Shown one piece after another: positions 1 through 64,000 of a stretch of 64,000 nt of DNA (position 1 is its first letter; each line of letters opens with the position of its first letter). Both the position numbers and the translations under genes were made by a program. The notes under the pieces are model-generated. The model did not search any database. It was not told the origin of the DNA and saw only the letters and a program-made list of their open reading frames with translations. This stretch comes from Fistulifera solaris (Eukaryota): positions 124,001 to 188,000 of the forward strand of contig AP026157.1 of the NCBI GenBank assembly GCA_030295235.1. Direction: 5' to 3'.

Positions 1-380
1 AAGTTACTGGAAAAAATCATACTACTGATTGACTACGAAGGCTGGTCGTTATCGAATGCCCCACCCATGTCGACCACGAAAGCCACCTTGCACATATTGC
101 AACACATGTATCCGGAACGCATGTACCGGGCCTTTTGTTTGCATCCCCCTTTGATTTTTCGGGCGTTTTGGAATATGGTCCGGCCGTTTATTGATCCGGT
201 CACCAAGGAAAAAATTGTCTTTGTCACGGCAGGGAAAACACAACAGCAATTGTGGTCCTTAATGACCGATCATCAGCAAGATTTGAAACGGGCGCGGGTG
301 GGACCTTGTCACCACAGGATTTTGATTCCGCACAGTATTTGCAATTGCCATTGGAGGAAGCCTTTCCGACGCGAAAGTAA
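1..380 (+). CDS. CRAL-TRIO (Sec14-like) lipid-binding protein, 3' part (5' end outside window; apparent frameshift near 291)
   Basis: Frame 1 from base 1 reads KLLEKIILLIDYEGWSLSNAPPMSTTKATLHILQHMYPERMYRAFCLHPPLIFRAFWNMVRPFIDPVTKEKIVFV, matching the CRAL-TRIO 'LQxxYPER...P..F...W..v.PF.D..T..KI.F' signature. A shifted frame continues AGGTLSPQDFDSAQYLQLPLEEAFPTRK* (TAA 378-380). Confidence 0.85.
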
Positions 381-418
381 GTTAGTAGTAAATGTATGTT
401 ATTATTTGTAATGTTTTT

Positions 419-1129
419 TTATAATTGCGCGGCCGCTGCCGCATCGACGATCCACGTGACACTTTGTTGAGGCGTCACGGCACCACAGGGGAACGGAGCC
501 GGATCTCTCATGGTGACCGTCGCCGTTCGTATACCGCCATCACTGTCGTCCAATTGTACGTTCTGAAAGATTTGTGACAAGACGGGTGCTTTGGCCGAGC
601 CGGCTCCGACAAAGATGACGTGTTGCGTTGCTTGCAGTGCTTTCAATGTCAAGGTAATGCGGTGCGGTGGGGGTTTGGGGGAATCTACAATGGCATCGAC
701 TTGTTGCGAAGAATGCAACAAAGCGTGCTGCGGAAATAACGAGCAGGTGTGTCCATCTTCTCCAAATCCCAAGACGGCCAAATCCAAGCCTGCATGTGGA
801 AGTTGTTGTTGTTCATAATCGCGAGCACACGCGTGGGGATCTTCCAACAAATGTTCATTGATGCCATGAATGCGTTCGGCAGGAATGTGTTGCAAACACG
901 CCCGCAAAGCCCCGAGATTCGAATCGGGATGCGTCGATGGAACACAGCGTTCATCGGCCAAATAAATATGCCATTGCCATTCCGGACGTAAGCTTAATAA
1001 AGAAGGAAGCGAACCACCCGAGAGAGCGACATGTTCGATGGATCGTTTCTCCAACTCTTGCGTGAGACATGAGGCAATTTCTTGTTTCGTAGGAACAACG
1101 AACAGTGTGGCGGTACGAGGCGATGCCAT
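419..1129 (-). CDS. PGL: 6-phosphogluconolactonase
   Basis: Motifs VALSGGSLP, LADERCVPSTHPDSN, DLAVLGFGEDGHTCSLFP, DSPKPPPHRITLT and W.vD.aAA. First in-frame ATG near the domain is at 1129. Confidence 0.93.
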   Translation of the reverse strand: MASPRTATLFVVPTKQEIASCLTQELEKRSIEHVALSGGSLPSLLSLRPEWQWHIYLADERCVPSTHPDSNLGALRACLQHIPAERIHGINEHLLEDPHACARDYEQQQLPHAGLDLAVLGFGEDGHTCSLFPQHALLHSSQQVDAIVDSPKPPPHRITLTLKALQATQHVIFVGAGSAKAPVLSQIFQNVQLDDSDGGIRTATVTMRDPAPFPCGAVTPQQSVTWIVDAAAAAQL

Positions 1130-1710
1130 AGTCAATACTGTTGATAAAGCAGCTTCAATGAACGATAGGATAGGAAAGAAAGCAAGTAGAGCAACAACAG
1201 CAAACGATACTCGTATAGACTGCGAAGAGTTTCGATCGAAAAAGACGCGCGAGTTTTTTTTGGAGTGTTGGTTGCATCCCTCATTCGTTCGTGACCACAC
1301 TTCATTCAAGGGTTTGACGTCATCAATAACAGTCACGCAACGGTGGTACACTGTTGTATGGCAATGGACAACGTTCAACGTCCATTTCACACGGATCAAG
1401 TGAACAACAAACAACAAACACGTATTCTCTTCTTGGCAAGAGGCAAGATTTCTGACTTTGTACTCCGCAAAGCCGTAAGTTGAGTCCTACTGGAATTAGA
1501 AGCGATCCAAGATTCCCGGTCGAATGAATCATCTTGCCCTAAATAAGCCCTCTTTAGTGTGATGACGTGTTCATCTCCACAGGATGAAAACTTTATAGAA
1601 ACGTCTATCATTGGCCTTTTCCTACAAGAAATGGAAAATTCAGTCAAATGTCGAAAAAGCATCTGCATTTCAGGAAAATTAGGAATAAATATGATACTAA
1701 ACAAATAATG

Positions 1711-1882
1711 ATACTCCCATTCATTCCATTCAACCGTTACAAACGATACACAGTTCGTCATCACGGCAAGAATGTGTGACAGGAGAAGCTTACGTGAGCG
1801 CAACAAGCAAGAACGAACCAAGATAGAATGATCAAAGCCAACAGATCCAAAATATCCAAAAGATGAGCTCACAAAATCAAAT
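1711..1882 (+). promoter_or_regulatory. Conserved upstream blocks shared with the copy-2 upstream region (4153-4317)
   Basis: ATACTCCCATTCATT, AATGTGTGACNGGANAAGCTTACG, GAACGAACCAAGATAGAA and AGCTCACAAAATCAAAT occur in the same order upstream of both copies, while the spacers between them diverge. Confidence 0.5.
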
Positions 1883-1936
1883 CTTGTGCCAAAATCAAAC
1901 ACACACCAGCATAACAGACACGAACATAACACCGTC

Positions 1937-2449
1937 ATGACTTTCAACTCCAAGATCTCGTTCTTCGTTGCCTTGGCCATTTTGGCCATGTCGCAGGCCC
2001 GAATTGAGGGCGACTTTGAACGCTCGGCCGTTTCTCGTTTGATTGACAGTTGCGAATTCATTCGTCCCATCATCGGTGGCGGTGATGACGACAGCGAAGA
2101 CGATAAGAATACCGGAATTGATTATGGCGATGGCGAGGACGATGAAGACGATGAAGAAGATGATCAAGACGGCGTGGATGATGTCGATGAGGAAGAAGAC
2201 GACCAAGACGGTGAAGACGATCAAGATGACGTGGACGACGTCGGTGACGATCATGGTGATGATAATGAAGACGACAATGGAGACAATACCGGTGACGATA
2301 ACGGAGATGACACTGGTGACCATCACGGAGACGATGCCGGTGACGATCACGGAGATGACACTGGGGACGACAATGGCGATGATACCGGTGATGATAATGG
2401 TGATGATATTGGAGATGACAATGGAGACGATACCGGCGACGACAACTAG
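1937..2449 (+). CDS. Secreted Asp-rich acidic protein, family copy 1 (GDDN/GDDT repeats)
   Basis: MTFNSKISFFVALAILAMSQA signal peptide, conserved RIEGDFERSAVSRLIDSCEFIRPIIGGG, then a D/E/G-rich tail with 12-bp GDD(N/T/H) repeats. Confidence 0.85.
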   Translation: MTFNSKISFFVALAILAMSQARIEGDFERSAVSRLIDSCEFIRPIIGGGDDDSEDDKNTGIDYGDGEDDEDDEEDDQDGVDDVDEEEDDQDGEDDQDDVDDVGDDHGDDNEDDNGDNTGDDNGDDTGDHHGDDAGDDHGDDTGDDNGDDTGDDNGDDIGDDNGDDTGDDN

Positions 2450-4361
2450 GATAAAATCGCCAGCAGAGATAATGACAACATGTGAATCTAGATCAACAAC
2501 TTTTTTCGAACCTCATGCGCTTAAACTTCGACTCGACTCGAACTTGTCCCTTTCTTGCACTGTCTTTTACAAGCTAACCCTTGGCAGAACGAAACAATAG
2601 TCCAAGTTCTCTAGGTCTCCTCGATACTTAGTGCGTCAACAACTTTGAGGGCAGGTATTTCAGTCATGAAAATGCTTGACTCAGATTGTTCAAGAGCCTA
2701 AGTACGGGTACCGGTACGTCGTTCCCCATCATTTCGTTCGCATCTTCGTCGAGCCAAGGGTCGAGCGTCGAGCGGTTTTTTGTTTCAACGCAAAAATAAA
2801 ACCGTTCAAATCAATCAGCACTGACTTTTGATTCTAGCAATTATGAACTGTCTTTAAAGGCCCGGATCGCCTGACATGGTTATCAGCGGCACCGTTGACT
2901 TGCAAGCGTGGATACCAAGCATATACGGACAAGACGCAATCACTGCCCAGCTGGAAAAAAGCTTTAAAAGAGGCAGCACGACGACAACTCATAGCATGTA
3001 ACCAATCACCCGAAGATGACAAAAGTTGGTTACGCAGCACATCGCCCTTTTTAATTAGCTACGAAAGTAAGACGGCTTGATGAAAACATGACAAGGAAAG
3101 CAACGTCGATCCATGCGATGATGTTGAAGTCAAAAGATAAGCCAAAGAATCTAAATGACGAAGAATAAAGAAAGTCGATGAGCGAGTAAATGATGGGGTC
3201 TTCACAAACGTTGTTGCGTCGAGAATAATGACGACGCCGGAAGTGACGATAATTGCTGAATAAGAGTCGGAGGCGATAGACGCGACAACGGAAATGAGTC
3301 AATAAGATAACGGCGAGGATGTATTTATGATCATCTCGAAGCGGACGAGAATGGCGAAAATGATATTTGTGGCCAGAGTTGTGATTTGGGAAGAATTAAA
3401 GATGGAGTACAGGTTGGCAAATGAGATCTTCCTAGGCGGAAGCAAAGAGCGAGACCAGACGAATAGGGCCTCTTTTGCAAAAAACGATCCGTGGATAATG
3501 CAGGATGGCGACTCGAGGTGAAAGTAAGATGTGATGCAATTTTGTGGCTGATCAAGAGTGAATGATTTGTCAACGCTTGTTGAATAAAATAAAATGGTGA
3601 TGAAAGACTGCCAAATATGAAAAATCAAAGAACTTTCGTAATTTATCTACCTGGTAGGCTAGACGCTAAACTGCAAAAGATTAACTGGATTTGGGAATCA
3701 ATAGATCCTCATTCACAAGTCCGTATAACAACTTGGACGTGGGAACATTAGGTAGACACTACATAGGCCTGTTTCGCGACGTTGAACATCGAACATTGAC
3801 GGGAGGTTTGAGATTCGCTTTTGCGATCCTTGCGACGACGACTAGGTCCGGTAGACCTTAGCCTTAGCCCTCCAATTGGTTCCTGGTTCGCAATTCGATT
3901 CGCAGTTTGTGTTGACATTGGAAACGAGAAACGACCGAATACGTGACGAGTGAAGTGCGATGATTCTTGTGAGGCCTTGGTTTTGGCCTATTATCTACTA
4001 TCCCCTGTCACTACTTTATCACGTAGAGTAAAACCATAAGTACTCGCTGGGTCGATGACCGATAACGTTGACGTGGGTCTTGTCAAAAGTCCAAGTCCCA
4101 AGTCCCAAGAGAACAATAGAGGAATCAATAAGCCCATCCGAGCTATAGGTCTATACTCCCATTCATTTTGTGCATTTCTTACACAATTAACAACGCAGTA
4201 ATGTGTGACCGGATAAGCTTACGCAAGAGATCGGCAAAAAAGCAGGAACGAACCAAGATAGAAAGATTTCATCGCTGAAGTAATCAAATAATGAAAGTTA
4301 AGCTCACAAAATCAAATTCCGTGCCAAGCAAACACGCCAGCAAAACAAACAAGAAGAAAAT

Positions 4362-4733
4362 ATGACTTTCCACTCCAAGATCTCGTTTTTCGTTGCCTTG
4401 GCCATCTTGGCCATGTCGCAGGCCCGAATTGAGGGCGACTTTGAACGCTCAGCCGTTTCTCGTTTGATTGACAGTTGCGAGATCATTCGTCCCATCATCG
4501 GTGGCGGTGATGACGACAGCGAGGATGATAAGAATACTGAAATTGACGATGGCGATGACGAAGACGATGAAGATGATCAGGATGATGGAGACGACAACGG
4601 TGATGATACGGGAGACGATACCGGAGACGATACTGCAGATGATACCGGTGACGACAATGGAGATGATACCGGTGATCACACCGGAGACGATACTGGAGAT
4701 GACAATGGAGACGATACCGGCGATGACAACTAG
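4362..4733 (+). CDS. Secreted Asp-rich acidic protein, family copy 2 (recent duplicate of copy 1)
   Basis: N-terminal ~55 aa nearly identical to copy 1, shorter GDDT/GDDN tail, and homologous 5' and 3' flanks. Confidence 0.85.
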   Translation: MTFHSKISFFVALAILAMSQARIEGDFERSAVSRLIDSCEIIRPIIGGGDDDSEDDKNTEIDDGDDEDDEDDQDDGDDNGDDTGDDTGDDTADDTGDDNGDDTGDHTGDDTGDDNGDDTGDDN

Positions 4734-5923
4734 GAGAAAATCGACAGCAGAGATAATAACATAACTCTAGAATCTAATTTTACGTGTTAGTTCACAAAGT
4801 CGGTTATGGCTGCCATCAGAGAGCATTCAGCACGTAGCGCCATTGTCAAAGTCGGGTTGTTACGTTCTTTTTGCAAGGGACTTGCAACGACGGAATCATG
4901 CGGGATGCATTTTCATCGCTCAAGATACCCATCTGCGGGAAACGACGTTAAAATTCTGCCTCGCCGTAGGCTCTACGTAGAAACTTGTACTGAGAGGCAG
5001 AATTTTAACGTCATTTCCAGAGTATCCCAGGATTGGCGGACGTCACCCTGTCTTGTCGCAGTTTTGTTACCTCTACTCCGCAGCTAGTATCTACCAGCCG
5101 CCCTACTTTTTGTTGTCCTCTAGCAAGATTTGCTCCCAGATGTGTGATTCACGAATTCATTGATTATTGATTACCCACTCCGTTTTTGGTATCACGTATC
5201 CTACTAAAGCCCTTGCTTGGTGCGTCTAGTAATGTGCATTCTTGCTTTCAACTTTTACGAGATACTCTATTTCCAAGGCGTTTGACTGATCATCAGCATC
5301 TTTATTGCCCGACGAACAACAAGACATAAGACAAGACGGAAAGTTCTCATGTTTATGTTCAATCGTTTGAATATTATTTACAATCCTAAATATTTATTCC
5401 TAATTTCCTAAAGTCCGAATGAATTTTCTCATTCGACTGAATTCACGACTCAAAAGTGTGCGGAAGCTATAATTATCAGTACCGGGACGACAACTGACTC
5501 GTTCATAATTAAGGCGAAATAATGATCTTCGTCCGTCGTTTTTATCCGTCGTTCATTTTCGGTCGCTCTTTGTTCGTTGTTTGGAAACATGGTGTCCATT
5601 CGCACCAAAATTATTATCGATCTTATTCAGATGAATCTATCGTTCAATTGCTTTTACGATGCAGATTCCTTTCTAGATTCGTTGCAAAGATGTATCAATG
5701 GAGCACAATCGCTAAACAGTTTTGGGCGAACGTGCTATATAATACATAAATGCGTGAACACGACACTTTCAATTCCCATTATTTCTTGCGATACGGAATG
5801 CATGATTTGCGGAGAATGCGTGATGATGTTGACCAGCAAGAAAGAATGCGAGAAAGATGATCTTTTCCGATGGGCTCACAAAAACGTGACACAAGAAAAC
5901 TTACATCGACACAACACATCTCA

Positions 5924-6728
5924 ATGACTAACAAGCCATCGATTCTTAGCACGGTCTTGGCCATTCTCGCCCTCTCGCATGCCCGCATTCAAGGTGATTA
6001 TGAGCCAGCTAGCTTATCGCGTTTGATTCGAAGCTGTGAAGTCATTCGTCCGGTGCTTGGTGGTGATCAAGAAGACGACGAAGATGATAAAGGTGTCGAT
6101 ACATTTTAGGTCAAGATGATGAACCGGAGGAGGATGAAGACGACGACGAGGGCTCGACCGAAGTAGGCGATCCGACTGAAGACGAAGCAAATGATAGTGG
6201 AATCGAATTTGGAGTTGAAGACGACAACGCCGAGGATGACACTGAAATCGAGCAAGGAGACGATCCAAATGAAGACACACAAGATGATAGCGAGATTGAA
6301 AGCGGAGTGGAAGATGACAACGGCGAAGACGACTTCGCGGCGAGGATAGCGAGATCGAAACGAGCGGAAGATGACAACGGCGAAGACGACTTCGGCAAGA
6401 ATATCGATTGGGAGATAACAACGGCGAAGATGACTTCGGCGTAGATAACCAAGCTGAAACCGGAGTGGAAGATGACAACGGTGACGACGAGTTCAGCGAG
6501 GATAGCAAGATTGAAACCGGAGTGGAAGATGACAACGGCGACGGTAATGCCATTGAAGTTGAGACCGGAGACGATAAAGGCGACGATGCAACCTCAGTGA
6601 GGCCCATTGATGCTAACAGAGTTGTTGATAGCGAATCTGAAACTGGAGATATGAATGGTATTGATGAGCAAGATGTTGACGAAGATAACGACGAAGAAAA
6701 CGAGAAAGAAAAGGAAAGCAAAGATTGA
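5924..6728 (+). CDS. Secreted acidic protein, family copy 3 (GVEDDNGEDDF repeats); frameshifted near 6100, 6336-6362 and 6408 (pseudogene or assembly errors)
   Basis: MTNKPSILSTVLAILALSHA-RIQGDYEPASLSRLIRSCEVIRPVLGG, then acidic repeats (SEIESGVEDDNGEDDF, SKIETGVEDDNG) split across reading frames. Confidence 0.7.
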
Positions 6729-7593
6729 TTGAGGGTGACGAGACGATAGATATCTAGTAACGGATTAGGCTGCGTTTAGTTGTTCCTTGAATTTATACAC
6801 GACACCGTGGAAACGCATTCGTTGGTCGTTTTGGAAGCGCCTTGATTTTGGACAGTCCCCAACGCTAATTTACGTTCAGTCGCAACCGTTTGCTCATGTT
6901 TCGCAAAAAGTGAGTAGAGAGCTGGCTTCATGGTACTGGCGCTCAAAGATAACAAGCCCTCTTATTGCCATTACTCGCATGAAGCATTTTATACGTACAC
7001 GACACACGACGCTGAGCAAACGCAAAAAGCTAGCCCTGGAACCTGGATCCTACATGGTGGATAGTGGACTACTCATATTTTCTTTATCGATAAGAAATGA
7101 CAAAGGACACTTACCATCTAAAAATGACATTGAAAACTTTTAGCTGGTAGACTGGTAGACTCTCTTAGATCTCCAAAAGCTTCGTTTCGTTTCATCTAGC
7201 ATCGCGGGGATCGGAATTGGGTCCCGCCAGTTTACACCGGTATCAAGTTCAATAGTTCAATATTTAACCCTTGTTTCCAGCGAGACTTGAAAATTGAAAA
7301 AGTGAAAATATTCCCCATGTCCAAAGACCGACAGACCAACTCGACAGCTTCTCCATTCCTACTTTTGAATTCTTCTTCTAAAGTCCATAGTGCTGTGGCT
7401 TTCCACTATGTTTATTCAAAAATGCCGACCGAAGTGACGAAACGGGTTGAAGATTGTAGCTTGGAGCGACAAAGAATTCTTTTCGGTGAGGTTTGTAGCA
7501 AACGCCGCAGGTCGCACGTTGTCAAGAAATATTGGCCGCCGCCCTCAGACGCACAAATTGTTCACGCAAAAACCACCCCCAGCAAGTTATAAC

Positions 7594-7821
7594 ATGACTA
7601 GTTACTCGAAGCTTACCATTCTGATCGGCGTCGCCGTCCTTGCTCTTTCTCAAGCCCGTATTGAAGGCGATGGTGAGCGTCCCTTGTCTCGTTGGATTCA
7701 AAACTGCGAGTTTATTCGACCGGTGTTTGGTGGTGGGGATGACAGCCAAGATGATAGCGGCGACGACAGCGAAGACGACAGTGAGGATGACCGCGCTAAC
7801 ACTACCGGTGTTGCGAACTAA
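7594..7821 (+). CDS. Secreted small acidic protein, family copy 4 (75 aa)
   Basis: MTSYSKLTILIGVAVLALSQA-RIEGDGERPLSRWIQNCEFIRPVFGGG-DDSQDDSGDDSEDDSEDD. Confidence 0.8.
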   Translation: MTSYSKLTILIGVAVLALSQARIEGDGERPLSRWIQNCEFIRPVFGGGDDSQDDSGDDSEDDSEDDRANTTGVAN

Positions 7822-9593
7822 GCGTCGGTGCGTGTTCCAAGTCAGCGAAAGAAATGTAATTGCCAGCAGTCGAGGCATGCAAGACTTATTGTTTGATTTA
7901 TTCGAGCGATACCAGGATATTTGTACTCTTTAAGACTTTTAGCACAGGCAATTAATTTCGTAAGTCGTATTGTGATTCGTTGCTTCAATTGGAGCTTTTT
8001 GTATCGATAGTGAGGTTATATTCGTTGCCACAACTCTCTCCAGATTGACCGTATTTGAACATTTTAAAGTATGATTTTGTTCGAGCAGCACTGCTTGAGC
8101 CACAAATGCAACGTTGCATCCTTCTGCTGACATCTTTTCAACTTATTCGACAAAGAAAAGTGCCGAACTGGATCGATATCATAAAAAGCAGAAGGAAGCG
8201 GCACGATTTCGATAAAAGGCTCATTTTTGAAGGGTTGTATTGTTGAAAAGCGAGTGTCTTGTCTGAAGCATAGTAGGTCTCTTTTCCTTTGATATTTTTC
8301 GTGGCCTGCTTTATTCAGTTTTCGGCTCGTGTTTCTTTATTGGCCTCGAGCAAAATGGGTTCTGTCAAAAACGTTAAACGCATTATTCGGAACAGATTGG
8401 AGTGATTGACTTAAAAGTCAATACAAGTGCTTGCTCGCCTTTTTCGGGTTTTATCGGAGTAGATCGCAGTTTAAAAATCGTTTAGCAACAGAATCCTCCG
8501 CATAGCTGGTCGACGGCGAGGAAAGCTTTCGAATGCAATTTGATTACGGAAACTTCGGCAAATAAACTAATTGATAGCGTCATGTCTGTCTAAAAAAGAT
8601 TACTGGTGGTTCGTTTTGTTCACAATGCCGCCTGAAATCAAGTGTACCCTACCCTTAGTCGACGGATGAATTCAAAATATTGAGTGGGCAATGCGCGGTA
8701 CATTATTTAGTCTGACAGAAGTGACAACCTTGTAGACCATCTTGTTTGAATCGATTAGGCAGAAAGCTATATTTATGTTGGTTTCCCTGCACGACGCAAC
8801 AGATTAGCATCGTTTTCGAAACGGAAAAGAAAGAGCAGGTTATTTTTCTAGGTCAATAGGTCTAGCGTTTTCACATTGCTAGAATTTCCAGCTCTTTACG
8901 ATGAATCAATAGAGTTTACTATTAGTTGTTACAACGACAGAGGTGCTGTTAGAACAGGCATTTTGAAGAGCGTGTTTCCCTAGCTGACAACTTGCGATGT
9001 GCAATTAGCCCCGTGTAATATGACAAAGTGTGATGCACTTTCATCGAGAAAGAATGCTAGGCGTCCAACGCAGGCGACTGTCAACTCAGTTTCCATTATA
9101 CATAGCACATGAACGTATGATGTTTGATTTCCATGGAAAGCACAAGCCTTCGAAGACCGTCCCGGGTCCCGAGTCACGCGTTCTTCTTGTACATCTTGAC
9201 TTATAGTAGATTTCAGTCAATAGCGGATAAGGTCACCTGATACGACTCACTGTCAGATACTTAAGGATATCAGTACCGGTGCGCGATAATGGACTCCCGC
9301 CTGATTACGCTTTTCAAAATCCCTTTTACAATTCCGTCAAACAGAGCTATGATTCCTTTTCTCGCCATGTCGTTCGTGCATTGTTTCATTCATGGTTCTT
9401 GTTGAGTTTTATTTCATTTGAATCTTTGATCCGAGCACGTCGGAGGAGCCATAAGATATTTTGAATCTTGCACCTGTGACTCGGTACGTCGTATCATATC
9501 CAACAACAAAAGGATGAGATCCATTTCAAAAGATGCTCATAATTTCATGGTTCTCAAACAACCGAAACAAATACACAGCCCAACCTCACCATC

Positions 9594-10667
9594 ATGACCG
9601 CTTTTTCTAAACTATCCATCTTTCTCGTGGGAGTGGCCTTTCTTGCCTCTACTCAGGCTCGCCTTCAAGGCGAATTCGAGCATCCATTTTCTCGCTGGGC
9701 GCTCCTCAAGCTTCGCATCGGTGGAGACGATAACAAGTTGCTCGACATCAATGTTGGTGGCGATGACAAGCTCCTTGACGTCCAGATCGGTGACGACGAA
9801 GACAAGCTCTTGGATGTTGAAGTCGGTGGGGACCATGAACTTGTCAATGCCGAGGTTGGTGACGACGAGGACAAGCTTCTAGACGTTGAAGTCGGCGGCG
9901 ACCATGAACTTGTCAATGCTGAGGTCGGTGACGATGAAGACAAGCTTCTCGACGTTGAAGTCGGCGGTGACGACAAGCTGCTCGATGCTGAGGTTGGTGA
10001 CGACGAAGACAAACTCTTGGATGTTGAAGTCGGCGGCGACCATGAACTTGTCAATGCTGAGGTCGGTGACGATGAAGACAAGCTTCTCGACGTTGAAGTC
10101 GGCGGTGACGACAAGCTGCTCGATGCTGAGGTTGGTGACGACGAAGACAAACTCTTGGATGTTGAAGTCGGCGGCGACCATGAACTTGTCAATGCTGAGG
10201 TCGGTGACGATGAAGACAAGCTTCTCGACGTTGAAGTCGGCGGTGACGACAAGCTGCTCGATGCTGAGGTTGGTGACGACGAAGACAAACTCTTGGATGT
10301 TGAAGTCGGTGGGGACCATGAACTTGTCAATGCCGAGGTTGGTGACGACGAAGACACGCTTCTCGACGTTGAAGTCGGCGGTGACGACAAGCTGCTCGAT
10401 GCTGAGGTTGGTGACGACGAAGACAAACTCTTGGATGTTGAAGTCGGCGGCGACCATGAACTTGTCAATGCTGAGGTCGGTGACGATGAAGACAAGCTTC
10501 TCGACGTTGAAGTCGGCGGCGACCATGAACTCGTCAATGCTGAGGTCGGTGACGATGAAGACAAGCTTCTCGACGTTGAAGTCGGCGGCGACCATGAACT
10601 CGTCAATGCTGAGGTCGGTGACGACGAAGACAAACTCTTGGACGTTGAAGTCGGCGGCGAAAATTAA
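9594..10667 (+). CDS. Secreted acidic tandem-repeat protein, divergent family copy 5
   Basis: MTAFSKLSIFLVGVAFLASTQA-RLQGEFEHPFSRW, then ~12.6 copies of a 23-aa repeat; intact ORF. Confidence 0.85.
   Translation: MTAFSKLSIFLVGVAFLASTQARLQGEFEHPFSRWALLKLRIGGDDNKLLDINVGGDDKLLDVQIGDDEDKLLDVEVGGDHELVNAEVGDDEDKLLDVEVGGDHELVNAEVGDDEDKLLDVEVGGDDKLLDAEVGDDEDKLLDVEVGGDHELVNAEVGDDEDKLLDVEVGGDDKLLDAEVGDDEDKLLDVEVGGDHELVNAEVGDDEDKLLDVEVGGDDKLLDAEVGDDEDKLLDVEVGGDHELVNAEVGDDEDTLLDVEVGGDDKLLDAEVGDDEDKLLDVEVGGDHELVNAEVGDDEDKLLDVEVGGDHELVNAEVGDDEDKLLDVEVGGDHELVNAEVGDDEDKLLDVEVGGEN
9789..10660 (+). repeat. 69-bp coding tandem repeat (two variants; partial 138-bp higher-order AB unit)
   Basis: Units DDEDKLLDVEVG-GDHELVNAEVG (A) and DDEDKLLDVEVG-GDDKLLDAEVG (B), in the order AABABABABAAA plus a partial unit; period 9789 to 9858 is 69 bp. 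Confidence 0.95.
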
Positions 10668-11359
10668 GGCACAAGGGGGAAGCTGCTCGACATGCGTCGT
10701 AGATTGTTGCTTACATTAAAAAAATAGGACCATTCTTTCGTAGAGCATCTGTATTTTTTCTCATTCTTTTGAAGTCATGTGAGTCTCTATTGCAACTAGT
10801 TGATTGTCGTTTTTTTGCTCGTTGTGTCAAGATATCCCGAGGGAGCGGCTAACTATCATTCGCACAGCGCTGATTTCCTCCATCCTTCGTGGCCCGCTTC
10901 GATAAATCAGAACGCACGTTCACTCTCTCCTGTTGTTGCAATCAAGATTCAAGCAATAGTAGAATTTGCGATCCTACTAGCAAGAAATGATGTCAAGAGA
11001 TGGAGTCCTCAGGTATACCCTATGAGGATTCAATGTGAATGAACATGCTTCGTGTCGTCGCGGATTTCTTGGTTTATTCCTTCAGTATTATTTTTCGTAA
11101 ACGGCGAAAGTCAAGTCGTGCCGTGAACCGTGAAGAAATTAGGCACGGTAAACGTACAAACGAATGAGGTAACTCCGGGTTTCTTTGCTTAGCAAACGAA
11201 AAACAAAAAAATACTCCGGAGTAGTCTACTGGTACTGGTACCAGTACGGTACCCGTACTCCGTATAACCTTTGCAAACACGCTCTTCTCGCCGCTCTCTT
11301 CCCTTCATTCTTTCTTACTTCCTTCATACTTCTTTCCTTCTTTCATTCTCTCTGTTATC

Positions 11360-12475
11360 ATGCTCTATTATTACGCTTCTCCTCTTTGGTTTACCGCCAT
11401 GATACCGTTGGCAGTCTTGTATTCGGTGACGTGTAACGTGCTGTGGCGACCGCCGAGGATGCCGCTGACGGCTTCTTCGTCAGCCAGAAAGGGCCTCGCC
11501 ATTGTCACGGGCGCCAATACAGGGATCGGATTTGAAGCGGCACGCGCGTTAGCCAACGAGTATGAAGTCATTTTGGCCTGTCGTTCCCTGAAAAAAGGAA
11601 AAGCGGCCGTGCAAGCAACCGTTGACGAATTTCCACAAGCCCGCGTCCGTGCAATGCTCCTGGATTTAACATCACGTGAATCGATTCGTTCCTTTGCACA
11701 GTCATTTCCTCCAGACTCGATTGCCGTTTTAATCAACAACGCGGGCCGCAATACGGATCCTCCATCGGATCACCACAGTGTACTCTTTCAAACCAATTTT
11801 GTCGGCCATTTTGATCTCACAAAACAATTGATGCCGGCCTTTCAAGCGAATGCACGTCTGGTACAAGTCTCTTCCGTCATGCATCATTTCGCACCGTACG
11901 AAGAACAGTGGACCGATCCGCAATTCTGGAAACAAGTGGCGGGAGCGTCCCCGATGCGGGACCGGTATTCCTTGTCGAAACTCGCCGCCATTCTTTTTTC
12001 CGTCCAACTGAATCGACTACATGGGCACCACTTGCGATCGATTGCGGTAAATCCGGGCGCCGTGTAAGTACAAAGAGTGTGTCTCTCAATATACACTTGA
12101 TTCTTCTTCCTCTTATACATCTCTCCCAGCAATTCGGAGATTTGGAGAGACTATCCCGTGTGGATTCGGAAACTCTTTGCGTATATCTATTTAACGCCCC
12201 GACAAGGGGCCCAGACGTTGATGGCCGCGGCCGTGGGGGATTTTTTACAGCAAGACAATTTATATTTGCAGCCGTATCAACAACCGTGGTGGGGTACTCC
12301 GTTTCCGGCGTGGGAAATGTTGGGACCCTTTGTGGGACACGTGGTGACACCGCCACGGTTGCGACACGATTATCATGCGGCGGCGGAGGCTTTGTGGACG
12401 GCCATGGAGGAGCTGTTGCGTGGAGAAGTAGTCATGAATGACACATCTTGGACGGAGGCAGGAGATGAGTTGTAG
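11360..12475 (+). CDS. Short-chain dehydrogenase/reductase (RDH/WWOX-like), 2 exons (intron 12064-12129)
   Basis: TGANTGIG, LINNAG, YSLSK catalytic motif; removing the GTAAGT...CAG intron restores NPGAVNSEIWR. Confidence 0.9.
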
Positions 12476-13013
12476 GCTGTACCAGGTAGGCTGTATTGGG
12501 GAAAACAAAGCCGAAACAAAGCAGGAGGAGTTGTATCTAGTTCCCTCAACGCATACTACAATACGAGGTGTCAGCGCACCGGTACCCACTGCGCGTCGGC
12601 GAACACTTCTCCTAACAATCCTTTCGGATTTATCAGAAACGTCAGTACTACATTCTGACATTCCCAAAAATGGTAGTACACTAAAACTCATAATATGAAA
12701 GCCGTATCGCTCTTTGTTTAAGATGGAAACAAGATTACTTAGAGGCCACGCGCCGGTCGAATCGCTTATCGGGTCACTCCAAACTCCAAATTAATTTTTC
12801 TGACCTTCTTTTGCTTTTGTTGCATTTTGTCGTTGCAACTCTTTCTTCATGTAATCCCAAGGTTTGAAGGAACATTTAAGTCGTCAGAATAGTGATAAAA
12901 GCAGTTTCAAGGAGAAAAAATTGAGGAATGCCATCGACATACGGTTGAATAGAACAACACAACAACAATCATCACATTCGAGCGGCCGATCCAAGAAGAA
13001 TCATCGAAACAAT

Positions 13014-14195
13014 ATGGGAAATTCCACATCGGCAACGTGTACACACCCATTCGGAAATGTTCGAAAGAAGCAAACAGAACGCGGTGGGTCCCCGGACCTC
13101 CATATTCATTTTGCGGTTTCCGAAATGAAAGGCTACCGACTGACGATGGAAGACACGCACCTGCACGCCGTGGGACATCTTCCGGTCCATGGAGCGACCA
13201 TACTCACCGATCACTCTTTATTTGGAGTTTTTGACGGACACGGAGGGGATTTTACGTCCCAATTTTTGGCGGCGAATTTCATGGGAATCTTTTCACGGCA
13301 AGAAGAATTGTTGGACTATCTGGATTTACCGGAAACCGGTGACACGAGTCGAAGCGATGTCAATGGTCTGGCCTTATTACAAGCCGCTTTAACAAATACA
13401 TTTTTGGAACTGGACGAGCAATTACGACCTTTGCAAGAAGAACGGACGGAAGGACTGCGGAATGGTACGCTCCAAGCGTCCGTTTCGAATGACGATTTCT
13501 CGTCTTCAACAAAACACAAGGAAGAAAAATCCGGATCCACGGCTGTCATTGTACTCGTGACACCCGCCCACATTCTGTGTGCCAATACGGGCGATTCGCG
13601 CGCCATACTGCGCCGGGGTGGCCAAACACTCCCACTCAGCATGGATCACAAACCGTCGGAATTGCCGGAACGACTGAGGATCCACGAATGGAGTGGTTTT
13701 GTGAAAGGCAAACGCGTCAATGGGGATTTGGCGGTAAGTCGCGCGTTTGGGGATTTTGTCTACAAAGACAATGGGGATCCATCGGGTCAATACACGAGTC
13801 GACGACTCGCGTCGCAACAAAAAGTCATTGTCACACCCGATTTCGTGGTGTATCCACGGAACGACGCCCAAGATGAATTTTTTATACTGGCGTGCGACGG
13901 TGTCTGGGATGTGGCGAGCAATCAACAATTGTCAGAGTTTGTATGTAAAATGCTAGCGGACGGTGAAGTTGATTTGGGGAATATTTGTGAAGAATGCCTC
14001 GACACGTGTTTGGATCGTCAAAGTCGGGACAATATGACCATGATGTTGGTCAGTTTACCGGGAATATCCATGAACCACAGCTCCTCCGCCGCGCTGAACA
14101 ATGCATTATGGGGGACAAGAACAGCACGTTATGCGAAGAATATGTTTGCCGCGCCTTGCACGCTAGGGAGTGTTTCGCAATCCGTGGAAGTGTAA
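13014..14195 (+). CDS. Protein phosphatase 2C (PPM family), probable N-myristoylated MGNSTS start
   Basis: MKGYRLTMED, GVFDGHGG, CANTGDSRA, DHKP, LAVSRAFGD, ILACDGVWDV, SRDNMT. Confidence 0.95.
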   Translation: MGNSTSATCTHPFGNVRKKQTERGGSPDLHIHFAVSEMKGYRLTMEDTHLHAVGHLPVHGATILTDHSLFGVFDGHGGDFTSQFLAANFMGIFSRQEELLDYLDLPETGDTSRSDVNGLALLQAALTNTFLELDEQLRPLQEERTEGLRNGTLQASVSNDDFSSSTKHKEEKSGSTAVIVLVTPAHILCANTGDSRAILRRGGQTLPLSMDHKPSELPERLRIHEWSGFVKGKRVNGDLAVSRAFGDFVYKDNGDPSGQYTSRRLASQQKVIVTPDFVVYPRNDAQDEFFILACDGVWDVASNQQLSEFVCKMLADGEVDLGNICEECLDTCLDRQSRDNMTMMLVSLPGISMNHSSSAALNNALWGTRTARYAKNMFAAPCTLGSVSQSVEV

Positions 14196-14859
14196 ATTAG
14201 AATTTATCATTTTACGCCAACTAGATGATTGGTACGCTCTAGTTGTTCACGCGACCGGACTGACTCATACACGACTTGGACTCGTGCCCGGAAAAAGTCC
14301 TCACGTGGCGTCGAAAAATTTGCTACAGTGCCACAAAACTGCACTGCTAAGTAGTTTTGTTTGAATTGTACTTAATATTACTTACTTAGCATTCAAGGGT
14401 CGGAGTGGAGTTCTGCATTTAGTTCAAAATACGCCAGACATGTCCGTTGTAATATCAACGGACAACAAATTTGGACGGTGCCGCGTTGGCACGTGCTATG
14501 TGTAGTACAGCCCCAGCTCTTTTGTCGTTCGACTGTCGAATAGATAGTTCCAGGAGCCAGAATCACCGACAAAGAGTAGAAAGCGCAATCCTCCGCCGCC
14601 GCGATCGAGCACCTCGATCGATCGACCGCAACAATAATACCATCGAACGCTATTCCTCTAGAGGGTGAATTGCTTGTTCTCTTGGATGAAAGCAATCTAA
14701 AAGGATCGCCAGTTACTTCCTCTTTCGTTTATTCGAGTGACGAAGAAGCCACATCGTTTCCGAAAGCCGAGGCAATAAGGAAACGTCACCGAAACAAGGC
14801 GACACTTTTGATTTTCTTTGATTATTTTTTCCTTGACAACTTACCTTTAGTGAACAAGC

Positions 14860-17800
14860 ATGAGAAAAGCGGTCGCCCAAGTCGCTTCCAAAGCACGCGG
14901 CAACAATACTACTAGTAGTAGTAAACGAAATCGCGATGATACTGCTTCTTCGTCGAGATCCCTATCACCGTCCAAGAGAGCCATTTCACCACCGAAACGA
15001 AGCAACAAAGAAGTATCGAATGTCAAATCGCACACGCAAATGACTCCCGATGAAGCCGCTCTCGCCGCAAAGAACTATCGTTTGGCCAAAGAATTGGTAA
15101 GAATGCTGTTGATAGATGCGAGAGAGGGCGCCTTGTCGAGATTCAACTGGAATGAAGGACTCACAATGATTATTTGTTTCCTATTTTCAGAGTGAATTGC
15201 GAGTACGGCATCGCGAAGAAAGTAAAACGGTGACCAAATTGACGATGGAAAATGTACGTACTGCGATTGTAAGACTATTCTTGTCGTGCCGTCTTTCTCA
15301 TCCTTTCGCGAGCAGATGACGTTGGCCTCCAAATGTCGGGAAGTGATGCAACAAGCCGCCCTTTATAAACAACAATTGGAGCAACAAAAAGCGACCATGG
15401 CCAGTTTACAGCGTCAGAACAGTTCGGAAGTAAAAGTGACAGATTTGTCTCCCGTGCTAGTATCGTCGGATGATTTTGAAGAGCGTGACTTTTCGACCGA
15501 GTCGTCGGAAATAACATCGACTCCTCCTATGCTCATCAGTCCATCGAAAGCCGAAAGTCCACTGCGCGAATCATCGCCTCTTCGGTTCTTTCCGCCATCC
15601 TCGCCGCGAAAAACAGCGTACAATGAAGAATTTCCCAGTGACATCATTACACCCAAAGTAACCTCACGTCGTGCGAATTTTCACAAAATGGGGAGTTTCG
15701 AGGAACTCGAATGTGAAGATGAGATCGAGTTGGAGGCACCCGAGTCGTCGAAACACCGGGATGCGCCGGGAGTATTGGAAGAGAAAAAACAAAGTGATAT
15801 GAGTAGTTTGGACGCGTTTGAGGCATCCTTCCAGACGGATTTTGCACGGAGCTTTTCTTCCAGCGACACTATTGTCCCTCCGAGTCAGAATGAAATTTAT
15901 GATCCGTTCTCGAACAGTCCGGTAAAACTCCATCTGAGTGCCGCGACACCCATCATTGAAAAGCCCTACGAAGCGGAACCGCGTTCGCCTTCGCGAGGTG
16001 CCTTTGCCAGTGATCCACCCGGGGTTGATAAAACATCCACACGGCCGAATGGTCCTTTGTCGAACGAGTCGAAAAGCAAAGGGATTCCGCCTCCTCCGCC
16101 GCCTCGCGTCAAGACTGCATCCAAGAAAGGCAATACCTCATCCAAGCAAAGCCAATCCACTACGGTACCAAAAGTTACGAAACCTGGGCTATCGGAACAA
16201 TCGATCGCTTCACCCCAATCGGAGGTTTTATCAACTAAAGCAGAAAGTGCGTCTAAGAACAAAGGATCGGAAAATTCGCCAAAGCAAAGTCAATCCGCTG
16301 CGGTACCCAAAACGACCAAGTCATTGCTGATGGAACAGCCTATCTCATTCCTGGAGTCGGGCGGTGTAGTGGCCCCGGCAGAAATGGCCTTTAAGGACAA
16401 AGTACCAGTTATATCACCAAAGCAGAGTCAAACAGAGCCGTTTACGAAGCCAGCGGAACAGTCTATCGCGTCATCGACTGAGGTGGCAGCAGATAGTGTA
16501 TCATCGACCAAGGTTTCTGTAAAATCACCAAAGCAGAGTCAAACAGCTTCTGTATTAAGTATGACGAAACCAGTGCATTCGGAACACACTCCTGCATCAC
16601 TTGATTCGAGTATCGTTAAATCGCCAGTCGACAACGGAACAAAGAAAAAGGCGAACTCGGCGTCAAAGTCCATTTCACCAGCTCCGTTGGAAGAAACCAA
16701 AAATGTTTCAAATAAAGTATCATTGGCAGAGCAAGTTCTGACAGTCCAATCAAAAGCGGCTTTGCTGTTGTCGACTCCTGTATTGCCAAAAGTGGATGAC
16801 TTGTCAACGGCTCATTCGATAAATAGTGAATCGACTCCAAAATTACCGACAAGTTCTGACAAAATTGAAAAGGAAAAAGGGAAGTCTGTCTCGCCGCGTG
16901 CATCATCAAAGAGGGACAAGCCTACTGTGCCGGCGCAACCACCAGCGAACGCGACTCATCGATCACTAAAAGAGGACGAAAGGGCTGCAGTGGACCAGGC
17001 GAAAACCGTTTCCTCTACCGAGAAGTCGATGGAGTCGTCGAACGTCAACAAAGAGTCAATAAGGACAACTTCATCTGATTCGCCCACATCTGATAAACAA
17101 GCCGAAGTGGATTCAAACAAGGTGAATACTCCTCTTCATGTGCCGGCTATCGCATTACCTGTTGTTCCAAAAGAAAGCGTCACATCGAGTATTGGGCTGA
17201 CTTCATCTGAGTCGGCAGTTAATCCAAAAGAAAGACATAGTGCATCGGGAGCGACTTCGGCAGATGCTTTATCAACCGATATAATTTCATCTTCTGGTGT
17301 CTCTGAAAGTGATCCGACGCGTGCTCAAAATCTAAAATCTACAGAAATGGCGAAATTAGCGGATTTCTTGCCGCAACCTGTAAAGTCTTTGGTGTCTGAA
17401 GCCGCATCATCGACTCCTGTTTTGAAAAATGTTACACTTGTCGAATCTTCAACCTCAGAGAAAGCGATGACGAATGAAAGGATGATAGAGACTAATGCTT
17501 TGGCTTCTGAAACATTGGTCTTAAACCAAGGAACTTTATCGACTACAACGACTGAAATACCGTCTTTTTTCGACGACTCCCAGCGAGTAACACCATCGAT
17601 TTCCTCTATAGCTGGATCGTATGTGAGCCCTAGCCCGTCTGGGCAACGCCAGGCAAGAGTAACTCCTTCTCCGGTGCTCACTTCATTCACAAAACACATC
17701 CAAGAAACGGAGCTACAGCGCAAGGAGTTTGAGACTACCAGTCCGAGTGCCGCTTTGACTTCGGTTAATAGCCAAACAGCACCCCAATCTCCGAAAAAAT

Positions 17801-18591
17801 GGCCACCTGTCTCTGTGCCTGCGGTTTCCCCGTCAAAAGCAAAAGATGCGTACTCAGCAGACCTTTTCTCCAATGAAGCATCGACCTCAAAAATGAACGG
17901 TGTAACAAGTAGGCCTCAATCTTCACCATGGGCGAAAACTCGATCCTATGTTGCAGAAGGTCCTGGACAACGATCCTTAAAAAATAATGGCGGCGCGTCA
18001 ATATTCCCAAAAACTTCACCCTCGCTACAAGCACCAAAAAAGGTCGAAGAACCTGCTTTTAATGGAAATGGCAGTTCATCTAGTATTCGAAGCCGGGAGT
18101 CGAGTTTTCAAAGTGCATCGTCTCCGTTTCGAAACAGCTTTGGCGAGACACGACCTACGTGGGCGAAAAACGTAACTAATGAGGACTACGCCGAGTCATC
18201 GGATGCTAACTTAAGTCCATCTGCCCTGCGGAGATCTTGGCATGCAGGTGCTTCTCGTTCAGCTTCCTCTAAACCAGTGGAAAGTCGCCCGTGGCAGACC
18301 GAATCTTCCAAATCATCGTTGCCACAGCAAGATGAAACGTTGAAAGCGCTGTCCAGCATACACAGAAATAGTTACATCGGTAATCATAGCCCGGTGCAGA
18401 GTTTCAAACCGACTATGAAGATCAAGGAGCTTGCAGCGGCATTTGAATCTCGCTCGCCGGAAAAATCGTATGTTACTTCCTGTGATGCATCAACACCATC
18501 GGATGAAGAGTGTGGAGAGATTCCCATGGTTTCGCCTCCGCGGGTAGAGGAAGTCAGGAAATCATTGACTAGACAATTTGGACATATATAA
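14860..18591 (+). CDS. Large Ser/Pro-rich disordered protein with N-terminal coiled coil; 3 exons (14860-15096, 15191-15253, 15316-18591)
   Basis: GT-AG introns join in frame to give ...KNYRLAKEL-SELRVRHREESKTVTKLTMEN-MTLASKCRE...; the remainder is low complexity. Confidence 0.75.
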
Positions 18592-18723
18592 GCATTGGAA
18601 GATGAGGGGATGGGTTTTGATAAGATACAAATGTTAATTGTAAATTTATAAGTGTGGGGCAACTATGAATTATTTTTTAGACTTTTTTTTCATTTTTCTA
18701 CTGAGAGACCTTCTTGTGACTAT

Positions 18724-20906
18724 CTAAGGAAACCAAACGAAGACCACCAACAGGCTCAGCGCTGACCACAGCGACGACATCATGCTGGACCAGGACGATT
18801 CTGTTCCTAATCCACCATCACCGCCGTATTGCGTCAAGTCGTATCGCGTGGTGCTTCCTTCCCAGTTGGCCATATCCGCCATGGCGGCCTTTAACTCGGT
18901 GGGTTCGGCCAGTGTAGGTCCTGCATAACGCCAATTGGGGAATCCTGTCACAGCCACACCCGCGAGTGATTCTGGCAGAGCGCTCCCTTCAATACCACAA
19001 TCTTCTCCGCAATCGGACCTCCAGCCACCTTCACCCCAAGTCATGCCGACGATGAAGTTGGGCGTGTCGGTATCATCTAAACAATACACAAATAAGTTAT
19101 CTCCGTCTGGATTCAAAGCAAACGATTTGCTATTGTTCATGAGCGGCCACTCTTCATCTTTGTTGCCACCAAAGTACCCAAATAACTGATTCACCGCCAG
19201 TCCTTCCGAAGGAATAGTGAACTGTTGCGGTAGAGAGGGTAAGAAAAGACACAGAAACTAGCACCCGCAACAGTAAGAATGGTATGGACACAATCAACTC
19301 CACCAGTACGTACCGTGCGCGTTCCTTCGGTATCCACTAAATGGGTTCCATTCCACGCATTGTCCGTCAAATACAGCGTTCCGACACTGGCGGGAATGGT
19401 CGCTACCGTGAAGAAGGCAATTTCATCCGGTTCGACCGCATTCAACGCCCACACTTGCAAATCTCCTTTTGCACGCGAGCACACTCGGCCGTCCCTTGCG
19501 CCGGCGGTGCTACTTCACCACCGTCAAAGTCTTCCATGACCACAGGCGCCGAGGTCGGACCCTCTTGCACACCTTCCACACGGAACGTCATGGCACCATT
19601 GTCCAATTGCGTAATGTTACTGATCCGAATGTTGGTCGGCCCATTGAAGTACGTATCGGTATTGGGATGATCCGGTCCCGGCCCCAATTCCATACCCGGC
19701 AGAAACAAATCTCCCGCATCACCATCATTCTCTCCCTTTTCGAGATGAAATTGTCCATCCGCTTGAATGAGACGGAATTTGTAATGCGTATCGGGCCACT
19801 GTTCCGTTCCCGGATACGACCACGTCCCGAACCGGTCTTGCACATTTTCGTCCCAGTGATAAATCAACAAACCACCGACGCCACCGGGCAATTCGGCATC
19901 CGATCCAATGGGTTGACGATTTTCAATCACCAACGATTCACCGGTGGGAAAATGCGTCTTGATGATATAATAATCGGGAAACAAGATGGAAGGCCGGATC
20001 GTATAGACCCCATCGACGGTAATTTCCAAAAATTCCGGAATCCATCCGGCCCGATCTTTGGAAAACGGACTCAACGAGGACGGTTTCGATAAATCTTTCG
20101 CAAATCCCCCGGTCGTGGCCATTAAATCCCACGCCCCCAATCCACCGACACCGCCCCCAATACGGTCCCATCGTAGGTGTCAATGGGAATGGGACCCGTC
20201 GGGGGTCCCAATCCGGTGGGCGGATCGGGTTTTCCGACTAACGTATGCACCCATTCGTGCACAATCACACCCATGTGCGCAAATTGATCAAAGTTGCACG
20301 TACGCACGTACGGTGTCGCAATGACGTATCCGCCCAATTCCACAAAAGTGGAAGGATCCATCCAAGCCCCATCGGAAGCCGGTCCACCTTGACTCATGAA
20401 TCGATTCAACACATTGTTGGCTTGACAATCGACTCCGGAATTTCCATCGACAGCGGAAAATCCCGAATGAATGACGACCGTATTGTCCATATAACCATCA
20501 CCATCCGCATCAAAGTCCATCACGTTAAAGGAAGGATCGTTGGCACTGAGATCGTCCAAAATGGGGACAAAAAGGCGGCCGCTTCCAGGGCTCCCATTTT
20601 TCCCGAAACCCCGCCCGCATAATGTGCCTCGGTATTGTCGGTGACTTTCCAGTCCTTTATAGTACAACTAATATTGTATTGCTGATACGATTGTTCTTGA
20701 AAATACGGTCGAATATGGTTGCGACACAAATCGTCATAATATTGCGCCGTGGGCAAATTGCGACCATCGACATGATCACGGAATTGGACCAACAACCACA
20801 AAATGTTGAATTCGCCTTGGCTCGGTGACAATTGGCGGGGTGAGGCGTTGCTGGTCGACGATGCGAGCAACGAAAGAAGGAATGTTGTTGCGGTAGTGAA
20901 TTTCAT
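18724..20906 (-). CDS. Secreted, probably GPI-anchored M6 (immune inhibitor A-like) metalloprotease; intron 19222-19313; apparent frameshifts near 20570, 20155 and 19490
   Basis: Signal peptide MKFTTATTFLLSLLASS; LLVQFRDH; YFQEQSY; FDADGDGYMDNTVVIHSG; GVIVHEWVH (HExxH); GAWDLMA; LVIENRQPIGSD; GLLIYHWDE; LIQADGQFHLE..NDGDAGDLF; hydrophobic C-terminus SLWSALSLLVVFVWFP*. Confidence 0.85.
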
Positions 20907-21581
20907 GATTGTATTATTTATTTCTTTCTTTTTTAAAACAGAAGGAACACAACTATTTTGGAGGAAAGAAGCATATGCAGGAAGCCGATGGTTTTGTGAT
21001 CGCACGATGCGAGGGTCATGGAGATCTTTATTCTACAGGTCATCGGAAGCGGTCATCATTCGGTCATTCGGTGTTCTCTCTCTGGCACTTCCGTAGTATT
21101 ATCATGTGTTTGGTAGTCATCGTTGTACTTTCTACCGCACATTATCCTAAGATTGTGACTTTCCGTATGTACGCCGGCCGCCAAAACTACGATCGACTTT
21201 CTTTGGACTGGACCGCGTTTTTTGTCGCACCAGTATCCGTTGGAGTACCGGTATTCCAAGCGTTGAAGTGCAGCCACGAGGCAGACGTGTGCTGGCGCGT
21301 GCTGGAAGAGACGAAAAAAAAGTCCATCCATCCGATGTTTTTTTTTTTTTTTTTTTTGTTGTTGTTGCGTTGTTTGTTGTTTGTCATCCACTAACATCCA
21401 TCCATCAACAACAACACTGAAGATTCACTCCTTCATTCCTTCATTTGTTTCATTGCATCAACGAAAGGCCAACGCGATCGCACGTCGTTGATTTACATTC
21501 ATTTGACACGACGATCGTAAGAGAAGCCTCCCTTGTACTCTTTGCGTCATATACAATAGAACGCGACGCAACGCAACAATC

Positions 21582-22442
21582 ATGGATCATTCGAACAACA
21601 ACAACAATAACAATAACAACAATCATCATGAGGTTGACTTTTCGCCCGAAGACATTCAAGCCTTATTGGCGGGTGTCGGACCCGATCATATCATGTATTA
21701 CGATCATCATACCGAAATGAATAGTCCCAGCTTAACGGCAACCGCGAGCCACTCGAACACTGTGAGTCACGCGTCGTTGCAGCATCGAGACGAGGATGAC
21801 AACAACAAACGCAGCAAACTACAACCAGAACAAGACACACCGGCCGATCGCATTGAACGAAAACGTCGTCTCGAAAAACAACGTCGTTGCGAAGTCAATT
21901 TGCAATTTCAACACTTGCAGGCCTGCCTGAAACAATTGGAGCAAGACAATTGTGAACCCCTGCACGGCTTACCCGCATACAGTCCGGCGAATCGCGTCGA
22001 ATTGCTGGGACGCACTGTCGCCGTTCTGGAAGCTTACCATCAGGCGCATCAACAATTGTTGCAAGAAGTGCAACACCTCACTCAGGAATGTGAACGAGCG
22101 CAAAAAGCCGGAGAAGAAACGGCGGCCAAACTCAAAGAACAATTGTCGGCACCGCAAGCCGTCGGCAACAATAAAGTCATGATGATGGTTCCCATGATCA
22201 TTGGTGGTAACAATAACGAAATGACGCCGTATATGCCCAATATGATGGGCGACGCCAACAGTCAATGGATGTTTCCACCGCAAGCCATGATGATGCCGTC
22301 TCCGTTCATGATGGCGCCGGCACAAGGAGGGCAACCAGCACCTACGGCCACGGGAAAGACGGAACGATCCTCGAATGACAGCAGTCCTTCATCTTCGACC
22401 AACAGTAACGAAATGGGAGGCAATTTGGCGCATTGTGCTTAA
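21582..22442 (+). CDS. bHLH transcription factor
   Basis: RKRRLEKQRRCEVNLQFQHLQACL...NRVELLGRTVAVLEAY basic-helix-loop-helix, followed by a coiled coil and Met/Pro-rich tail; poly-Asn near the N-terminus. Confidence 0.85.
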   Translation: MDHSNNNNNNNNNNHHEVDFSPEDIQALLAGVGPDHIMYYDHHTEMNSPSLTATASHSNTVSHASLQHRDEDDNNKRSKLQPEQDTPADRIERKRRLEKQRRCEVNLQFQHLQACLKQLEQDNCEPLHGLPAYSPANRVELLGRTVAVLEAYHQAHQQLLQEVQHLTQECERAQKAGEETAAKLKEQLSAPQAVGNNKVMMMVPMIIGGNNNEMTPYMPNMMGDANSQWMFPPQAMMMPSPFMMAPAQGGQPAPTATGKTERSSNDSSPSSSTNSNEMGGNLAHCA

Positions 22443-22543
22443 AAAATTAAATAAGAATGACACGGCTCAATCATTGAGTGAGTGATTGTTCAAGAATAAT
22501 AATAGTATAAGGTAGAAGCAATTTTACTATGTAGAATCGTCAG

Positions 22544-23461
22544 TCATCGATGTTGCGTGACATGGGTACAACCCATCCTTGCCAATTGACACAACAGGGC
22601 CGGATCGAGGGGTTGTGACACGTAGAGACGATAGGGTTGATACCGACGGGCACGACACGCCGTGGCGTACGTGTGCAACGCGCACGAAGAAACGATTTCG
22701 TGCACCAATTGGAGGTGCGGGACGCGATAGATTTGTCCGTACGTGACACCGTCGTCGTCGACGACCATCCGTAAGAGCCATTTCACTTTGGGATGGGTCG
22801 GTAACGAACGAACTTGTTGTGGTTCCATCGAAGGAGTATCGTGCGGCGAGACAGCACGATGAGGAAACTGCCACAAGTGCAACAAATCATTCGGAACTTC
22901 ATCATCATTATCACTCTGTGCTAGATCATGATAGTGCTGTTCGTCTTGTTGCGCTTGTTGTTCTTCTTGCTGACGTTGTTGCAACAGTTCTTGACACAAC
23001 AGTTTGGATTGCCGCACCGGCACCATGGCACGATCGAGGATCGTTTCCACGGATTCCAGCTCGGTGGAAGTCAAAAATGCCACCAAGGAAGGATCGTGTG
23101 TCGGAATGGCCCGTACTAATTGCTGTCGTTCTTCGAGAGTCAGAGTGCTGTAAAATTGTTCGGCCTCGTCGTACAGTTGGATCGCTCGCGTCCAATCGTC
23201 TTGTTGTTGCGCGACCGAACCCAATGTGACAGTCGCATAAAACCGACCCACAATCGTGGGACCGCTGTTGCTGGTAGAAGATCGAATGTGCTCCAAAACT
23301 TGATAGTAAGATTCTGGCAGATGGGGACGCAAGCAATTCAAGTACAGGTACACAACGTCCCACCAATCGGCATCGTCCGGATCGGCTTCTTGAATCATGC
23401 GAAGCGCATTCTCTTGAATCGAATTCCGTCGTATATCTTGAACACGGACTAATAAGGACAT
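22544..23461 (-). CDS. Hypothetical protein (helical, possibly TPR-like N-terminal half)
   Basis: 305-aa ORF with coding-like composition; ATVTLGSVAQQQDDWTRAIQLYDEA resembles a TPR helix pair. No family recognised. Confidence 0.6.
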   Translation of the reverse strand: MSLLVRVQDIRRNSIQENALRMIQEADPDDADWWDVVYLYLNCLRPHLPESYYQVLEHIRSSTSNSGPTIVGRFYATVTLGSVAQQQDDWTRAIQLYDEAEQFYSTLTLEERQQLVRAIPTHDPSLVAFLTSTELESVETILDRAMVPVRQSKLLCQELLQQRQQEEQQAQQDEQHYHDLAQSDNDDEVPNDLLHLWQFPHRAVSPHDTPSMEPQQVRSLPTHPKVKWLLRMVVDDDGVTYGQIYRVPHLQLVHEIVSSCALHTYATACRARRYQPYRLYVSQPLDPALLCQLARMGCTHVTQHR

Positions 23462-23829
23462 ATTTGTTGTGAGTTAGGTGTAATTGAGGATGATATGAAT
23501 GGCTTTTTGATGGGTCAAAATGAGAAGTGAATACGGTGGAAAAAGAGACGAAAAATAATGGGGGCATCGAAGAAAGGAGCGTTGTAATCTTTGTTTAGTA
23601 CACTCGAGTATCGATTTTCCTTTGAGCGAGTTTCATCCTGACTACAAAAAACAACCTACGAACGTTGGGAATACTGTCGAATACCGCACCGTCACGTCAC
23701 GCTTTACCCTGAACCTTTGTGTTCATCTTTTGACTTTTTTAGAGTAAAGATCGTTTGTGACGCCAACGAACCAACAGCCATGGTCGATCTTAATTCGTTG
23801 TACTATAGCAAACAACATCAACAACCAAA

Positions 23830-24579
23830 ATGTTATCTACTTCTTCGTTGTCACAACAATACACGAAAACGAGAAAACGGCCGCTGGGCTTTCAGCAACA
23901 ACAAACGTTACACGGTCGCATCGCTCTCCTCTTGGTGTGTTTGGGAATCTACATGTTCGCTGTTCCTCTCGTCACGCATTATTCATTCTTGTCGAGGGCC
24001 GCTCCTGAACGAAAAGCAATTCGTGTTTCTAATTACATCCGTCGACATTCCAGTGATGTTCTGATTTTATCATTGCACAATATCGGAGACATTCGAATTG
24101 TTCTTCGTCCGGAATGGTCGGCGGAATCCGCTCAATACGTCCAGCGTCTCGTCGTAGGACAGTGTCAACGCTGTCAATTGTATCGTGCCGAGAAACCCGG
24201 AATATTACAAGGCATCCTGGCGGCAGCACCCGATGTTCCCCTGCCCCCAATCAAAGGCACTTGCCCGGCCGGGGCCGAACATGTTCATAATGAATGTCCA
24301 CCGTGGGATAAGGAATGTGGATGTCATGGACCCGTCATGGAACGGGGCTATGTGGCGTGGGCAGCGGGAAAGACGGGACCCGATTTCTTCATCGATTTGT
24401 ATCCGAAACCGGCCGTCTGGTGGGGGACGCAACATACCGTGTGGGGAGAAATTACCGATCCGGCGAGTTTACTGCTGATTGATGAATACATCTTTTCGTT
24501 ACCGACGCATAAGCAGGAGGGATTGACCATGTTGGATGAACCAATTCAATTTGAATTGCTGTTAGAGCATGTAGAATAG
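23830..24579 (+). CDS. Membrane-anchored cyclophilin-like (PPIase-fold) protein
   Basis: N-terminal TM (IALLLVCLGIYMFAVPLV); GDIRIVLRPEWS, LYRAEKPGILQG, MERGYVAWAAGKTGPDFFI and HTVWGEI resemble cyclophilin motifs. Confidence 0.7.
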   Translation: MLSTSSLSQQYTKTRKRPLGFQQQQTLHGRIALLLVCLGIYMFAVPLVTHYSFLSRAAPERKAIRVSNYIRRHSSDVLILSLHNIGDIRIVLRPEWSAESAQYVQRLVVGQCQRCQLYRAEKPGILQGILAAAPDVPLPPIKGTCPAGAEHVHNECPPWDKECGCHGPVMERGYVAWAAGKTGPDFFIDLYPKPAVWWGTQHTVWGEITDPASLLLIDEYIFSLPTHKQEGLTMLDEPIQFELLLEHVE

Positions 24580-25215
24580 TATTGTTTTTGTATGGGAAGC
24601 AAGATACCAGCTCGGTTCGGAACGACAATTTGGAAAAGAAACGGCACAAAGCAAGGATCGACTGGTTATGATCCATGTGTACGATAGATGCAATAAATAG
24701 CGATTAGAAACGGCATTAACCTACGTACCTCCTAAAGTGAGACACTCGTTTCTCTTTCATTGAAGAAAAATCCAAAGAGATTGCGACCAAAACTGGGACG
24801 AGAAATCGAGATACTCTTGCCGCAGTGCCTAAACTCTAGTAACCAGGTACGCCGTAGGATTTTATGGCTCCCGTTTGCAAACGAAAGAAAGAGATACCAA
24901 ACCTCGAGTTAAACGTTAATAATCATAGCAAAATCGGCACGGACGAGATCATTGTATGTGATACGTGTTTGGTGGCAAGAAGATCCACCTAGAGTTTTGT
25001 CACGGAGTTTCGCTAGACTGAAAATGAGTGTACTTTCTTCCAATCAACTTCATCTTGCTGCTTCAACCTTCAAACCCTTGTCCAATGTCCAATGCAGCCT
25101 TTTCTATAGGTTAATTTGTACGTACAAATACTCCGAGGAAAGGCCATTATTTTGTCGATGTCTTTCTATGTCACCTGGCGATTTTGTTTTCGCGGCATGC
25201 AGTCATTTCTGAAAA

Positions 25216-26120
25216 GTCATTAGTCATTTGTCATTACGAATACGATTTCAAATTTCAACAATTAGCAATAGTCATTAGTCATTCATTATTCATTTACGCC
25301 CCATAGCAATACGGAGTACTTCTTTCGCCCTAGAACCTTGAATGTGTCGCGTGTCACTTGTCGCTTCACGCGACGCAAGACGCAAGACGGATCGGACGGA
25401 TGCAAGACGCAAAATTTATCAACTCTTTAGTCAAAGAGCTAAAGGGTTTTGTCTTTTGTTCCGTGATCTGTGGTGTTATGCAGAGTGCACAATGTGCAAA
25501 GCACAAAGTGGAAAGGCAGAAGAAAACCTTGCGCCTTCTTGCGATCCTTGAACCTCACCCTGGAGGCAACTTTCTACAAATTTTCGTTGGAAGTTGCTAG
25601 AGTTTGCTAAGTTGCACGTTGCACGTGCAGCTAAATTATCCAGCCGGCCTTTTCCTATTCAGGAGAATTTTTGATGGTACTCTGTCGACGACAATTTTTG
25701 TATTCATGTGGAACGCTTCACGGAGATCCAAAATCCAAAGATAGGAGACTCGAGACCCCGAGAAAAGACACACACCTCGTTCCAATGTCAAGCAACGAAC
25801 TGGACAGTTCCAGCTACTCTCTCTCGGTTTAGATATTAGATTCACACTGCACGCTCATACGGAGTAGCTTTTAGTTTTGCATTCGGTGTACATAGCAGAG
25901 CAGTCATTATTTCATCTTCATTGGGTCTTGGGTCTTTGGTCTTTGGTCGTGGGTCTCCGTTTTCGGTTTTCGGTCGAATAAAAACGAACCTCAATAAAGA
26001 CATTATGAATTATTATGAAAGATGGAAACTGGATTCCTTTTGTCCTTTGTCCATTGTCCTTTGGTACCCTACTTTGTGAGCGGCGATGTCACTGACGACT
26101 GACGCCGTTTGCCGTTTTCC
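25216..26120. repeat. Cluster of unrelated 7-bp tandem duplications
   Basis: (GTCATTW)3, (GACGCAA)2, (GTTGCAC)2, (TTKGGTC)4, (TTTCGGT)2, (WTTGTCC)3, (ACTGACG)2, (CCGTTTK)2. Confidence 0.88.
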
Positions 26121-26782
26121 ACTTGAAGGCTTGAAGGAGCAAATTCAATAAATTCCGATAGTACAGCTCTAGAATTGACTTGTTCTTCACGCGGAAAGAG
26201 CGCGATACTTTTTTCTATCTTGGCCAATGAAAATCCTTCTTAAAACAACGAGTTGATGCGCCGAAATCAGATAAAATTGTACTGAAAGTAGTGGCAAATC
26301 AAATTGCGCCGAGGTCCGTGTTATTTTTTACTTAGGGAAGTTCAAAAATTGCACAGCGTAATGATATAGCCCCCTCGCTCTAAATGCGAACAGCTACAGA
26401 ATGTTCTTTCAACCGGAGGATTTTCGTTTATAGGGATGTAAAGTACGAACGTTTCACTTTTTCAAGTCAGCTGGAAGTGCAGAACACCCATCACCAAGAG
26501 TACTGTAACACTACTTACTTGTACTAGAAAGTATTGGCTGTGGAAGCTGGTTGAAGATTAAAAGGAGCGTTGTTCTTCCGAAATTTTGGGAAGCAAAAAC
26601 CATCGATGTCCACTCCCCGAAAATAGCCTGCCGCGCAACGCAACACGCAACACTCGCAAAACGCGCCGCTCCAAATGTCATAATTACGCCAGTTGCGCAA
26701 AACACAAGCGATTGTTTTAGTTCTTACTTCTTTTACTTTTTTTCTTTTGCAAAACAGATCATTTGAATTAACGAAAGACTAC

Positions 26783-27871
26783 ATGATGATCCGCAACATT
26801 CCAAACGATGTCAAACAAGAGAACCGCGCCGGTGACCGCGACGGAGACTCGCACAGCAGCGTCAGCGGCGAACGCAATCCCAACATGAAAAAGAAGCGCA
26901 TTACTGCTAACAGCTTTGCCTCTATTCTTTCCGAAGTTATAGAAACACCCGGCTACGAAGACGCTATTTACTGGAGTGAAGACGGTAAAAGCTTTCGAGT
27001 CATCCCCAAGACATTCACCGAAAAGGTTTTGGATCGGCACATGAAAGGAACCAAGTTCTCCAGTTTCTTTCGTCGCTTGATTCGATGGGGATTTGAACGT
27101 GTGGTGCTCGATGAATTTCCGATGGACGCCTTTGTCTTTCGACACGAAATGTTTCAACGCGGTCAAGCCTCCCTTCTCCGTACTCTTTCTCCGTATCACG
27201 TCTCGCGCGGCAAACGAGCAAACACAGCTCAGCAATCGGGTAGCAAGACCAAGAAGGCAACCGCTAAGAACAGTGCGACGATTACTCATGACAACAAAGC
27301 TTCCGACAAAGTTAGTGCAGTAGCGGACGTATCGTCTCGCGAAAGTATCGCAAACCAGGTCTTGCTCCGCGCGCAAGGGTTGTTACCTTCGGCCTCTCTA
27401 GCAATGCCCCCGCAGTTAACATGCACGGATACAGAAGCCACATTGGAATTGCTTCGTCGGCAACAGCAACAGCAAGATCTTCTTTTGTTGTCGCAATTGA
27501 CGAACAATCTCCCGAGCAGCGCGGGTCTCGGACTCGAACGAAACATTTCTTCATCACTCCTTCCTTCCGCTTCCTCGTTGTTGACTGGCTCCCGCTTCGC
27601 CCAACGGAATACCGATATTGACACGCTGGCTCGCGAAATGCAACTTCGGGATTTGTTGCGCTCGAGAGCCCGTTTGTCCCAAGAACCGCTGTTGTTTGCT
27701 CCCAGCCACAATATCCCCGAAGGCCTCGCTCCCGGAGAAGCCGAACGTCTCGCCTTGCTTTCTATGCTGTTGCGACAATCACCCGAGCGTAATGCCTTGG
27801 AGTCAGCATCACCGGCACGTTACGATGAATTGTTTCGTTTGATGAATCTGATGAATCGGTTGCAAGAATGA
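26783..27871 (+). CDS. Heat-shock-factor (HSF-type DNA-binding domain) transcription factor
   Basis: AIYWSEDGKSF...FTEKVLDRHMKGTKFSSFFRRLIRWGFERV...FRHEMFQRG is the HSF DNA-binding domain signature. Confidence 0.92.
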   Translation: MMIRNIPNDVKQENRAGDRDGDSHSSVSGERNPNMKKKRITANSFASILSEVIETPGYEDAIYWSEDGKSFRVIPKTFTEKVLDRHMKGTKFSSFFRRLIRWGFERVVLDEFPMDAFVFRHEMFQRGQASLLRTLSPYHVSRGKRANTAQQSGSKTKKATAKNSATITHDNKASDKVSAVADVSSRESIANQVLLRAQGLLPSASLAMPPQLTCTDTEATLELLRRQQQQQDLLLLSQLTNNLPSSAGLGLERNISSSLLPSASSLLTGSRFAQRNTDIDTLAREMQLRDLLRSRARLSQEPLLFAPSHNIPEGLAPGEAERLALLSMLLRQSPERNALESASPARYDELFRLMNLMNRLQE

Positions 27872-28083
27872 CCGAATCGAATAGTGATGGGGTGAATAAA
27901 TAATAAGTTTTAAAAATGCATAGGGAGAAATTCAATCAAAACGATTATTTTGTTAGTCTTCATCAAAAGACTCATTTTAACCAATAATGTACCATGGTAC
28001 CGTTACCTATTTTCGTGGGTACGTAGTAACCTTAGCAGTTTCAATGAGAATGACGTACCGGTACAAAACACGTATTAGTATTA

Positions 28084-28361
28084 CTAGCCGCCTGCGGCAG
28101 GGCTAGCCCTGCGGGGAGCTTTTTTTCTTTCTCGCCCTTCCCGCAAGCGGGGGGCTCGTTCCTCGTGGAAAAGCCGAAAAGCAAAAAGAGTGACTGAACC
28201 AGTGGGCGGGACTCGATGACGGCGCTTCGCGGGTTCGCAAGCTGAGAAGCGACAAAACCACTCGACGAAGCAAAACCGGAAAAAAGCGGCAAAAAAAGTT
28301 CTCACCCGTGACGGACGGACACACACACACACACACACAGCCTCGGCCCATTATAAATAGA
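28084..28361 (-). mobile_element. Non-autonomous Helitron (278 bp)
   Basis: On the minus strand it begins 5'-TC(TATTTATAA...) and ends ...GGCTAG-3'. A perfect 16-bp palindrome GCAGGGCTAGCCCTGC (28097-28112) lies 13 nt from the 3' end. It sits between host A and T with no target-site duplication and has an internal (TG)n/(TCCG)n microsatellite. Confidence 0.8.
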
Positions 28362-28457
28362 TCGACGACAAAATCCAAAAAGAAGAAACTATGCCTTGCC
28401 GAATTGAGGAGGATCCTAAGGTAAATAGATTGTTATTGGTTGCTATTCTTTGCCAGT

Positions 28458-29936
28458 ATGTCTACGAATCAGGAACATAAGCATCCTGCGAAAGAAGCTG
28501 ACAACTGCAAGATTGTCCGTGCGATTGCGGGGAATTTCGTTCATTGCACCAGGCATCCGTTTACGGATGAGGACGACGAGAGCCCTATCGCCGTACGAGA
28601 GGACGTGGTGTTTCTGACGCCCTTTCTTCAACTACACGTCAACCATCTACTCGCGGTCTGCGAGGAAGGCAAAATTCGATATTTTGGTCCTTTGGTGGCA
28701 TTCGAATGGCTGGAGACCGTCGAAATGGTGAGATTGCCTTCGGATGCCTTTTGTTGCCCGGGCTTTATCGATTTGCATCATCATGCTCCGCAATATGCGT
28801 ACGCCGGAACCGCAACCGATCGACCACTCACGGGCCCCGGGGGGTGGTTGGAAGAATACGCGTTTCCGGCGGAACGATCGTTGCGCGACAATCTCGAACA
28901 CACCAAACATTTGTTTCAAACGGTCGTACAAACGACCTTGCAACGGGGTACGACCTCGGTGGTGTATTTTGGGACGCTGGATGTCGTGCCCTGTCAACAG
29001 TTGGTCGATGCTGCATTACAATATGGACAACGGGCGTGGGTGGGAAAAGTATGTATGGATCGGAATGCTCCGACCGATTATTGTCAATCGACACAACAGA
29101 ATCTCGAAGAAACGAAGCAACTGGTACAATACATCTACAAAAAGGCCGGAAGACGAGGTGATAATTCGCGACTGCCGTTGGTCTTTCCTCTCATTACGCC
29201 ACGCTTTATACCCACCTGTACACCGGAACTATTGTCGGCACTGGGAGAGTATGCTCGCAGCGAAGATTTGCACATTACGACCCATATTTCCGAATCGATC
29301 GATGAAGTGCAATGGAGTCAAGCGTTGGAAGGTGGAACGGAGGATGCTGTTGTACTCAAAAAGCACGGATTGTTGACACGTCAAAGTATTCTAGCGCACG
29401 GGGTGTGGCTATCGGATCCGGCCGCCCAACTCTTGCGCGAAACCCAAAGTGCAATAGCCCACTGTCCTTTGTCCAATTTCTTCTTTGCGAATCAATCGTT
29501 GCCGTGTCGGAAGCTCTTGGAGCAAGGCAATCTCGTGGGTTTGGGTACCGATATTGCGGGTGGATACGATCCCAGCATGTTAAGTGCTTGTCGGTGTGCG
29601 GTGATTGCCTCGCGAGCACTGGAGCATCAGCAGCAATCCCTCACCCAGCAAAAATGCCAACAAAACAACTTATCATCGCCGTTATTGGATTATCGTCATG
29701 CGTTCTATATGGCCACACTCGGTGGAGCCTACGCTTTGAATCTTCAGGATCATTTGGGGAATTTTGAAATTGGCAAGGAGTTCGATGCGGTAGTCCTTAC
29801 GGTACAATCCAACATTTTTGTCTGCCCCCAGCGAGATACGATGGCCGATATCTTTCAAAAGTTGTGCAATTTAGCCGATGATCGCAACGTATCGCATGTT
29901 TTCGTGGCAGGGAAACAAGTAATTGGGTCGTCTTGA
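28458..29936 (+). CDS. GDA: Guanine deaminase (amidohydrolase)
   Basis: PGFIDLHHHAPQY, WLEEYAFPAE, GTTSVVYFGT, GKVCMDRN, ITPRFIPTCT, THISES, HCPLSNF, GLGTDIAGG, GKEFDA, DDRNV. Confidence 0.95.
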   Translation: MSTNQEHKHPAKEADNCKIVRAIAGNFVHCTRHPFTDEDDESPIAVREDVVFLTPFLQLHVNHLLAVCEEGKIRYFGPLVAFEWLETVEMVRLPSDAFCCPGFIDLHHHAPQYAYAGTATDRPLTGPGGWLEEYAFPAERSLRDNLEHTKHLFQTVVQTTLQRGTTSVVYFGTLDVVPCQQLVDAALQYGQRAWVGKVCMDRNAPTDYCQSTQQNLEETKQLVQYIYKKAGRRGDNSRLPLVFPLITPRFIPTCTPELLSALGEYARSEDLHITTHISESIDEVQWSQALEGGTEDAVVLKKHGLLTRQSILAHGVWLSDPAAQLLRETQSAIAHCPLSNFFFANQSLPCRKLLEQGNLVGLGTDIAGGYDPSMLSACRCAVIASRALEHQQQSLTQQKCQQNNLSSPLLDYRHAFYMATLGGAYALNLQDHLGNFEIGKEFDAVVLTVQSNIFVCPQRDTMADIFQKLCNLADDRNVSHVFVAGKQVIGSS

Positions 29937-30016
29937 AAATTGTGGACTTAATATTTAGAATTGAGTTTTGAAACAAGGACTATTCTTTATTGAATAGACA
30001 AATAAATTTCTGTAAT

Positions 30017-31159
30017 TTACAATTTCGCAGCGAACACGAGACGCCCCTGTTGTTCCGTCACACCCACGGAGCGTGCTCCGGTCGCCCAATACTCTTTGCC
30101 ACTGCCCGCCAACGATTTGCGATCCGAAATGGAATGCTCCATTTGTTCCCGAATGTACGTCGGGACATGCTCACAGGCTTGACTAATATGAACGGCCGCC
30201 ATATTTTGTGCCATTTGGTAAATGCAACTCAACTTGGATGGATAATACATGGCGCCACGGGCCCGGCGTTTGATGGGAATGTGTTTGCAGTGACGACAAC
30301 GGATCCCGACTTGTCCCGGTGTAATTTTCTTGTTCCGGCCTTGAATGGTTTGTTCCACATCGATGGGACTGGCCGCGAAGAATTCAATTTGCTGTCGGAC
30401 CAAACATTGGTACGCCGATAAAGTGGCTTCGTCGCACGGCAAGTAGAGGGGTATTCCGATCAAACGTGGATCATCGGACGGTGGGTGAGACGGTTGAATC
30501 GTTTCGGGCTTCATGTACGAGGTCGAAACACCCGTGTTGTACAGGCGAGGATCATTGGGATAATACGGTGGATAATAATTGTATTCGGGCGGCGGAGGGT
30601 AGGAATAGTTGTAATAGGCCGCCGGAGGAAGTACGGGCGGCGATTGATGATGATAGGCATCGGGATACGAATACTGCGGCGGTGCCACGTACGGTGGCTC
30701 TCGGTACGGCGTATAATCCACATAGGATGGTGGTTGTCGGCTGGAATATTGGTGATGATGATAATGCGTATGATGAGCCTGCGGATAGGCGGCTGCGTAT
30801 TCTGGACTGGTTGAATGACTGTACGTATCGGGAGGACTCCTCGTATTATATAATTGGGATGGCGGTTGTTGCGTGGCGTGACGCGAGGAATAGGCCGCGT
30901 CCAAATTCGGTGGCGCTGGACCTGGATCGACCGAAAGAGGGGGCTCGGCGGCAACTGGCGTAGAAACTTGCGAAGAAAACCATTCGTAGGATTTGCTGGA
31001 TTCCAGACTGGATTTACTCAAAATCACCGTATCATCCCGAGGACTTTCTTCTTGGGAGTGGCTCTCGTGAGCGGACACTACCGGAGGTCGCTTCCTCGCC
31101 AGTTGTTCTTCTTCCTTTTCACGCTCTTCTCGATCGCGTTTCCTGGGTGACGATGACAT
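30017..31159 (-). CDS. Protein with Pro/Tyr/His-rich region and a C-terminal Cys/His domain (GQVGIRCRHC type)
   Basis: LSAYQCLVRQQIEFF...GRNKKITPGQVGIRCRHC...GAMYYPSKL..IYQMAQNM...C...GKEYW...GV, a domain I recognise from expanded diatom protein families. Function unknown. Confidence 0.75.
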   Translation of the reverse strand: MSSSPRKRDREEREKEEEQLARKRPPVVSAHESHSQEESPRDDTVILSKSSLESSKSYEWFSSQVSTPVAAEPPLSVDPGPAPPNLDAAYSSRHATQQPPSQLYNTRSPPDTYSHSTSPEYAAAYPQAHHTHYHHHQYSSRQPPSYVDYTPYREPPYVAPPQYSYPDAYHHQSPPVLPPAAYYNYSYPPPPEYNYYPPYYPNDPRLYNTGVSTSYMKPETIQPSHPPSDDPRLIGIPLYLPCDEATLSAYQCLVRQQIEFFAASPIDVEQTIQGRNKKITPGQVGIRCRHCKHIPIKRRARGAMYYPSKLSCIYQMAQNMAAVHISQACEHVPTYIREQMEHSISDRKSLAGSGKEYWATGARSVGVTEQQGRLVFAAKL

Positions 31160-32065
31160 ATTTTTGTGTTGATGATGAAGGAATGGCAACAAGAGCATTA
31201 TGATGTTTTTTCAAGTCGTCTCGATTGACTTGATTGCTTTCGGTGCAGTGAAGGATGTCTGTCTGATATTCTTTTTTCTTTTTTGTGAAAGCAGTCCAGG
31301 ATGGTGCTCGCGACCTTCCAATGAAACTGTATCCAAATCAGAAGCAATCCAGCCAAACGAATTTAAATGTCGCCAATTAAGATGAAGTAGACGTATTGAC
31401 TATACAACAGAAATAATGAACGAAATCCAATCAAAACATAGAGGATCTCAACACTCGCATCGTTCGGAGTGGCGTATGTTTTCTGCAAACCAAAAAGATG
31501 GGCAACACACTGGATCGAAATGGATGAGCCTTCGATTTATGTACTTCACGATTCAGTCTTCCAAGCGCGCCGGCTTCAACGTTCAACGTTGTAATCACAC
31601 GACTGAACAATCCTGGATTGCACTGTCCTTGTTAAAGTAGGGGACAATGGAAAGTTTGCTCCATCCGTGTCCGACGGAGAATCCCTTCCACGTGCCAAAC
31701 TGTACAGGCTCGGTGTCCTTTCTTCTTCACCGTTATTCAAAAGTCGGATATACTTAGAGTGGGCAATACCGAGTGGTGAGTGGTGTCGTTACTCCGCTCG
31801 CACTTAGATACTGGGTCATTGGCATTTTGTTTCGAAAGAAAAAGATTTCCAGTCGTGCCTACTCCGACAATGCGTCACATTCGTCATTCATGATTCAATC
31901 ACGACTGTACTGTCTGTCCGTCGGCCACGGAGTACCGACCACGCAAATTTTTCTGAAAAAAGAACGACGATGACAACAACCGCGCCTGGCTTCCCATTCA
32001 TCCTTTCTTTCACTCTTTTCTCTATTTATCCTATCATTAACAATACTCATCACTCATTTATTAAC

Positions 32066-33286
32066 ATGAGCACAACCGAACCCGAAGCTCCGTTGCGCCC
32101 GAAACGCATCATTCGACGGCGACGACGCATCGAAAACACGCCGATGGTCGATCCGATTCTATTGCAAAAGGTCCTTCAGGAATCGCATTTACCCACCGCG
32201 TATTCGTTTGAAATCCCCAAAACCGTTCAACGCATACAACAGTTAGGAGCGCAACAAGTGGCGTTACAAATGCCCGAAGGTCTCTTATTGTATGCGACTG
32301 TTTTGGCGGATGTGCTTTTGCGATTGGCGCCGTCGTTGCTACAAGTTTCAATTTTGGGAGATGTTACCTACGGAGCGTGTTGTGTCGATGATTTGGGAGC
32401 CCAAGCCTTGGGTGCCGACTTGTTGGTCCATTATGGACATTCGTGTTTGGTGCCGTTGCAGCATACGGTGATTCCGAGTCTTTATGTGTTTGTCGAAATT
32501 CAAATGGATACCGAACATCTCGTGGCGTGTTTAGAGGCTACGTTGGATCAGAAGAATGTCGATTTGTATTTGTTGGGAACGGTACAATTTCGACATGCTC
32601 TCGTGACGGCACAACAAATGCTATTGGAGAAGGGATATACGAACGTCTCGATTCCGCAAGCGAAACCACTTTCGCCCGGCGAAGTACTGGGCTGCACCAG
32701 TCCGCAGTTGGCTGCGGAACAGCCCATTGTTTGTTTTGTTGCCGACGGTCGTTTTCATTTAGAGGCGACACTGATCTCGAATCCGCATTGTCAAGCGTAT
32801 CGGTACGATCCGTATTCAAAAGTATTGACGGAAGAATCGTATCAACATGACGAAATGAAGTGTATGCGCCGAGCGGCCATTGCACAGGCGACATCCGCTC
32901 GCGTGTTTGGGATATTAATGGGGACGTTGGGACGTCAAGGCAATCCGGCCTTGGTGCAGAATATCCAACAAACATTGCGCGCGCATGGCAAGAAATCGTT
33001 TCTCATGCTCATTTCGGAGATTACGCCGGCCAAATTGCGACTGTTGCCAAAAGTCGATGCGTGGGTGCAAGTGGCGTGTCCTCGCTTGTCGGTGGATTGG
33101 GGACATTTGTTGTCGGACAAACCCGTATTGAATCCGTACGAAGTGAATGTTTGTTTGGAAGAAGCGTCGTGGCGGGACGTGTATCCCATGGACTTTTACG
33201 CCAATCAAGGTGGAACATGGACCAATTATCACGAACAAAATAAAGGTCGACAATATGAATGCTCCTCGAAAGAGTGCATTTGCTAG
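32066..33286 (+). CDS. DPH1: Diphthamide biosynthesis protein 1
   Basis: YSFEIPKT, VALQMPEGL, GDVTYGACCVDD, VHYGHSCL, PLSPGEVLGCTSP, DGRFHLE, GTLGRQG, QVACPRLSVDWG, YPMDFY. Confidence 0.97.
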   Translation: MSTTEPEAPLRPKRIIRRRRRIENTPMVDPILLQKVLQESHLPTAYSFEIPKTVQRIQQLGAQQVALQMPEGLLLYATVLADVLLRLAPSLLQVSILGDVTYGACCVDDLGAQALGADLLVHYGHSCLVPLQHTVIPSLYVFVEIQMDTEHLVACLEATLDQKNVDLYLLGTVQFRHALVTAQQMLLEKGYTNVSIPQAKPLSPGEVLGCTSPQLAAEQPIVCFVADGRFHLEATLISNPHCQAYRYDPYSKVLTEESYQHDEMKCMRRAAIAQATSARVFGILMGTLGRQGNPALVQNIQQTLRAHGKKSFLMLISEITPAKLRLLPKVDAWVQVACPRLSVDWGHLLSDKPVLNPYEVNVCLEEASWRDVYPMDFYANQGGTWTNYHEQNKGRQYECSSKECIC

Positions 33287-33551
33287 GGAATAATGATGGA
33301 ACATGTAAGTGATACTCGAACGGTTGATGTCTTGCGTAAAACTCATTTGGAATGAACTTTTATCATTCATGGTTCATTCCTTCCAAATTTGCGCGACAAT
33401 ACTCATTTGACCGTTCACTTTCTCTTGTACGAACATTGTACCACCGTATGAGAACATTCAAGTGTCATTACATTTATCTAATATCACACGTCATGTTGCA
33501 GGTTCCAGGGCTGGTCATGCGAAGACATTAACGTTGAAGCTTGATAAGGTA

Positions 33552-35752
33552 TTATCCGGAATCATGATACTGTTTCTTCAACGAGCTCAACCTGACACGC
33601 ACGGCAGTTGAAAATGCAGATTGACGGAACTTACTGTTGCCGCCCAGTTCATCGTCTCCCATTTCACCGTCGCTGGATGCGGAGATATCGCTAATAACTT
33701 GTCCATCATTTACTAAACTTTCACTTGAACTTAGCGATTCGGTGTCATCTGAGTCCGTCAATCGGCCACTTGTCGTTTCATCCTGTGTGCCATTGACGTA
33801 TTTGACCTGGTCGCTGACGGGCCCGCCACCCAGTAGCTTTCGTAGCATGTCTCCACGTTTTCCTTTTCCTAATTCATTGTGGAACCAAGCAATGCGTTCG
33901 TCCAGCTTTGTTTGTCCGTGCTGCTTTCGATTGTGTGCTTCTTCAACAGTAATGGCAGACGCCTCAATGAAACGATCTGTGGCGGCTTCCCAGGTCAATT
34001 TTGCCGCTAATTCCGTTGTCATGGGTAACGGCTCATTGTTTTGCGCCCAGTGGAAACTTGCAACAAACTCAAATTCATTGCGGTATCCCAAACAATTCGG
34101 GAAACTCAAAAAGAACTCGTTGGACGGATGAATTGGGATGATAACAAATTTGCCCATGGCCAGTGCTTCGGCTGTAGTCGTACACAGAACTTCCGAAATG
34201 GATGGGTTCACAAATGTTTTGTATCGTCCCAATGCCAGGTGGTCGACTCGACCGGGAAATTGACACGGTATGGGCTCGCGTAATTTTGGTCTTGTGCTAT
34301 CTTGGGACACAATGCTGTGTCGGAAGGCTGATATTAGAGAAGACGCTTTACTTGTGCTCGAAGCTTTTGAAGTGGAGATGCTGGAGTCACTTGCCACCTT
34401 GCTTTTGCAAGAAGCCGTTTCCGTTTCATCGGAAACATGTATCGCGTTACTTTGGATGATGTCGACAGTTTTCCCTATAATACTACCATAAGAGTTCTCG
34501 TTAGCATGTCGATTCTCTTTTCTGTTTCTAGAGCCAGTCTGAAATGCTTTCTGAATGATCTCCTGTTCAGGTCCTTTGCCGTAAATATCGATGGGGAAAT
34601 ATACTCCGGTCAACGCTTTGTGATAGTCTTCCAACCTGAGTAAAAGATCTAAACCCTTGGCCCACATTAGTTTTCCGATAAAGTAGGGCGTGGTTTCATC
34701 CTTCTCCGATGAGCACTCGCTTGCTCGTCTTTTTCCTTCTGTCAAAAACTCAGATCGCACCCCATGCACGTTGCACACAACCTCTTTTCCGGAGCGTAGT
34801 CATACAAGGCTGCGGACAGTTTAATGACCTTGTGACAGTAGGCGCGGACCATGGCCGACGATAACAACGAAATAGCCGGACCCGCCCATAAACCCGATAC
34901 TCCGCCATTGGCCGTTACGTACTCTTTATAATCTGCAAAATATCGAGCGAGAGCAGGTGTTGTGTAAGGTACAATGTTTTACAATGACACACGGGCAAGC
35001 CCATGGCGACAAAGAGACTTACTTGTGTGCAACACACCAATTACATAATTGTATTTGTGCGTCCAACTATCACCCGGAGCACGAAACCAGTTGATATGTT
35101 CAGGCTCTTCCAAAATACACACATCCATAGTCAATCCCGTCCCCTGAATTGTTTGCAACAAGTCTCCCATGGCGAAGATACTTCCCAACCCGATGTGATA
35201 ACGAGCCTCGTAAAAGAGGATTCGCAAACCGGATGCCGCATCCGGCATGTTGGCCTCGTTACGAAGCCAGTCGCGAATATAAGTGTCCTGCTCCTGTTGG
35301 GAGACAAAGATTCGACCCAGCGTTTCTTTCTGATCTTCGGGTCGATCCAGCCACGGAACAACCAGTGTCACCCATTGATGATCCTGACCATTGATTTCCT
35401 GGGTACGGCGATGCAAATAGGCCGCTCGTAACAAGGGATTGACAGCGGTTCCCGTAAACCAAGGTAAGGCTGCCGTCGTAACAATATGAAAGTGACGATT
35501 GGGGAGATTCAAATCGGATTCGGGTGTGATGGCCTTGCGACTCGTTTCTATTGATACTGTACTAGTCTCTGCCTCGCATTGCATGCTACGAGTCATTTTC
35601 TGTTCTTGTTGCAACCACAACTCGGACATGGAAGTTACTAGGCTGGAATAGTGTGGAAGCCGATCTTTAGCCGAGGCCGTGAGTGCCGAAGGCTCGTCGC
35701 TTTGGCTCGATGCACCAGTTAAACTGGGCACGCTGATGAGATCGTCACTCAT
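33552..35752 (-). CDS. DGD: Digalactosyldiacylglycerol synthase; intron 34933-35022; apparent frameshift near 34787
   Basis: IVTTAALPWFTGTAVNPLLRAAYL, LEEPEHINW, HT|NYKEY, AYCHKVIKLS, CNVHGVR, YFIGKLMWAKG, FVNPSISEVLCTTTAEALAMGK, LTWEAAT. Confidence 0.93.
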
Positions 35753-36067
35753 GGTGTATCTTCAACCACAGAGAAGTGAGGTCAAGTGCGATAAGGAGTC
35801 GTTTTATTCTTGTTCTTTTGATTTCGTGAATTCGAAGATACTCACAAAAAAGATTCCAACGGCCGTTGCAAAGAGAAAAATTGAAATGCCGATGATGACG
35901 TCATCCAACATAGAACACTCGTGAACAAAATCAGTCACGAATTGAAGCTAACAATGCAAACAGCAAACAGCCACAATCAGCGAAGAAAACACTAAGACAA
36001 TTATTTCATAAAGCTAGCTTGTTAATCTAAAGAGTGATTTATAATACAAACCAACGGCTTATGGGAT

Positions 36068-38283
36068 TTAGTAACATGCGGAGCAGCAGGGGCAATCGAT
36101 TTCGTTGCAATCAGCTTCTAACTTTATGCCCCGGCTACACCAGCTGTCAAATATAGAGCCAGTCAGGTCATTGGAATAAAATCGAAAGTGTAGCAGTTGC
36201 ATATTTTCCATCCTTGCGGGAAGCGACCCACTCAAATTGTTTTCTTCCAGATTCAACACGAGGAGATTGTTCAATCTACCGAGGCCTGCTGGGATACGAC
36301 CGGAAAGCTCATTTCGATCCAACTGAAGTATTTGCAGTTGTCGCAACAATCCAATTTCGTCAGGAATGGGTCCATTCATGTTGTTTTGACCAGCGTTGAG
36401 CGTCATTAAGCTATCAGAAAGCATGTACAGTTCAGGGAATAGGCTCCCCTGCAGCCCAGCCTCACGAAGTTCAAGGCCCGTCACCTGACCGCCCGAATTG
36501 CATGTTACGCCATTCCAGCTGCATTCTTCCGTATTTCCCAGCCATGAATCAACGCCGGCACTGTAAGCCAATCCAGCCAACGCAAATTGCTGGGAAATTC
36601 TCCATGAAGGCAATTCGGAGCTGCTGCGGGAAACCCAGTCAAACGCTCTTCCTGCTGCTGTGTTCATGTCGTCCAAATTGACCGTCGAGCTGGTGAGAGC
36701 GTCCATGATCGTGCTACGTACATCATCTGCCTTTGGGGTAGGTTCCAGCGTAGTGGCGGCGACGGTAGGAGAAGCTGTGGGTGGCAGAGTGGCGCGGGTC
36801 GGTGCCAAGGTTTCCACCAACGGGGCGGAAGGTTCTACCGTCGCAACAAAAGTAGGCCCGGGGGTGGCAGCCGAGGGGCGTTCGGTCGGTGGCACCACTG
36901 GAGCGGCGACAGGGGGGAAGAGGCACGGGTACGTTCGTGGGAACGCTTTCTTCACATAGACCACATGTAACAGGACACCATAGATAGCCTTCATTGTCAG
37001 GCAAGCACATACGATCTCGTTGAGCCGGATTATTTTGCAAGTAGACGCAGTCTTGATCACCGATTTCTGTGCTTATGCTGAACTTTTTGTAAGGATGATC
37101 GACGCAGTCTTCTTTCGACCAATTGAGCAATTTCGTAGGAGATGTTGTGGGGAAGGACGTCGGGGCGACTGTGGTACTATTTTCATTGGAATTCACAGCG
37201 CTCGATTGTGGAGTTGATTTTCCCGCCTGTTGTGCTAAGAAGCTTCCAACTGCTACGCCGACGGAAGCAACTAAAACAAAGCACAGTAGCGCCACGAGAA
37301 TATTAATTCGTCGCGGTGTCAAAAAGGGTTTTGGTGACGGTGAGGGAGGAGGCGATGAAGTCGAGTCTTTCGTCGGAGCTTGACTTAAAGGTCCCACATG
37401 TGGAATAATGATTTTGGTCGGGTATGGGAAAAAGTTGTCTGGCTTTGTGCTTTTCACCTCATCATTCATCTCACCTCCATCCAAGAACTCATCAAAATCA
37501 TCCACGTCACTCCCGACGACATTGTCATAAATTTCAGGTGTAGTGCTCTTTGGCTCGGTCAAATGAGACGTGTCGAGCTGTTCCCGAATATTGCTGTACG
37601 AATTAGCAAATATACTGTTGTTATTGTTGCTTCGTTCCGCGTTTGATACCGCGTCCATCTCGTTGCTGGATTGCATCCGCTCAAACTCAATCACAACTTG
37701 CGCTTCTTCGTCTTGAAGGCCCCTACGAAACGCTTCGCTGTCGTCATCACCGGAATCTTGTGAAACAAGGTGACGAGTATTGGCGATTCCTGCTGGGAAG
37801 ACGTCCGAATAATTGTCGTCCATTTCCGAATACTCCAGCTGTTCGTCCTGTTCATAGTCGGCGAGGTATTCTTCCGGTGGATCTTGTCGCTGGTCCGTGA
37901 CACACTCTTCGAGTGAATACTGGTATTGTTCTACGGAAGACTCGTTCGGCTCATCTTCGTGTTGCTCCTCATACTCCTGTGGCTGCTCTTCTTGCTGCAT
38001 TTCGTGTTCCACGTACTCTTGTGGCTGTTCGTCGTCGTGCTGCATCTCGTTTTCCAAGTAATCTTCGTCGTCGTGATGTAACTCCCTCACCACTGTAGGC
38101 TAGCGTTTGCTCGAGTTCTTCCAACGGCACGTCCCGTTCGGGCTCCGGCTGTTCTTCTTGCTGCAGCTCCTCTCCCAGATACTCTTGTGGCTGCTCTTCT
38201 TGCTGCAAATCTTCTTCTAAAAACTCTTGTGACTCTTCTTGCTGCTGCAGCTCCTCTTCCAAGTATTCTGACGGCTGCTCAGC

Positions 38284-38317
<34 letters not shown>

Positions 38318-38956
38318 AGCTCTTCTTCTAGATATCCTGGCGCCTGTGCGTCGGGCTGCTGTTCGGTGAGGTGCTCTTCCGCCGGATGGTGTTGCATTTG
38401 CTGCTCCTCTTCATACACTGGAGCCTCGTTCTCTTCCGGCTGCTGCTCTTCGACATACTGCGCGTCCTCTCCTTTCTGTTCTTCCTCGTACTCATCGGCG
38501 TACTCTTCGTTCTCGTTCTGCTCGTATAATTCCGCCTGTTTGTCGTCGTACAGCTCGTGTGGCTCCTGCAACTCCTGACCGACCTCATACTCATCGCTGG
38601 GTTGCTCTTCTTGAGTCTCCATGCTGGTTGCGGCGAGCTCATCATCGTCGGCCGGGATGACGACCGGCTCTTCCCGTGGAGCCACCGGATGAGACATCAA
38701 AACTTCGTCGTCACTCATGGGCTCGACACCACTCGACTCCTCGGTATCACTTTCATCGTTCGGGATGGCCAAGACATCAACGGCGATCGATTCGTGTAGA
38801 ATGGTGTTGGTTCGAAAGGACGTTTCGTAGTCATCTTCCGAAATTTGCGACACGACGAGGGGGATAATCCGGAACGAGCCCCGCTTCCGTCAAGATGCCG
38901 GAAACCATCGGCGGCTCATCCTTGTCGAGCTGCGGATGCTGCTCTTGCAAGTCCAT
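36068..38956 (-). CDS. Type II membrane protein: acidic E/Q-rich N-terminus, TM, ShKT-like Cys module, P/T stalk, LRR domain; apparent frameshifts near 38862, 38085 and 36915
   Basis: LTPRRINI + TM (LVALLCFVLVASVGVAVGSFLA); CVDHPYKKF...DCVYL...CLP...WCPVTCGLC; ECSWNGVTC LRR cap; LxxLxLxxNxLSGxIP repeats; C-terminal ADC..IDCPCCSAC. Confidence 0.8.
38285..38316. repeat. (CTG)n microsatellite encoding poly-Gln
   Basis: About 10 tandem CTG triplets. Confidence 0.9.
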
Positions 38957-40318
38957 GGTTGTGAATAATACAACAGGCGACCGTTCGAAATCGTAACTAA
39001 CGTTCACACCGTCCGAACGAAGACCGTTCTTTGGAAGGAGGTGCGTGTGGTGGGTCCGACGACGAGTGGTTGGTTTGTGAGACGAGTCGTATAAACGCCA
39101 CAAATAATTTGCCTTGACTAAAAAAAAGTTCAATCGGATCTCCCCCATTTTTCACGGATCGATACCAGAAAGTAGGTAAGAGTACTTAGCGGAGCGCGGG
39201 CTCCAGGAAAGATTATGATAGAGAAGAGTACAACAGAAACTCTAAGTATACGTTCAACGGCGGTCACCCGGTTTTCAAATCTCGTTACTTAGAGAGCCAT
39301 CGCCATTCCACTCCGTTTTTTCGGCGTTCGCGGATTTTTTTCTCACAAGGTGCGCCACGCGCCACACAAATTCGCACCGCGTTTGACAAACGCCTTTCCA
39401 CAGCACGCCGTTTGCCATGGATGTTGCGTCTCTCCAGAAGCAACGTGTGCGAAAGAAATCGTTTACGAACGCCTTTTGACTTTGCATCGCCCCGCCACGG
39501 ATCTCGTCGTTGACGAGCGTTGTTGAGGAAAGATCGGAGAGAAAATGTGTCGAACAGCGCTGAGATGATTTGTCTGTACCCGCATCTTTAACAAAAAAAA
39601 TTATTCTATCTTGAATCTCCATCACGAGGCAACCAGAGCCACTAAGAAAACTGCACAGAAAACGGCATGTCGAGGGCTCCAACGTCTCGACAATGTAAAA
39701 ATCGAAAGACGAGATTGATCTTGGAATTTGGGAGTAGTTTCTAGAGCTACGACTGGGTTGCAACCGTTGGGGATCATCGACTTTAGACCTTGTTGCTGCC
39801 ATGAATGAAGATTCACCTAGTTCATTCCTTCACAGTCGAAGAATGGGTATTCATAGTTCGTTCCACTGTGGTGCGAGACTGTCGGGTACAGTGTCGAAGA
39901 ATAGCACGGAAATGAAATAGGTTTGAGGAGTTTTGCTTCTGGCGGAGCATCTCCTTTTGCAAAAAACTTTTTACATAGACCTAGGTCTAAGCTAAGGAGC
40001 CGCAGATCACCGCAACTTTGAAGAATGAGAACTCGTCGGTAGAAGCTAGAGAGTATCGGTAATTAGAGTAGCCCGCTATCACGTGCGTGCATAGCTTTTG
40101 TCCGCCAAATGAGGCAGACGTGCACTTGTCGCTTGATGTGGAGCTGAGGACGTATAAAATCGTGTGAAAGCCAGAGCCAAGGGGGGAAGTTTGCCGCAGC
40201 CAGCAGGAGCCCTCGTTGCTCTCGTTGCTCCTCACAAATTAGACACCGAATGAAGACTGTTTACTTGTACAGGGTATTCTCAATTTTCACTTCCGAGTGA
40301 GCATAGAGAGCAGAGACA

Positions 40319-40970
40319 ACACCAGACACCAGAGTGACTCAAAGATGTGTTATCAGTTATCAGTTATCACTTGTCACTTGCAGCTTATTTTGCGACCTTA
40401 CTTTTTCTTCATTGTTGCCCTAAAGTTAGACTCTCTAGCCGAAAGCCGAAATAATGATAAATGATACTGTACATAAGAGAAAAACGATTATATCCTTTTG
40501 AGTGTACAATCCATGTTTGACGGTTCATTGACCGAACGCTAAAGTTTCCAGTTACATCGTCCGTGCTTGCCAAATTTATAGCCCCATGAATTTCAATCAC
40601 GATTTCTTGCTAATTGCCAACTCCTGTCAGAGAGTTTAGCGTTCATAGCTTATAGTTTATCCTCCGTCTTCAGTCTTCAGTTTTCATTCCAAATTCCTCA
40701 TCCTACTGGTAACCTTTGTCAAAACTTCAATTTGTACCCTGCACAGACACAGAATAGAGTTCTGTGAGGCCCCGTGCCCCGTGCCCCGTGGCCCCATCGT
40801 GAATAATGTACAGTATCTTCAGTCTTCAGTCTTCAGGGAGCTCTAAAACTAGAATTTAGCACCTAGTAGCTAGTAGCTCTAGAGAGGAGCACGGAACACG
40901 GCAGCATAGAGCCTCAAGAGAGCCTAGAGACTCTCTAGACTCTAGAGAGAGACGACTCGTGAGTCGTGAG
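40319..40970. repeat. Cluster of unrelated 7-bp tandem duplications
   Basis: (ACACCAG)2, (GTTATCA)3, (TCACTTG)2, (AGCCGAA)2, (GTCTTCA)2, (GCCCCGT)3, (TCTTCAG)3, (CTAGTAG)2, (CTCTAGA)2, (TCGTGAG)2. Confidence 0.9.
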
Positions 40971-41280
40971 AAGAGAAAGAATACTGTACTTTAGTCTCTC
41001 TAGTCCTGTTTAGTTGTATAGACTCTACTATCTGCACTCTAGAGGATTTGGTACTGGGAACTATAAGCACCATAAATCATAACTTGTTAAATGCTAAATG
41101 CTATAGTTCGCTTGTCAAGTTTAGGAAGCGCGACAGTCGAAAGTCGGAGGGAATCGACATGTTTTCAAATTTCAAAGTTGTCAAGGCCCACAATATCTTT
41201 GCTTCCAAACAGATAAACCTTTCACTAAATCGAGTTGCAACGACCTTCAAACTAAAAAACACAAAAAAATACGGAACATC

Positions 41281-44200
41281 ATGGCTGGCTTCACGGCAGG
41301 TGCCCTCTGGCTTCTTTTTGCCGCATCTTCCTTGTTGGCAACCCTCGGAGCACCGTCCAACGCGCCTACAATCAGCTTGGCACCGTCAAGTGCTCCAAGC
41401 GAATATACGTTCAATATTTCCGACTTGACAGGCGTCTTCAATGACTTGACGGAAATTACGGGACCTCTTTCCTCTCAAGACGTGCTCAACTCAAAGATTC
41501 CGTTCGTGGGCAAATCGATCAACGAGATGATCGGCGGTCAAGCTTCGACGACGATTGCGACCCTTCTTGACTTTTCTGGCTTTGTGAACTTCACCAAAGA
41601 CAGAAAAAACGGCGTATACGTTATATTCGATCGCAGTGCAATCGCTGCCGAGCTGACGGACTATTTGGAATCTTATGACACCACTGCAGATCTTTTGGCC
41701 GGTGAGGGTTGCTCGAAAAACATCGAAGCTTCCTATGAAGAAGGCGAGACAACAATGACTTTGGACTTTTGCGTGCTTTTTCAGCTGCCCAGAAGTTCCA
41801 CTTTAAGCGGGGATGGATTGTTTGACAGCATCCCTGATATCTTCGAGATCGACTTGGATGTGTCCCTCGACTTTCTGGCTACTCTCCTCTTCAAAGCTCA
41901 CCTGGAAATCGAGTTTGACGGACCGGGAGCCACAGCAACTATTACTGTTGACCCTATAATTGCCACCCTCGAGGCCAACGGGAATGTGGCTGTAACTGTT
42001 GGAGTAGGTGTGCTGGAACTCAAATCCGATGCAACTGCGGAGGTAGATGCGAGCTTCGAGCTCACGACGTGTGACATCACAGTAGAACCGTGTATTGATA
42101 TTGGTGAGCGACTAAGCACTTCGAATTTCTACTTGAAGCGCTCCGCGAGCTATTCGATCGCTGGTACTACGACCCTTGGCTCAACGTTCCCCGGACTCAC
42201 TCTTGGAAGTGACGCTGCTTTTTCAGTCGTAGAAAAGAACATTTTTGAGCCCAATCCCGAGGTCAACATTAAAGGATTCGTCAAAGAAGATTTTCTCAAC
42301 TTCAGCCCAGAGAACTCGGTGGCCATGCTTCGTTTGATCGACAGTGCAATCATACGTGCTCAGGAGAACGAAGCTTTCTATACGAACATTCCCTTGACGG
42401 ATACGAGTATCGCGGATGTGTTGTCGACGGGATCCTTGGTGACGACGAGTTTACTCAAGTTATTTCAGAAAGTCGAGCCGTATGAGGATCGGCCCACCAA
42501 ATCGCTCTGGCTGATTCAAAAAGATAACAAGGACGCTTACACCAATGACTCGATCAAGAACAAGACGTTTGAATTGTACTATCTGGCCGGGAAAAGTATT
42601 CCCAATACGGAACTGAATGTGAACCCTGATAATCAAAAAAGCTCTGCGTGGGCTAGTAAGTAAGGAAGGTGTCATATGCCCAATAAAGTTCGACAAGGAC
42701 TTCACGAGCTCGGTGGCGTTTAAAACCGAAATGTTGAAACTTTTGCAAGCAGATTGCCCTGCGCTCACTTTTTGCGATGCGAACCAATGCAAATTCGACG
42801 AAAGAAATAACGATTGCGACGAGTGTAAATTGGTTGTTGGGATTGGCAAGGAAGACCTTGTCTTTCTTGCCTCAAATGCCGACAACGATGTACATCTGAT
42901 CGGTTTCATGGAACCACTGGAATTTTCGCAGGGCGAAGGAAGTATTTACAAATTTCCTGTGAATACACCTGCTTACCCGTCTTTGATTCCTCGTTTCCGC
43001 AGTTGGGAAGACTTTACGGACCGCATCGAACAAGCCATTTCGAGTAGCGAACATATATCGGAGGCGAATGTTGATTTTAGGTACATCGAAGCAATCGATC
43101 AAGAAAAAGCGGCTGAATACGAACTGAGCATAGGTTTTTCGAAGACGGATTCGTTCCCAATCGCACTCAATGCTTCGGAAGGAATCGGAGACTTGATCGA
43201 CATTTCCGTGAGCGAGGGCTCTTCTCTTGACCTCACTGTGACCGCAACCTATACAACTAAGTTTGGTGTTATCCAACAAGCGAACGATGATGAACAGCTA
43301 ACCGTTTTAGCCCAAGCTTGTGAGGGAAATGGTCCCGTTTGCGATACTTCTTCGCTCGACATCAAGCTCTATTACGAAGACAACAATGATCCACAGCCGC
43401 AGTGGCGGAATGTGACGCTTCCTGGTGGACAGAATAAGCGTGTCGCACAAGTACTCAGTGAGACTTTCCGTGGCGTAGCTGACGTGACTGAAAAAGGCGT
43501 AAATAATTCACTCCTCGTGATTCGTTTCCTTCCGACGATCAGCGAAGTGAAATTGTTGCTGTTGAAGGTAAATAAATAATGACATGTTCGTTCAAAAGAG
43601 AAGTAAAAATACTCAGCTTATCGCTGTTCTCTCACTTTCTACTTCGTTGATATTGTATTGATCCCTTCAGAACTGCAACAGTACCGAAGATAAGACTAAA
43701 ATTGAACAGTACAACGTGCTCGAGTGTCGAAACAATGAAACCGTCTCTCCTATTGCAAACAACTACGGCTTGGAAGAATTTAGTCTTTCGAAGCGCCCTT
43801 GGCAGATTGGGATTGGAGAATCTTCAATTTCGGCAAACATTAGAGTTGATCTCGATGTCACGCTTTCGACAAATGTCGGAGGAGTCATTGAAGTGACGGC
43901 CAGTTTGAGCGGAAATATTACAGGATCCGTAAGCCTTTCTCTCGGAACCAGTGATCTTCTCCCTTTTACCGACTGGCTTGTGGGTCTCATTAATATATTT
44001 GATACGGATAACACGAGCGGGGGCTTTATTGCTGGTTTTTTCGATGCGACAGCGACCTTTAATGCTCGATTTGATGGGCTCGTCGAGCCAAGTTCTCCGT
44101 TTGATTGGCTGCCAACGGCTAATGCAACTGGAGGTTTCGCCCAGCCCTTTGAAATTGACTTCCTTTCGAAAAGCTTCTCGTATCCTGATATCGATTTTGA

Positions 44201-47200
44201 AGTAAATATTGAACGTATTGGTGACGTTCGGAAGCTCACATTTAGACAAGTAGTTGACATTCTAGGTGACGTCCTCGAGTTTTTGGTCGGAAGCAACGAC
44301 GATGACCAAGTCGATTCTTGCTCGGGTGGCCTTCTGGGACAAGATGCCTTTACATTTGAACTTCCAGGTGCGTTTCGATCGACTACTCAACAAATTTTTG
44401 CGGCCATGGTTTTATTAGTTCTCGTCACTCACAATATTTTGCTTCTTGTACACTAAAGTACTCGGAATCAGTGTATGCAGTACTGCGTCGTTTCTCCAAG
44501 TCGTCGTTGATGCCATAAAGGAGCTAGAAGACGAGACTTCTACCTCTGGCGACAAGACAACGACCACGTTTTCTTCTTTGCAAGTGAAATTGGAAACCCT
44601 TTTAAGGGACGGTGTAGGCGCAGAGCCCGATGTCAACATCACAACCACGTCGGATTCGATTCGTTCCGAACTTTTGGTGGAAATCACTCTTAGCTGGTCG
44701 TTTACTAGAATGGAGACATTTTTCTTGGATATGTCCGAGTACTTTACGCCAGAGGAACTTGATGCCAACAATGGTCTTGATTTCTTTGCAAACGCGCTGC
44801 TGCCAGGAACTGGAGAATTTAAATACGAGCTTGATGGATCGCTGATATTCACGATGGGTGTTGGGCTGGAATATGTAAAAGCGACGAAGAAAGTGAATCG
44901 TTTTGTGAGAGGGACGACGGGGTTGACATTAGAGTTGGCTGCAAAGGGGGGACTCGCTTATGAGTGCGCCGTTGGCATGTTCCAAGGGGATGTCACCGCC
45001 GATTTCATGTTCGGTCCGATGACACTTTCGGCGGGTCTAAATGACAATCTGAACTACTATCTCGACGACTCCGTGTCAGGAAGGCCTGGGTTCAAATCTG
45101 TGAACGGAATTAAAGGCCTTGTCTCAGAAGTAAAAACAAAGTTCTCAGGACAGGCCACTGCTAATGCGTTAATTGATTTGAGTTTGCTTGGCCTGTCTGT
45201 TGACGTTAAGGCTGAGCTTAGTGATTTGGACAAATTCTTTAGGGGAGACAAGTCCGTGTTGACCGTCAACTTCAATCCTCCTTCCCCGGACTTTACGGTT
45301 CCCACTTTATTGGATATTCTTCTTGCAGAGCCACAGGGTATCCTTGATGCTCTGGATGATGTATTCAAGACTGCAGAAGAAGCAGCTGTTGGCGAGAACG
45401 GACTTGTCACTCGGTTTCCTGTACCGTTCATTCGGAATGGGTTGGGAGACGCTCTTGGGGCAGGTACCTCGAATAATATTCTAGCGAAAGGGCGAAATAA
45501 AGTGATTCCCTTTTTACAAGAGGGTTTCGATTCTCTTGACATGAAGACAAACACAGTAGGTGGTGTGCTAGCGTCCCTGATGGATAAGGCTATGGATGCA
45601 GTTCAGCCAAGTCTTCGCCGGCAGGATACGTTCACAAATTTTACGTGCTACACCGACGGTGACAGTCAGCCAGTGGACTGCGAAAACGATAATCTTGTTA
45701 TTAAGTCAGTAATGTGGGAACTTCCATTTGGACAGTCCTTCACCATTGATCTCCCCCTCGATTTTGATTTGAATGCGGATCAATTTCCGCTTGAAATTGC
45801 TTTTGATGGCGGGCAGTCTAGTTTGACAATAGGATGGAATTTCACTCTTGCATTTGGATACATGGAGGGTCCGGGCTTTTTCCTCTATACTTTTCCCGAT
45901 GGTGTCCCAGAAATTTCGATCCAGGCAGGTCTAACAATTCTTGGCTTCACACTCGACGCGGCCTTGTTGTTCCTTAAAGGCTCACTCCAAAATGGGGATC
46001 TGAATGTCGCCGTTGCTTTGTATGTTGATATGGACAAAGGCAATGCACTACGACTGAAGTCGGAAGAAGATGAAACAGATCTCGAATACGGTCGCCTTAC
46101 CAGGGATTCCTTTCGTAAAATTACAAGAATTAGTGATCTTTTTGTTCCCGGTGCGACCGCCGCTGCTACTGTTGAAATTCCCAATGTCCAGTTTGAAGTC
46201 AGCGCTGATTTGTTAGGAGGGGGATCACAAGCGGAGAAAGTTATGGATTACATTCCCAAGCTCGAAGCTGAGATCTATGCTCATGCGCGAAAGAAGACTT
46301 CTGCTGATAATTCTGTGGAAAGAAAATTAAAAGTTGGCAGTGCGCAAAGGAGTTTCGTTGTACACCCTGCTCTCGCTGGGCATGAGACCGCTCCTCTCCT
46401 CCGTTCCTTGTCCGATTCCACAGACATTCTAGCGGACAACTTTGTGTTCGATGGATGCTCTCTTGATGGCAAGGATTTCTGCGCTAGCGTGAATAATGTG
46501 ACTATGGACATGACGAAAATTAGAGACCTGGTCAAACCGGTATTGGAAAATATAACCAATACAAATGGAACTGGTCTTCTCGACAAAATGGTCCGTCCAC
46601 TGATTATTTTGGAGGAAGAACTACCCGGGATTTCCGAAATTTTGAAAAAAAAGGTCACTGTCTTGGATATAGCTGAGGTACGCATAGATGATTGACTAGT
46701 TTTTACAATTTTTTTATTAAAAGAACGTACTGACATCATCTTCCTTAACGACTAGGCCATGATTGGTTCAAAATCAGGCGCGCCATCAGTTCGAAAAATA
46801 ATCAGGACTTATAGAGAGATCAACGATTTTCTCGAAGGCTTCTTGGAAAAAGGTGGCTTACTTCTTGCCGATAAATGCGATCCGCTTGATGGCTTTAAAT
46901 CTTGTATTGGCGGCGCCATAGGCAGTCGAAGGCTGACGACGCGTGTCCCTGACGAGATGAATCAGATTTTTGATTTTGAAGACACATCAAGGCAACCCAC
47001 CTTCCCTTCGCATCTACTCGAGAAAGAACGAGAACTGGAAACTGATTGTAAAACGGATGCATTTGTTCTTCCAACGTGCGCAGGGACCTGTACCGGCTGC
47101 AAAACACTTGAGAAAGCAAAGTGTCTACAACGATACCTTGCCTGTAAGGGAAAGAGTGTGAATGGGCTGACGTTTCCCTTCATGAGCGATTTGGCGAGCG

Positions 47201-50200
47201 TGGCCGGTTTGCTTTCGGGTGGTGACATTGTAAGTAACTTTCGCGTTGGCACCGCTCTTCGCAGCTGACTCCTCACTCTACCTACAGCAAATTGTCGACT
47301 TTTCACCCGATCCCGTAACTTTCGCTTTCAATTATGAGCTATTTTTCGTTCTTTATACACCTCCAACAGTGAAGCTGACAATTACATTCGAATTTTCTGC
47401 TGTTTTGAGAGTCGGGTTTGTTTTGGACAGCAAGGGCATCAGAGAAGCCGTCGAGCAAGAGAAGCCTATTAAGGCACTGAACAGCTTTGCGCTCAAGGAC
47501 ACCTTTGATGGCGTTGATGAAGCGATGATTACACTGACAGCATCCGTAACAGTTTCCGTGGACGTCAGCGCTGTGATTGTGAAGGTATGAATGGTTTTCA
47601 GCGAGTGTATTGGTTGATTGTTTTTGACTGCGTCAAGCACTGACAATTACTGCTAAATTGTACAGGTGGGCGTCTCTGGAAAGATTACCTTCATTGTGTT
47701 TGCCGATTTGTATGATCCTTTCCCGGATACAAGCGGTGGCCTGGTGCGTCCGTACGAACTTCTAACGTCAGGTTCGAACCCGCTGGAGTGGTTCGAGTTC
47801 GGAATCCAGATCTTTATTACGATTTCGCTCTACATCAAAGTCGGTCTTTTCATCGGTTTGATTGAGATCACTTTATATCAGTATGAAATCAGCTATAAAT
47901 TCGATTTGATTCCGCCGCTCATTTTTCGGCCAGCGATTGATGGTATGCCCATTGAAGCGACAGAAGATGGTTCACTTCTGCTGTCTGCGGGTGCTGACGA
48001 TCTCGAATGCACCGGTCTCGAGGGAACGATTGGAAACGAGCGCATTGAATGCATTGAAGGACTCGGTATTCAAGACTTTACTGGGGTAACGAAGATTACC
48101 GATTCGAACGCCATTGCAAGCATCGCATCGTCGTCATCTGAAGTACTTTTTCGAAGTATGCGATCGGAAGTTTTTACGCCCGATACGGCTTATAAGGCTA
48201 TCACTTTTGATTATAAAACAGGGACCGAAATTTTATCAAACGACCGAATTTGGATCTTTTCAAACGAGGTCTTTATTGGAAGCTTTCACATGGATTTCAA
48301 AACGATCGAAAAGGCTGTCATTCAACTACCTACTCCGGAGCAATCCTTTCTCACGACCACCATTAATGATTGCAACACGGCTTGGGAATTCGACGGTCAT
48401 ACCAACATCATGATCAACGCCACTGCGTTCCAAAGTGGATGCACTATCGTAGCCAACGGCGGAATGCACACAGATGCAAAACTAACAATCGATTTTGGGT
48501 TTGAAGACGACTTAGATTGTGGCCCTGGGAACATTGTAAAGCTAAGTACGTCAGGGGGGCAAGTTGGTGGTTGACATCACCAGGGCGGCTGACGCTATCA
48601 CGAAGCAGTTTACTTTCGGTTCTCCATTTATCTACGTTGATATCAAAATGTCAAAGTGTGATGACACTGTCATCATTGAGAGTTCCACGACTAATCCAAA
48701 AGGATACATTTCCATTCAGACGGGGCTTGGTAACGACGAAATTATTATTGGCACCGAGTCGGCTGGACTTGCTGGTGTTTCCGTTCGCGTGATTGTCGAT
48801 GGTGGCGATGGTGATGGCGATAATGACACATTGACAATCAATGACAAAGGTGAAACTCTGGGAAGAACGAGCGGTGAGCTCACAAGTGCCTCTGTGCTGG
48901 GGTTGTTGTTTGGTTTAGATGGGAAAATGACCGATATTGAGTTCGAGGCGATTGAAAGAGTGAATCTATATCTGAGCAAAGGGCTGAATAAGTTCCTTGT
49001 CACGTCTACTCCACGCTACTCCAATACTTCTCTTTACTTCCAAGATCAGACCGATGTTTTGAATGTGACCACTACTCAGGGCAATCTGTCTGTATTTGGC
49101 AGGGGAGGCAGCGATCAGTTTTACATTTACGGTGCAGGGGACAACTCCACGGTCATCGTGTTCGGGGATGAGGGAAATGATACTTTGCTTGTTGACGGCA
49201 CGGGTGCAAACAAATCTGCTTTGGTCAACAAGCTAAATACTTCAACCGTGTATTGGAGTGGAGGTCCGAACGACGACGAAATAAAAGTTGTCTTTACTTC
49301 GACTGGATCAACTAATATTCATCTGATTGACGATATGGGTGTAGGAGTCAACAATTTGGCAATCGAGTGTTCTGACTTCTTTCCTTGTTCTGTACTGAGT
49401 CGTCGAAACTTTATCGCCAATATTCACAATGTGTCTGATATCAACTCGACTGTGGAACGAATTAGTGTGGAAATTGATCGCGTCATTTTAAACAGGGTCC
49501 AAGTCAACTTGAATAATGGGGAAAACGAAATGTATTTTGATGATACGCTGGGGGAGATGAATGTCTTCGGTGGCGATGATGCAGATTGTAAGTAGCTTCA
49601 TGTCGTGCATTTTAAAAAGGACTGCTTCTAACCGTGAAATAAATACCAGCCTTTTACATCGGACAGCTATACAATTCAGAACGAAACGAGACTGCAAAAG
49701 TGAAAATCAGCGACCCAATCCGTACGACCGCTACAACCAAGGGCTACTTGTCGGATGGTAACTCCTTCCCGCTTTCAATTAACGGCGGATTCGGCAATGA
49801 CTTTTTCGATGTATTGCGAAACCGTCAGCTGCTGGATTTGAATGGCGACTCCGACGATGATCTTTTGTTGTACGGTCATTTTTAGCTCTAGACTTAGATT
49901 CCGATGGCAACCCTATTGAGAATACGACACTTGGGAATGCTTCCATAGCGGGAGGGGGTGGTTCAGATACCTTCGATCTTTCCGGTGTGAACGACAACTC
50001 AACCGAACTTTCGCAGTTGCCTGACTACGTGGTCAACTCTTTAGTGGACATTGACGGCGGGACCGGCAACGATAAACTTATTGTTGTGGGAACCGAAGCA
50101 GACGATAGATATGTCATTACCGCTGGTTCAGTCTTTGGTGGCGGGTTGACTGTGTCGTATACCAATATTGAAGCACTTGCTCTTACGGGCGGACCTGGCA

Positions 50201-53200
50201 ACGACACGCTCACTGTTCTTTCCACCAGTCCAAATCTTGCGGTGTAAGTCTTGTGTATGTCTGGTCTCCTTTAAATAACTGATTTACAGGGAGTAAATAC
50301 ACTCATCTTGCTTTTCTTCAGGTATTTATACGGCGCCGAAGGCTCTGACACTTTGTGATAACGCCACGTAACGTAGGTTCAGTCGTTTCGAAGAACCTTC
50401 GTGGTCATCGGGGTATACTCGAGCACTCAGTGTCCAGTGCTGATCCTCGCTACAACGGTTTGGCTGTTGAAGGCGTTGCTGTCGATGTTCTTGATAATGA
50501 CGGCAATTCAAGCGCTTATTTCAATGTGATAGAAACCGAAGCAGTTCATGTAATGGACGAAGATGGACTTGGCACTTTTTCTTTTTGGTTGTACCCCACA
50601 GTCGATCCAGACCCTCGGGTAACGGTCCAAGTCGCAGCGCAAACGGACGTGCGCGGAAATGCGAGGTTACTTTTGAACGGACAGAATCGAACAGCTGTGG
50701 AGCTTGTATTTGAAACGGCAGCACCACAAATGATAACTGCATCCTTCAACCAAGCTGGAGTCCGTCTCAATATCACCGACTACAACCTGTTGATCACTCT
50801 CAGTGTAGTTGACTTGAAATCCCCTGATAGAAGGTTTAACACCACAGATCAAACTATCCGCCCAGTTTCCGTCAAGCTTCTCCCAGGGCAAAAGAGCGCG
50901 CATGCGAAGTCCGTTACGGTAGTCGAGCCGAGTGGCTACACGTACGTCGGAGAAGGCGACAAAGGATGGTCCAGTTCGTACGATGTATACCTACGGCCGT
51001 GCACTAGTGCTATGATTGACGATACTATAGTTGAAATCGCTCCGACAGAGTTCGGTAGGGTGGAAGTGAGCCCTCCAGTCATCGATTCCGCTGCCTGGGG
51101 AAATGAATTAGGCGGCTGTAAAGTGACCGTTCAAGTCACTCCTGTTAAAGATGACAATGAAGAAGGAATTCACTTTGTGACTTTGGCCCATAAAGTCTTT
51201 GATTCTAATTCAGAAAGCATTCGTCTCTCTGATGGCAGCACGTTGTATGCCGACAGCGTGTTGGTTCGTATCTACGACGATTTAGTTCCCAATGTCATTG
51301 TCCAGGAGAGTATGGGTGTCACAAGCACTGCAGAGCTGGACCAGGAAGTGATCGACCTTTACCAAATGAGTCGTTTTATGTAGACTCGTACACGATCCGT
51401 CTTGCTAGCGAACCCACCGATAATGTTGTCATTACCATCAAGTCAGTTGCCAAGGCGAGCGACTACCGCAAATTGAAGAATACTGATGAGAGAGTACAAG
51501 TTCTGCTTGGTGACGCTGGTAAGGAGACTGAAGTCATTGAACTGAACTTCACCAACACAACTTGGTTCATAGAGCAAACGGTCCGTGTCATAGCCAAAAA
51601 CGACAACGTGGAAGAAGGCGTCGACCTGCTTCACTTTCCAGACCAGCCATCTTTCCTGGCTTATATTCAAGGCCCTATCTTTATCGAGGGGGATATATCT
51701 ACCGATGTTCCACCCATCCGCGATGCTGTACTTTTTCCAGGAGAGATCGACACGGCAATCTACGCACTAAAAAGAATTGCGCCGTCAGAGCTGGTTTATC
51801 CTGAATCGCAAGTAGATACGCTCAAGATTTTCAACATTGACGTACAAGGATCCAGTCCATCTGTAGGTTTCTTGAGCAGTTCGCAGTTCTCTGGATACAA
51901 CATGGCGAAAGATCTCATTATCAGCGGCGAGAAACAGCAGGACGGAATCACATACAGAGGGATGGAGGTTATCGAGTTTTACCTTGGGAACGGGGTAGAT
52001 ATTTTGACCGTGGAAAGTTCATCTGCGGCTGTCCACTATGTCGACATGAGCGATGGGGACGATACGGTTGCAGTGAAAAATATATCTGGTCACTTTGTCG
52101 TTCACGGCGGTGACGGGTCTGACACTGTCACAATCGCCTCGGACAATTTGACAGTGGATGCAATCAAGGGTCTTCTTGCTTTTGATGGAGGCAACGGCGA
52201 CGCGGACATCGATCATCTCATTATCGATAATTCTGGTGACACCATCAACGATGATTTATTGATCGTCACCCGATCCACGGTGGAGACGAAAACCATGTCC
52301 AACACAGACAACGACGAATCTAACATTCCACGTGATGTGTTCATCTTTAACCTTCGAGATGCAACTGGCGGATCATTTAACCTCACTGTACACGATCCTG
52401 TAAAGACGAAGACGAAAGAAATCGAGATTCCGTACCCGACCAGTAGCAAAATTATCGAAGAACGACTCCAAGATCTCATCTTTCCGGTCGCGGAAATGTG
52501 TGGCAAGAACGAAACATCGTTCTGTGCGGAAACGGTCAAGGTGTATGCGGTTGGAGATGAAGCGTTCGCTGTCTTCTTTTTGGGCGAGCGTTTGAACAAA
52601 AAAGTGACGCTAACCCTAGAAACGTCCGGCCTGACCAATTTTACGCCCGAGATGTTCATGAACCAAACTAATGACATCCTTCGCCAAAACGCCGATCTGG
52701 CGTACGTTGATGTCGAGTTGCTCGATATAACAATGGGAAGTCCAAATAGTTCAGACTCTAAGGTTGTCGTGAATGTGAGAGGTACGACTGCCAATACTTC
52801 AATTACAACCCAAGGTGGCGACGACGATGTGTTCATCTCATCCGAGGCGAATGAAAACGTGACGACTTCGAGCTCCGTCGACTTCTTGCATGGCTGGCTT
52901 GATTACATTGAACGTCATCTGACAATCAATGTCGGCAAAGGTCGCCATCGACTAATGATATCCGACGAAAGCAGCAAAGTCGGAAAAGGTCCTGCGATAT
53001 TCTCCAACAATTCGTTTACGGCCATCCATAAGGATGTTGCTGATATCTTTTTGCTGCAAATGGTGGAAATTGGATTAGCGGCGTCAATTTGTGGCTAAGT
53101 CCAGAAAACGATGAGGTTAGCGTTGTGTCCATTGCATCCGATCCAACATCTCCGACTCTGCAGACAACTACATCAGTTCACTGTGGTGAAGGCAACGACA

Positions 53201-56200
53201 CTCTCACGATTGCGATCGACGAAGCATATACTGTGTTTGTAGCGAATGGCCAAGGAGGCGATGACATTTTGGACGCCTCTTCGTCTTCCGTTCCTGTTAT
53301 CCTGTTTGGCGATGGGGGCAGGGATTTTCTGATTGGCGGCACGAACAATGACTTGATATTCGGAGACTTCGGTCGAGTATTGTGGCGATCGCCATCCAGT
53401 AATATATTCAAGGCCAATAACATTGCGGCTCAAGCAGGTGGAGGCGGTTACGGCGATTTCACAGATGGCGTTCTTCGATTTGTGACGGATGCTTTCTCTC
53501 TAGCGTTCGACGAAGGAGACAGTGATGTCATAGTTCTGGGTGAAGGCGATGATTGTGCTATTGGAGGATTCTCCGATGACAACATTTCGGGGGACCTTGG
53601 TAACGACATTTTGGTAAGTCTTTCTTGCTTTGCTACGGCAAAATGGCTCGCTTTCGCTCACACATTTTGTTCGTCAGTTCGGTGATTCCGCGCAAGTCCT
53701 TTTCGACATGGACACTGGCAACCTGACGTCTTTGTCCACATTGGGCTGTGAGCACGGTGGAAACGACGAGTTGTCGGGAGGAGAAGGAACGGTGAATTAC
53801 TTAATAGGCGGCACTTTCAACGATTCGATTTGGGGCAGTAGTGCAATGGACCTTGTGTTTGGAGACCACGCAAGCATCAGTCTTTACGCGGATTTATCGC
53901 ATAAACTTCGAATCGCCAAAACGGTGGAAGCTGCTTGTGCCGGTGGCTCGGATATGATTTATTTGGGAGCAGGTGACGACATTGTAAGTATGAACGCCAT
54001 AGATTCTATTCTCGTTTGTACAATGTTCTTTCTAATCAATACTTTCGCTCGATAGGCTTTTGGAGGTGCGTTCGGCGACTACATTGAAGGCAACGAAGGA
54101 CAGGACGTGATTTTGGGAGACTTTGGAGTTTTCGACGCGGAAACCGAGTTCGTGAATCACCAGAACTATCAGAGCTTCATTGAGTTTCCTGAGTCAGCAG
54201 GCAATGATGAAATTTACGGAGGCGACGGCGATGATTTCATTTTGGGGCAAGAGGTACGTCTGATGAGCGTGCAAAGTCATAAATTTTCCATTTTCCAATC
54301 TAAAGCTTCGTTCACTGTCGCATGGAACCCATTCTATTCGCTAGGGATCCGATAAGTTGTACGGCGAAGCAGGCAATGACGACCTGTATGGCGGCCACAA
54401 CATTGATTTTGGCGCTGATACGGGAGACGAGTTGAGCGGTGGCCGTGATGAAGATTCAATTCTTGGCGATAATGGGCAAATTGTGCGGCGGCTTGTAAGG
54501 TCAACTTCTACCTTCCCTTGGATAAACGGAATGATATGGCTGAAGTACACCGAGCCCTTCAATACCGAAGTAGTTCGCGAGATCCGACGTTACGATGATA
54601 TTGACGAAATTGGGGTACGTAGAAACTTGTGAATCGCTGTAAAGGAGAGCCAAGCTACACTGCCAGGAGCTTACCGCGTTCTTCAAATTTGCAGGGCAAC
54701 GATTTGATCGAAGGAGGCGATGGAGATGACGTGCTTCACGGCCAAAGAGGTGACGATGGTAGGTGAAAGACTGCTAAGCAGCGCCCATGAATCTCAGTTC
54801 GCACATCTCATACTTTTCGCTCTTTTTTTCCACGTTTCCAGTTATCAATGGTGGCAATGGACAAGATGGTAAGTAGAGCTCAAAAATATTTTAAGCCGGA
54901 GCAAATTGTTGCGAGTCCGAAGTCTTACCCTCATTGCTCGACTTATCATAGAAATTTACGGTGAGCTCGGCGCAGACACGCTATCGGGCGGAGATGGATC
55001 TGACGTTATTTTGGGCGACGTTGGATACATTGTTCGCCGTTACGAAAAGGACGGCTCCGCTCGTCTTAACACGGACGGAACATGGCACAAAGATATTGTG
55101 CTAGAGGAGGTTGGATACATTTCAGGCGTTGGTCGCATCTCGAAGAAACTAGATGTGAAGACATCCGCATTAAATTTCACGAGCGTCATGTCTGCATCAC
55201 TTCTGTTCGCCGCACCTGCGTACACAGCAAGCGGGGGTAAATATGGTACCGGTGGGGATGACTGGTTAACCGATCTGATTCAGTTTGAACTTGTCGACAG
55301 CTTCGACGATGTAATAGATGGCGGAGATGGCAGCGACGTCCTCATTGGGCAAAGAGGTAGTGATCAGATAAACGGAGGATCAGGAAATGATCTGATTATT
55401 GGGGACGCTGGGTGGAATGTGGTCCCTGTGCACATGAACTTGCCCCAAATATACCAAGTGTATCGAGCTTTGCGCGACAAGTCAGACAGCAACTATCTTG
55501 TCGAAGGTGTCTCTGATAAGGAATACGGAATTTTGTTTACAGCGGAATACGAGTTGTATCCGGACCAGTACGGCCAGGTTGATGTTCTCGGGTCTATTGT
55601 TGACATGGTTCTGAACGCGGATCACGTGTTGAGTGGCCATAATCTTCTCCGCAATGTTCTTAAAGTTGCTGGTATCAGTACAAAGGATGGTAAATATTGT
55701 GTGCATCCTATGTTCCGCATTACACCTGGTTTTTTGCGGGAAAATCAAAGAATGCACGGAAACGATAAGATCACTCCAGGGTTTGGTGATAACTTGGTAG
55801 TTGGCGATGACATTAGAGCTTTTTCGGGAATCGACGTCTCGGATGTTTCGGAAATTGTGAGTTTCCAGCGCCGCATTGATAACTTGGTAAGGGCACTTGG
55901 ACTTCGTCTTAGTACAATGGAGGTAGATCAGGAATCCTTTTCGGGAGGCGTGATCGGGCCATACGATATCAGTGTAGGCAACGATGAGATCAAGACATCT
56001 TCTGGTGGATTTTCTCTCGTAACCGGAGACACAATGACTTTGGTAGCGCGAACCATCGGATCGGGATCATTTGTTAGCGGCCGGCGTCTCCGTTTGGACG
56101 CGGACAAGCTCAAGTCAATGATGCAGCGGCTAGCCGACGTCGAGCGCATTCTGTGGGATGTGAATATTTGTTTGTATGAGCTGCACACAAACTTATTGAC

Positions 56201-57190
56201 AAATATGACCGCAAAGTATTCCAACCAGATCGGTCAAAAATCGACACATGCACTATCGCTCGCGAATGACTTCATCACATCAGATGGAAATGGGGATATC
56301 TTGATTGGTGACTCGAGTCTCCTCTACTTCCACGTGGACAAATCACCAAGGTCTTATAAACTTCGATACATTACAGAGTCACAACGGAGATTTGTGACGC
56401 GGAAACTGCGGGATCTTCCGGGCAAACTGAAAAGTTCTTTGATTTCTCATATAAGCAGATTATCTCGGTCCGTCCCATTCGACAAGCCAGTCCCGTTCGA
56501 TGATATCCCTTTGCATTGACGGTTGGGTCGGACAAGTTTCAACAAAATATGGCGGTCAATCTGGCGGCTGGTGACTTTGCTTTTTTCGGGTCCGTCGTCA
56601 CGTACCAACAACCTAATGCTGGATCGCTCTCCCAATACACGCAATCCGTCAAAAATGTTCGTGCAAAACTCGCTTCGGATGATCCAGTGGCTTCTCTTCA
56701 GTTTGGCATGCGATTCTATGACAAAAGATATTCTCAGTTACCCACTGTGTCAAGACCAAAACTTCACGGCGACTCTTTCACGGGTCTCGATAATAGCAAC
56801 GCCATGCTGGGTGAGTTCTTGACCGGGGAAATGTACAACACAATTGACAGTGCTGATGTCACTCGGGTTGCTGTCGATGCGAATGCCTTTTCTTCGTCTG
56901 CGGCACAGGACTTTGCTGGTGACTACTTCAAAGTTAAAGCTGGAACGGCTGCCAATGGCCAGTTTGGACCCGACGTTTCCGTGGACGGAATGGAGATCAA
57001 CGCTCCAGTATCCTCTGCAATCAAAACAAGCATGGAAGGACTGTTCTTGGGGCATCGCCTAATTCAGGATATACAAGAGATTTTGTATAAAAGAAGCGAC
57101 CAGCTGCGAGCTCATGCAGTTGGTTCCGTTTCGGCTGGACCTCATTGTTCCGACGCCGAATCATCGTCCACAATTGCTCCAGCCGCCTAA
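41281..57190 (+). CDS. Giant (~4,960 aa) secreted RTX/hemolysin-type Ca2+-binding repeat protein, adhesin-like; 13 introns and 7 apparent frameshifts
   Basis: Signal peptide MAGFTAGALWLLFAASSLLATLG. Many GGxGxD nonapeptides (GGFGNDFF, GGTGNDKL, GGDGSDTV, GDGGRDFLIGGTNNDLIFGD, GGDGDDFILG, GGSGNDLIIGD). Calx-beta/Ig-like segments (VTPVKDDNEEG, FTNTTWFIEQTVRVIAKNDNVEEG). GT-AG introns: 43568-43670, 44368-44458, 46678-46755, 47230-47287, 47585-47665, 49588-49649, 50244-50321, 53614-53677, 53984-54055, 54254-54344, 54615-54694, 54759-54841, 54869-54951; all splice in frame. Confidence 0.82.
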
Positions 57191-57495
57191 GTATTACTTA
57201 TTTTCATCGTTATCGCACGTTAAAGCGATTAAATGGCAAATTGTATTTACTATTTTTTCTGTAGTCAGTTTTAAGTCAAGAAGAATTTTGCAGAGGCTGG
57301 ACGTGTAATTGGTGTAGGGGTTCCGGCAATACAAGGTAGCCCATGCCTGAAATCAAGTCGTTTTAACAAATAAAGAATGACTATATCCATCTTATGTAAA
57401 ATAATATTGAACATTAGATTTAGATCCGTGCGGTTTTATCCTTTCACTTGACTACTTTCTATTGGAATTGTGCTTGCAGATCCTCTTTCGTTTCA

Positions 57496-58657
57496 TTAAT
57501 CACACGGTAAAATCTCACAAATATTGAAAGGGCAAGTACGACAAAAGAAGGATGAAGAGGTGGGTGCCGAAGTCGATACGATCGTCTCCCTCGACTGTAG
57601 GAGGCATTGTTGCTGCAATCGTCGGATGTGCAGTTGGCGGAGACGTCAGTTTGGCAGTCGGTCCTGGCGTTGGTTCTTCTGTTGGCGCTGGAGTCGGTTT
57701 TTCCGTTTCCTCGACTTCTTCTAACGTCGGAGGGAAAGTGGGAGAGATAGTTGGAACAAGGGTGGAGCGTGACTCTGTATCCACAGATGGTGTGACGGAT
57801 ACAGCGATCGCGGGAGCCCTCGAGAGACGTATGGGCGTTGGAGAAATCGTCGGAGCAAAATTTTTGAGACACAAGCCACACGTGACAGGACACCAGCGGT
57901 GACCTTCTTCTACCGACAAACACATTCGAGCTCGCTGATCCAGATTGCTTCGCAAGAACATGCAATCCTGTTCACCGTACTGATCGTTGATTTTGAACTT
58001 TTTGTAAGGATGATCGACACAATCTCCGTCACTCCAATTGAAGGAGCCCGTTGGAGGTGCCGTCGGAGACTGTTCGGGAGCGTCAGTGTTGAGCTGCTCC
58101 GTATCTGGAACTGTAGGATCAATATCAATATCGGTATCCGCATCGGCATCGACTTGAATCTGAGACGGCGATTCATTCCTTTGTTGCACCAGGAAGCTGC
58201 CAAGCGCTACCGCTATCGAACCCAAGAAGATAGTACACAACACAACCATGATAATTTTCAGTCTTCGTGGCGTCGGAATCGGGTCGTTATTCAAATCCTT
58301 CATCTCTGCGTCGCTGGGAAAGAGGGTATTTGGGCGAAACGTCGAAGCATCATCATGATTTCCATCACTTTCTTCATCATCGACACCATACACTTCGTCG
58401 TAGGTTTCAGGCGTACTGGTAGTCTTATCTTTCACGTCATCAACGGAAATAGTCTCGTCTGCTACGGATATAGCATCGTTGTACGTGTTGAGCGGCAACA
58501 CCCCAAATTCCCTCATCACACGCCCCTGTTCGGCTTGTACGGCCCTTCGAAAAGCTTCATCGTCATCTTCTGGATCCAAAGTGTTGTGAATTACGGAAGA
58601 GTCTCCTGACTCGGTGTAAATGCCCGAGAGGACTGATTCATCATCGTTAGGATACAT
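57496..58657 (-). CDS. Type II membrane protein with ShKT-like module, P/T stalk and C-terminal 4-Cys motif (paralog; frameshift near 57585)
   Basis: SGIYTESG, DDDEAFRRAVQAEQ, TPRRLKI+TM, CVDHPYKKF...WCPVTCGLC; a shifted frame ends PTSAPTSSSFFCRTCPFNICEILPCD*. Confidence 0.8.
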
Positions 58658-59317
58658 TTCTTACAATATTTGTTGCAAGACGAAGAATATCCTCGGAAGG
58701 ACGAGCCGATCTTATTATCTCATTCCTTTTGTGAAAGATGAAAGCAGGTGAACTTCGAATTTTGCACAAAGCAATTGGACGAATTCGTGGCACGTCACGC
58801 CACTTTCTAGGTAAAATCCCTGAACAGGCTAAATGTTTCCGTTGTCAACTGCGATTTAGTACTAAGCGGTATCGAACGATGCCAGCACGCATGAAATGAG
58901 CACGTGACAATAAGTAGATGTATGACTCCAAGACGTACTAAACGAACGATAGATGAAAAGAAACAGGAACCATTACTCCGTTCACTCCGCCTATTTTGGG
59001 TGCGCGCTGCGAGCTGCGAGCACGAGACCCGAGTTATTCGTCACGATGGGTCACGAACCATCTATGGCTTGTGCACTGCCTTGTCTTCCTGAGTTAATTA
59101 TTTGATCCGACCACGAAAGAAGAGATGGGTGTAAATATATTATTTATTTTATGTGACCGCAATAAACAGCCCTTTGTCTTATGTTCTAATCGCCCACAAA
59201 TAAAGCAGTTCATAATATTGTCCGAGATGCTGCTGCTCCATGTTTGAATCCCCCGTAGCTTGAATGCCGAATCATCCCCCCTTCCCAACTGTTATCCCCA
59301 ATGTGCTTCATCCTTTC

Positions 59318-60627
59318 TTAACAGGGAATTAGTTCACAAATTAGCAGAGGACACGTTCGGCAAAGAAAGGATGCCGGACGCGACGGCGCGGGCGTCGGTT
59401 CCGGTGTGTAAAACACCCACTCGGTCGGTTGCGGTGTCACCACGACAAACGAAATGGTCGGAAACGGCGTAGGATCTTCCGTACGTGGTGGTCGCGTAGG
59501 ATCGGGCGTTTGTGGTTCCGGCGTCGGTTCGGGCGTGTCTTCGACCGTCGGTTCGGGCGTGTCTTCGACCGTCGGTTCGGGCGTGCGTCGTTGCACCGGA
59601 CTCCGTGTGGGTCGTTGCGTTGGTTTAAGTGTCGGCTTTCGTGTTGGTTTCAGGGTCGATCGAGGTACCGGTGGCTTTGTTGGAGCAGTCACCGGAGCAG
59701 AGGTCGGAGTACGTGTCGGTGTGTGTGTGGGGCGCTGTGTGCTCGTTATAATTTCCGCAGTAGTTGCTGCTATCGAAGGAGCCAATGACGGCACCCACAC
59801 GGGTACGGAAGATGGACGCACCGAAGGCTCGAGCGACTCCTCCTCGTCGATAGGACACAAACCGCACGTCGCTGGACACCATCGATAACCGGCATTCTCG
59901 GGCAAACACAAGCGCTCACGATGTACTGGATGATTTTGCAAAAAGAAACAATTTTGTTCTCTGAAGCGGTCATTGATTGGAAATTGCTGCGATGGATGAT
60001 CCTGACAGTTTTCGGGTGTCCACTGGTACGATTCTGTAGGCGATGGTGTCGGAGAAAGGGTAGCAAAGGCATCCAGATCCTGGACATTGTTGGGCACGAG
60101 TGACGGGTCATCGTCGCGCTGTTGTGCCAAAAACTTCCCATCGCCACGGCAATGGAAGCCACCACAATCGTACACAAAAGTGCCATGACTATTTTCAGTC
60201 GTCGCGGTGTCAGAATCGGATCGGTCGGAGCATCTTGTTTCGAAGGAGACGAAGGAGGAAACAGCGTGTTGGGTGGAAGAATCGTAGACCCATCATCGTC
60301 GATAACAAAACTACTCTCTTCGTAAGTCTCCGGCGTCCGATTCTTTTGCATTTGAATCGATTCGCCTGGGTGCTGTATGTAGGATTCGTTATCGTAAATC
60401 GTACTCACATCGGCGAAACTTTCGTCGGCCAACGAAACAGCATCTTGTGGAGGTGTGACACCAAATTCGCGCAAGACACGAATTTGCTCGGCTTGCACGG
60501 CACGACGAAACTCTTCGTCATCGTCTTCAGCGGCAGGAGGAGGCGGATAGTCACCCGACTCCGTATAAATGCCCGATAAAATCGATTCGTCATCGAGTTC
60601 TTGATAACGACGTAAACCTAAATCCAT
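59318..60627 (-). CDS. Type II membrane protein with ShKT-like module, P/T stalk and C-terminal 4-Cys motif (paralog; frameshift near 60135)
   Basis: SGIYTESG, DDDEEFRRAVQAEQ, LTPRRLKI+TM, CQDHPSQQF...WCPATCGLC; ends SFLCRTCPLLICELIPC*. Confidence 0.8.
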
Positions 60628-61060
60628 GTTGGCTAAAAATCTATTAACAGAGACCCACGAAGAAATTTTACGCCTTCTTTGGAGACAAAAAATGAACCGC
60701 AGATTCTTTTGCTTATTGAATTGCAATGGAAAATACTCTCTATTATGAGGAGAAAACGCAGGATGATGATTCGTGTGGAAGAGAGGTGCTTTTCGAAAAA
60801 AAGCGGTGCATCCTTCATGCATCCGCGAATGCGTGGTGGCGTTCGGAGGAGATTTGGGGAACACTGGGGATCCGTTGACGGAATACGTTTATTCAGTATT
60901 GTCTATCTATATAAAATAAGATGAAAACAAGATACACGACAACGTTTTGGTTACTTAGGGGGAGAACGGAGGGTCAGCTCAAATTTTCGTCCAATGATGT
61001 CTGTGGAAGAAAGAGTACGCCCTCATTTTTTCGAACCTCCGAGGACATCATCAAACTTCA

Positions 61061-62524
61061 TCACGGCACTGCCGATTTCTTGGCCAAGGAACAAATTCCA
61101 CACGTCTTTGGACAATTCTTGGCAGCGAATTCGCTCTTACATGCGATAGCTTGATACGATCGATTGTTGGCGAGCCACGCACACGTCTCGTAGCCCATCT
61201 CGTAATTGATGAAAACAGCGGCTCCCGGATCGTCTTGACATACCGCATGGCAATGACCACACACACGAGGACAATGTTTGTAACCATCCTTTCCTTTCGC
61301 ACACAGTTCCGGTTGCAATGCGGCTTTCATTGATAACCATTTACAACTTTGGTAGCCATAATCATCGTTTATGAAGAACAAGGCCGATTTGTCATCGACA
61401 CAATATGCCCGCAACGGACTCACATCACCCCCACAGACTCCACACGATAGGGCACATTCGTCCGCGATTCCGAACTCTTCATCAAAACACAGAAAATCAC
61501 GTAAATACGGAAAATTGAGCAGAATGTTGCAGTCACCCGTGTCTTGACATTCCGTCGGTGGTTGGGTCGGTACTCGATGATACGGTATCGGGGCAATGAA
61601 AACGGGTTGAAAATCGGTCGGAGCACGCGTGCGAGGCTGAGTGAGTGTGGGTAAGTCGACCGGAATGGGTTCCAGTCCCAAGGAGGGAGCACGTGTCGTC
61701 GTCGGATTCGTAGTAGGAGATTGCGTTTCTTCCGGAATTCTTCGTACGGTGGGTGCTGGTGTCGAGAGAATGGGCGCAGAAGTTGCTGCGAGGGGTGATG
61801 CGGTAGGAGATTGAGTTCGAACGGGCACCGGGATGGAAACAGGGACGGGGATAGGATTTGAAACAGGGACCGGCACGGGGTTGGGGATAGCAGTAGGTGT
61901 GGTAGGTTCTTCTGGTAGACCAATCGATATAGGCATAAGAGGAGCGGTTGGAGCACGAGTAGTTGTAGGATTCATGGTAGGAGATTTTGTTTCTTCCGGG
62001 CGATTTTTCGTCGTTGGTGATACTGTAGAAAGGATGGGTGATTTTGTTGGAGAGATAGTAGGCACGGACTCGACTCTCGTGGGCGGTCTTGTGGATACCA
62101 CGGGCGATACAGCGGGTGAAGGGGTAATAGGAGAAGGTAAGTTGCTGGGAATTATTGTGGCGCTAGAAGGCGCAAACGAGACGTCAATTTCCGATGGTGG
62201 CCCAATATTACTACCACGAGGTGGATCGCTCCTCCCTTCAATTGTCAAATAACTTGCTAGTGCAATCACCGATGCCAGAACGACTATCAAAGCCAGTCCT
62301 ATGACAAGTATTCGGAATGCTCGATGATGTCTCCCTCGGTTTGGGCGGTGGTGCATTCGGTGCGTTTGTTGTTGTTTGGAGGGTGGCGGTGGAGGCAAAG
62401 AACCGTGCCCTCCGCTGGTGAAACTGTCGCGCAGTTGTTTCCGTAATTCTTCCACTTCGGAAGCTTCTACCGGAGTATCATTTGGCTCAAACGAGTTGTC
62501 GTCTAACATTTTTTCTTCGGACAT
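61061..62524 (-). CDS. Type II membrane protein with mucin-like stalk and three C-terminal ShKT-like modules (divergent paralog)
   Basis: TM ILVIGLALIVVLASVIALASYL; P/T-rich stalk; modules ending ECALSCGVC, HCPRVCGHC and NCPKTCGIC. Confidence 0.8.
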   Translation of the reverse strand: MSEEKMLDDNSFEPNDTPVEASEVEELRKQLRDSFTSGGHGSLPPPPPSKQQQTHRMHHRPNRGRHHRAFRILVIGLALIVVLASVIALASYLTIEGRSDPPRGSNIGPPSEIDVSFAPSSATIIPSNLPSPITPSPAVSPVVSTRPPTRVESVPTISPTKSPILSTVSPTTKNRPEETKSPTMNPTTTRAPTAPLMPISIGLPEEPTTPTAIPNPVPVPVSNPIPVPVSIPVPVRTQSPTASPLAATSAPILSTPAPTVRRIPEETQSPTTNPTTTRAPSLGLEPIPVDLPTLTQPRTRAPTDFQPVFIAPIPYHRVPTQPPTECQDTGDCNILLNFPYLRDFLCFDEEFGIADECALSCGVCGGDVSPLRAYCVDDKSALFFINDDYGYQSCKWLSMKAALQPELCAKGKDGYKHCPRVCGHCHAVCQDDPGAAVFINYEMGYETCAWLANNRSYQAIACKSEFAAKNCPKTCGICSLAKKSAVP

Positions 62525-63132
62525 GATCGTTGCTAGATCTTCGCCGATTCTTCTAAAGCGCGCTGAAATTGTAATCAATCTTTCTGTTTCGCAAGCTGAG
62601 ACGGCCCTTTCAACTGAAATATTTCCTGCAAAAAAAGTTTTCTGGGGAATAGGTGACGTGGGGCTCAAGTCTTCATGAATGCTTGCTTCGCATAATGTTT
62701 GGAGGCTTGTCGAGAGCGCTTGAGTGATGTCGAAAGAAATAAGTTTCTCATCGGAGCATTGCTTTCGCTTCTGTTGGACGTTACTTTGCCAGTACCAAGT
62801 TCTCCCTCTCATGGATGATCAAAATATCAATCATCGAATAAATAGAGTGAAAACGATTCCCGCTGTTCGGAGTTGATTCTTTGTTACGAAGCGCAAAGTT
62901 TCAAAACTTGGTTTTCTTATAGTGGCTTTGCTGTTGTTACATTTCTCCCTCCAATGGGCACGTTTCGGTTTTGGCGCGACGGGGTGAAGCACGAGTGTCC
63001 GCCACAGTTAACGCTTATACTCATTAACACATGGCCAGTAATTAGTGGATGCGATCGAGTCGTGCGTCGCGCGTCGCTCACCCCTCTGTCCGTACGGTAC
63101 TAAATAATCGCGGTTCTCTTTCATTTTTTTTT

Positions 63133-64000
63133 TTAACACGGGAGCAATTCACAGATATTCAATATACATACACGGCAGAGAAACGGAGGAGGTTCTTCAC
63201 CACCACCATCATCAGTATTGTCGTCGTCATCTCCATCGTCGTCATCATCATCGTCATCAACTGGTGGAGGGGTACTTTCCGTGGGAGATGGGACCGGAGC
63301 GCTGGTCGCAACTGGTACGGGAACTGGTGGTGGGTCTGGAACAGGAGCAGCAACGGGTCTTGGCGTTGGTGGAGGCACCGGACGCGGTGTAGGATCCGCA
63401 ACCGGCCTTTCGACGACAGGTCGTCGAGTGGGGTCGGGAACTGGTCTCGGCGTTGGTCGAGGCACGGGCGCAATTGGTCTCGGTGTTGGTGCAGGAACGG
63501 GTCGTTCCACAACAGGGCGTCGGGTAGGGTCCGCAACCGGCCTTGGCGCTGGCGGAGTGACGGGTCGTCGCGTTGGATTTGGCACCGGCCTCTCGACGAC
63601 GGGACGTCGGGTAGGGTCGGCGACCGGTCTTTCCGCCACTGGTCGTCTCGTTGGATCAGCAACAGGTCGTTCCGCAACGGGCCCTCGAGTGGGGTCCGCA
63701 ACAGGGCGTCGAGTGGGATCCGCCACCGGTCTTTCCAGGACAGGTCGTCTGGTTGGATCCGGGGCAGGTTGTCGGGTGGGGCTAGCAACAGGTTTCTCTT
63801 CAACACGTTCAGTCGAAGGAGCTACAGATGGGATATCAGAAGGAAAGTCCGATGGAACAGCGCCTTTCTCACACACACCGCACGTCGCTGGGCACCACCG
63901 GTAACCATCGTTCTCGGGCAAGCACATGCGATCGCGATGAGTCAAGTTGGTTTGTAAAAGACGCAATTTTGTTCACCAACTTCTTCATTTATATTGAAGT
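63133..64000 (-). CDS. Partial paralog (5' end outside window): ShKT-like module, Arg/Pro repeat stalk, acidic patch, C-terminal 4-Cys motif
   Basis: EQNCVF..RDRMCLPENDGYRWCPATCGVC; PVADPTRRPVxER repeats; ends PFLCRVCILNICELLPC*; frameshift near 63958. Confidence 0.8.

What the first reader, a model, noticed from the sequence alone, without database searches (positions are those of the whole stretch)
41281..57190. Giant bacterial-type RTX adhesin-like gene domesticated in a eukaryote (13 introns, N-terminal signal peptide)
Seen: ORF fragments join through 13 canonical GT-AG introns (plus seven 1-nt slips) into one ~4,960-aa protein. It has an N-terminal signal peptide, a long beta-rich region, Calx-beta/Ig-like segments and dozens of GGxGxD nonapeptides in 'DLIFGD/DVILGD' context. 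Established: such repeats form Ca2+-binding beta-rolls in bacterial RTX proteins and giant adhesins, which exit by type I secretion using a C-terminal signal. Inference: a horizontally acquired giant surface protein was re-routed to the ER secretory path and gained introns, making it a candidate adhesive, mucilage or biofilm component. It is the best candidate here for an undescribed system.
Basis: partly seen in the sequence, partly recalled or inferred. Interest (0 to 1): 0.85.

Follow-up and report, generated by a model that had tools for sequence, protein, structure and literature searches.

The report
Giant bacterial-type RTX gene, diatom
This is one real, expressed, intron-split gene of a diatom-like alga that encodes a half-megadalton secreted calcium-binding protein built from modules otherwise found in giant bacterial surface proteins, and its function has never been studied.

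Summary
Window 41281-57190 (+) is one gene of 14 exons and 13 GT-AG introns (58-103 nt). Read with X at seven 1-nt slips, it gives 4,962 aa without an internal stop. All seven slips lie in homopolymers and are contradicted by contigs of two DNA-type runs from different studies, so they are assembly errors and not decay. Spliced contigs of two further runs show 7 of the 13 introns removed. The product aligns end to end (73% identity) with a 4,979-aa "hypothetical protein" of the diatom Fistulifera solaris. It has a hydrophobic signal-like N-terminus, is acidic (pI 4.3) and carries Pfam RTX repeats. The bacterial kinship goes beyond the RTX repeats. Three non-RTX blocks match giant open frames (2,683-16,090 aa) in 7-16 of 401 sampled bacterial genomes, with pairwise E-values down to 1e-44. 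The eukaryote-type copies form one long-branched clade (100/100), are deeply diverged and share old introns. This points to one ancient transfer, with direction inferred rather than shown. A secreted, adhesive role is untested. Interest is moderate to high; I file it as a new variant of a known kind.

The parts
41281..57190 (+). Whole gene: 14 exons, 13 introns, 4,962 codons plus stop (57188-57190)
   Evidence: The model has no internal stop and is 73.3% identical end to end to P0160. It is collinear with loci L004, L005 and L007.
41281..41352 (+). First ATG of the open frame and a hydrophobic signal-peptide-like N-terminus of about 24 aa, with small residues at -3 and -1 before an Ala-Pro
   Evidence: Kyte-Doolittle windows above 1.6 occur in residues 1-24. 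P0160 has a similar N-terminus. No predictor was run.
41281..43567 (+). Exon 1 (aa 1-762); no Pfam family. The window has one base too many at 42635, in a run of A.
   Evidence: The indel is corrected in X1 and X2.
43671..44367 (+). Exon 2 (aa 763-994)
   Evidence: Relatives L004, L005 and L007 read straight across the next junction.
44459..46677 (+). Exon 3 (aa 995-1734): conserved central beta-rich domain with no known family. It has long antiparallel beta meanders and a helical insert. Two short cores of it recur, in order, in bacterial giant open frames.
   Evidence: phmmer found 230 relatives. AF2 gave pLDDT 85. There was no clear fold match. Bacterial matches occurred in 16 of 401 genomes.
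46756..49587 (+). Exons 4-6 (46756-47229, 47288-47584, 47666-49587; aa 1735-2631). They include a block of about aa 1850-2100 shared with bacterial LEPR-XLL/DUF4347 giants. The window has one base too many at 48554, in a run of G.
   Evidence: L025 ORF, 45 bits, i-E 4e-11 at Z=1e6. Indel.
49650..51356 (+). Exon 7 and the start of exon 8 (aa 2632 to about 3171): a 540-aa module shared with bacterial giant ORFs. It is a GGxGxD-bearing block followed by Calx-beta-like sandwiches. The window lacks a T at 49862 and at 50351. Intron 7 is 50244-50321.
   Evidence: Bacterial matches in 7 of 401 and 9 of 401 genomes, adjacent and in the same order. BLAST E-values reach 1e-44. hhalign 94.9%. Tree.
50322..53613 (+). 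Exon 8 (aa 2830-3928), the longest exon. The window lacks a T at 51357 and at 53047.
   Evidence: The indels are corrected in all four runs.
53300..55401 (+). RTX region (Pfam PF00353), spread over exons 8-14. Tandem nonapeptide runs lie at about 54191-54389 (4 units), 54606-55014 (6 units, cut by introns 11-13) and 55321-55401 (3 units). Coordinates are accurate to about 3 nt.
53678..54868 (+). Exons 9-13 (53678-53983, 54056-54253, 54345-54614, 54695-54758, 54842-54868). Exon 13 is 27 nt, exactly one nonapeptide.
   Evidence: All six flanking introns appear as GT..AG joints in spliced contigs of X3 and/or X4. Exon 13.
54952..57190 (+). Exon 14 (aa 4217-4962): the last RTX run, then a tail of about 600 aa with no family and no bacterial match. 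The window lacks a T at 56509.
   Evidence: Indel. The C-terminal residues are near-identical to P0160.

Best explanation
SHOWN. Window 41281-57190 is one intact, transcribed nuclear gene of a diatom-like eukaryote. It is the orthologue of Fistulifera solaris FisN_2Hh003/2Lh003. It encodes a 4,962-aa protein of about 536 kDa that is acidic (pI 4.3) and rich in Asp and Gly. The seven frame slips are homopolymer errors of this assembly.

SHOWN. The protein shares several blocks with giant bacterial RTX proteins: two cores of the central beta-rich domain, a block near aa 1850-2100, a 540-aa module at aa 2632-3171 that includes Calx-beta-like sandwiches, and the RTX nonapeptides. Within each bacterial open frame the matched blocks lie in the same order as in the diatom protein. 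No single verified bacterial frame carries all of the blocks. The unlabelled protein P0174 comes closest.

INFERRED. An ancestor of these algae acquired such a gene from a bacterium once and long ago. The lineage then added spliceosomal introns, cysteines (1% against about 0.05-0.1% in the bacterial relatives) and N-glycosylation sequons. An ER signal peptide now stands where the two bacterial relatives scanned have a LEPR-XLL motif and a DUF4347 domain.

INFERRED MECHANISM. The protein enters the ER through its signal peptide. Its RTX beta-rolls and Calx-beta-like domains bind Ca2+ and stiffen in the Ca2+-rich secretory pathway and outside the cell. The protein then serves as a very large Ca2+-dependent structural or adhesive component of the cell surface or extracellular matrix. 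It has no transmembrane or GPI-type hydrophobic tail.
For: ONE INTACT GENE.
- The model has a single open frame.
- 7 of 7 indels are corrected in runs X1 and X2, which belong to two studies, and 4 of 7 also in X3 and X4.
- It is 73.3% identical over 4,995 columns to the 4,979-aa P0160, named by its source as an F. solaris hypothetical protein.
- It is collinear with L004, L005 and L007 from exon 1 into the RTX part.

TRANSCRIPTION AND SPLICING.
- Seven GT..AG joints appear in contigs of X3 and X4.
- One X3 contig crosses six introns, 53752-55678.

SELECTIVE CONSTRAINT.
- Against the 99.86%-identical wetland-metagenome copy there are 10 synonymous, 7 non-synonymous and 6 non-coding differences, a rough dN/dS of 0.2.

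EUKARYOTIC SETTING.
- Neighbouring genes are eukaryotic and G+C is even across the window.

RTX.
- Pfam PF00353 matches and tandem runs of nonapeptides.

BACTERIAL KINSHIP.
- Profile A1 (central domain) matched 16 of 401 genomes. In 9 of the 9 segments fetched and re-scored (each from a genome with both matches in one open frame) the two matches lie in the same order.
- Profile A6 matched 7 of 401 genomes at E 1e-15 to 1e-22. All 7 are among the 9 of 401 hit by profile A5, directly upstream in the same giant frames.
- Pairwise BLAST gave 26-43% identity, E down to 1e-44, and one alignment spanning all 541 residues of the module.
- The three bacterial loci examined have G+C of 56-62% and Cys of 0.05-0.08%. 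The two scanned (L023, L024) have LEPR-XLL, DUF4347 and RTX. The third (L025) has HlyD-type neighbours.

SINGLE ORIGIN.
- The 5 eukaryote-type rows form one clade at 100/100 support.

OLD RESIDENCE IN EUKARYOTES.
- Relatives carry GT-AG introns, and two of this gene's intron sites are shared with them.

SECRETION.
- The N-terminus is hydrophobic and the tail is not. There are 48 Cys and 58 N-x-S/T sequons.
Against: - No localisation, secretome or binding data exist for this protein or its orthologues.
- No signal-peptide predictor was run, and the N-terminal region lacks a basic residue.
- No transcript evidence covers exons 1-2, and no single contig spans the gene.
- The tree is unrooted, has 15 rows and a stem about 2 substitutions per site long, so direction and date of transfer are not shown.
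- Only one bacterial phylum was sampled, in three searches of 401 genomes each.
- The bacterial matches to the central domain are short (70-100 aa, 20-45 bits).
- The first ~1,000 and last ~600 residues have no bacterial match.
- Different bacterial proteins share different blocks. The ancestor could therefore have been assembled from promiscuous modules rather than taken over as one gene.
- All relatives except the two F. solaris proteins carry no taxon label, so the spread among eukaryotes is unknown.
Confidence: 0.6

Rival explanations
1. The gene is a decaying pseudogene, and the seven frameshifts are real.
For: In the window as given, seven 1-nt shifts interrupt the frame.
Against: All seven lie in homopolymers. 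All seven are absent from the contigs of X1 and X2, which belong to two studies, and four of them are also absent from the spliced contigs of X3 and X4. There are no in-frame stops. Synonymous changes exceed the neutral expectation against the X2 copy.
Confidence: 0.02
2. It is a bacterial contaminant contig or a chimeric assembly, not a eukaryotic gene.
For: The gene carries RTX repeats and matches bacterial giant ORFs.
Against: It has 13 spliceosomal introns, 7 of them seen spliced out. Eukaryotic genes lie upstream on the same 64-kb stretch. G+C is even across the window. Contigs of an independent metagenome run continuously from the upstream flank into the gene and from the gene into the downstream flank. 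Orthologues are annotated in F. solaris.
Confidence: 0.01
3. These are several adjacent genes rather than one.
For: No single transcript contig covers the whole locus. Runs X3 and X4 leave exons 1-2 uncovered.
Against: There is one uninterrupted frame after splicing. It is collinear end to end with single 4,978- and 4,979-aa annotated proteins. The order is the same in L004, L005 and L007, and in P0006 and P0064.
Confidence: 0.03
4. There was no whole-gene transfer from bacteria. Either the protein was assembled in eukaryotes from promiscuous extracellular modules (RTX, Calx-beta-like and others) that also occur in bacteria, or the transfer ran from eukaryote to bacterium.
For: Different sets of bacterial genomes share different blocks: 16 genomes for the central domain and 7 for the aa 2632-3171 module, with no genome in both lists. 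The N-terminal ~1,000 and C-terminal ~600 residues have no bacterial match. The tree is unrooted. Calx-beta domains also occur in animals (recalled).
Against: P0174 carries the central-domain cores, the aa ~1880-2080 block, the aa 2594-2907 block and RTX in the same order as the diatom protein. It is an uninterrupted, cysteine-free 5,518-aa frame and falls on the bacterial side of the tree. The bacterial carriers are diverse and common (4% of the genomes sampled), whereas the only named eukaryotic carrier is one diatom genus. RTX proteins are overwhelmingly bacterial (review PMC3034196; search listing and abstract only).
Confidence: 0.2
5. The protein is secreted but is not adhesive or structural. 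It could be, for example, a Ca2+-dependent exoprotein acting on other cells (lytic or defensive), an enzyme carrier, or a luminal Ca2+ buffer of the ER or the silica-deposition pathway.
For: About 3,000 residues have no known fold or family. One bacterial-side relative (P0175) carries a metalloprotease domain. RTX proteins include toxins and enzymes as well as adhesins (PMC3034196, abstract only).
Against: Pfam and NCBIfam recognise no catalytic or pore-forming domain in the window protein or in P0160. Its size, acidity and Ca2+-binding beta modules are typical of matrix and surface proteins. This is an argument from resemblance only.
Confidence: 0.3

Closest known systems
Fistulifera solaris hypothetical proteins FisN_2Hh003 (GAX22955.1, 4,979 aa) and FisN_2Lh003 (4,978 aa)
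   Same: Both are collinear end to end with the window protein. Identity is 73.3% to the first and about 72% to the second. They share the signal-like N-terminus, the RTX region and a near-identical C-terminal tail.
   Different: They come from another species. The two F. solaris copies are 84% identical to each other. Both are uncharacterised, so they give no functional information.
Bacterial giant LEPR-XLL (NCBIfam NF012209) / DUF4347 (PF14252) RTX proteins, 4,000 to over 16,000 aa
   Same: They share two cores of the central domain, in order, the aa ~1850-2100 block and RTX repeats. They are likewise giant, acidic and rich in Gly and Asp (composition of the bacterial-side relatives P0174 and P0175).
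   Different: The diatom protein has neither the LEPR-XLL motif nor DUF4347. It has introns, 1% Cys and a eukaryotic signal-like N-terminus. One bacterial locus has HlyD-type export genes next to it. The function of the bacterial family is itself known only from in-silico proposals as biofilm proteins (PMC13723633; passages read).
A second set of bacterial giant ORFs (4,345-13,628 aa in 7 of 401 genomes) and the metagenome proteins P0174 and P0175
   Same: They carry a contiguous module of about 540 aa (a GGxGxD block plus Calx-beta-like sandwiches) at 26-43% identity, E down to 1e-44, followed by RTX repeats in P0174 and P0175.
   Different: On the tree they form the opposite side of a 100/100 branch from the eukaryote-type copies. 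P0174 and P0175 are cysteine-free and are uninterrupted frames. P0175 ends in a metalloprotease-like domain.
Bacterial RTX adhesins exported by type I secretion (LapA, MpIBP, FrhA type)
   Same: They are giant Ca2+-dependent surface proteins with an RTX beta-roll near the C-terminus. The repeats stiffen with Ca2+ (PMC7493085 and PMC10523503; abstracts only).
   Different: The window protein has no tandem Ig-like extender repeats (0 internal repeats by self-BLAST). No family search recognised a retention module. About 600 residues follow the last RTX run. Export would be through the ER and not through a type I system.
Diatom Trailins (adhesive-trail proteins with a Choice-of-Anchor-A domain taken from bacteria)
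   Same: They are a precedent for very large secreted diatom proteins that carry a bacterial-derived domain and act in adhesion (preprint 10.1101/2023.03.06.531300; abstract and passages read).
   Different: No Choice-of-Anchor-A (PF20597) match was found here. The preprint's main text does not contain 'RTX', 'hemolysin' or 'calcium'. Its supplements could not be seen.
Frustulins (Ca2+-binding diatom cell-wall glycoproteins)
   Same: [quoted passage not shown]
   Different: Frustulins are small and built of acidic cysteine-rich domains. There is no sequence relation to the window protein.

Membership tests
RTX proteins (Pfam PF00353 HemolysinCabind) | Gly/Asp-rich nonapeptide repeats GGxGxDxUx in tandem | tested here: met
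   PF00353 hit 5 of 17 fragments, 4 of them above the 23-bit cut-off. The 518-aa piece scores 38.7 bits. Tandem runs have 4, 6 and 3 units.
RTX proteins (Pfam PF00353 HemolysinCabind) | Export by a type I secretion system through an uncleaved C-terminal signal | not testable with these tools
   The host is a eukaryote, the N-terminus is signal-like, and about 600 residues without any family follow the last repeat. There is no tool for type I secretion signals.
RTX adhesins (LapA / MpIBP type) | Long array of tandem Ig-like extender domains | tested here: not met
   Self-BLAST of the model at E<=1e-3 found 0 internal repeats. This method would miss very diverged repeats.
RTX adhesins (LapA / MpIBP type) | N-terminal retention module | tested here: inconclusive
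   Pfam and NCBIfam scans found nothing in exon 1 or in P0160. A negative family scan does not exclude a diverged module.
LEPR-XLL / DUF4347 giant proteins | N-terminal LEPR-XLL motif (NF012209) followed by DUF4347 (PF14252) | tested here: not met
   Both are present in the bacterial ORFs of L023 and L024. Both are absent from P0160 and from the window fragments.
LEPR-XLL / DUF4347 giant proteins | Shared internal domains downstream of DUF4347 | tested here: met
   Two matches of the central-domain profile, in order, in 9 of the 9 bacterial segments fetched and re-scored. The aa ~1880-2073 block scores 45 bits against the L025 ORF.
Calx-beta (PF03160) | Match to the Pfam model above its curated cut-off | tested here: not met
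   No Calx-beta match for window 50352-51356 even at E<=1, nor.
Calx-beta (PF03160) | Remote homology to recognised Calx-beta domains | tested here: inconclusive
   hhalign gave 94.9% probability and E 4.8e-8 over 221 columns to a bacterial segment. That segment passes Pfam Calx-beta at 29.3 bits against a cut-off of 27. The structure test failed, with pLDDT 39.
Trailins (Choice-of-Anchor-A, PF20597) | Choice-of-Anchor-A domain | tested here: not met
   No PF20597 match in any fragment or in P0160.
FisN_2Hh003-type diatom giant protein family (unnamed) | End-to-end collinearity with the annotated F. solaris proteins | tested here: met
   73.3% identity over model residues 4-4962 against P0160 residues 5-4979, and about 72% to P0173.

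The most novel reading that the evidence does not exclude
An ancestor of raphid-type diatoms captured an entire giant bacterial exoprotein gene and converted it from type I secretion to the ER route. It lost the LEPR-XLL/DUF4347 head, gained a signal peptide, introns, disulfides and glycosylation sites, and kept working RTX beta-rolls. The product would now be a major Ca2+-dependent load-bearing component of diatom adhesion, gliding or biofilm matrix. That would make it the first eukaryotic RTX protein with a defined cellular role and a second, independent bacterial contribution to diatom adhesion alongside the Trailins.
Probability: 0.3. Interest if true: 0.75.

Novelty: new variant of a known kind. 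Interest (0 to 1): 0.62.

Why it matters
RTX proteins are textbook substrates of bacterial type I secretion, and their repeats fold only once they meet extracellular Ca2+. A conserved, expressed, intron-bearing eukaryotic version with an ER-type signal raises a direct question. How does a half-megadalton Ca2+-triggered beta-roll protein pass through a Ca2+-rich secretory pathway, and what did the alga gain from it?

If the protein turns out to be part of the diatom surface or adhesive matrix, it bears on biofouling, benthic biofilm formation and gliding motility. It would also extend the case that diatoms built their extracellular toolkit partly from bacterial genes.

There is a practical point as well. 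The window's assembly carries homopolymer indels, 8 in 16.5 kb here. These split the gene in any automatic annotation, and orthologues elsewhere sit unnoticed as 'hypothetical protein'.

In my five searches of the held paper library I found no paper describing a eukaryotic RTX giant protein of this kind.

Tried and rejected
- WHOLE GENOME: none is held for this window.
- FIRST WORD-INDEX SEARCH, longer proteins: nothing found.
- SCAN OF 185,579 PROKARYOTE SPECIES with one peptide pattern: it gave one 'relative', L001. That match lies in the FtsK 4TM region and is a false positive. The scan therefore says little either way.
- ESM ATLAS: both queries scored below the recognition level. They gave only weak leads: unnamed clusters, and one cluster in which 21% of members carry Calx-beta. 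I did not use them as evidence.
- SEQUENCE SEARCH OF SOLVED STRUCTURES: only weak RTX matches (E 0.012 or worse) and nothing for the non-repeat parts.
- FOLD SEARCH OF THE CENTRAL DOMAIN: Foldseek found nothing at E<=0.001. VIA-align gave a best Z of 7.6, to outer-membrane and autotransporter barrels at rmsd 14-15 Å, and Z 6.2 to the TamB beta-taco. These values are at the tool's stated background, so no fold is assigned.
- AF2 OF WINDOW 50352-51356 with four sequences failed (pLDDT 39), so the Calx-beta fold was not tested by structure.
- MY OWN MODELLING ERRORS, corrected along the way: I first took 42656-42752 for an intron. The reads show a 1-nt indel at 42635 instead. I first ended intron 7 at 50437. 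Relatives showed conserved coding sequence upstream, so it ends at 50321.
- THE 721-AA QUERY window:44530-46695 runs 18 nt past the donor at 46678, so its last 6 residues are intron read-through. This has no effect on the results.
- RNA RUNS: no RNA holder is listed on record for the stretch. X3 and X4 are labelled RNA by the tool's guess, and their spliced contigs are what shows that transcripts exist. Parts of the gene without X3/X4 cover, including all of exons 1-2, say nothing about expression.
- TAXON LABELS: three cluster look-ups covering 24 proteins returned only one taxon name, F. solaris.
- EARLIER FINDINGS OF THIS SCAN: nothing relevant.
- LITERATURE: five searches found no paper on a eukaryotic or diatom RTX giant. 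The library omits most subscription journals.

Full report
**What is in the sequence**

Between 41125 and 57190 the plus strand carries 18 long open fragments in changing frames. Reading them together with read data and relatives gives one gene of 14 exons:

- 41281-43567
- 43671-44367
- 44459-46677
- 46756-47229
- 47288-47584
- 47666-49587
- 49650-50243
- 50322-53613
- 53678-53983
- 54056-54253
- 54345-54614
- 54695-54758
- 54842-54868
- 54952-57190

The 13 introns are 58-103 nt long. All begin with GT and end with AG, and most begin GTAAGT or GTACGT. With an X at each of seven 1-nt frame slips the product has 4,962 residues and a single stop at 57188-57190.

I made two errors on the way and corrected them. 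An apparent intron at 42656-42752 is in fact read-through coding sequence behind an indel at 42635. Intron 7 ends at 50321 and not at 50437, because relatives conserve the residues encoded upstream of 50437.

**The slips are assembly errors**

I laid contigs of four public runs on 41000-57500. Runs X1 (same coded organism as X3 and X4) and X2 (a wetland metagenome from another study) cover the whole stretch in unspliced form.

- Both lack one base at 42635 and at 48554.
- Both have an extra T behind 49862, 50351, 51357, 53047 and 56509.
- That is 7 of 7 coding slips.
- X3 and X4 show the same at the four sites they cover.
- All seven lie in runs of A, G or T.
- One further indel, shared by X1 and X2, lies in intron 1 (43593). 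One seen in X2 only lies in intron 3 (46709).

The gene is therefore intact and the window's base calls are wrong at homopolymers.

**Transcription and constraint**

The contigs of X3 and X4 carry the spliced form. Seven joints, all GT..AG, match introns 6 and 8-13, and one X3 contig crosses six introns between 53752 and 55678. The tool labels these runs RNA only by guess, and the splicing is what shows that transcripts exist. Exons 1-2 are not covered. Introns 1-5 and 7 rest on frame and homology alone.

The X2 copy differs from the window at 23 positions in 16.5 kb: 10 synonymous, 7 non-synonymous and 6 non-coding. That is roughly dN/dS 0.2 on few sites.

**Host**

No genome is held for the window. 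The upstream 40 kb encodes an HSF-type factor, a diphthamide-synthesis protein, PP2C, an amidohydrolase and LRR proteins. G+C is even at 0.43-0.52 across the window.

The only relatives that carry a name are two 4,978- and 4,979-aa 'hypothetical proteins' of the diatom Fistulifera solaris. They are 84% identical to each other, and the window protein is 72-73% identical to each. The window is therefore a related but different organism. I call it diatom-like on that basis; I made no further taxonomic test.

**The protein**

- Mass is about 536 kDa and pI 4.33, with 9% Asp, 9% Gly, 48 Cys and 58 N-x-S/T sequons.
- Residues 1-24 are hydrophobic, with small residues before an Ala-Pro, and P0160 has the same layout.
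- There is no hydrophobic C-terminal segment.
- Pfam recognises only HemolysinCabind, in fragments between 53044 and 56519. The same holds for P0160.
- The canonical nonapeptides stand in tandem runs of 4, 6 and 3 units. There are 11 strict GGxGxD motifs and 43 GxDxU cores in all.
- The 6-unit run is cut by three introns, and exon 13 (27 nt) encodes exactly one nonapeptide.
- Self-BLAST finds no internal repeats, so there is no tandem extender array.

An AF2 model of the central 721 residues, built on 63 sequences, is confident (pLDDT 85.2, pTM 0.63). It shows long antiparallel beta meanders with a helical insert. Foldseek and VIA-align (best Z 7.6 at rmsd 14-15 Å, which is at background) assign no known fold.

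**Relatives in eukaryote-type DNA**

phmmer with exon 3 against 1.84 billion representatives found 230 proteins at E<=0.001, 50 of them at E<=1e-30. Most are exon-sized pieces from metagenomes. Two long ones, P0006 (1,996 aa) and P0064 (4,406 aa), are collinear with successive exons.

Nine metagenome loci were fetched. L004, L005 and L007 are collinear with the gene from exon 1 or 2 into the RTX part. They are broken into same-strand ORFs by GT-AG introns.

Most of the window's intron sites are read straight through in these relatives. The sites after aa 1892 and 2631, however, coincide with introns in L007 and L002, and in L002, respectively. The family is therefore old within intron-bearing eukaryotes. 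None of these relatives carries a taxon label.

**Relatives in bacteria**

A one-pattern scan of the prokaryote collection gave only a false positive, an FtsK gene. Profile searches of 401 genomes were informative. These genomes were drawn from the phylum of that genome, whose record title says Gammaproteobacteria.

*Central domain (profile A1).*
- It matched 16 of 401 genomes, in open frames of 2,683-16,090 aa.
- Two matches in the same order, at profile positions about 399-470 and 667-755, appeared in every one of the 9 segments I fetched and re-scored. Each segment came from a genome with both matches in one open frame.

*Three of these loci.*
- G+C is 56-62% and Cys 0.05-0.08%.
- They carry 11-21 GGxGxD motifs.
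- The two scanned (L023, L024) have a LEPR-XLL motif plus DUF4347 at the N-terminus and two-component regulator genes upstream.
- The third (L025) has HlyD-type genes directly downstream.
- One of them also matches the aa ~1880-2073 block at 45 bits.

*Exon 7 block (profile A6).*
- It matched 7 of 401 genomes at E 1e-15 to 1e-22.
- The matches lie directly upstream of matches to the exon 8 profile (A5, 9 of 401 genomes), in the same frames of 4,345-13,628 aa.
- Pairwise BLAST of the 541-aa module gives 26-43% identity and E down to 1e-44. One alignment covers the whole module.

*P0174 and P0175.* These two uninterrupted, cysteine-free metagenome proteins share several blocks in order.

*Calx-beta.* Part of the A5 region aligns to a bacterial segment at 94.9% hhalign probability. 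That segment itself passes Pfam Calx-beta, although the window does not reach the Pfam model.

**Tree**

I built a maximum-likelihood tree of the 540-aa module with 15 rows and 485 columns. Three sequences were left out: P0064 had no BLAST match to the module, L005 is split by an intron there, and L002 is partial.

- The five eukaryote-type rows form one clade at 100/100 support.
- They are separated by a stem of about 2 substitutions per site from the eight bacterial rows.
- P0175 is nested among the bacterial rows, and P0174 lies on their side.
- Inside the eukaryote clade, the window plus F. solaris pair lies 1.6 away from L004 and L007.

The tree is unrooted. It fits one transfer, but does not by itself give the direction.

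**Reading**

*Shown:*
- It is one intact, spliced, transcribed eukaryotic gene.
- It is an orthologue of uncharacterised diatom proteins.
- It has real RTX repeats.
- It shares several blocks with bacterial giant RTX proteins, in the same order within each bacterial frame.

*Inferred:*
- There was a single ancient acquisition from bacteria. The argument is from distribution. About 2-4% of the sampled genomes of one bacterial phylum carry such blocks, RTX proteins are overwhelmingly bacterial, and only one named eukaryotic genus is known to carry the family.
- After acquisition the gene gained introns, cysteines, sequons and an ER signal, and lost the bacterial head.
- The product functions as a secreted Ca2+-stiffened matrix or adhesive protein.

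The functional reading is a resemblance argument. I put it at about 45%. I put bacterial ancestry of the core at about 75%.

**Literature**

Five searches of the held library found no paper on a diatom or eukaryotic RTX giant protein.

- The Trailin preprint (abstract and passages read) is the nearest precedent. It describes large diatom adhesive proteins with a bacterial-derived Choice-of-Anchor-A domain. That domain is absent here, and the words RTX, hemolysin and calcium do not occur in its main text.
- DUF4347-bearing bacterial giants have so far only been proposed in silico as biofilm proteins (PMC13723633; passages read).
- Frustulins (PMC4712521; passages read) are a functional analogue only.

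**Verdict**

The gene is a eukaryotic, intron-bearing, ER-type variant of a bacterial giant RTX protein class. It is not a recent acquisition and not a classical tandem-repeat adhesin. Its role is open.

Noticed in passing
window 41000-57500: The assembly differs from independent read contigs by 8 single-base homopolymer indels in 16.5 kb (7 coding, 1 intronic). One more is seen only in run X2. The same kind of error probably breaks other genes of this assembly.
   Followed up: partly
window 36068-38889 (- strand): Three overlapping minus-strand ORFs (36068-37072 with LRR matches, 36723-38099, 37969-38889) look like one gene split by introns or by the same kind of indel error.
   Followed up: no
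window 54615-54951: Three introns of 80-83 nt cut one 6-unit run of RTX nonapeptides. Exon 13 (54842-54868) is 27 nt, exactly one nonapeptide. Relatives L005 and L007 read straight through these sites, so these introns look lineage-specific.
   Followed up: partly
window 41000-57500 against run X2: A wetland metagenome from another study holds a 99.86%-identical copy (23 substitutions: 10 synonymous, 7 non-synonymous, 6 non-coding). The organism or a close strain therefore occurs in that kind of habitat.
   Followed up: partly
window 57140-57187: The last ~17 residues of the protein are almost identical in the window and in the F. solaris orthologue, although overall identity is 73%. This may be a conserved sorting or processing signal.
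   Followed up: no
L023 6345-18827, L024 4241-18409, L025 4970-19999: Bacterial giant ORFs of 4,161 to over 5,010 aa, nearly cysteine-free. L023 and L024 have a LEPR-XLL motif, DUF4347 and RTX repeats. Two of the three end in a similar short '...WGS' tail. One has GAF-HlyD and PqqD/peptidase-M50/HlyD genes directly downstream.
   Followed up: partly
P0006 (relative, 1,996 aa), residues 454-572: This relative carries a weak Ricin-B lectin match (26 bits, below the cut-off) that the window protein lacks at that position. Frustulins of F. solaris are reported to carry the same kind of domain (PMC4712521).
   Followed up: no
window 15226-18591 (+) and 9543-10719 (both strands): A 1,121-aa open frame has no Pfam family. 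Separately, a 1.1-kb stretch is open in four frames on both strands, which suggests low-complexity or repeat sequence.
   Followed up: no
L001 3503-3712: The only 'relative' returned by the pattern scan of prokaryote genomes lies in the 4TM region of an FtsK gene. It is a false positive.
   Followed up: yes
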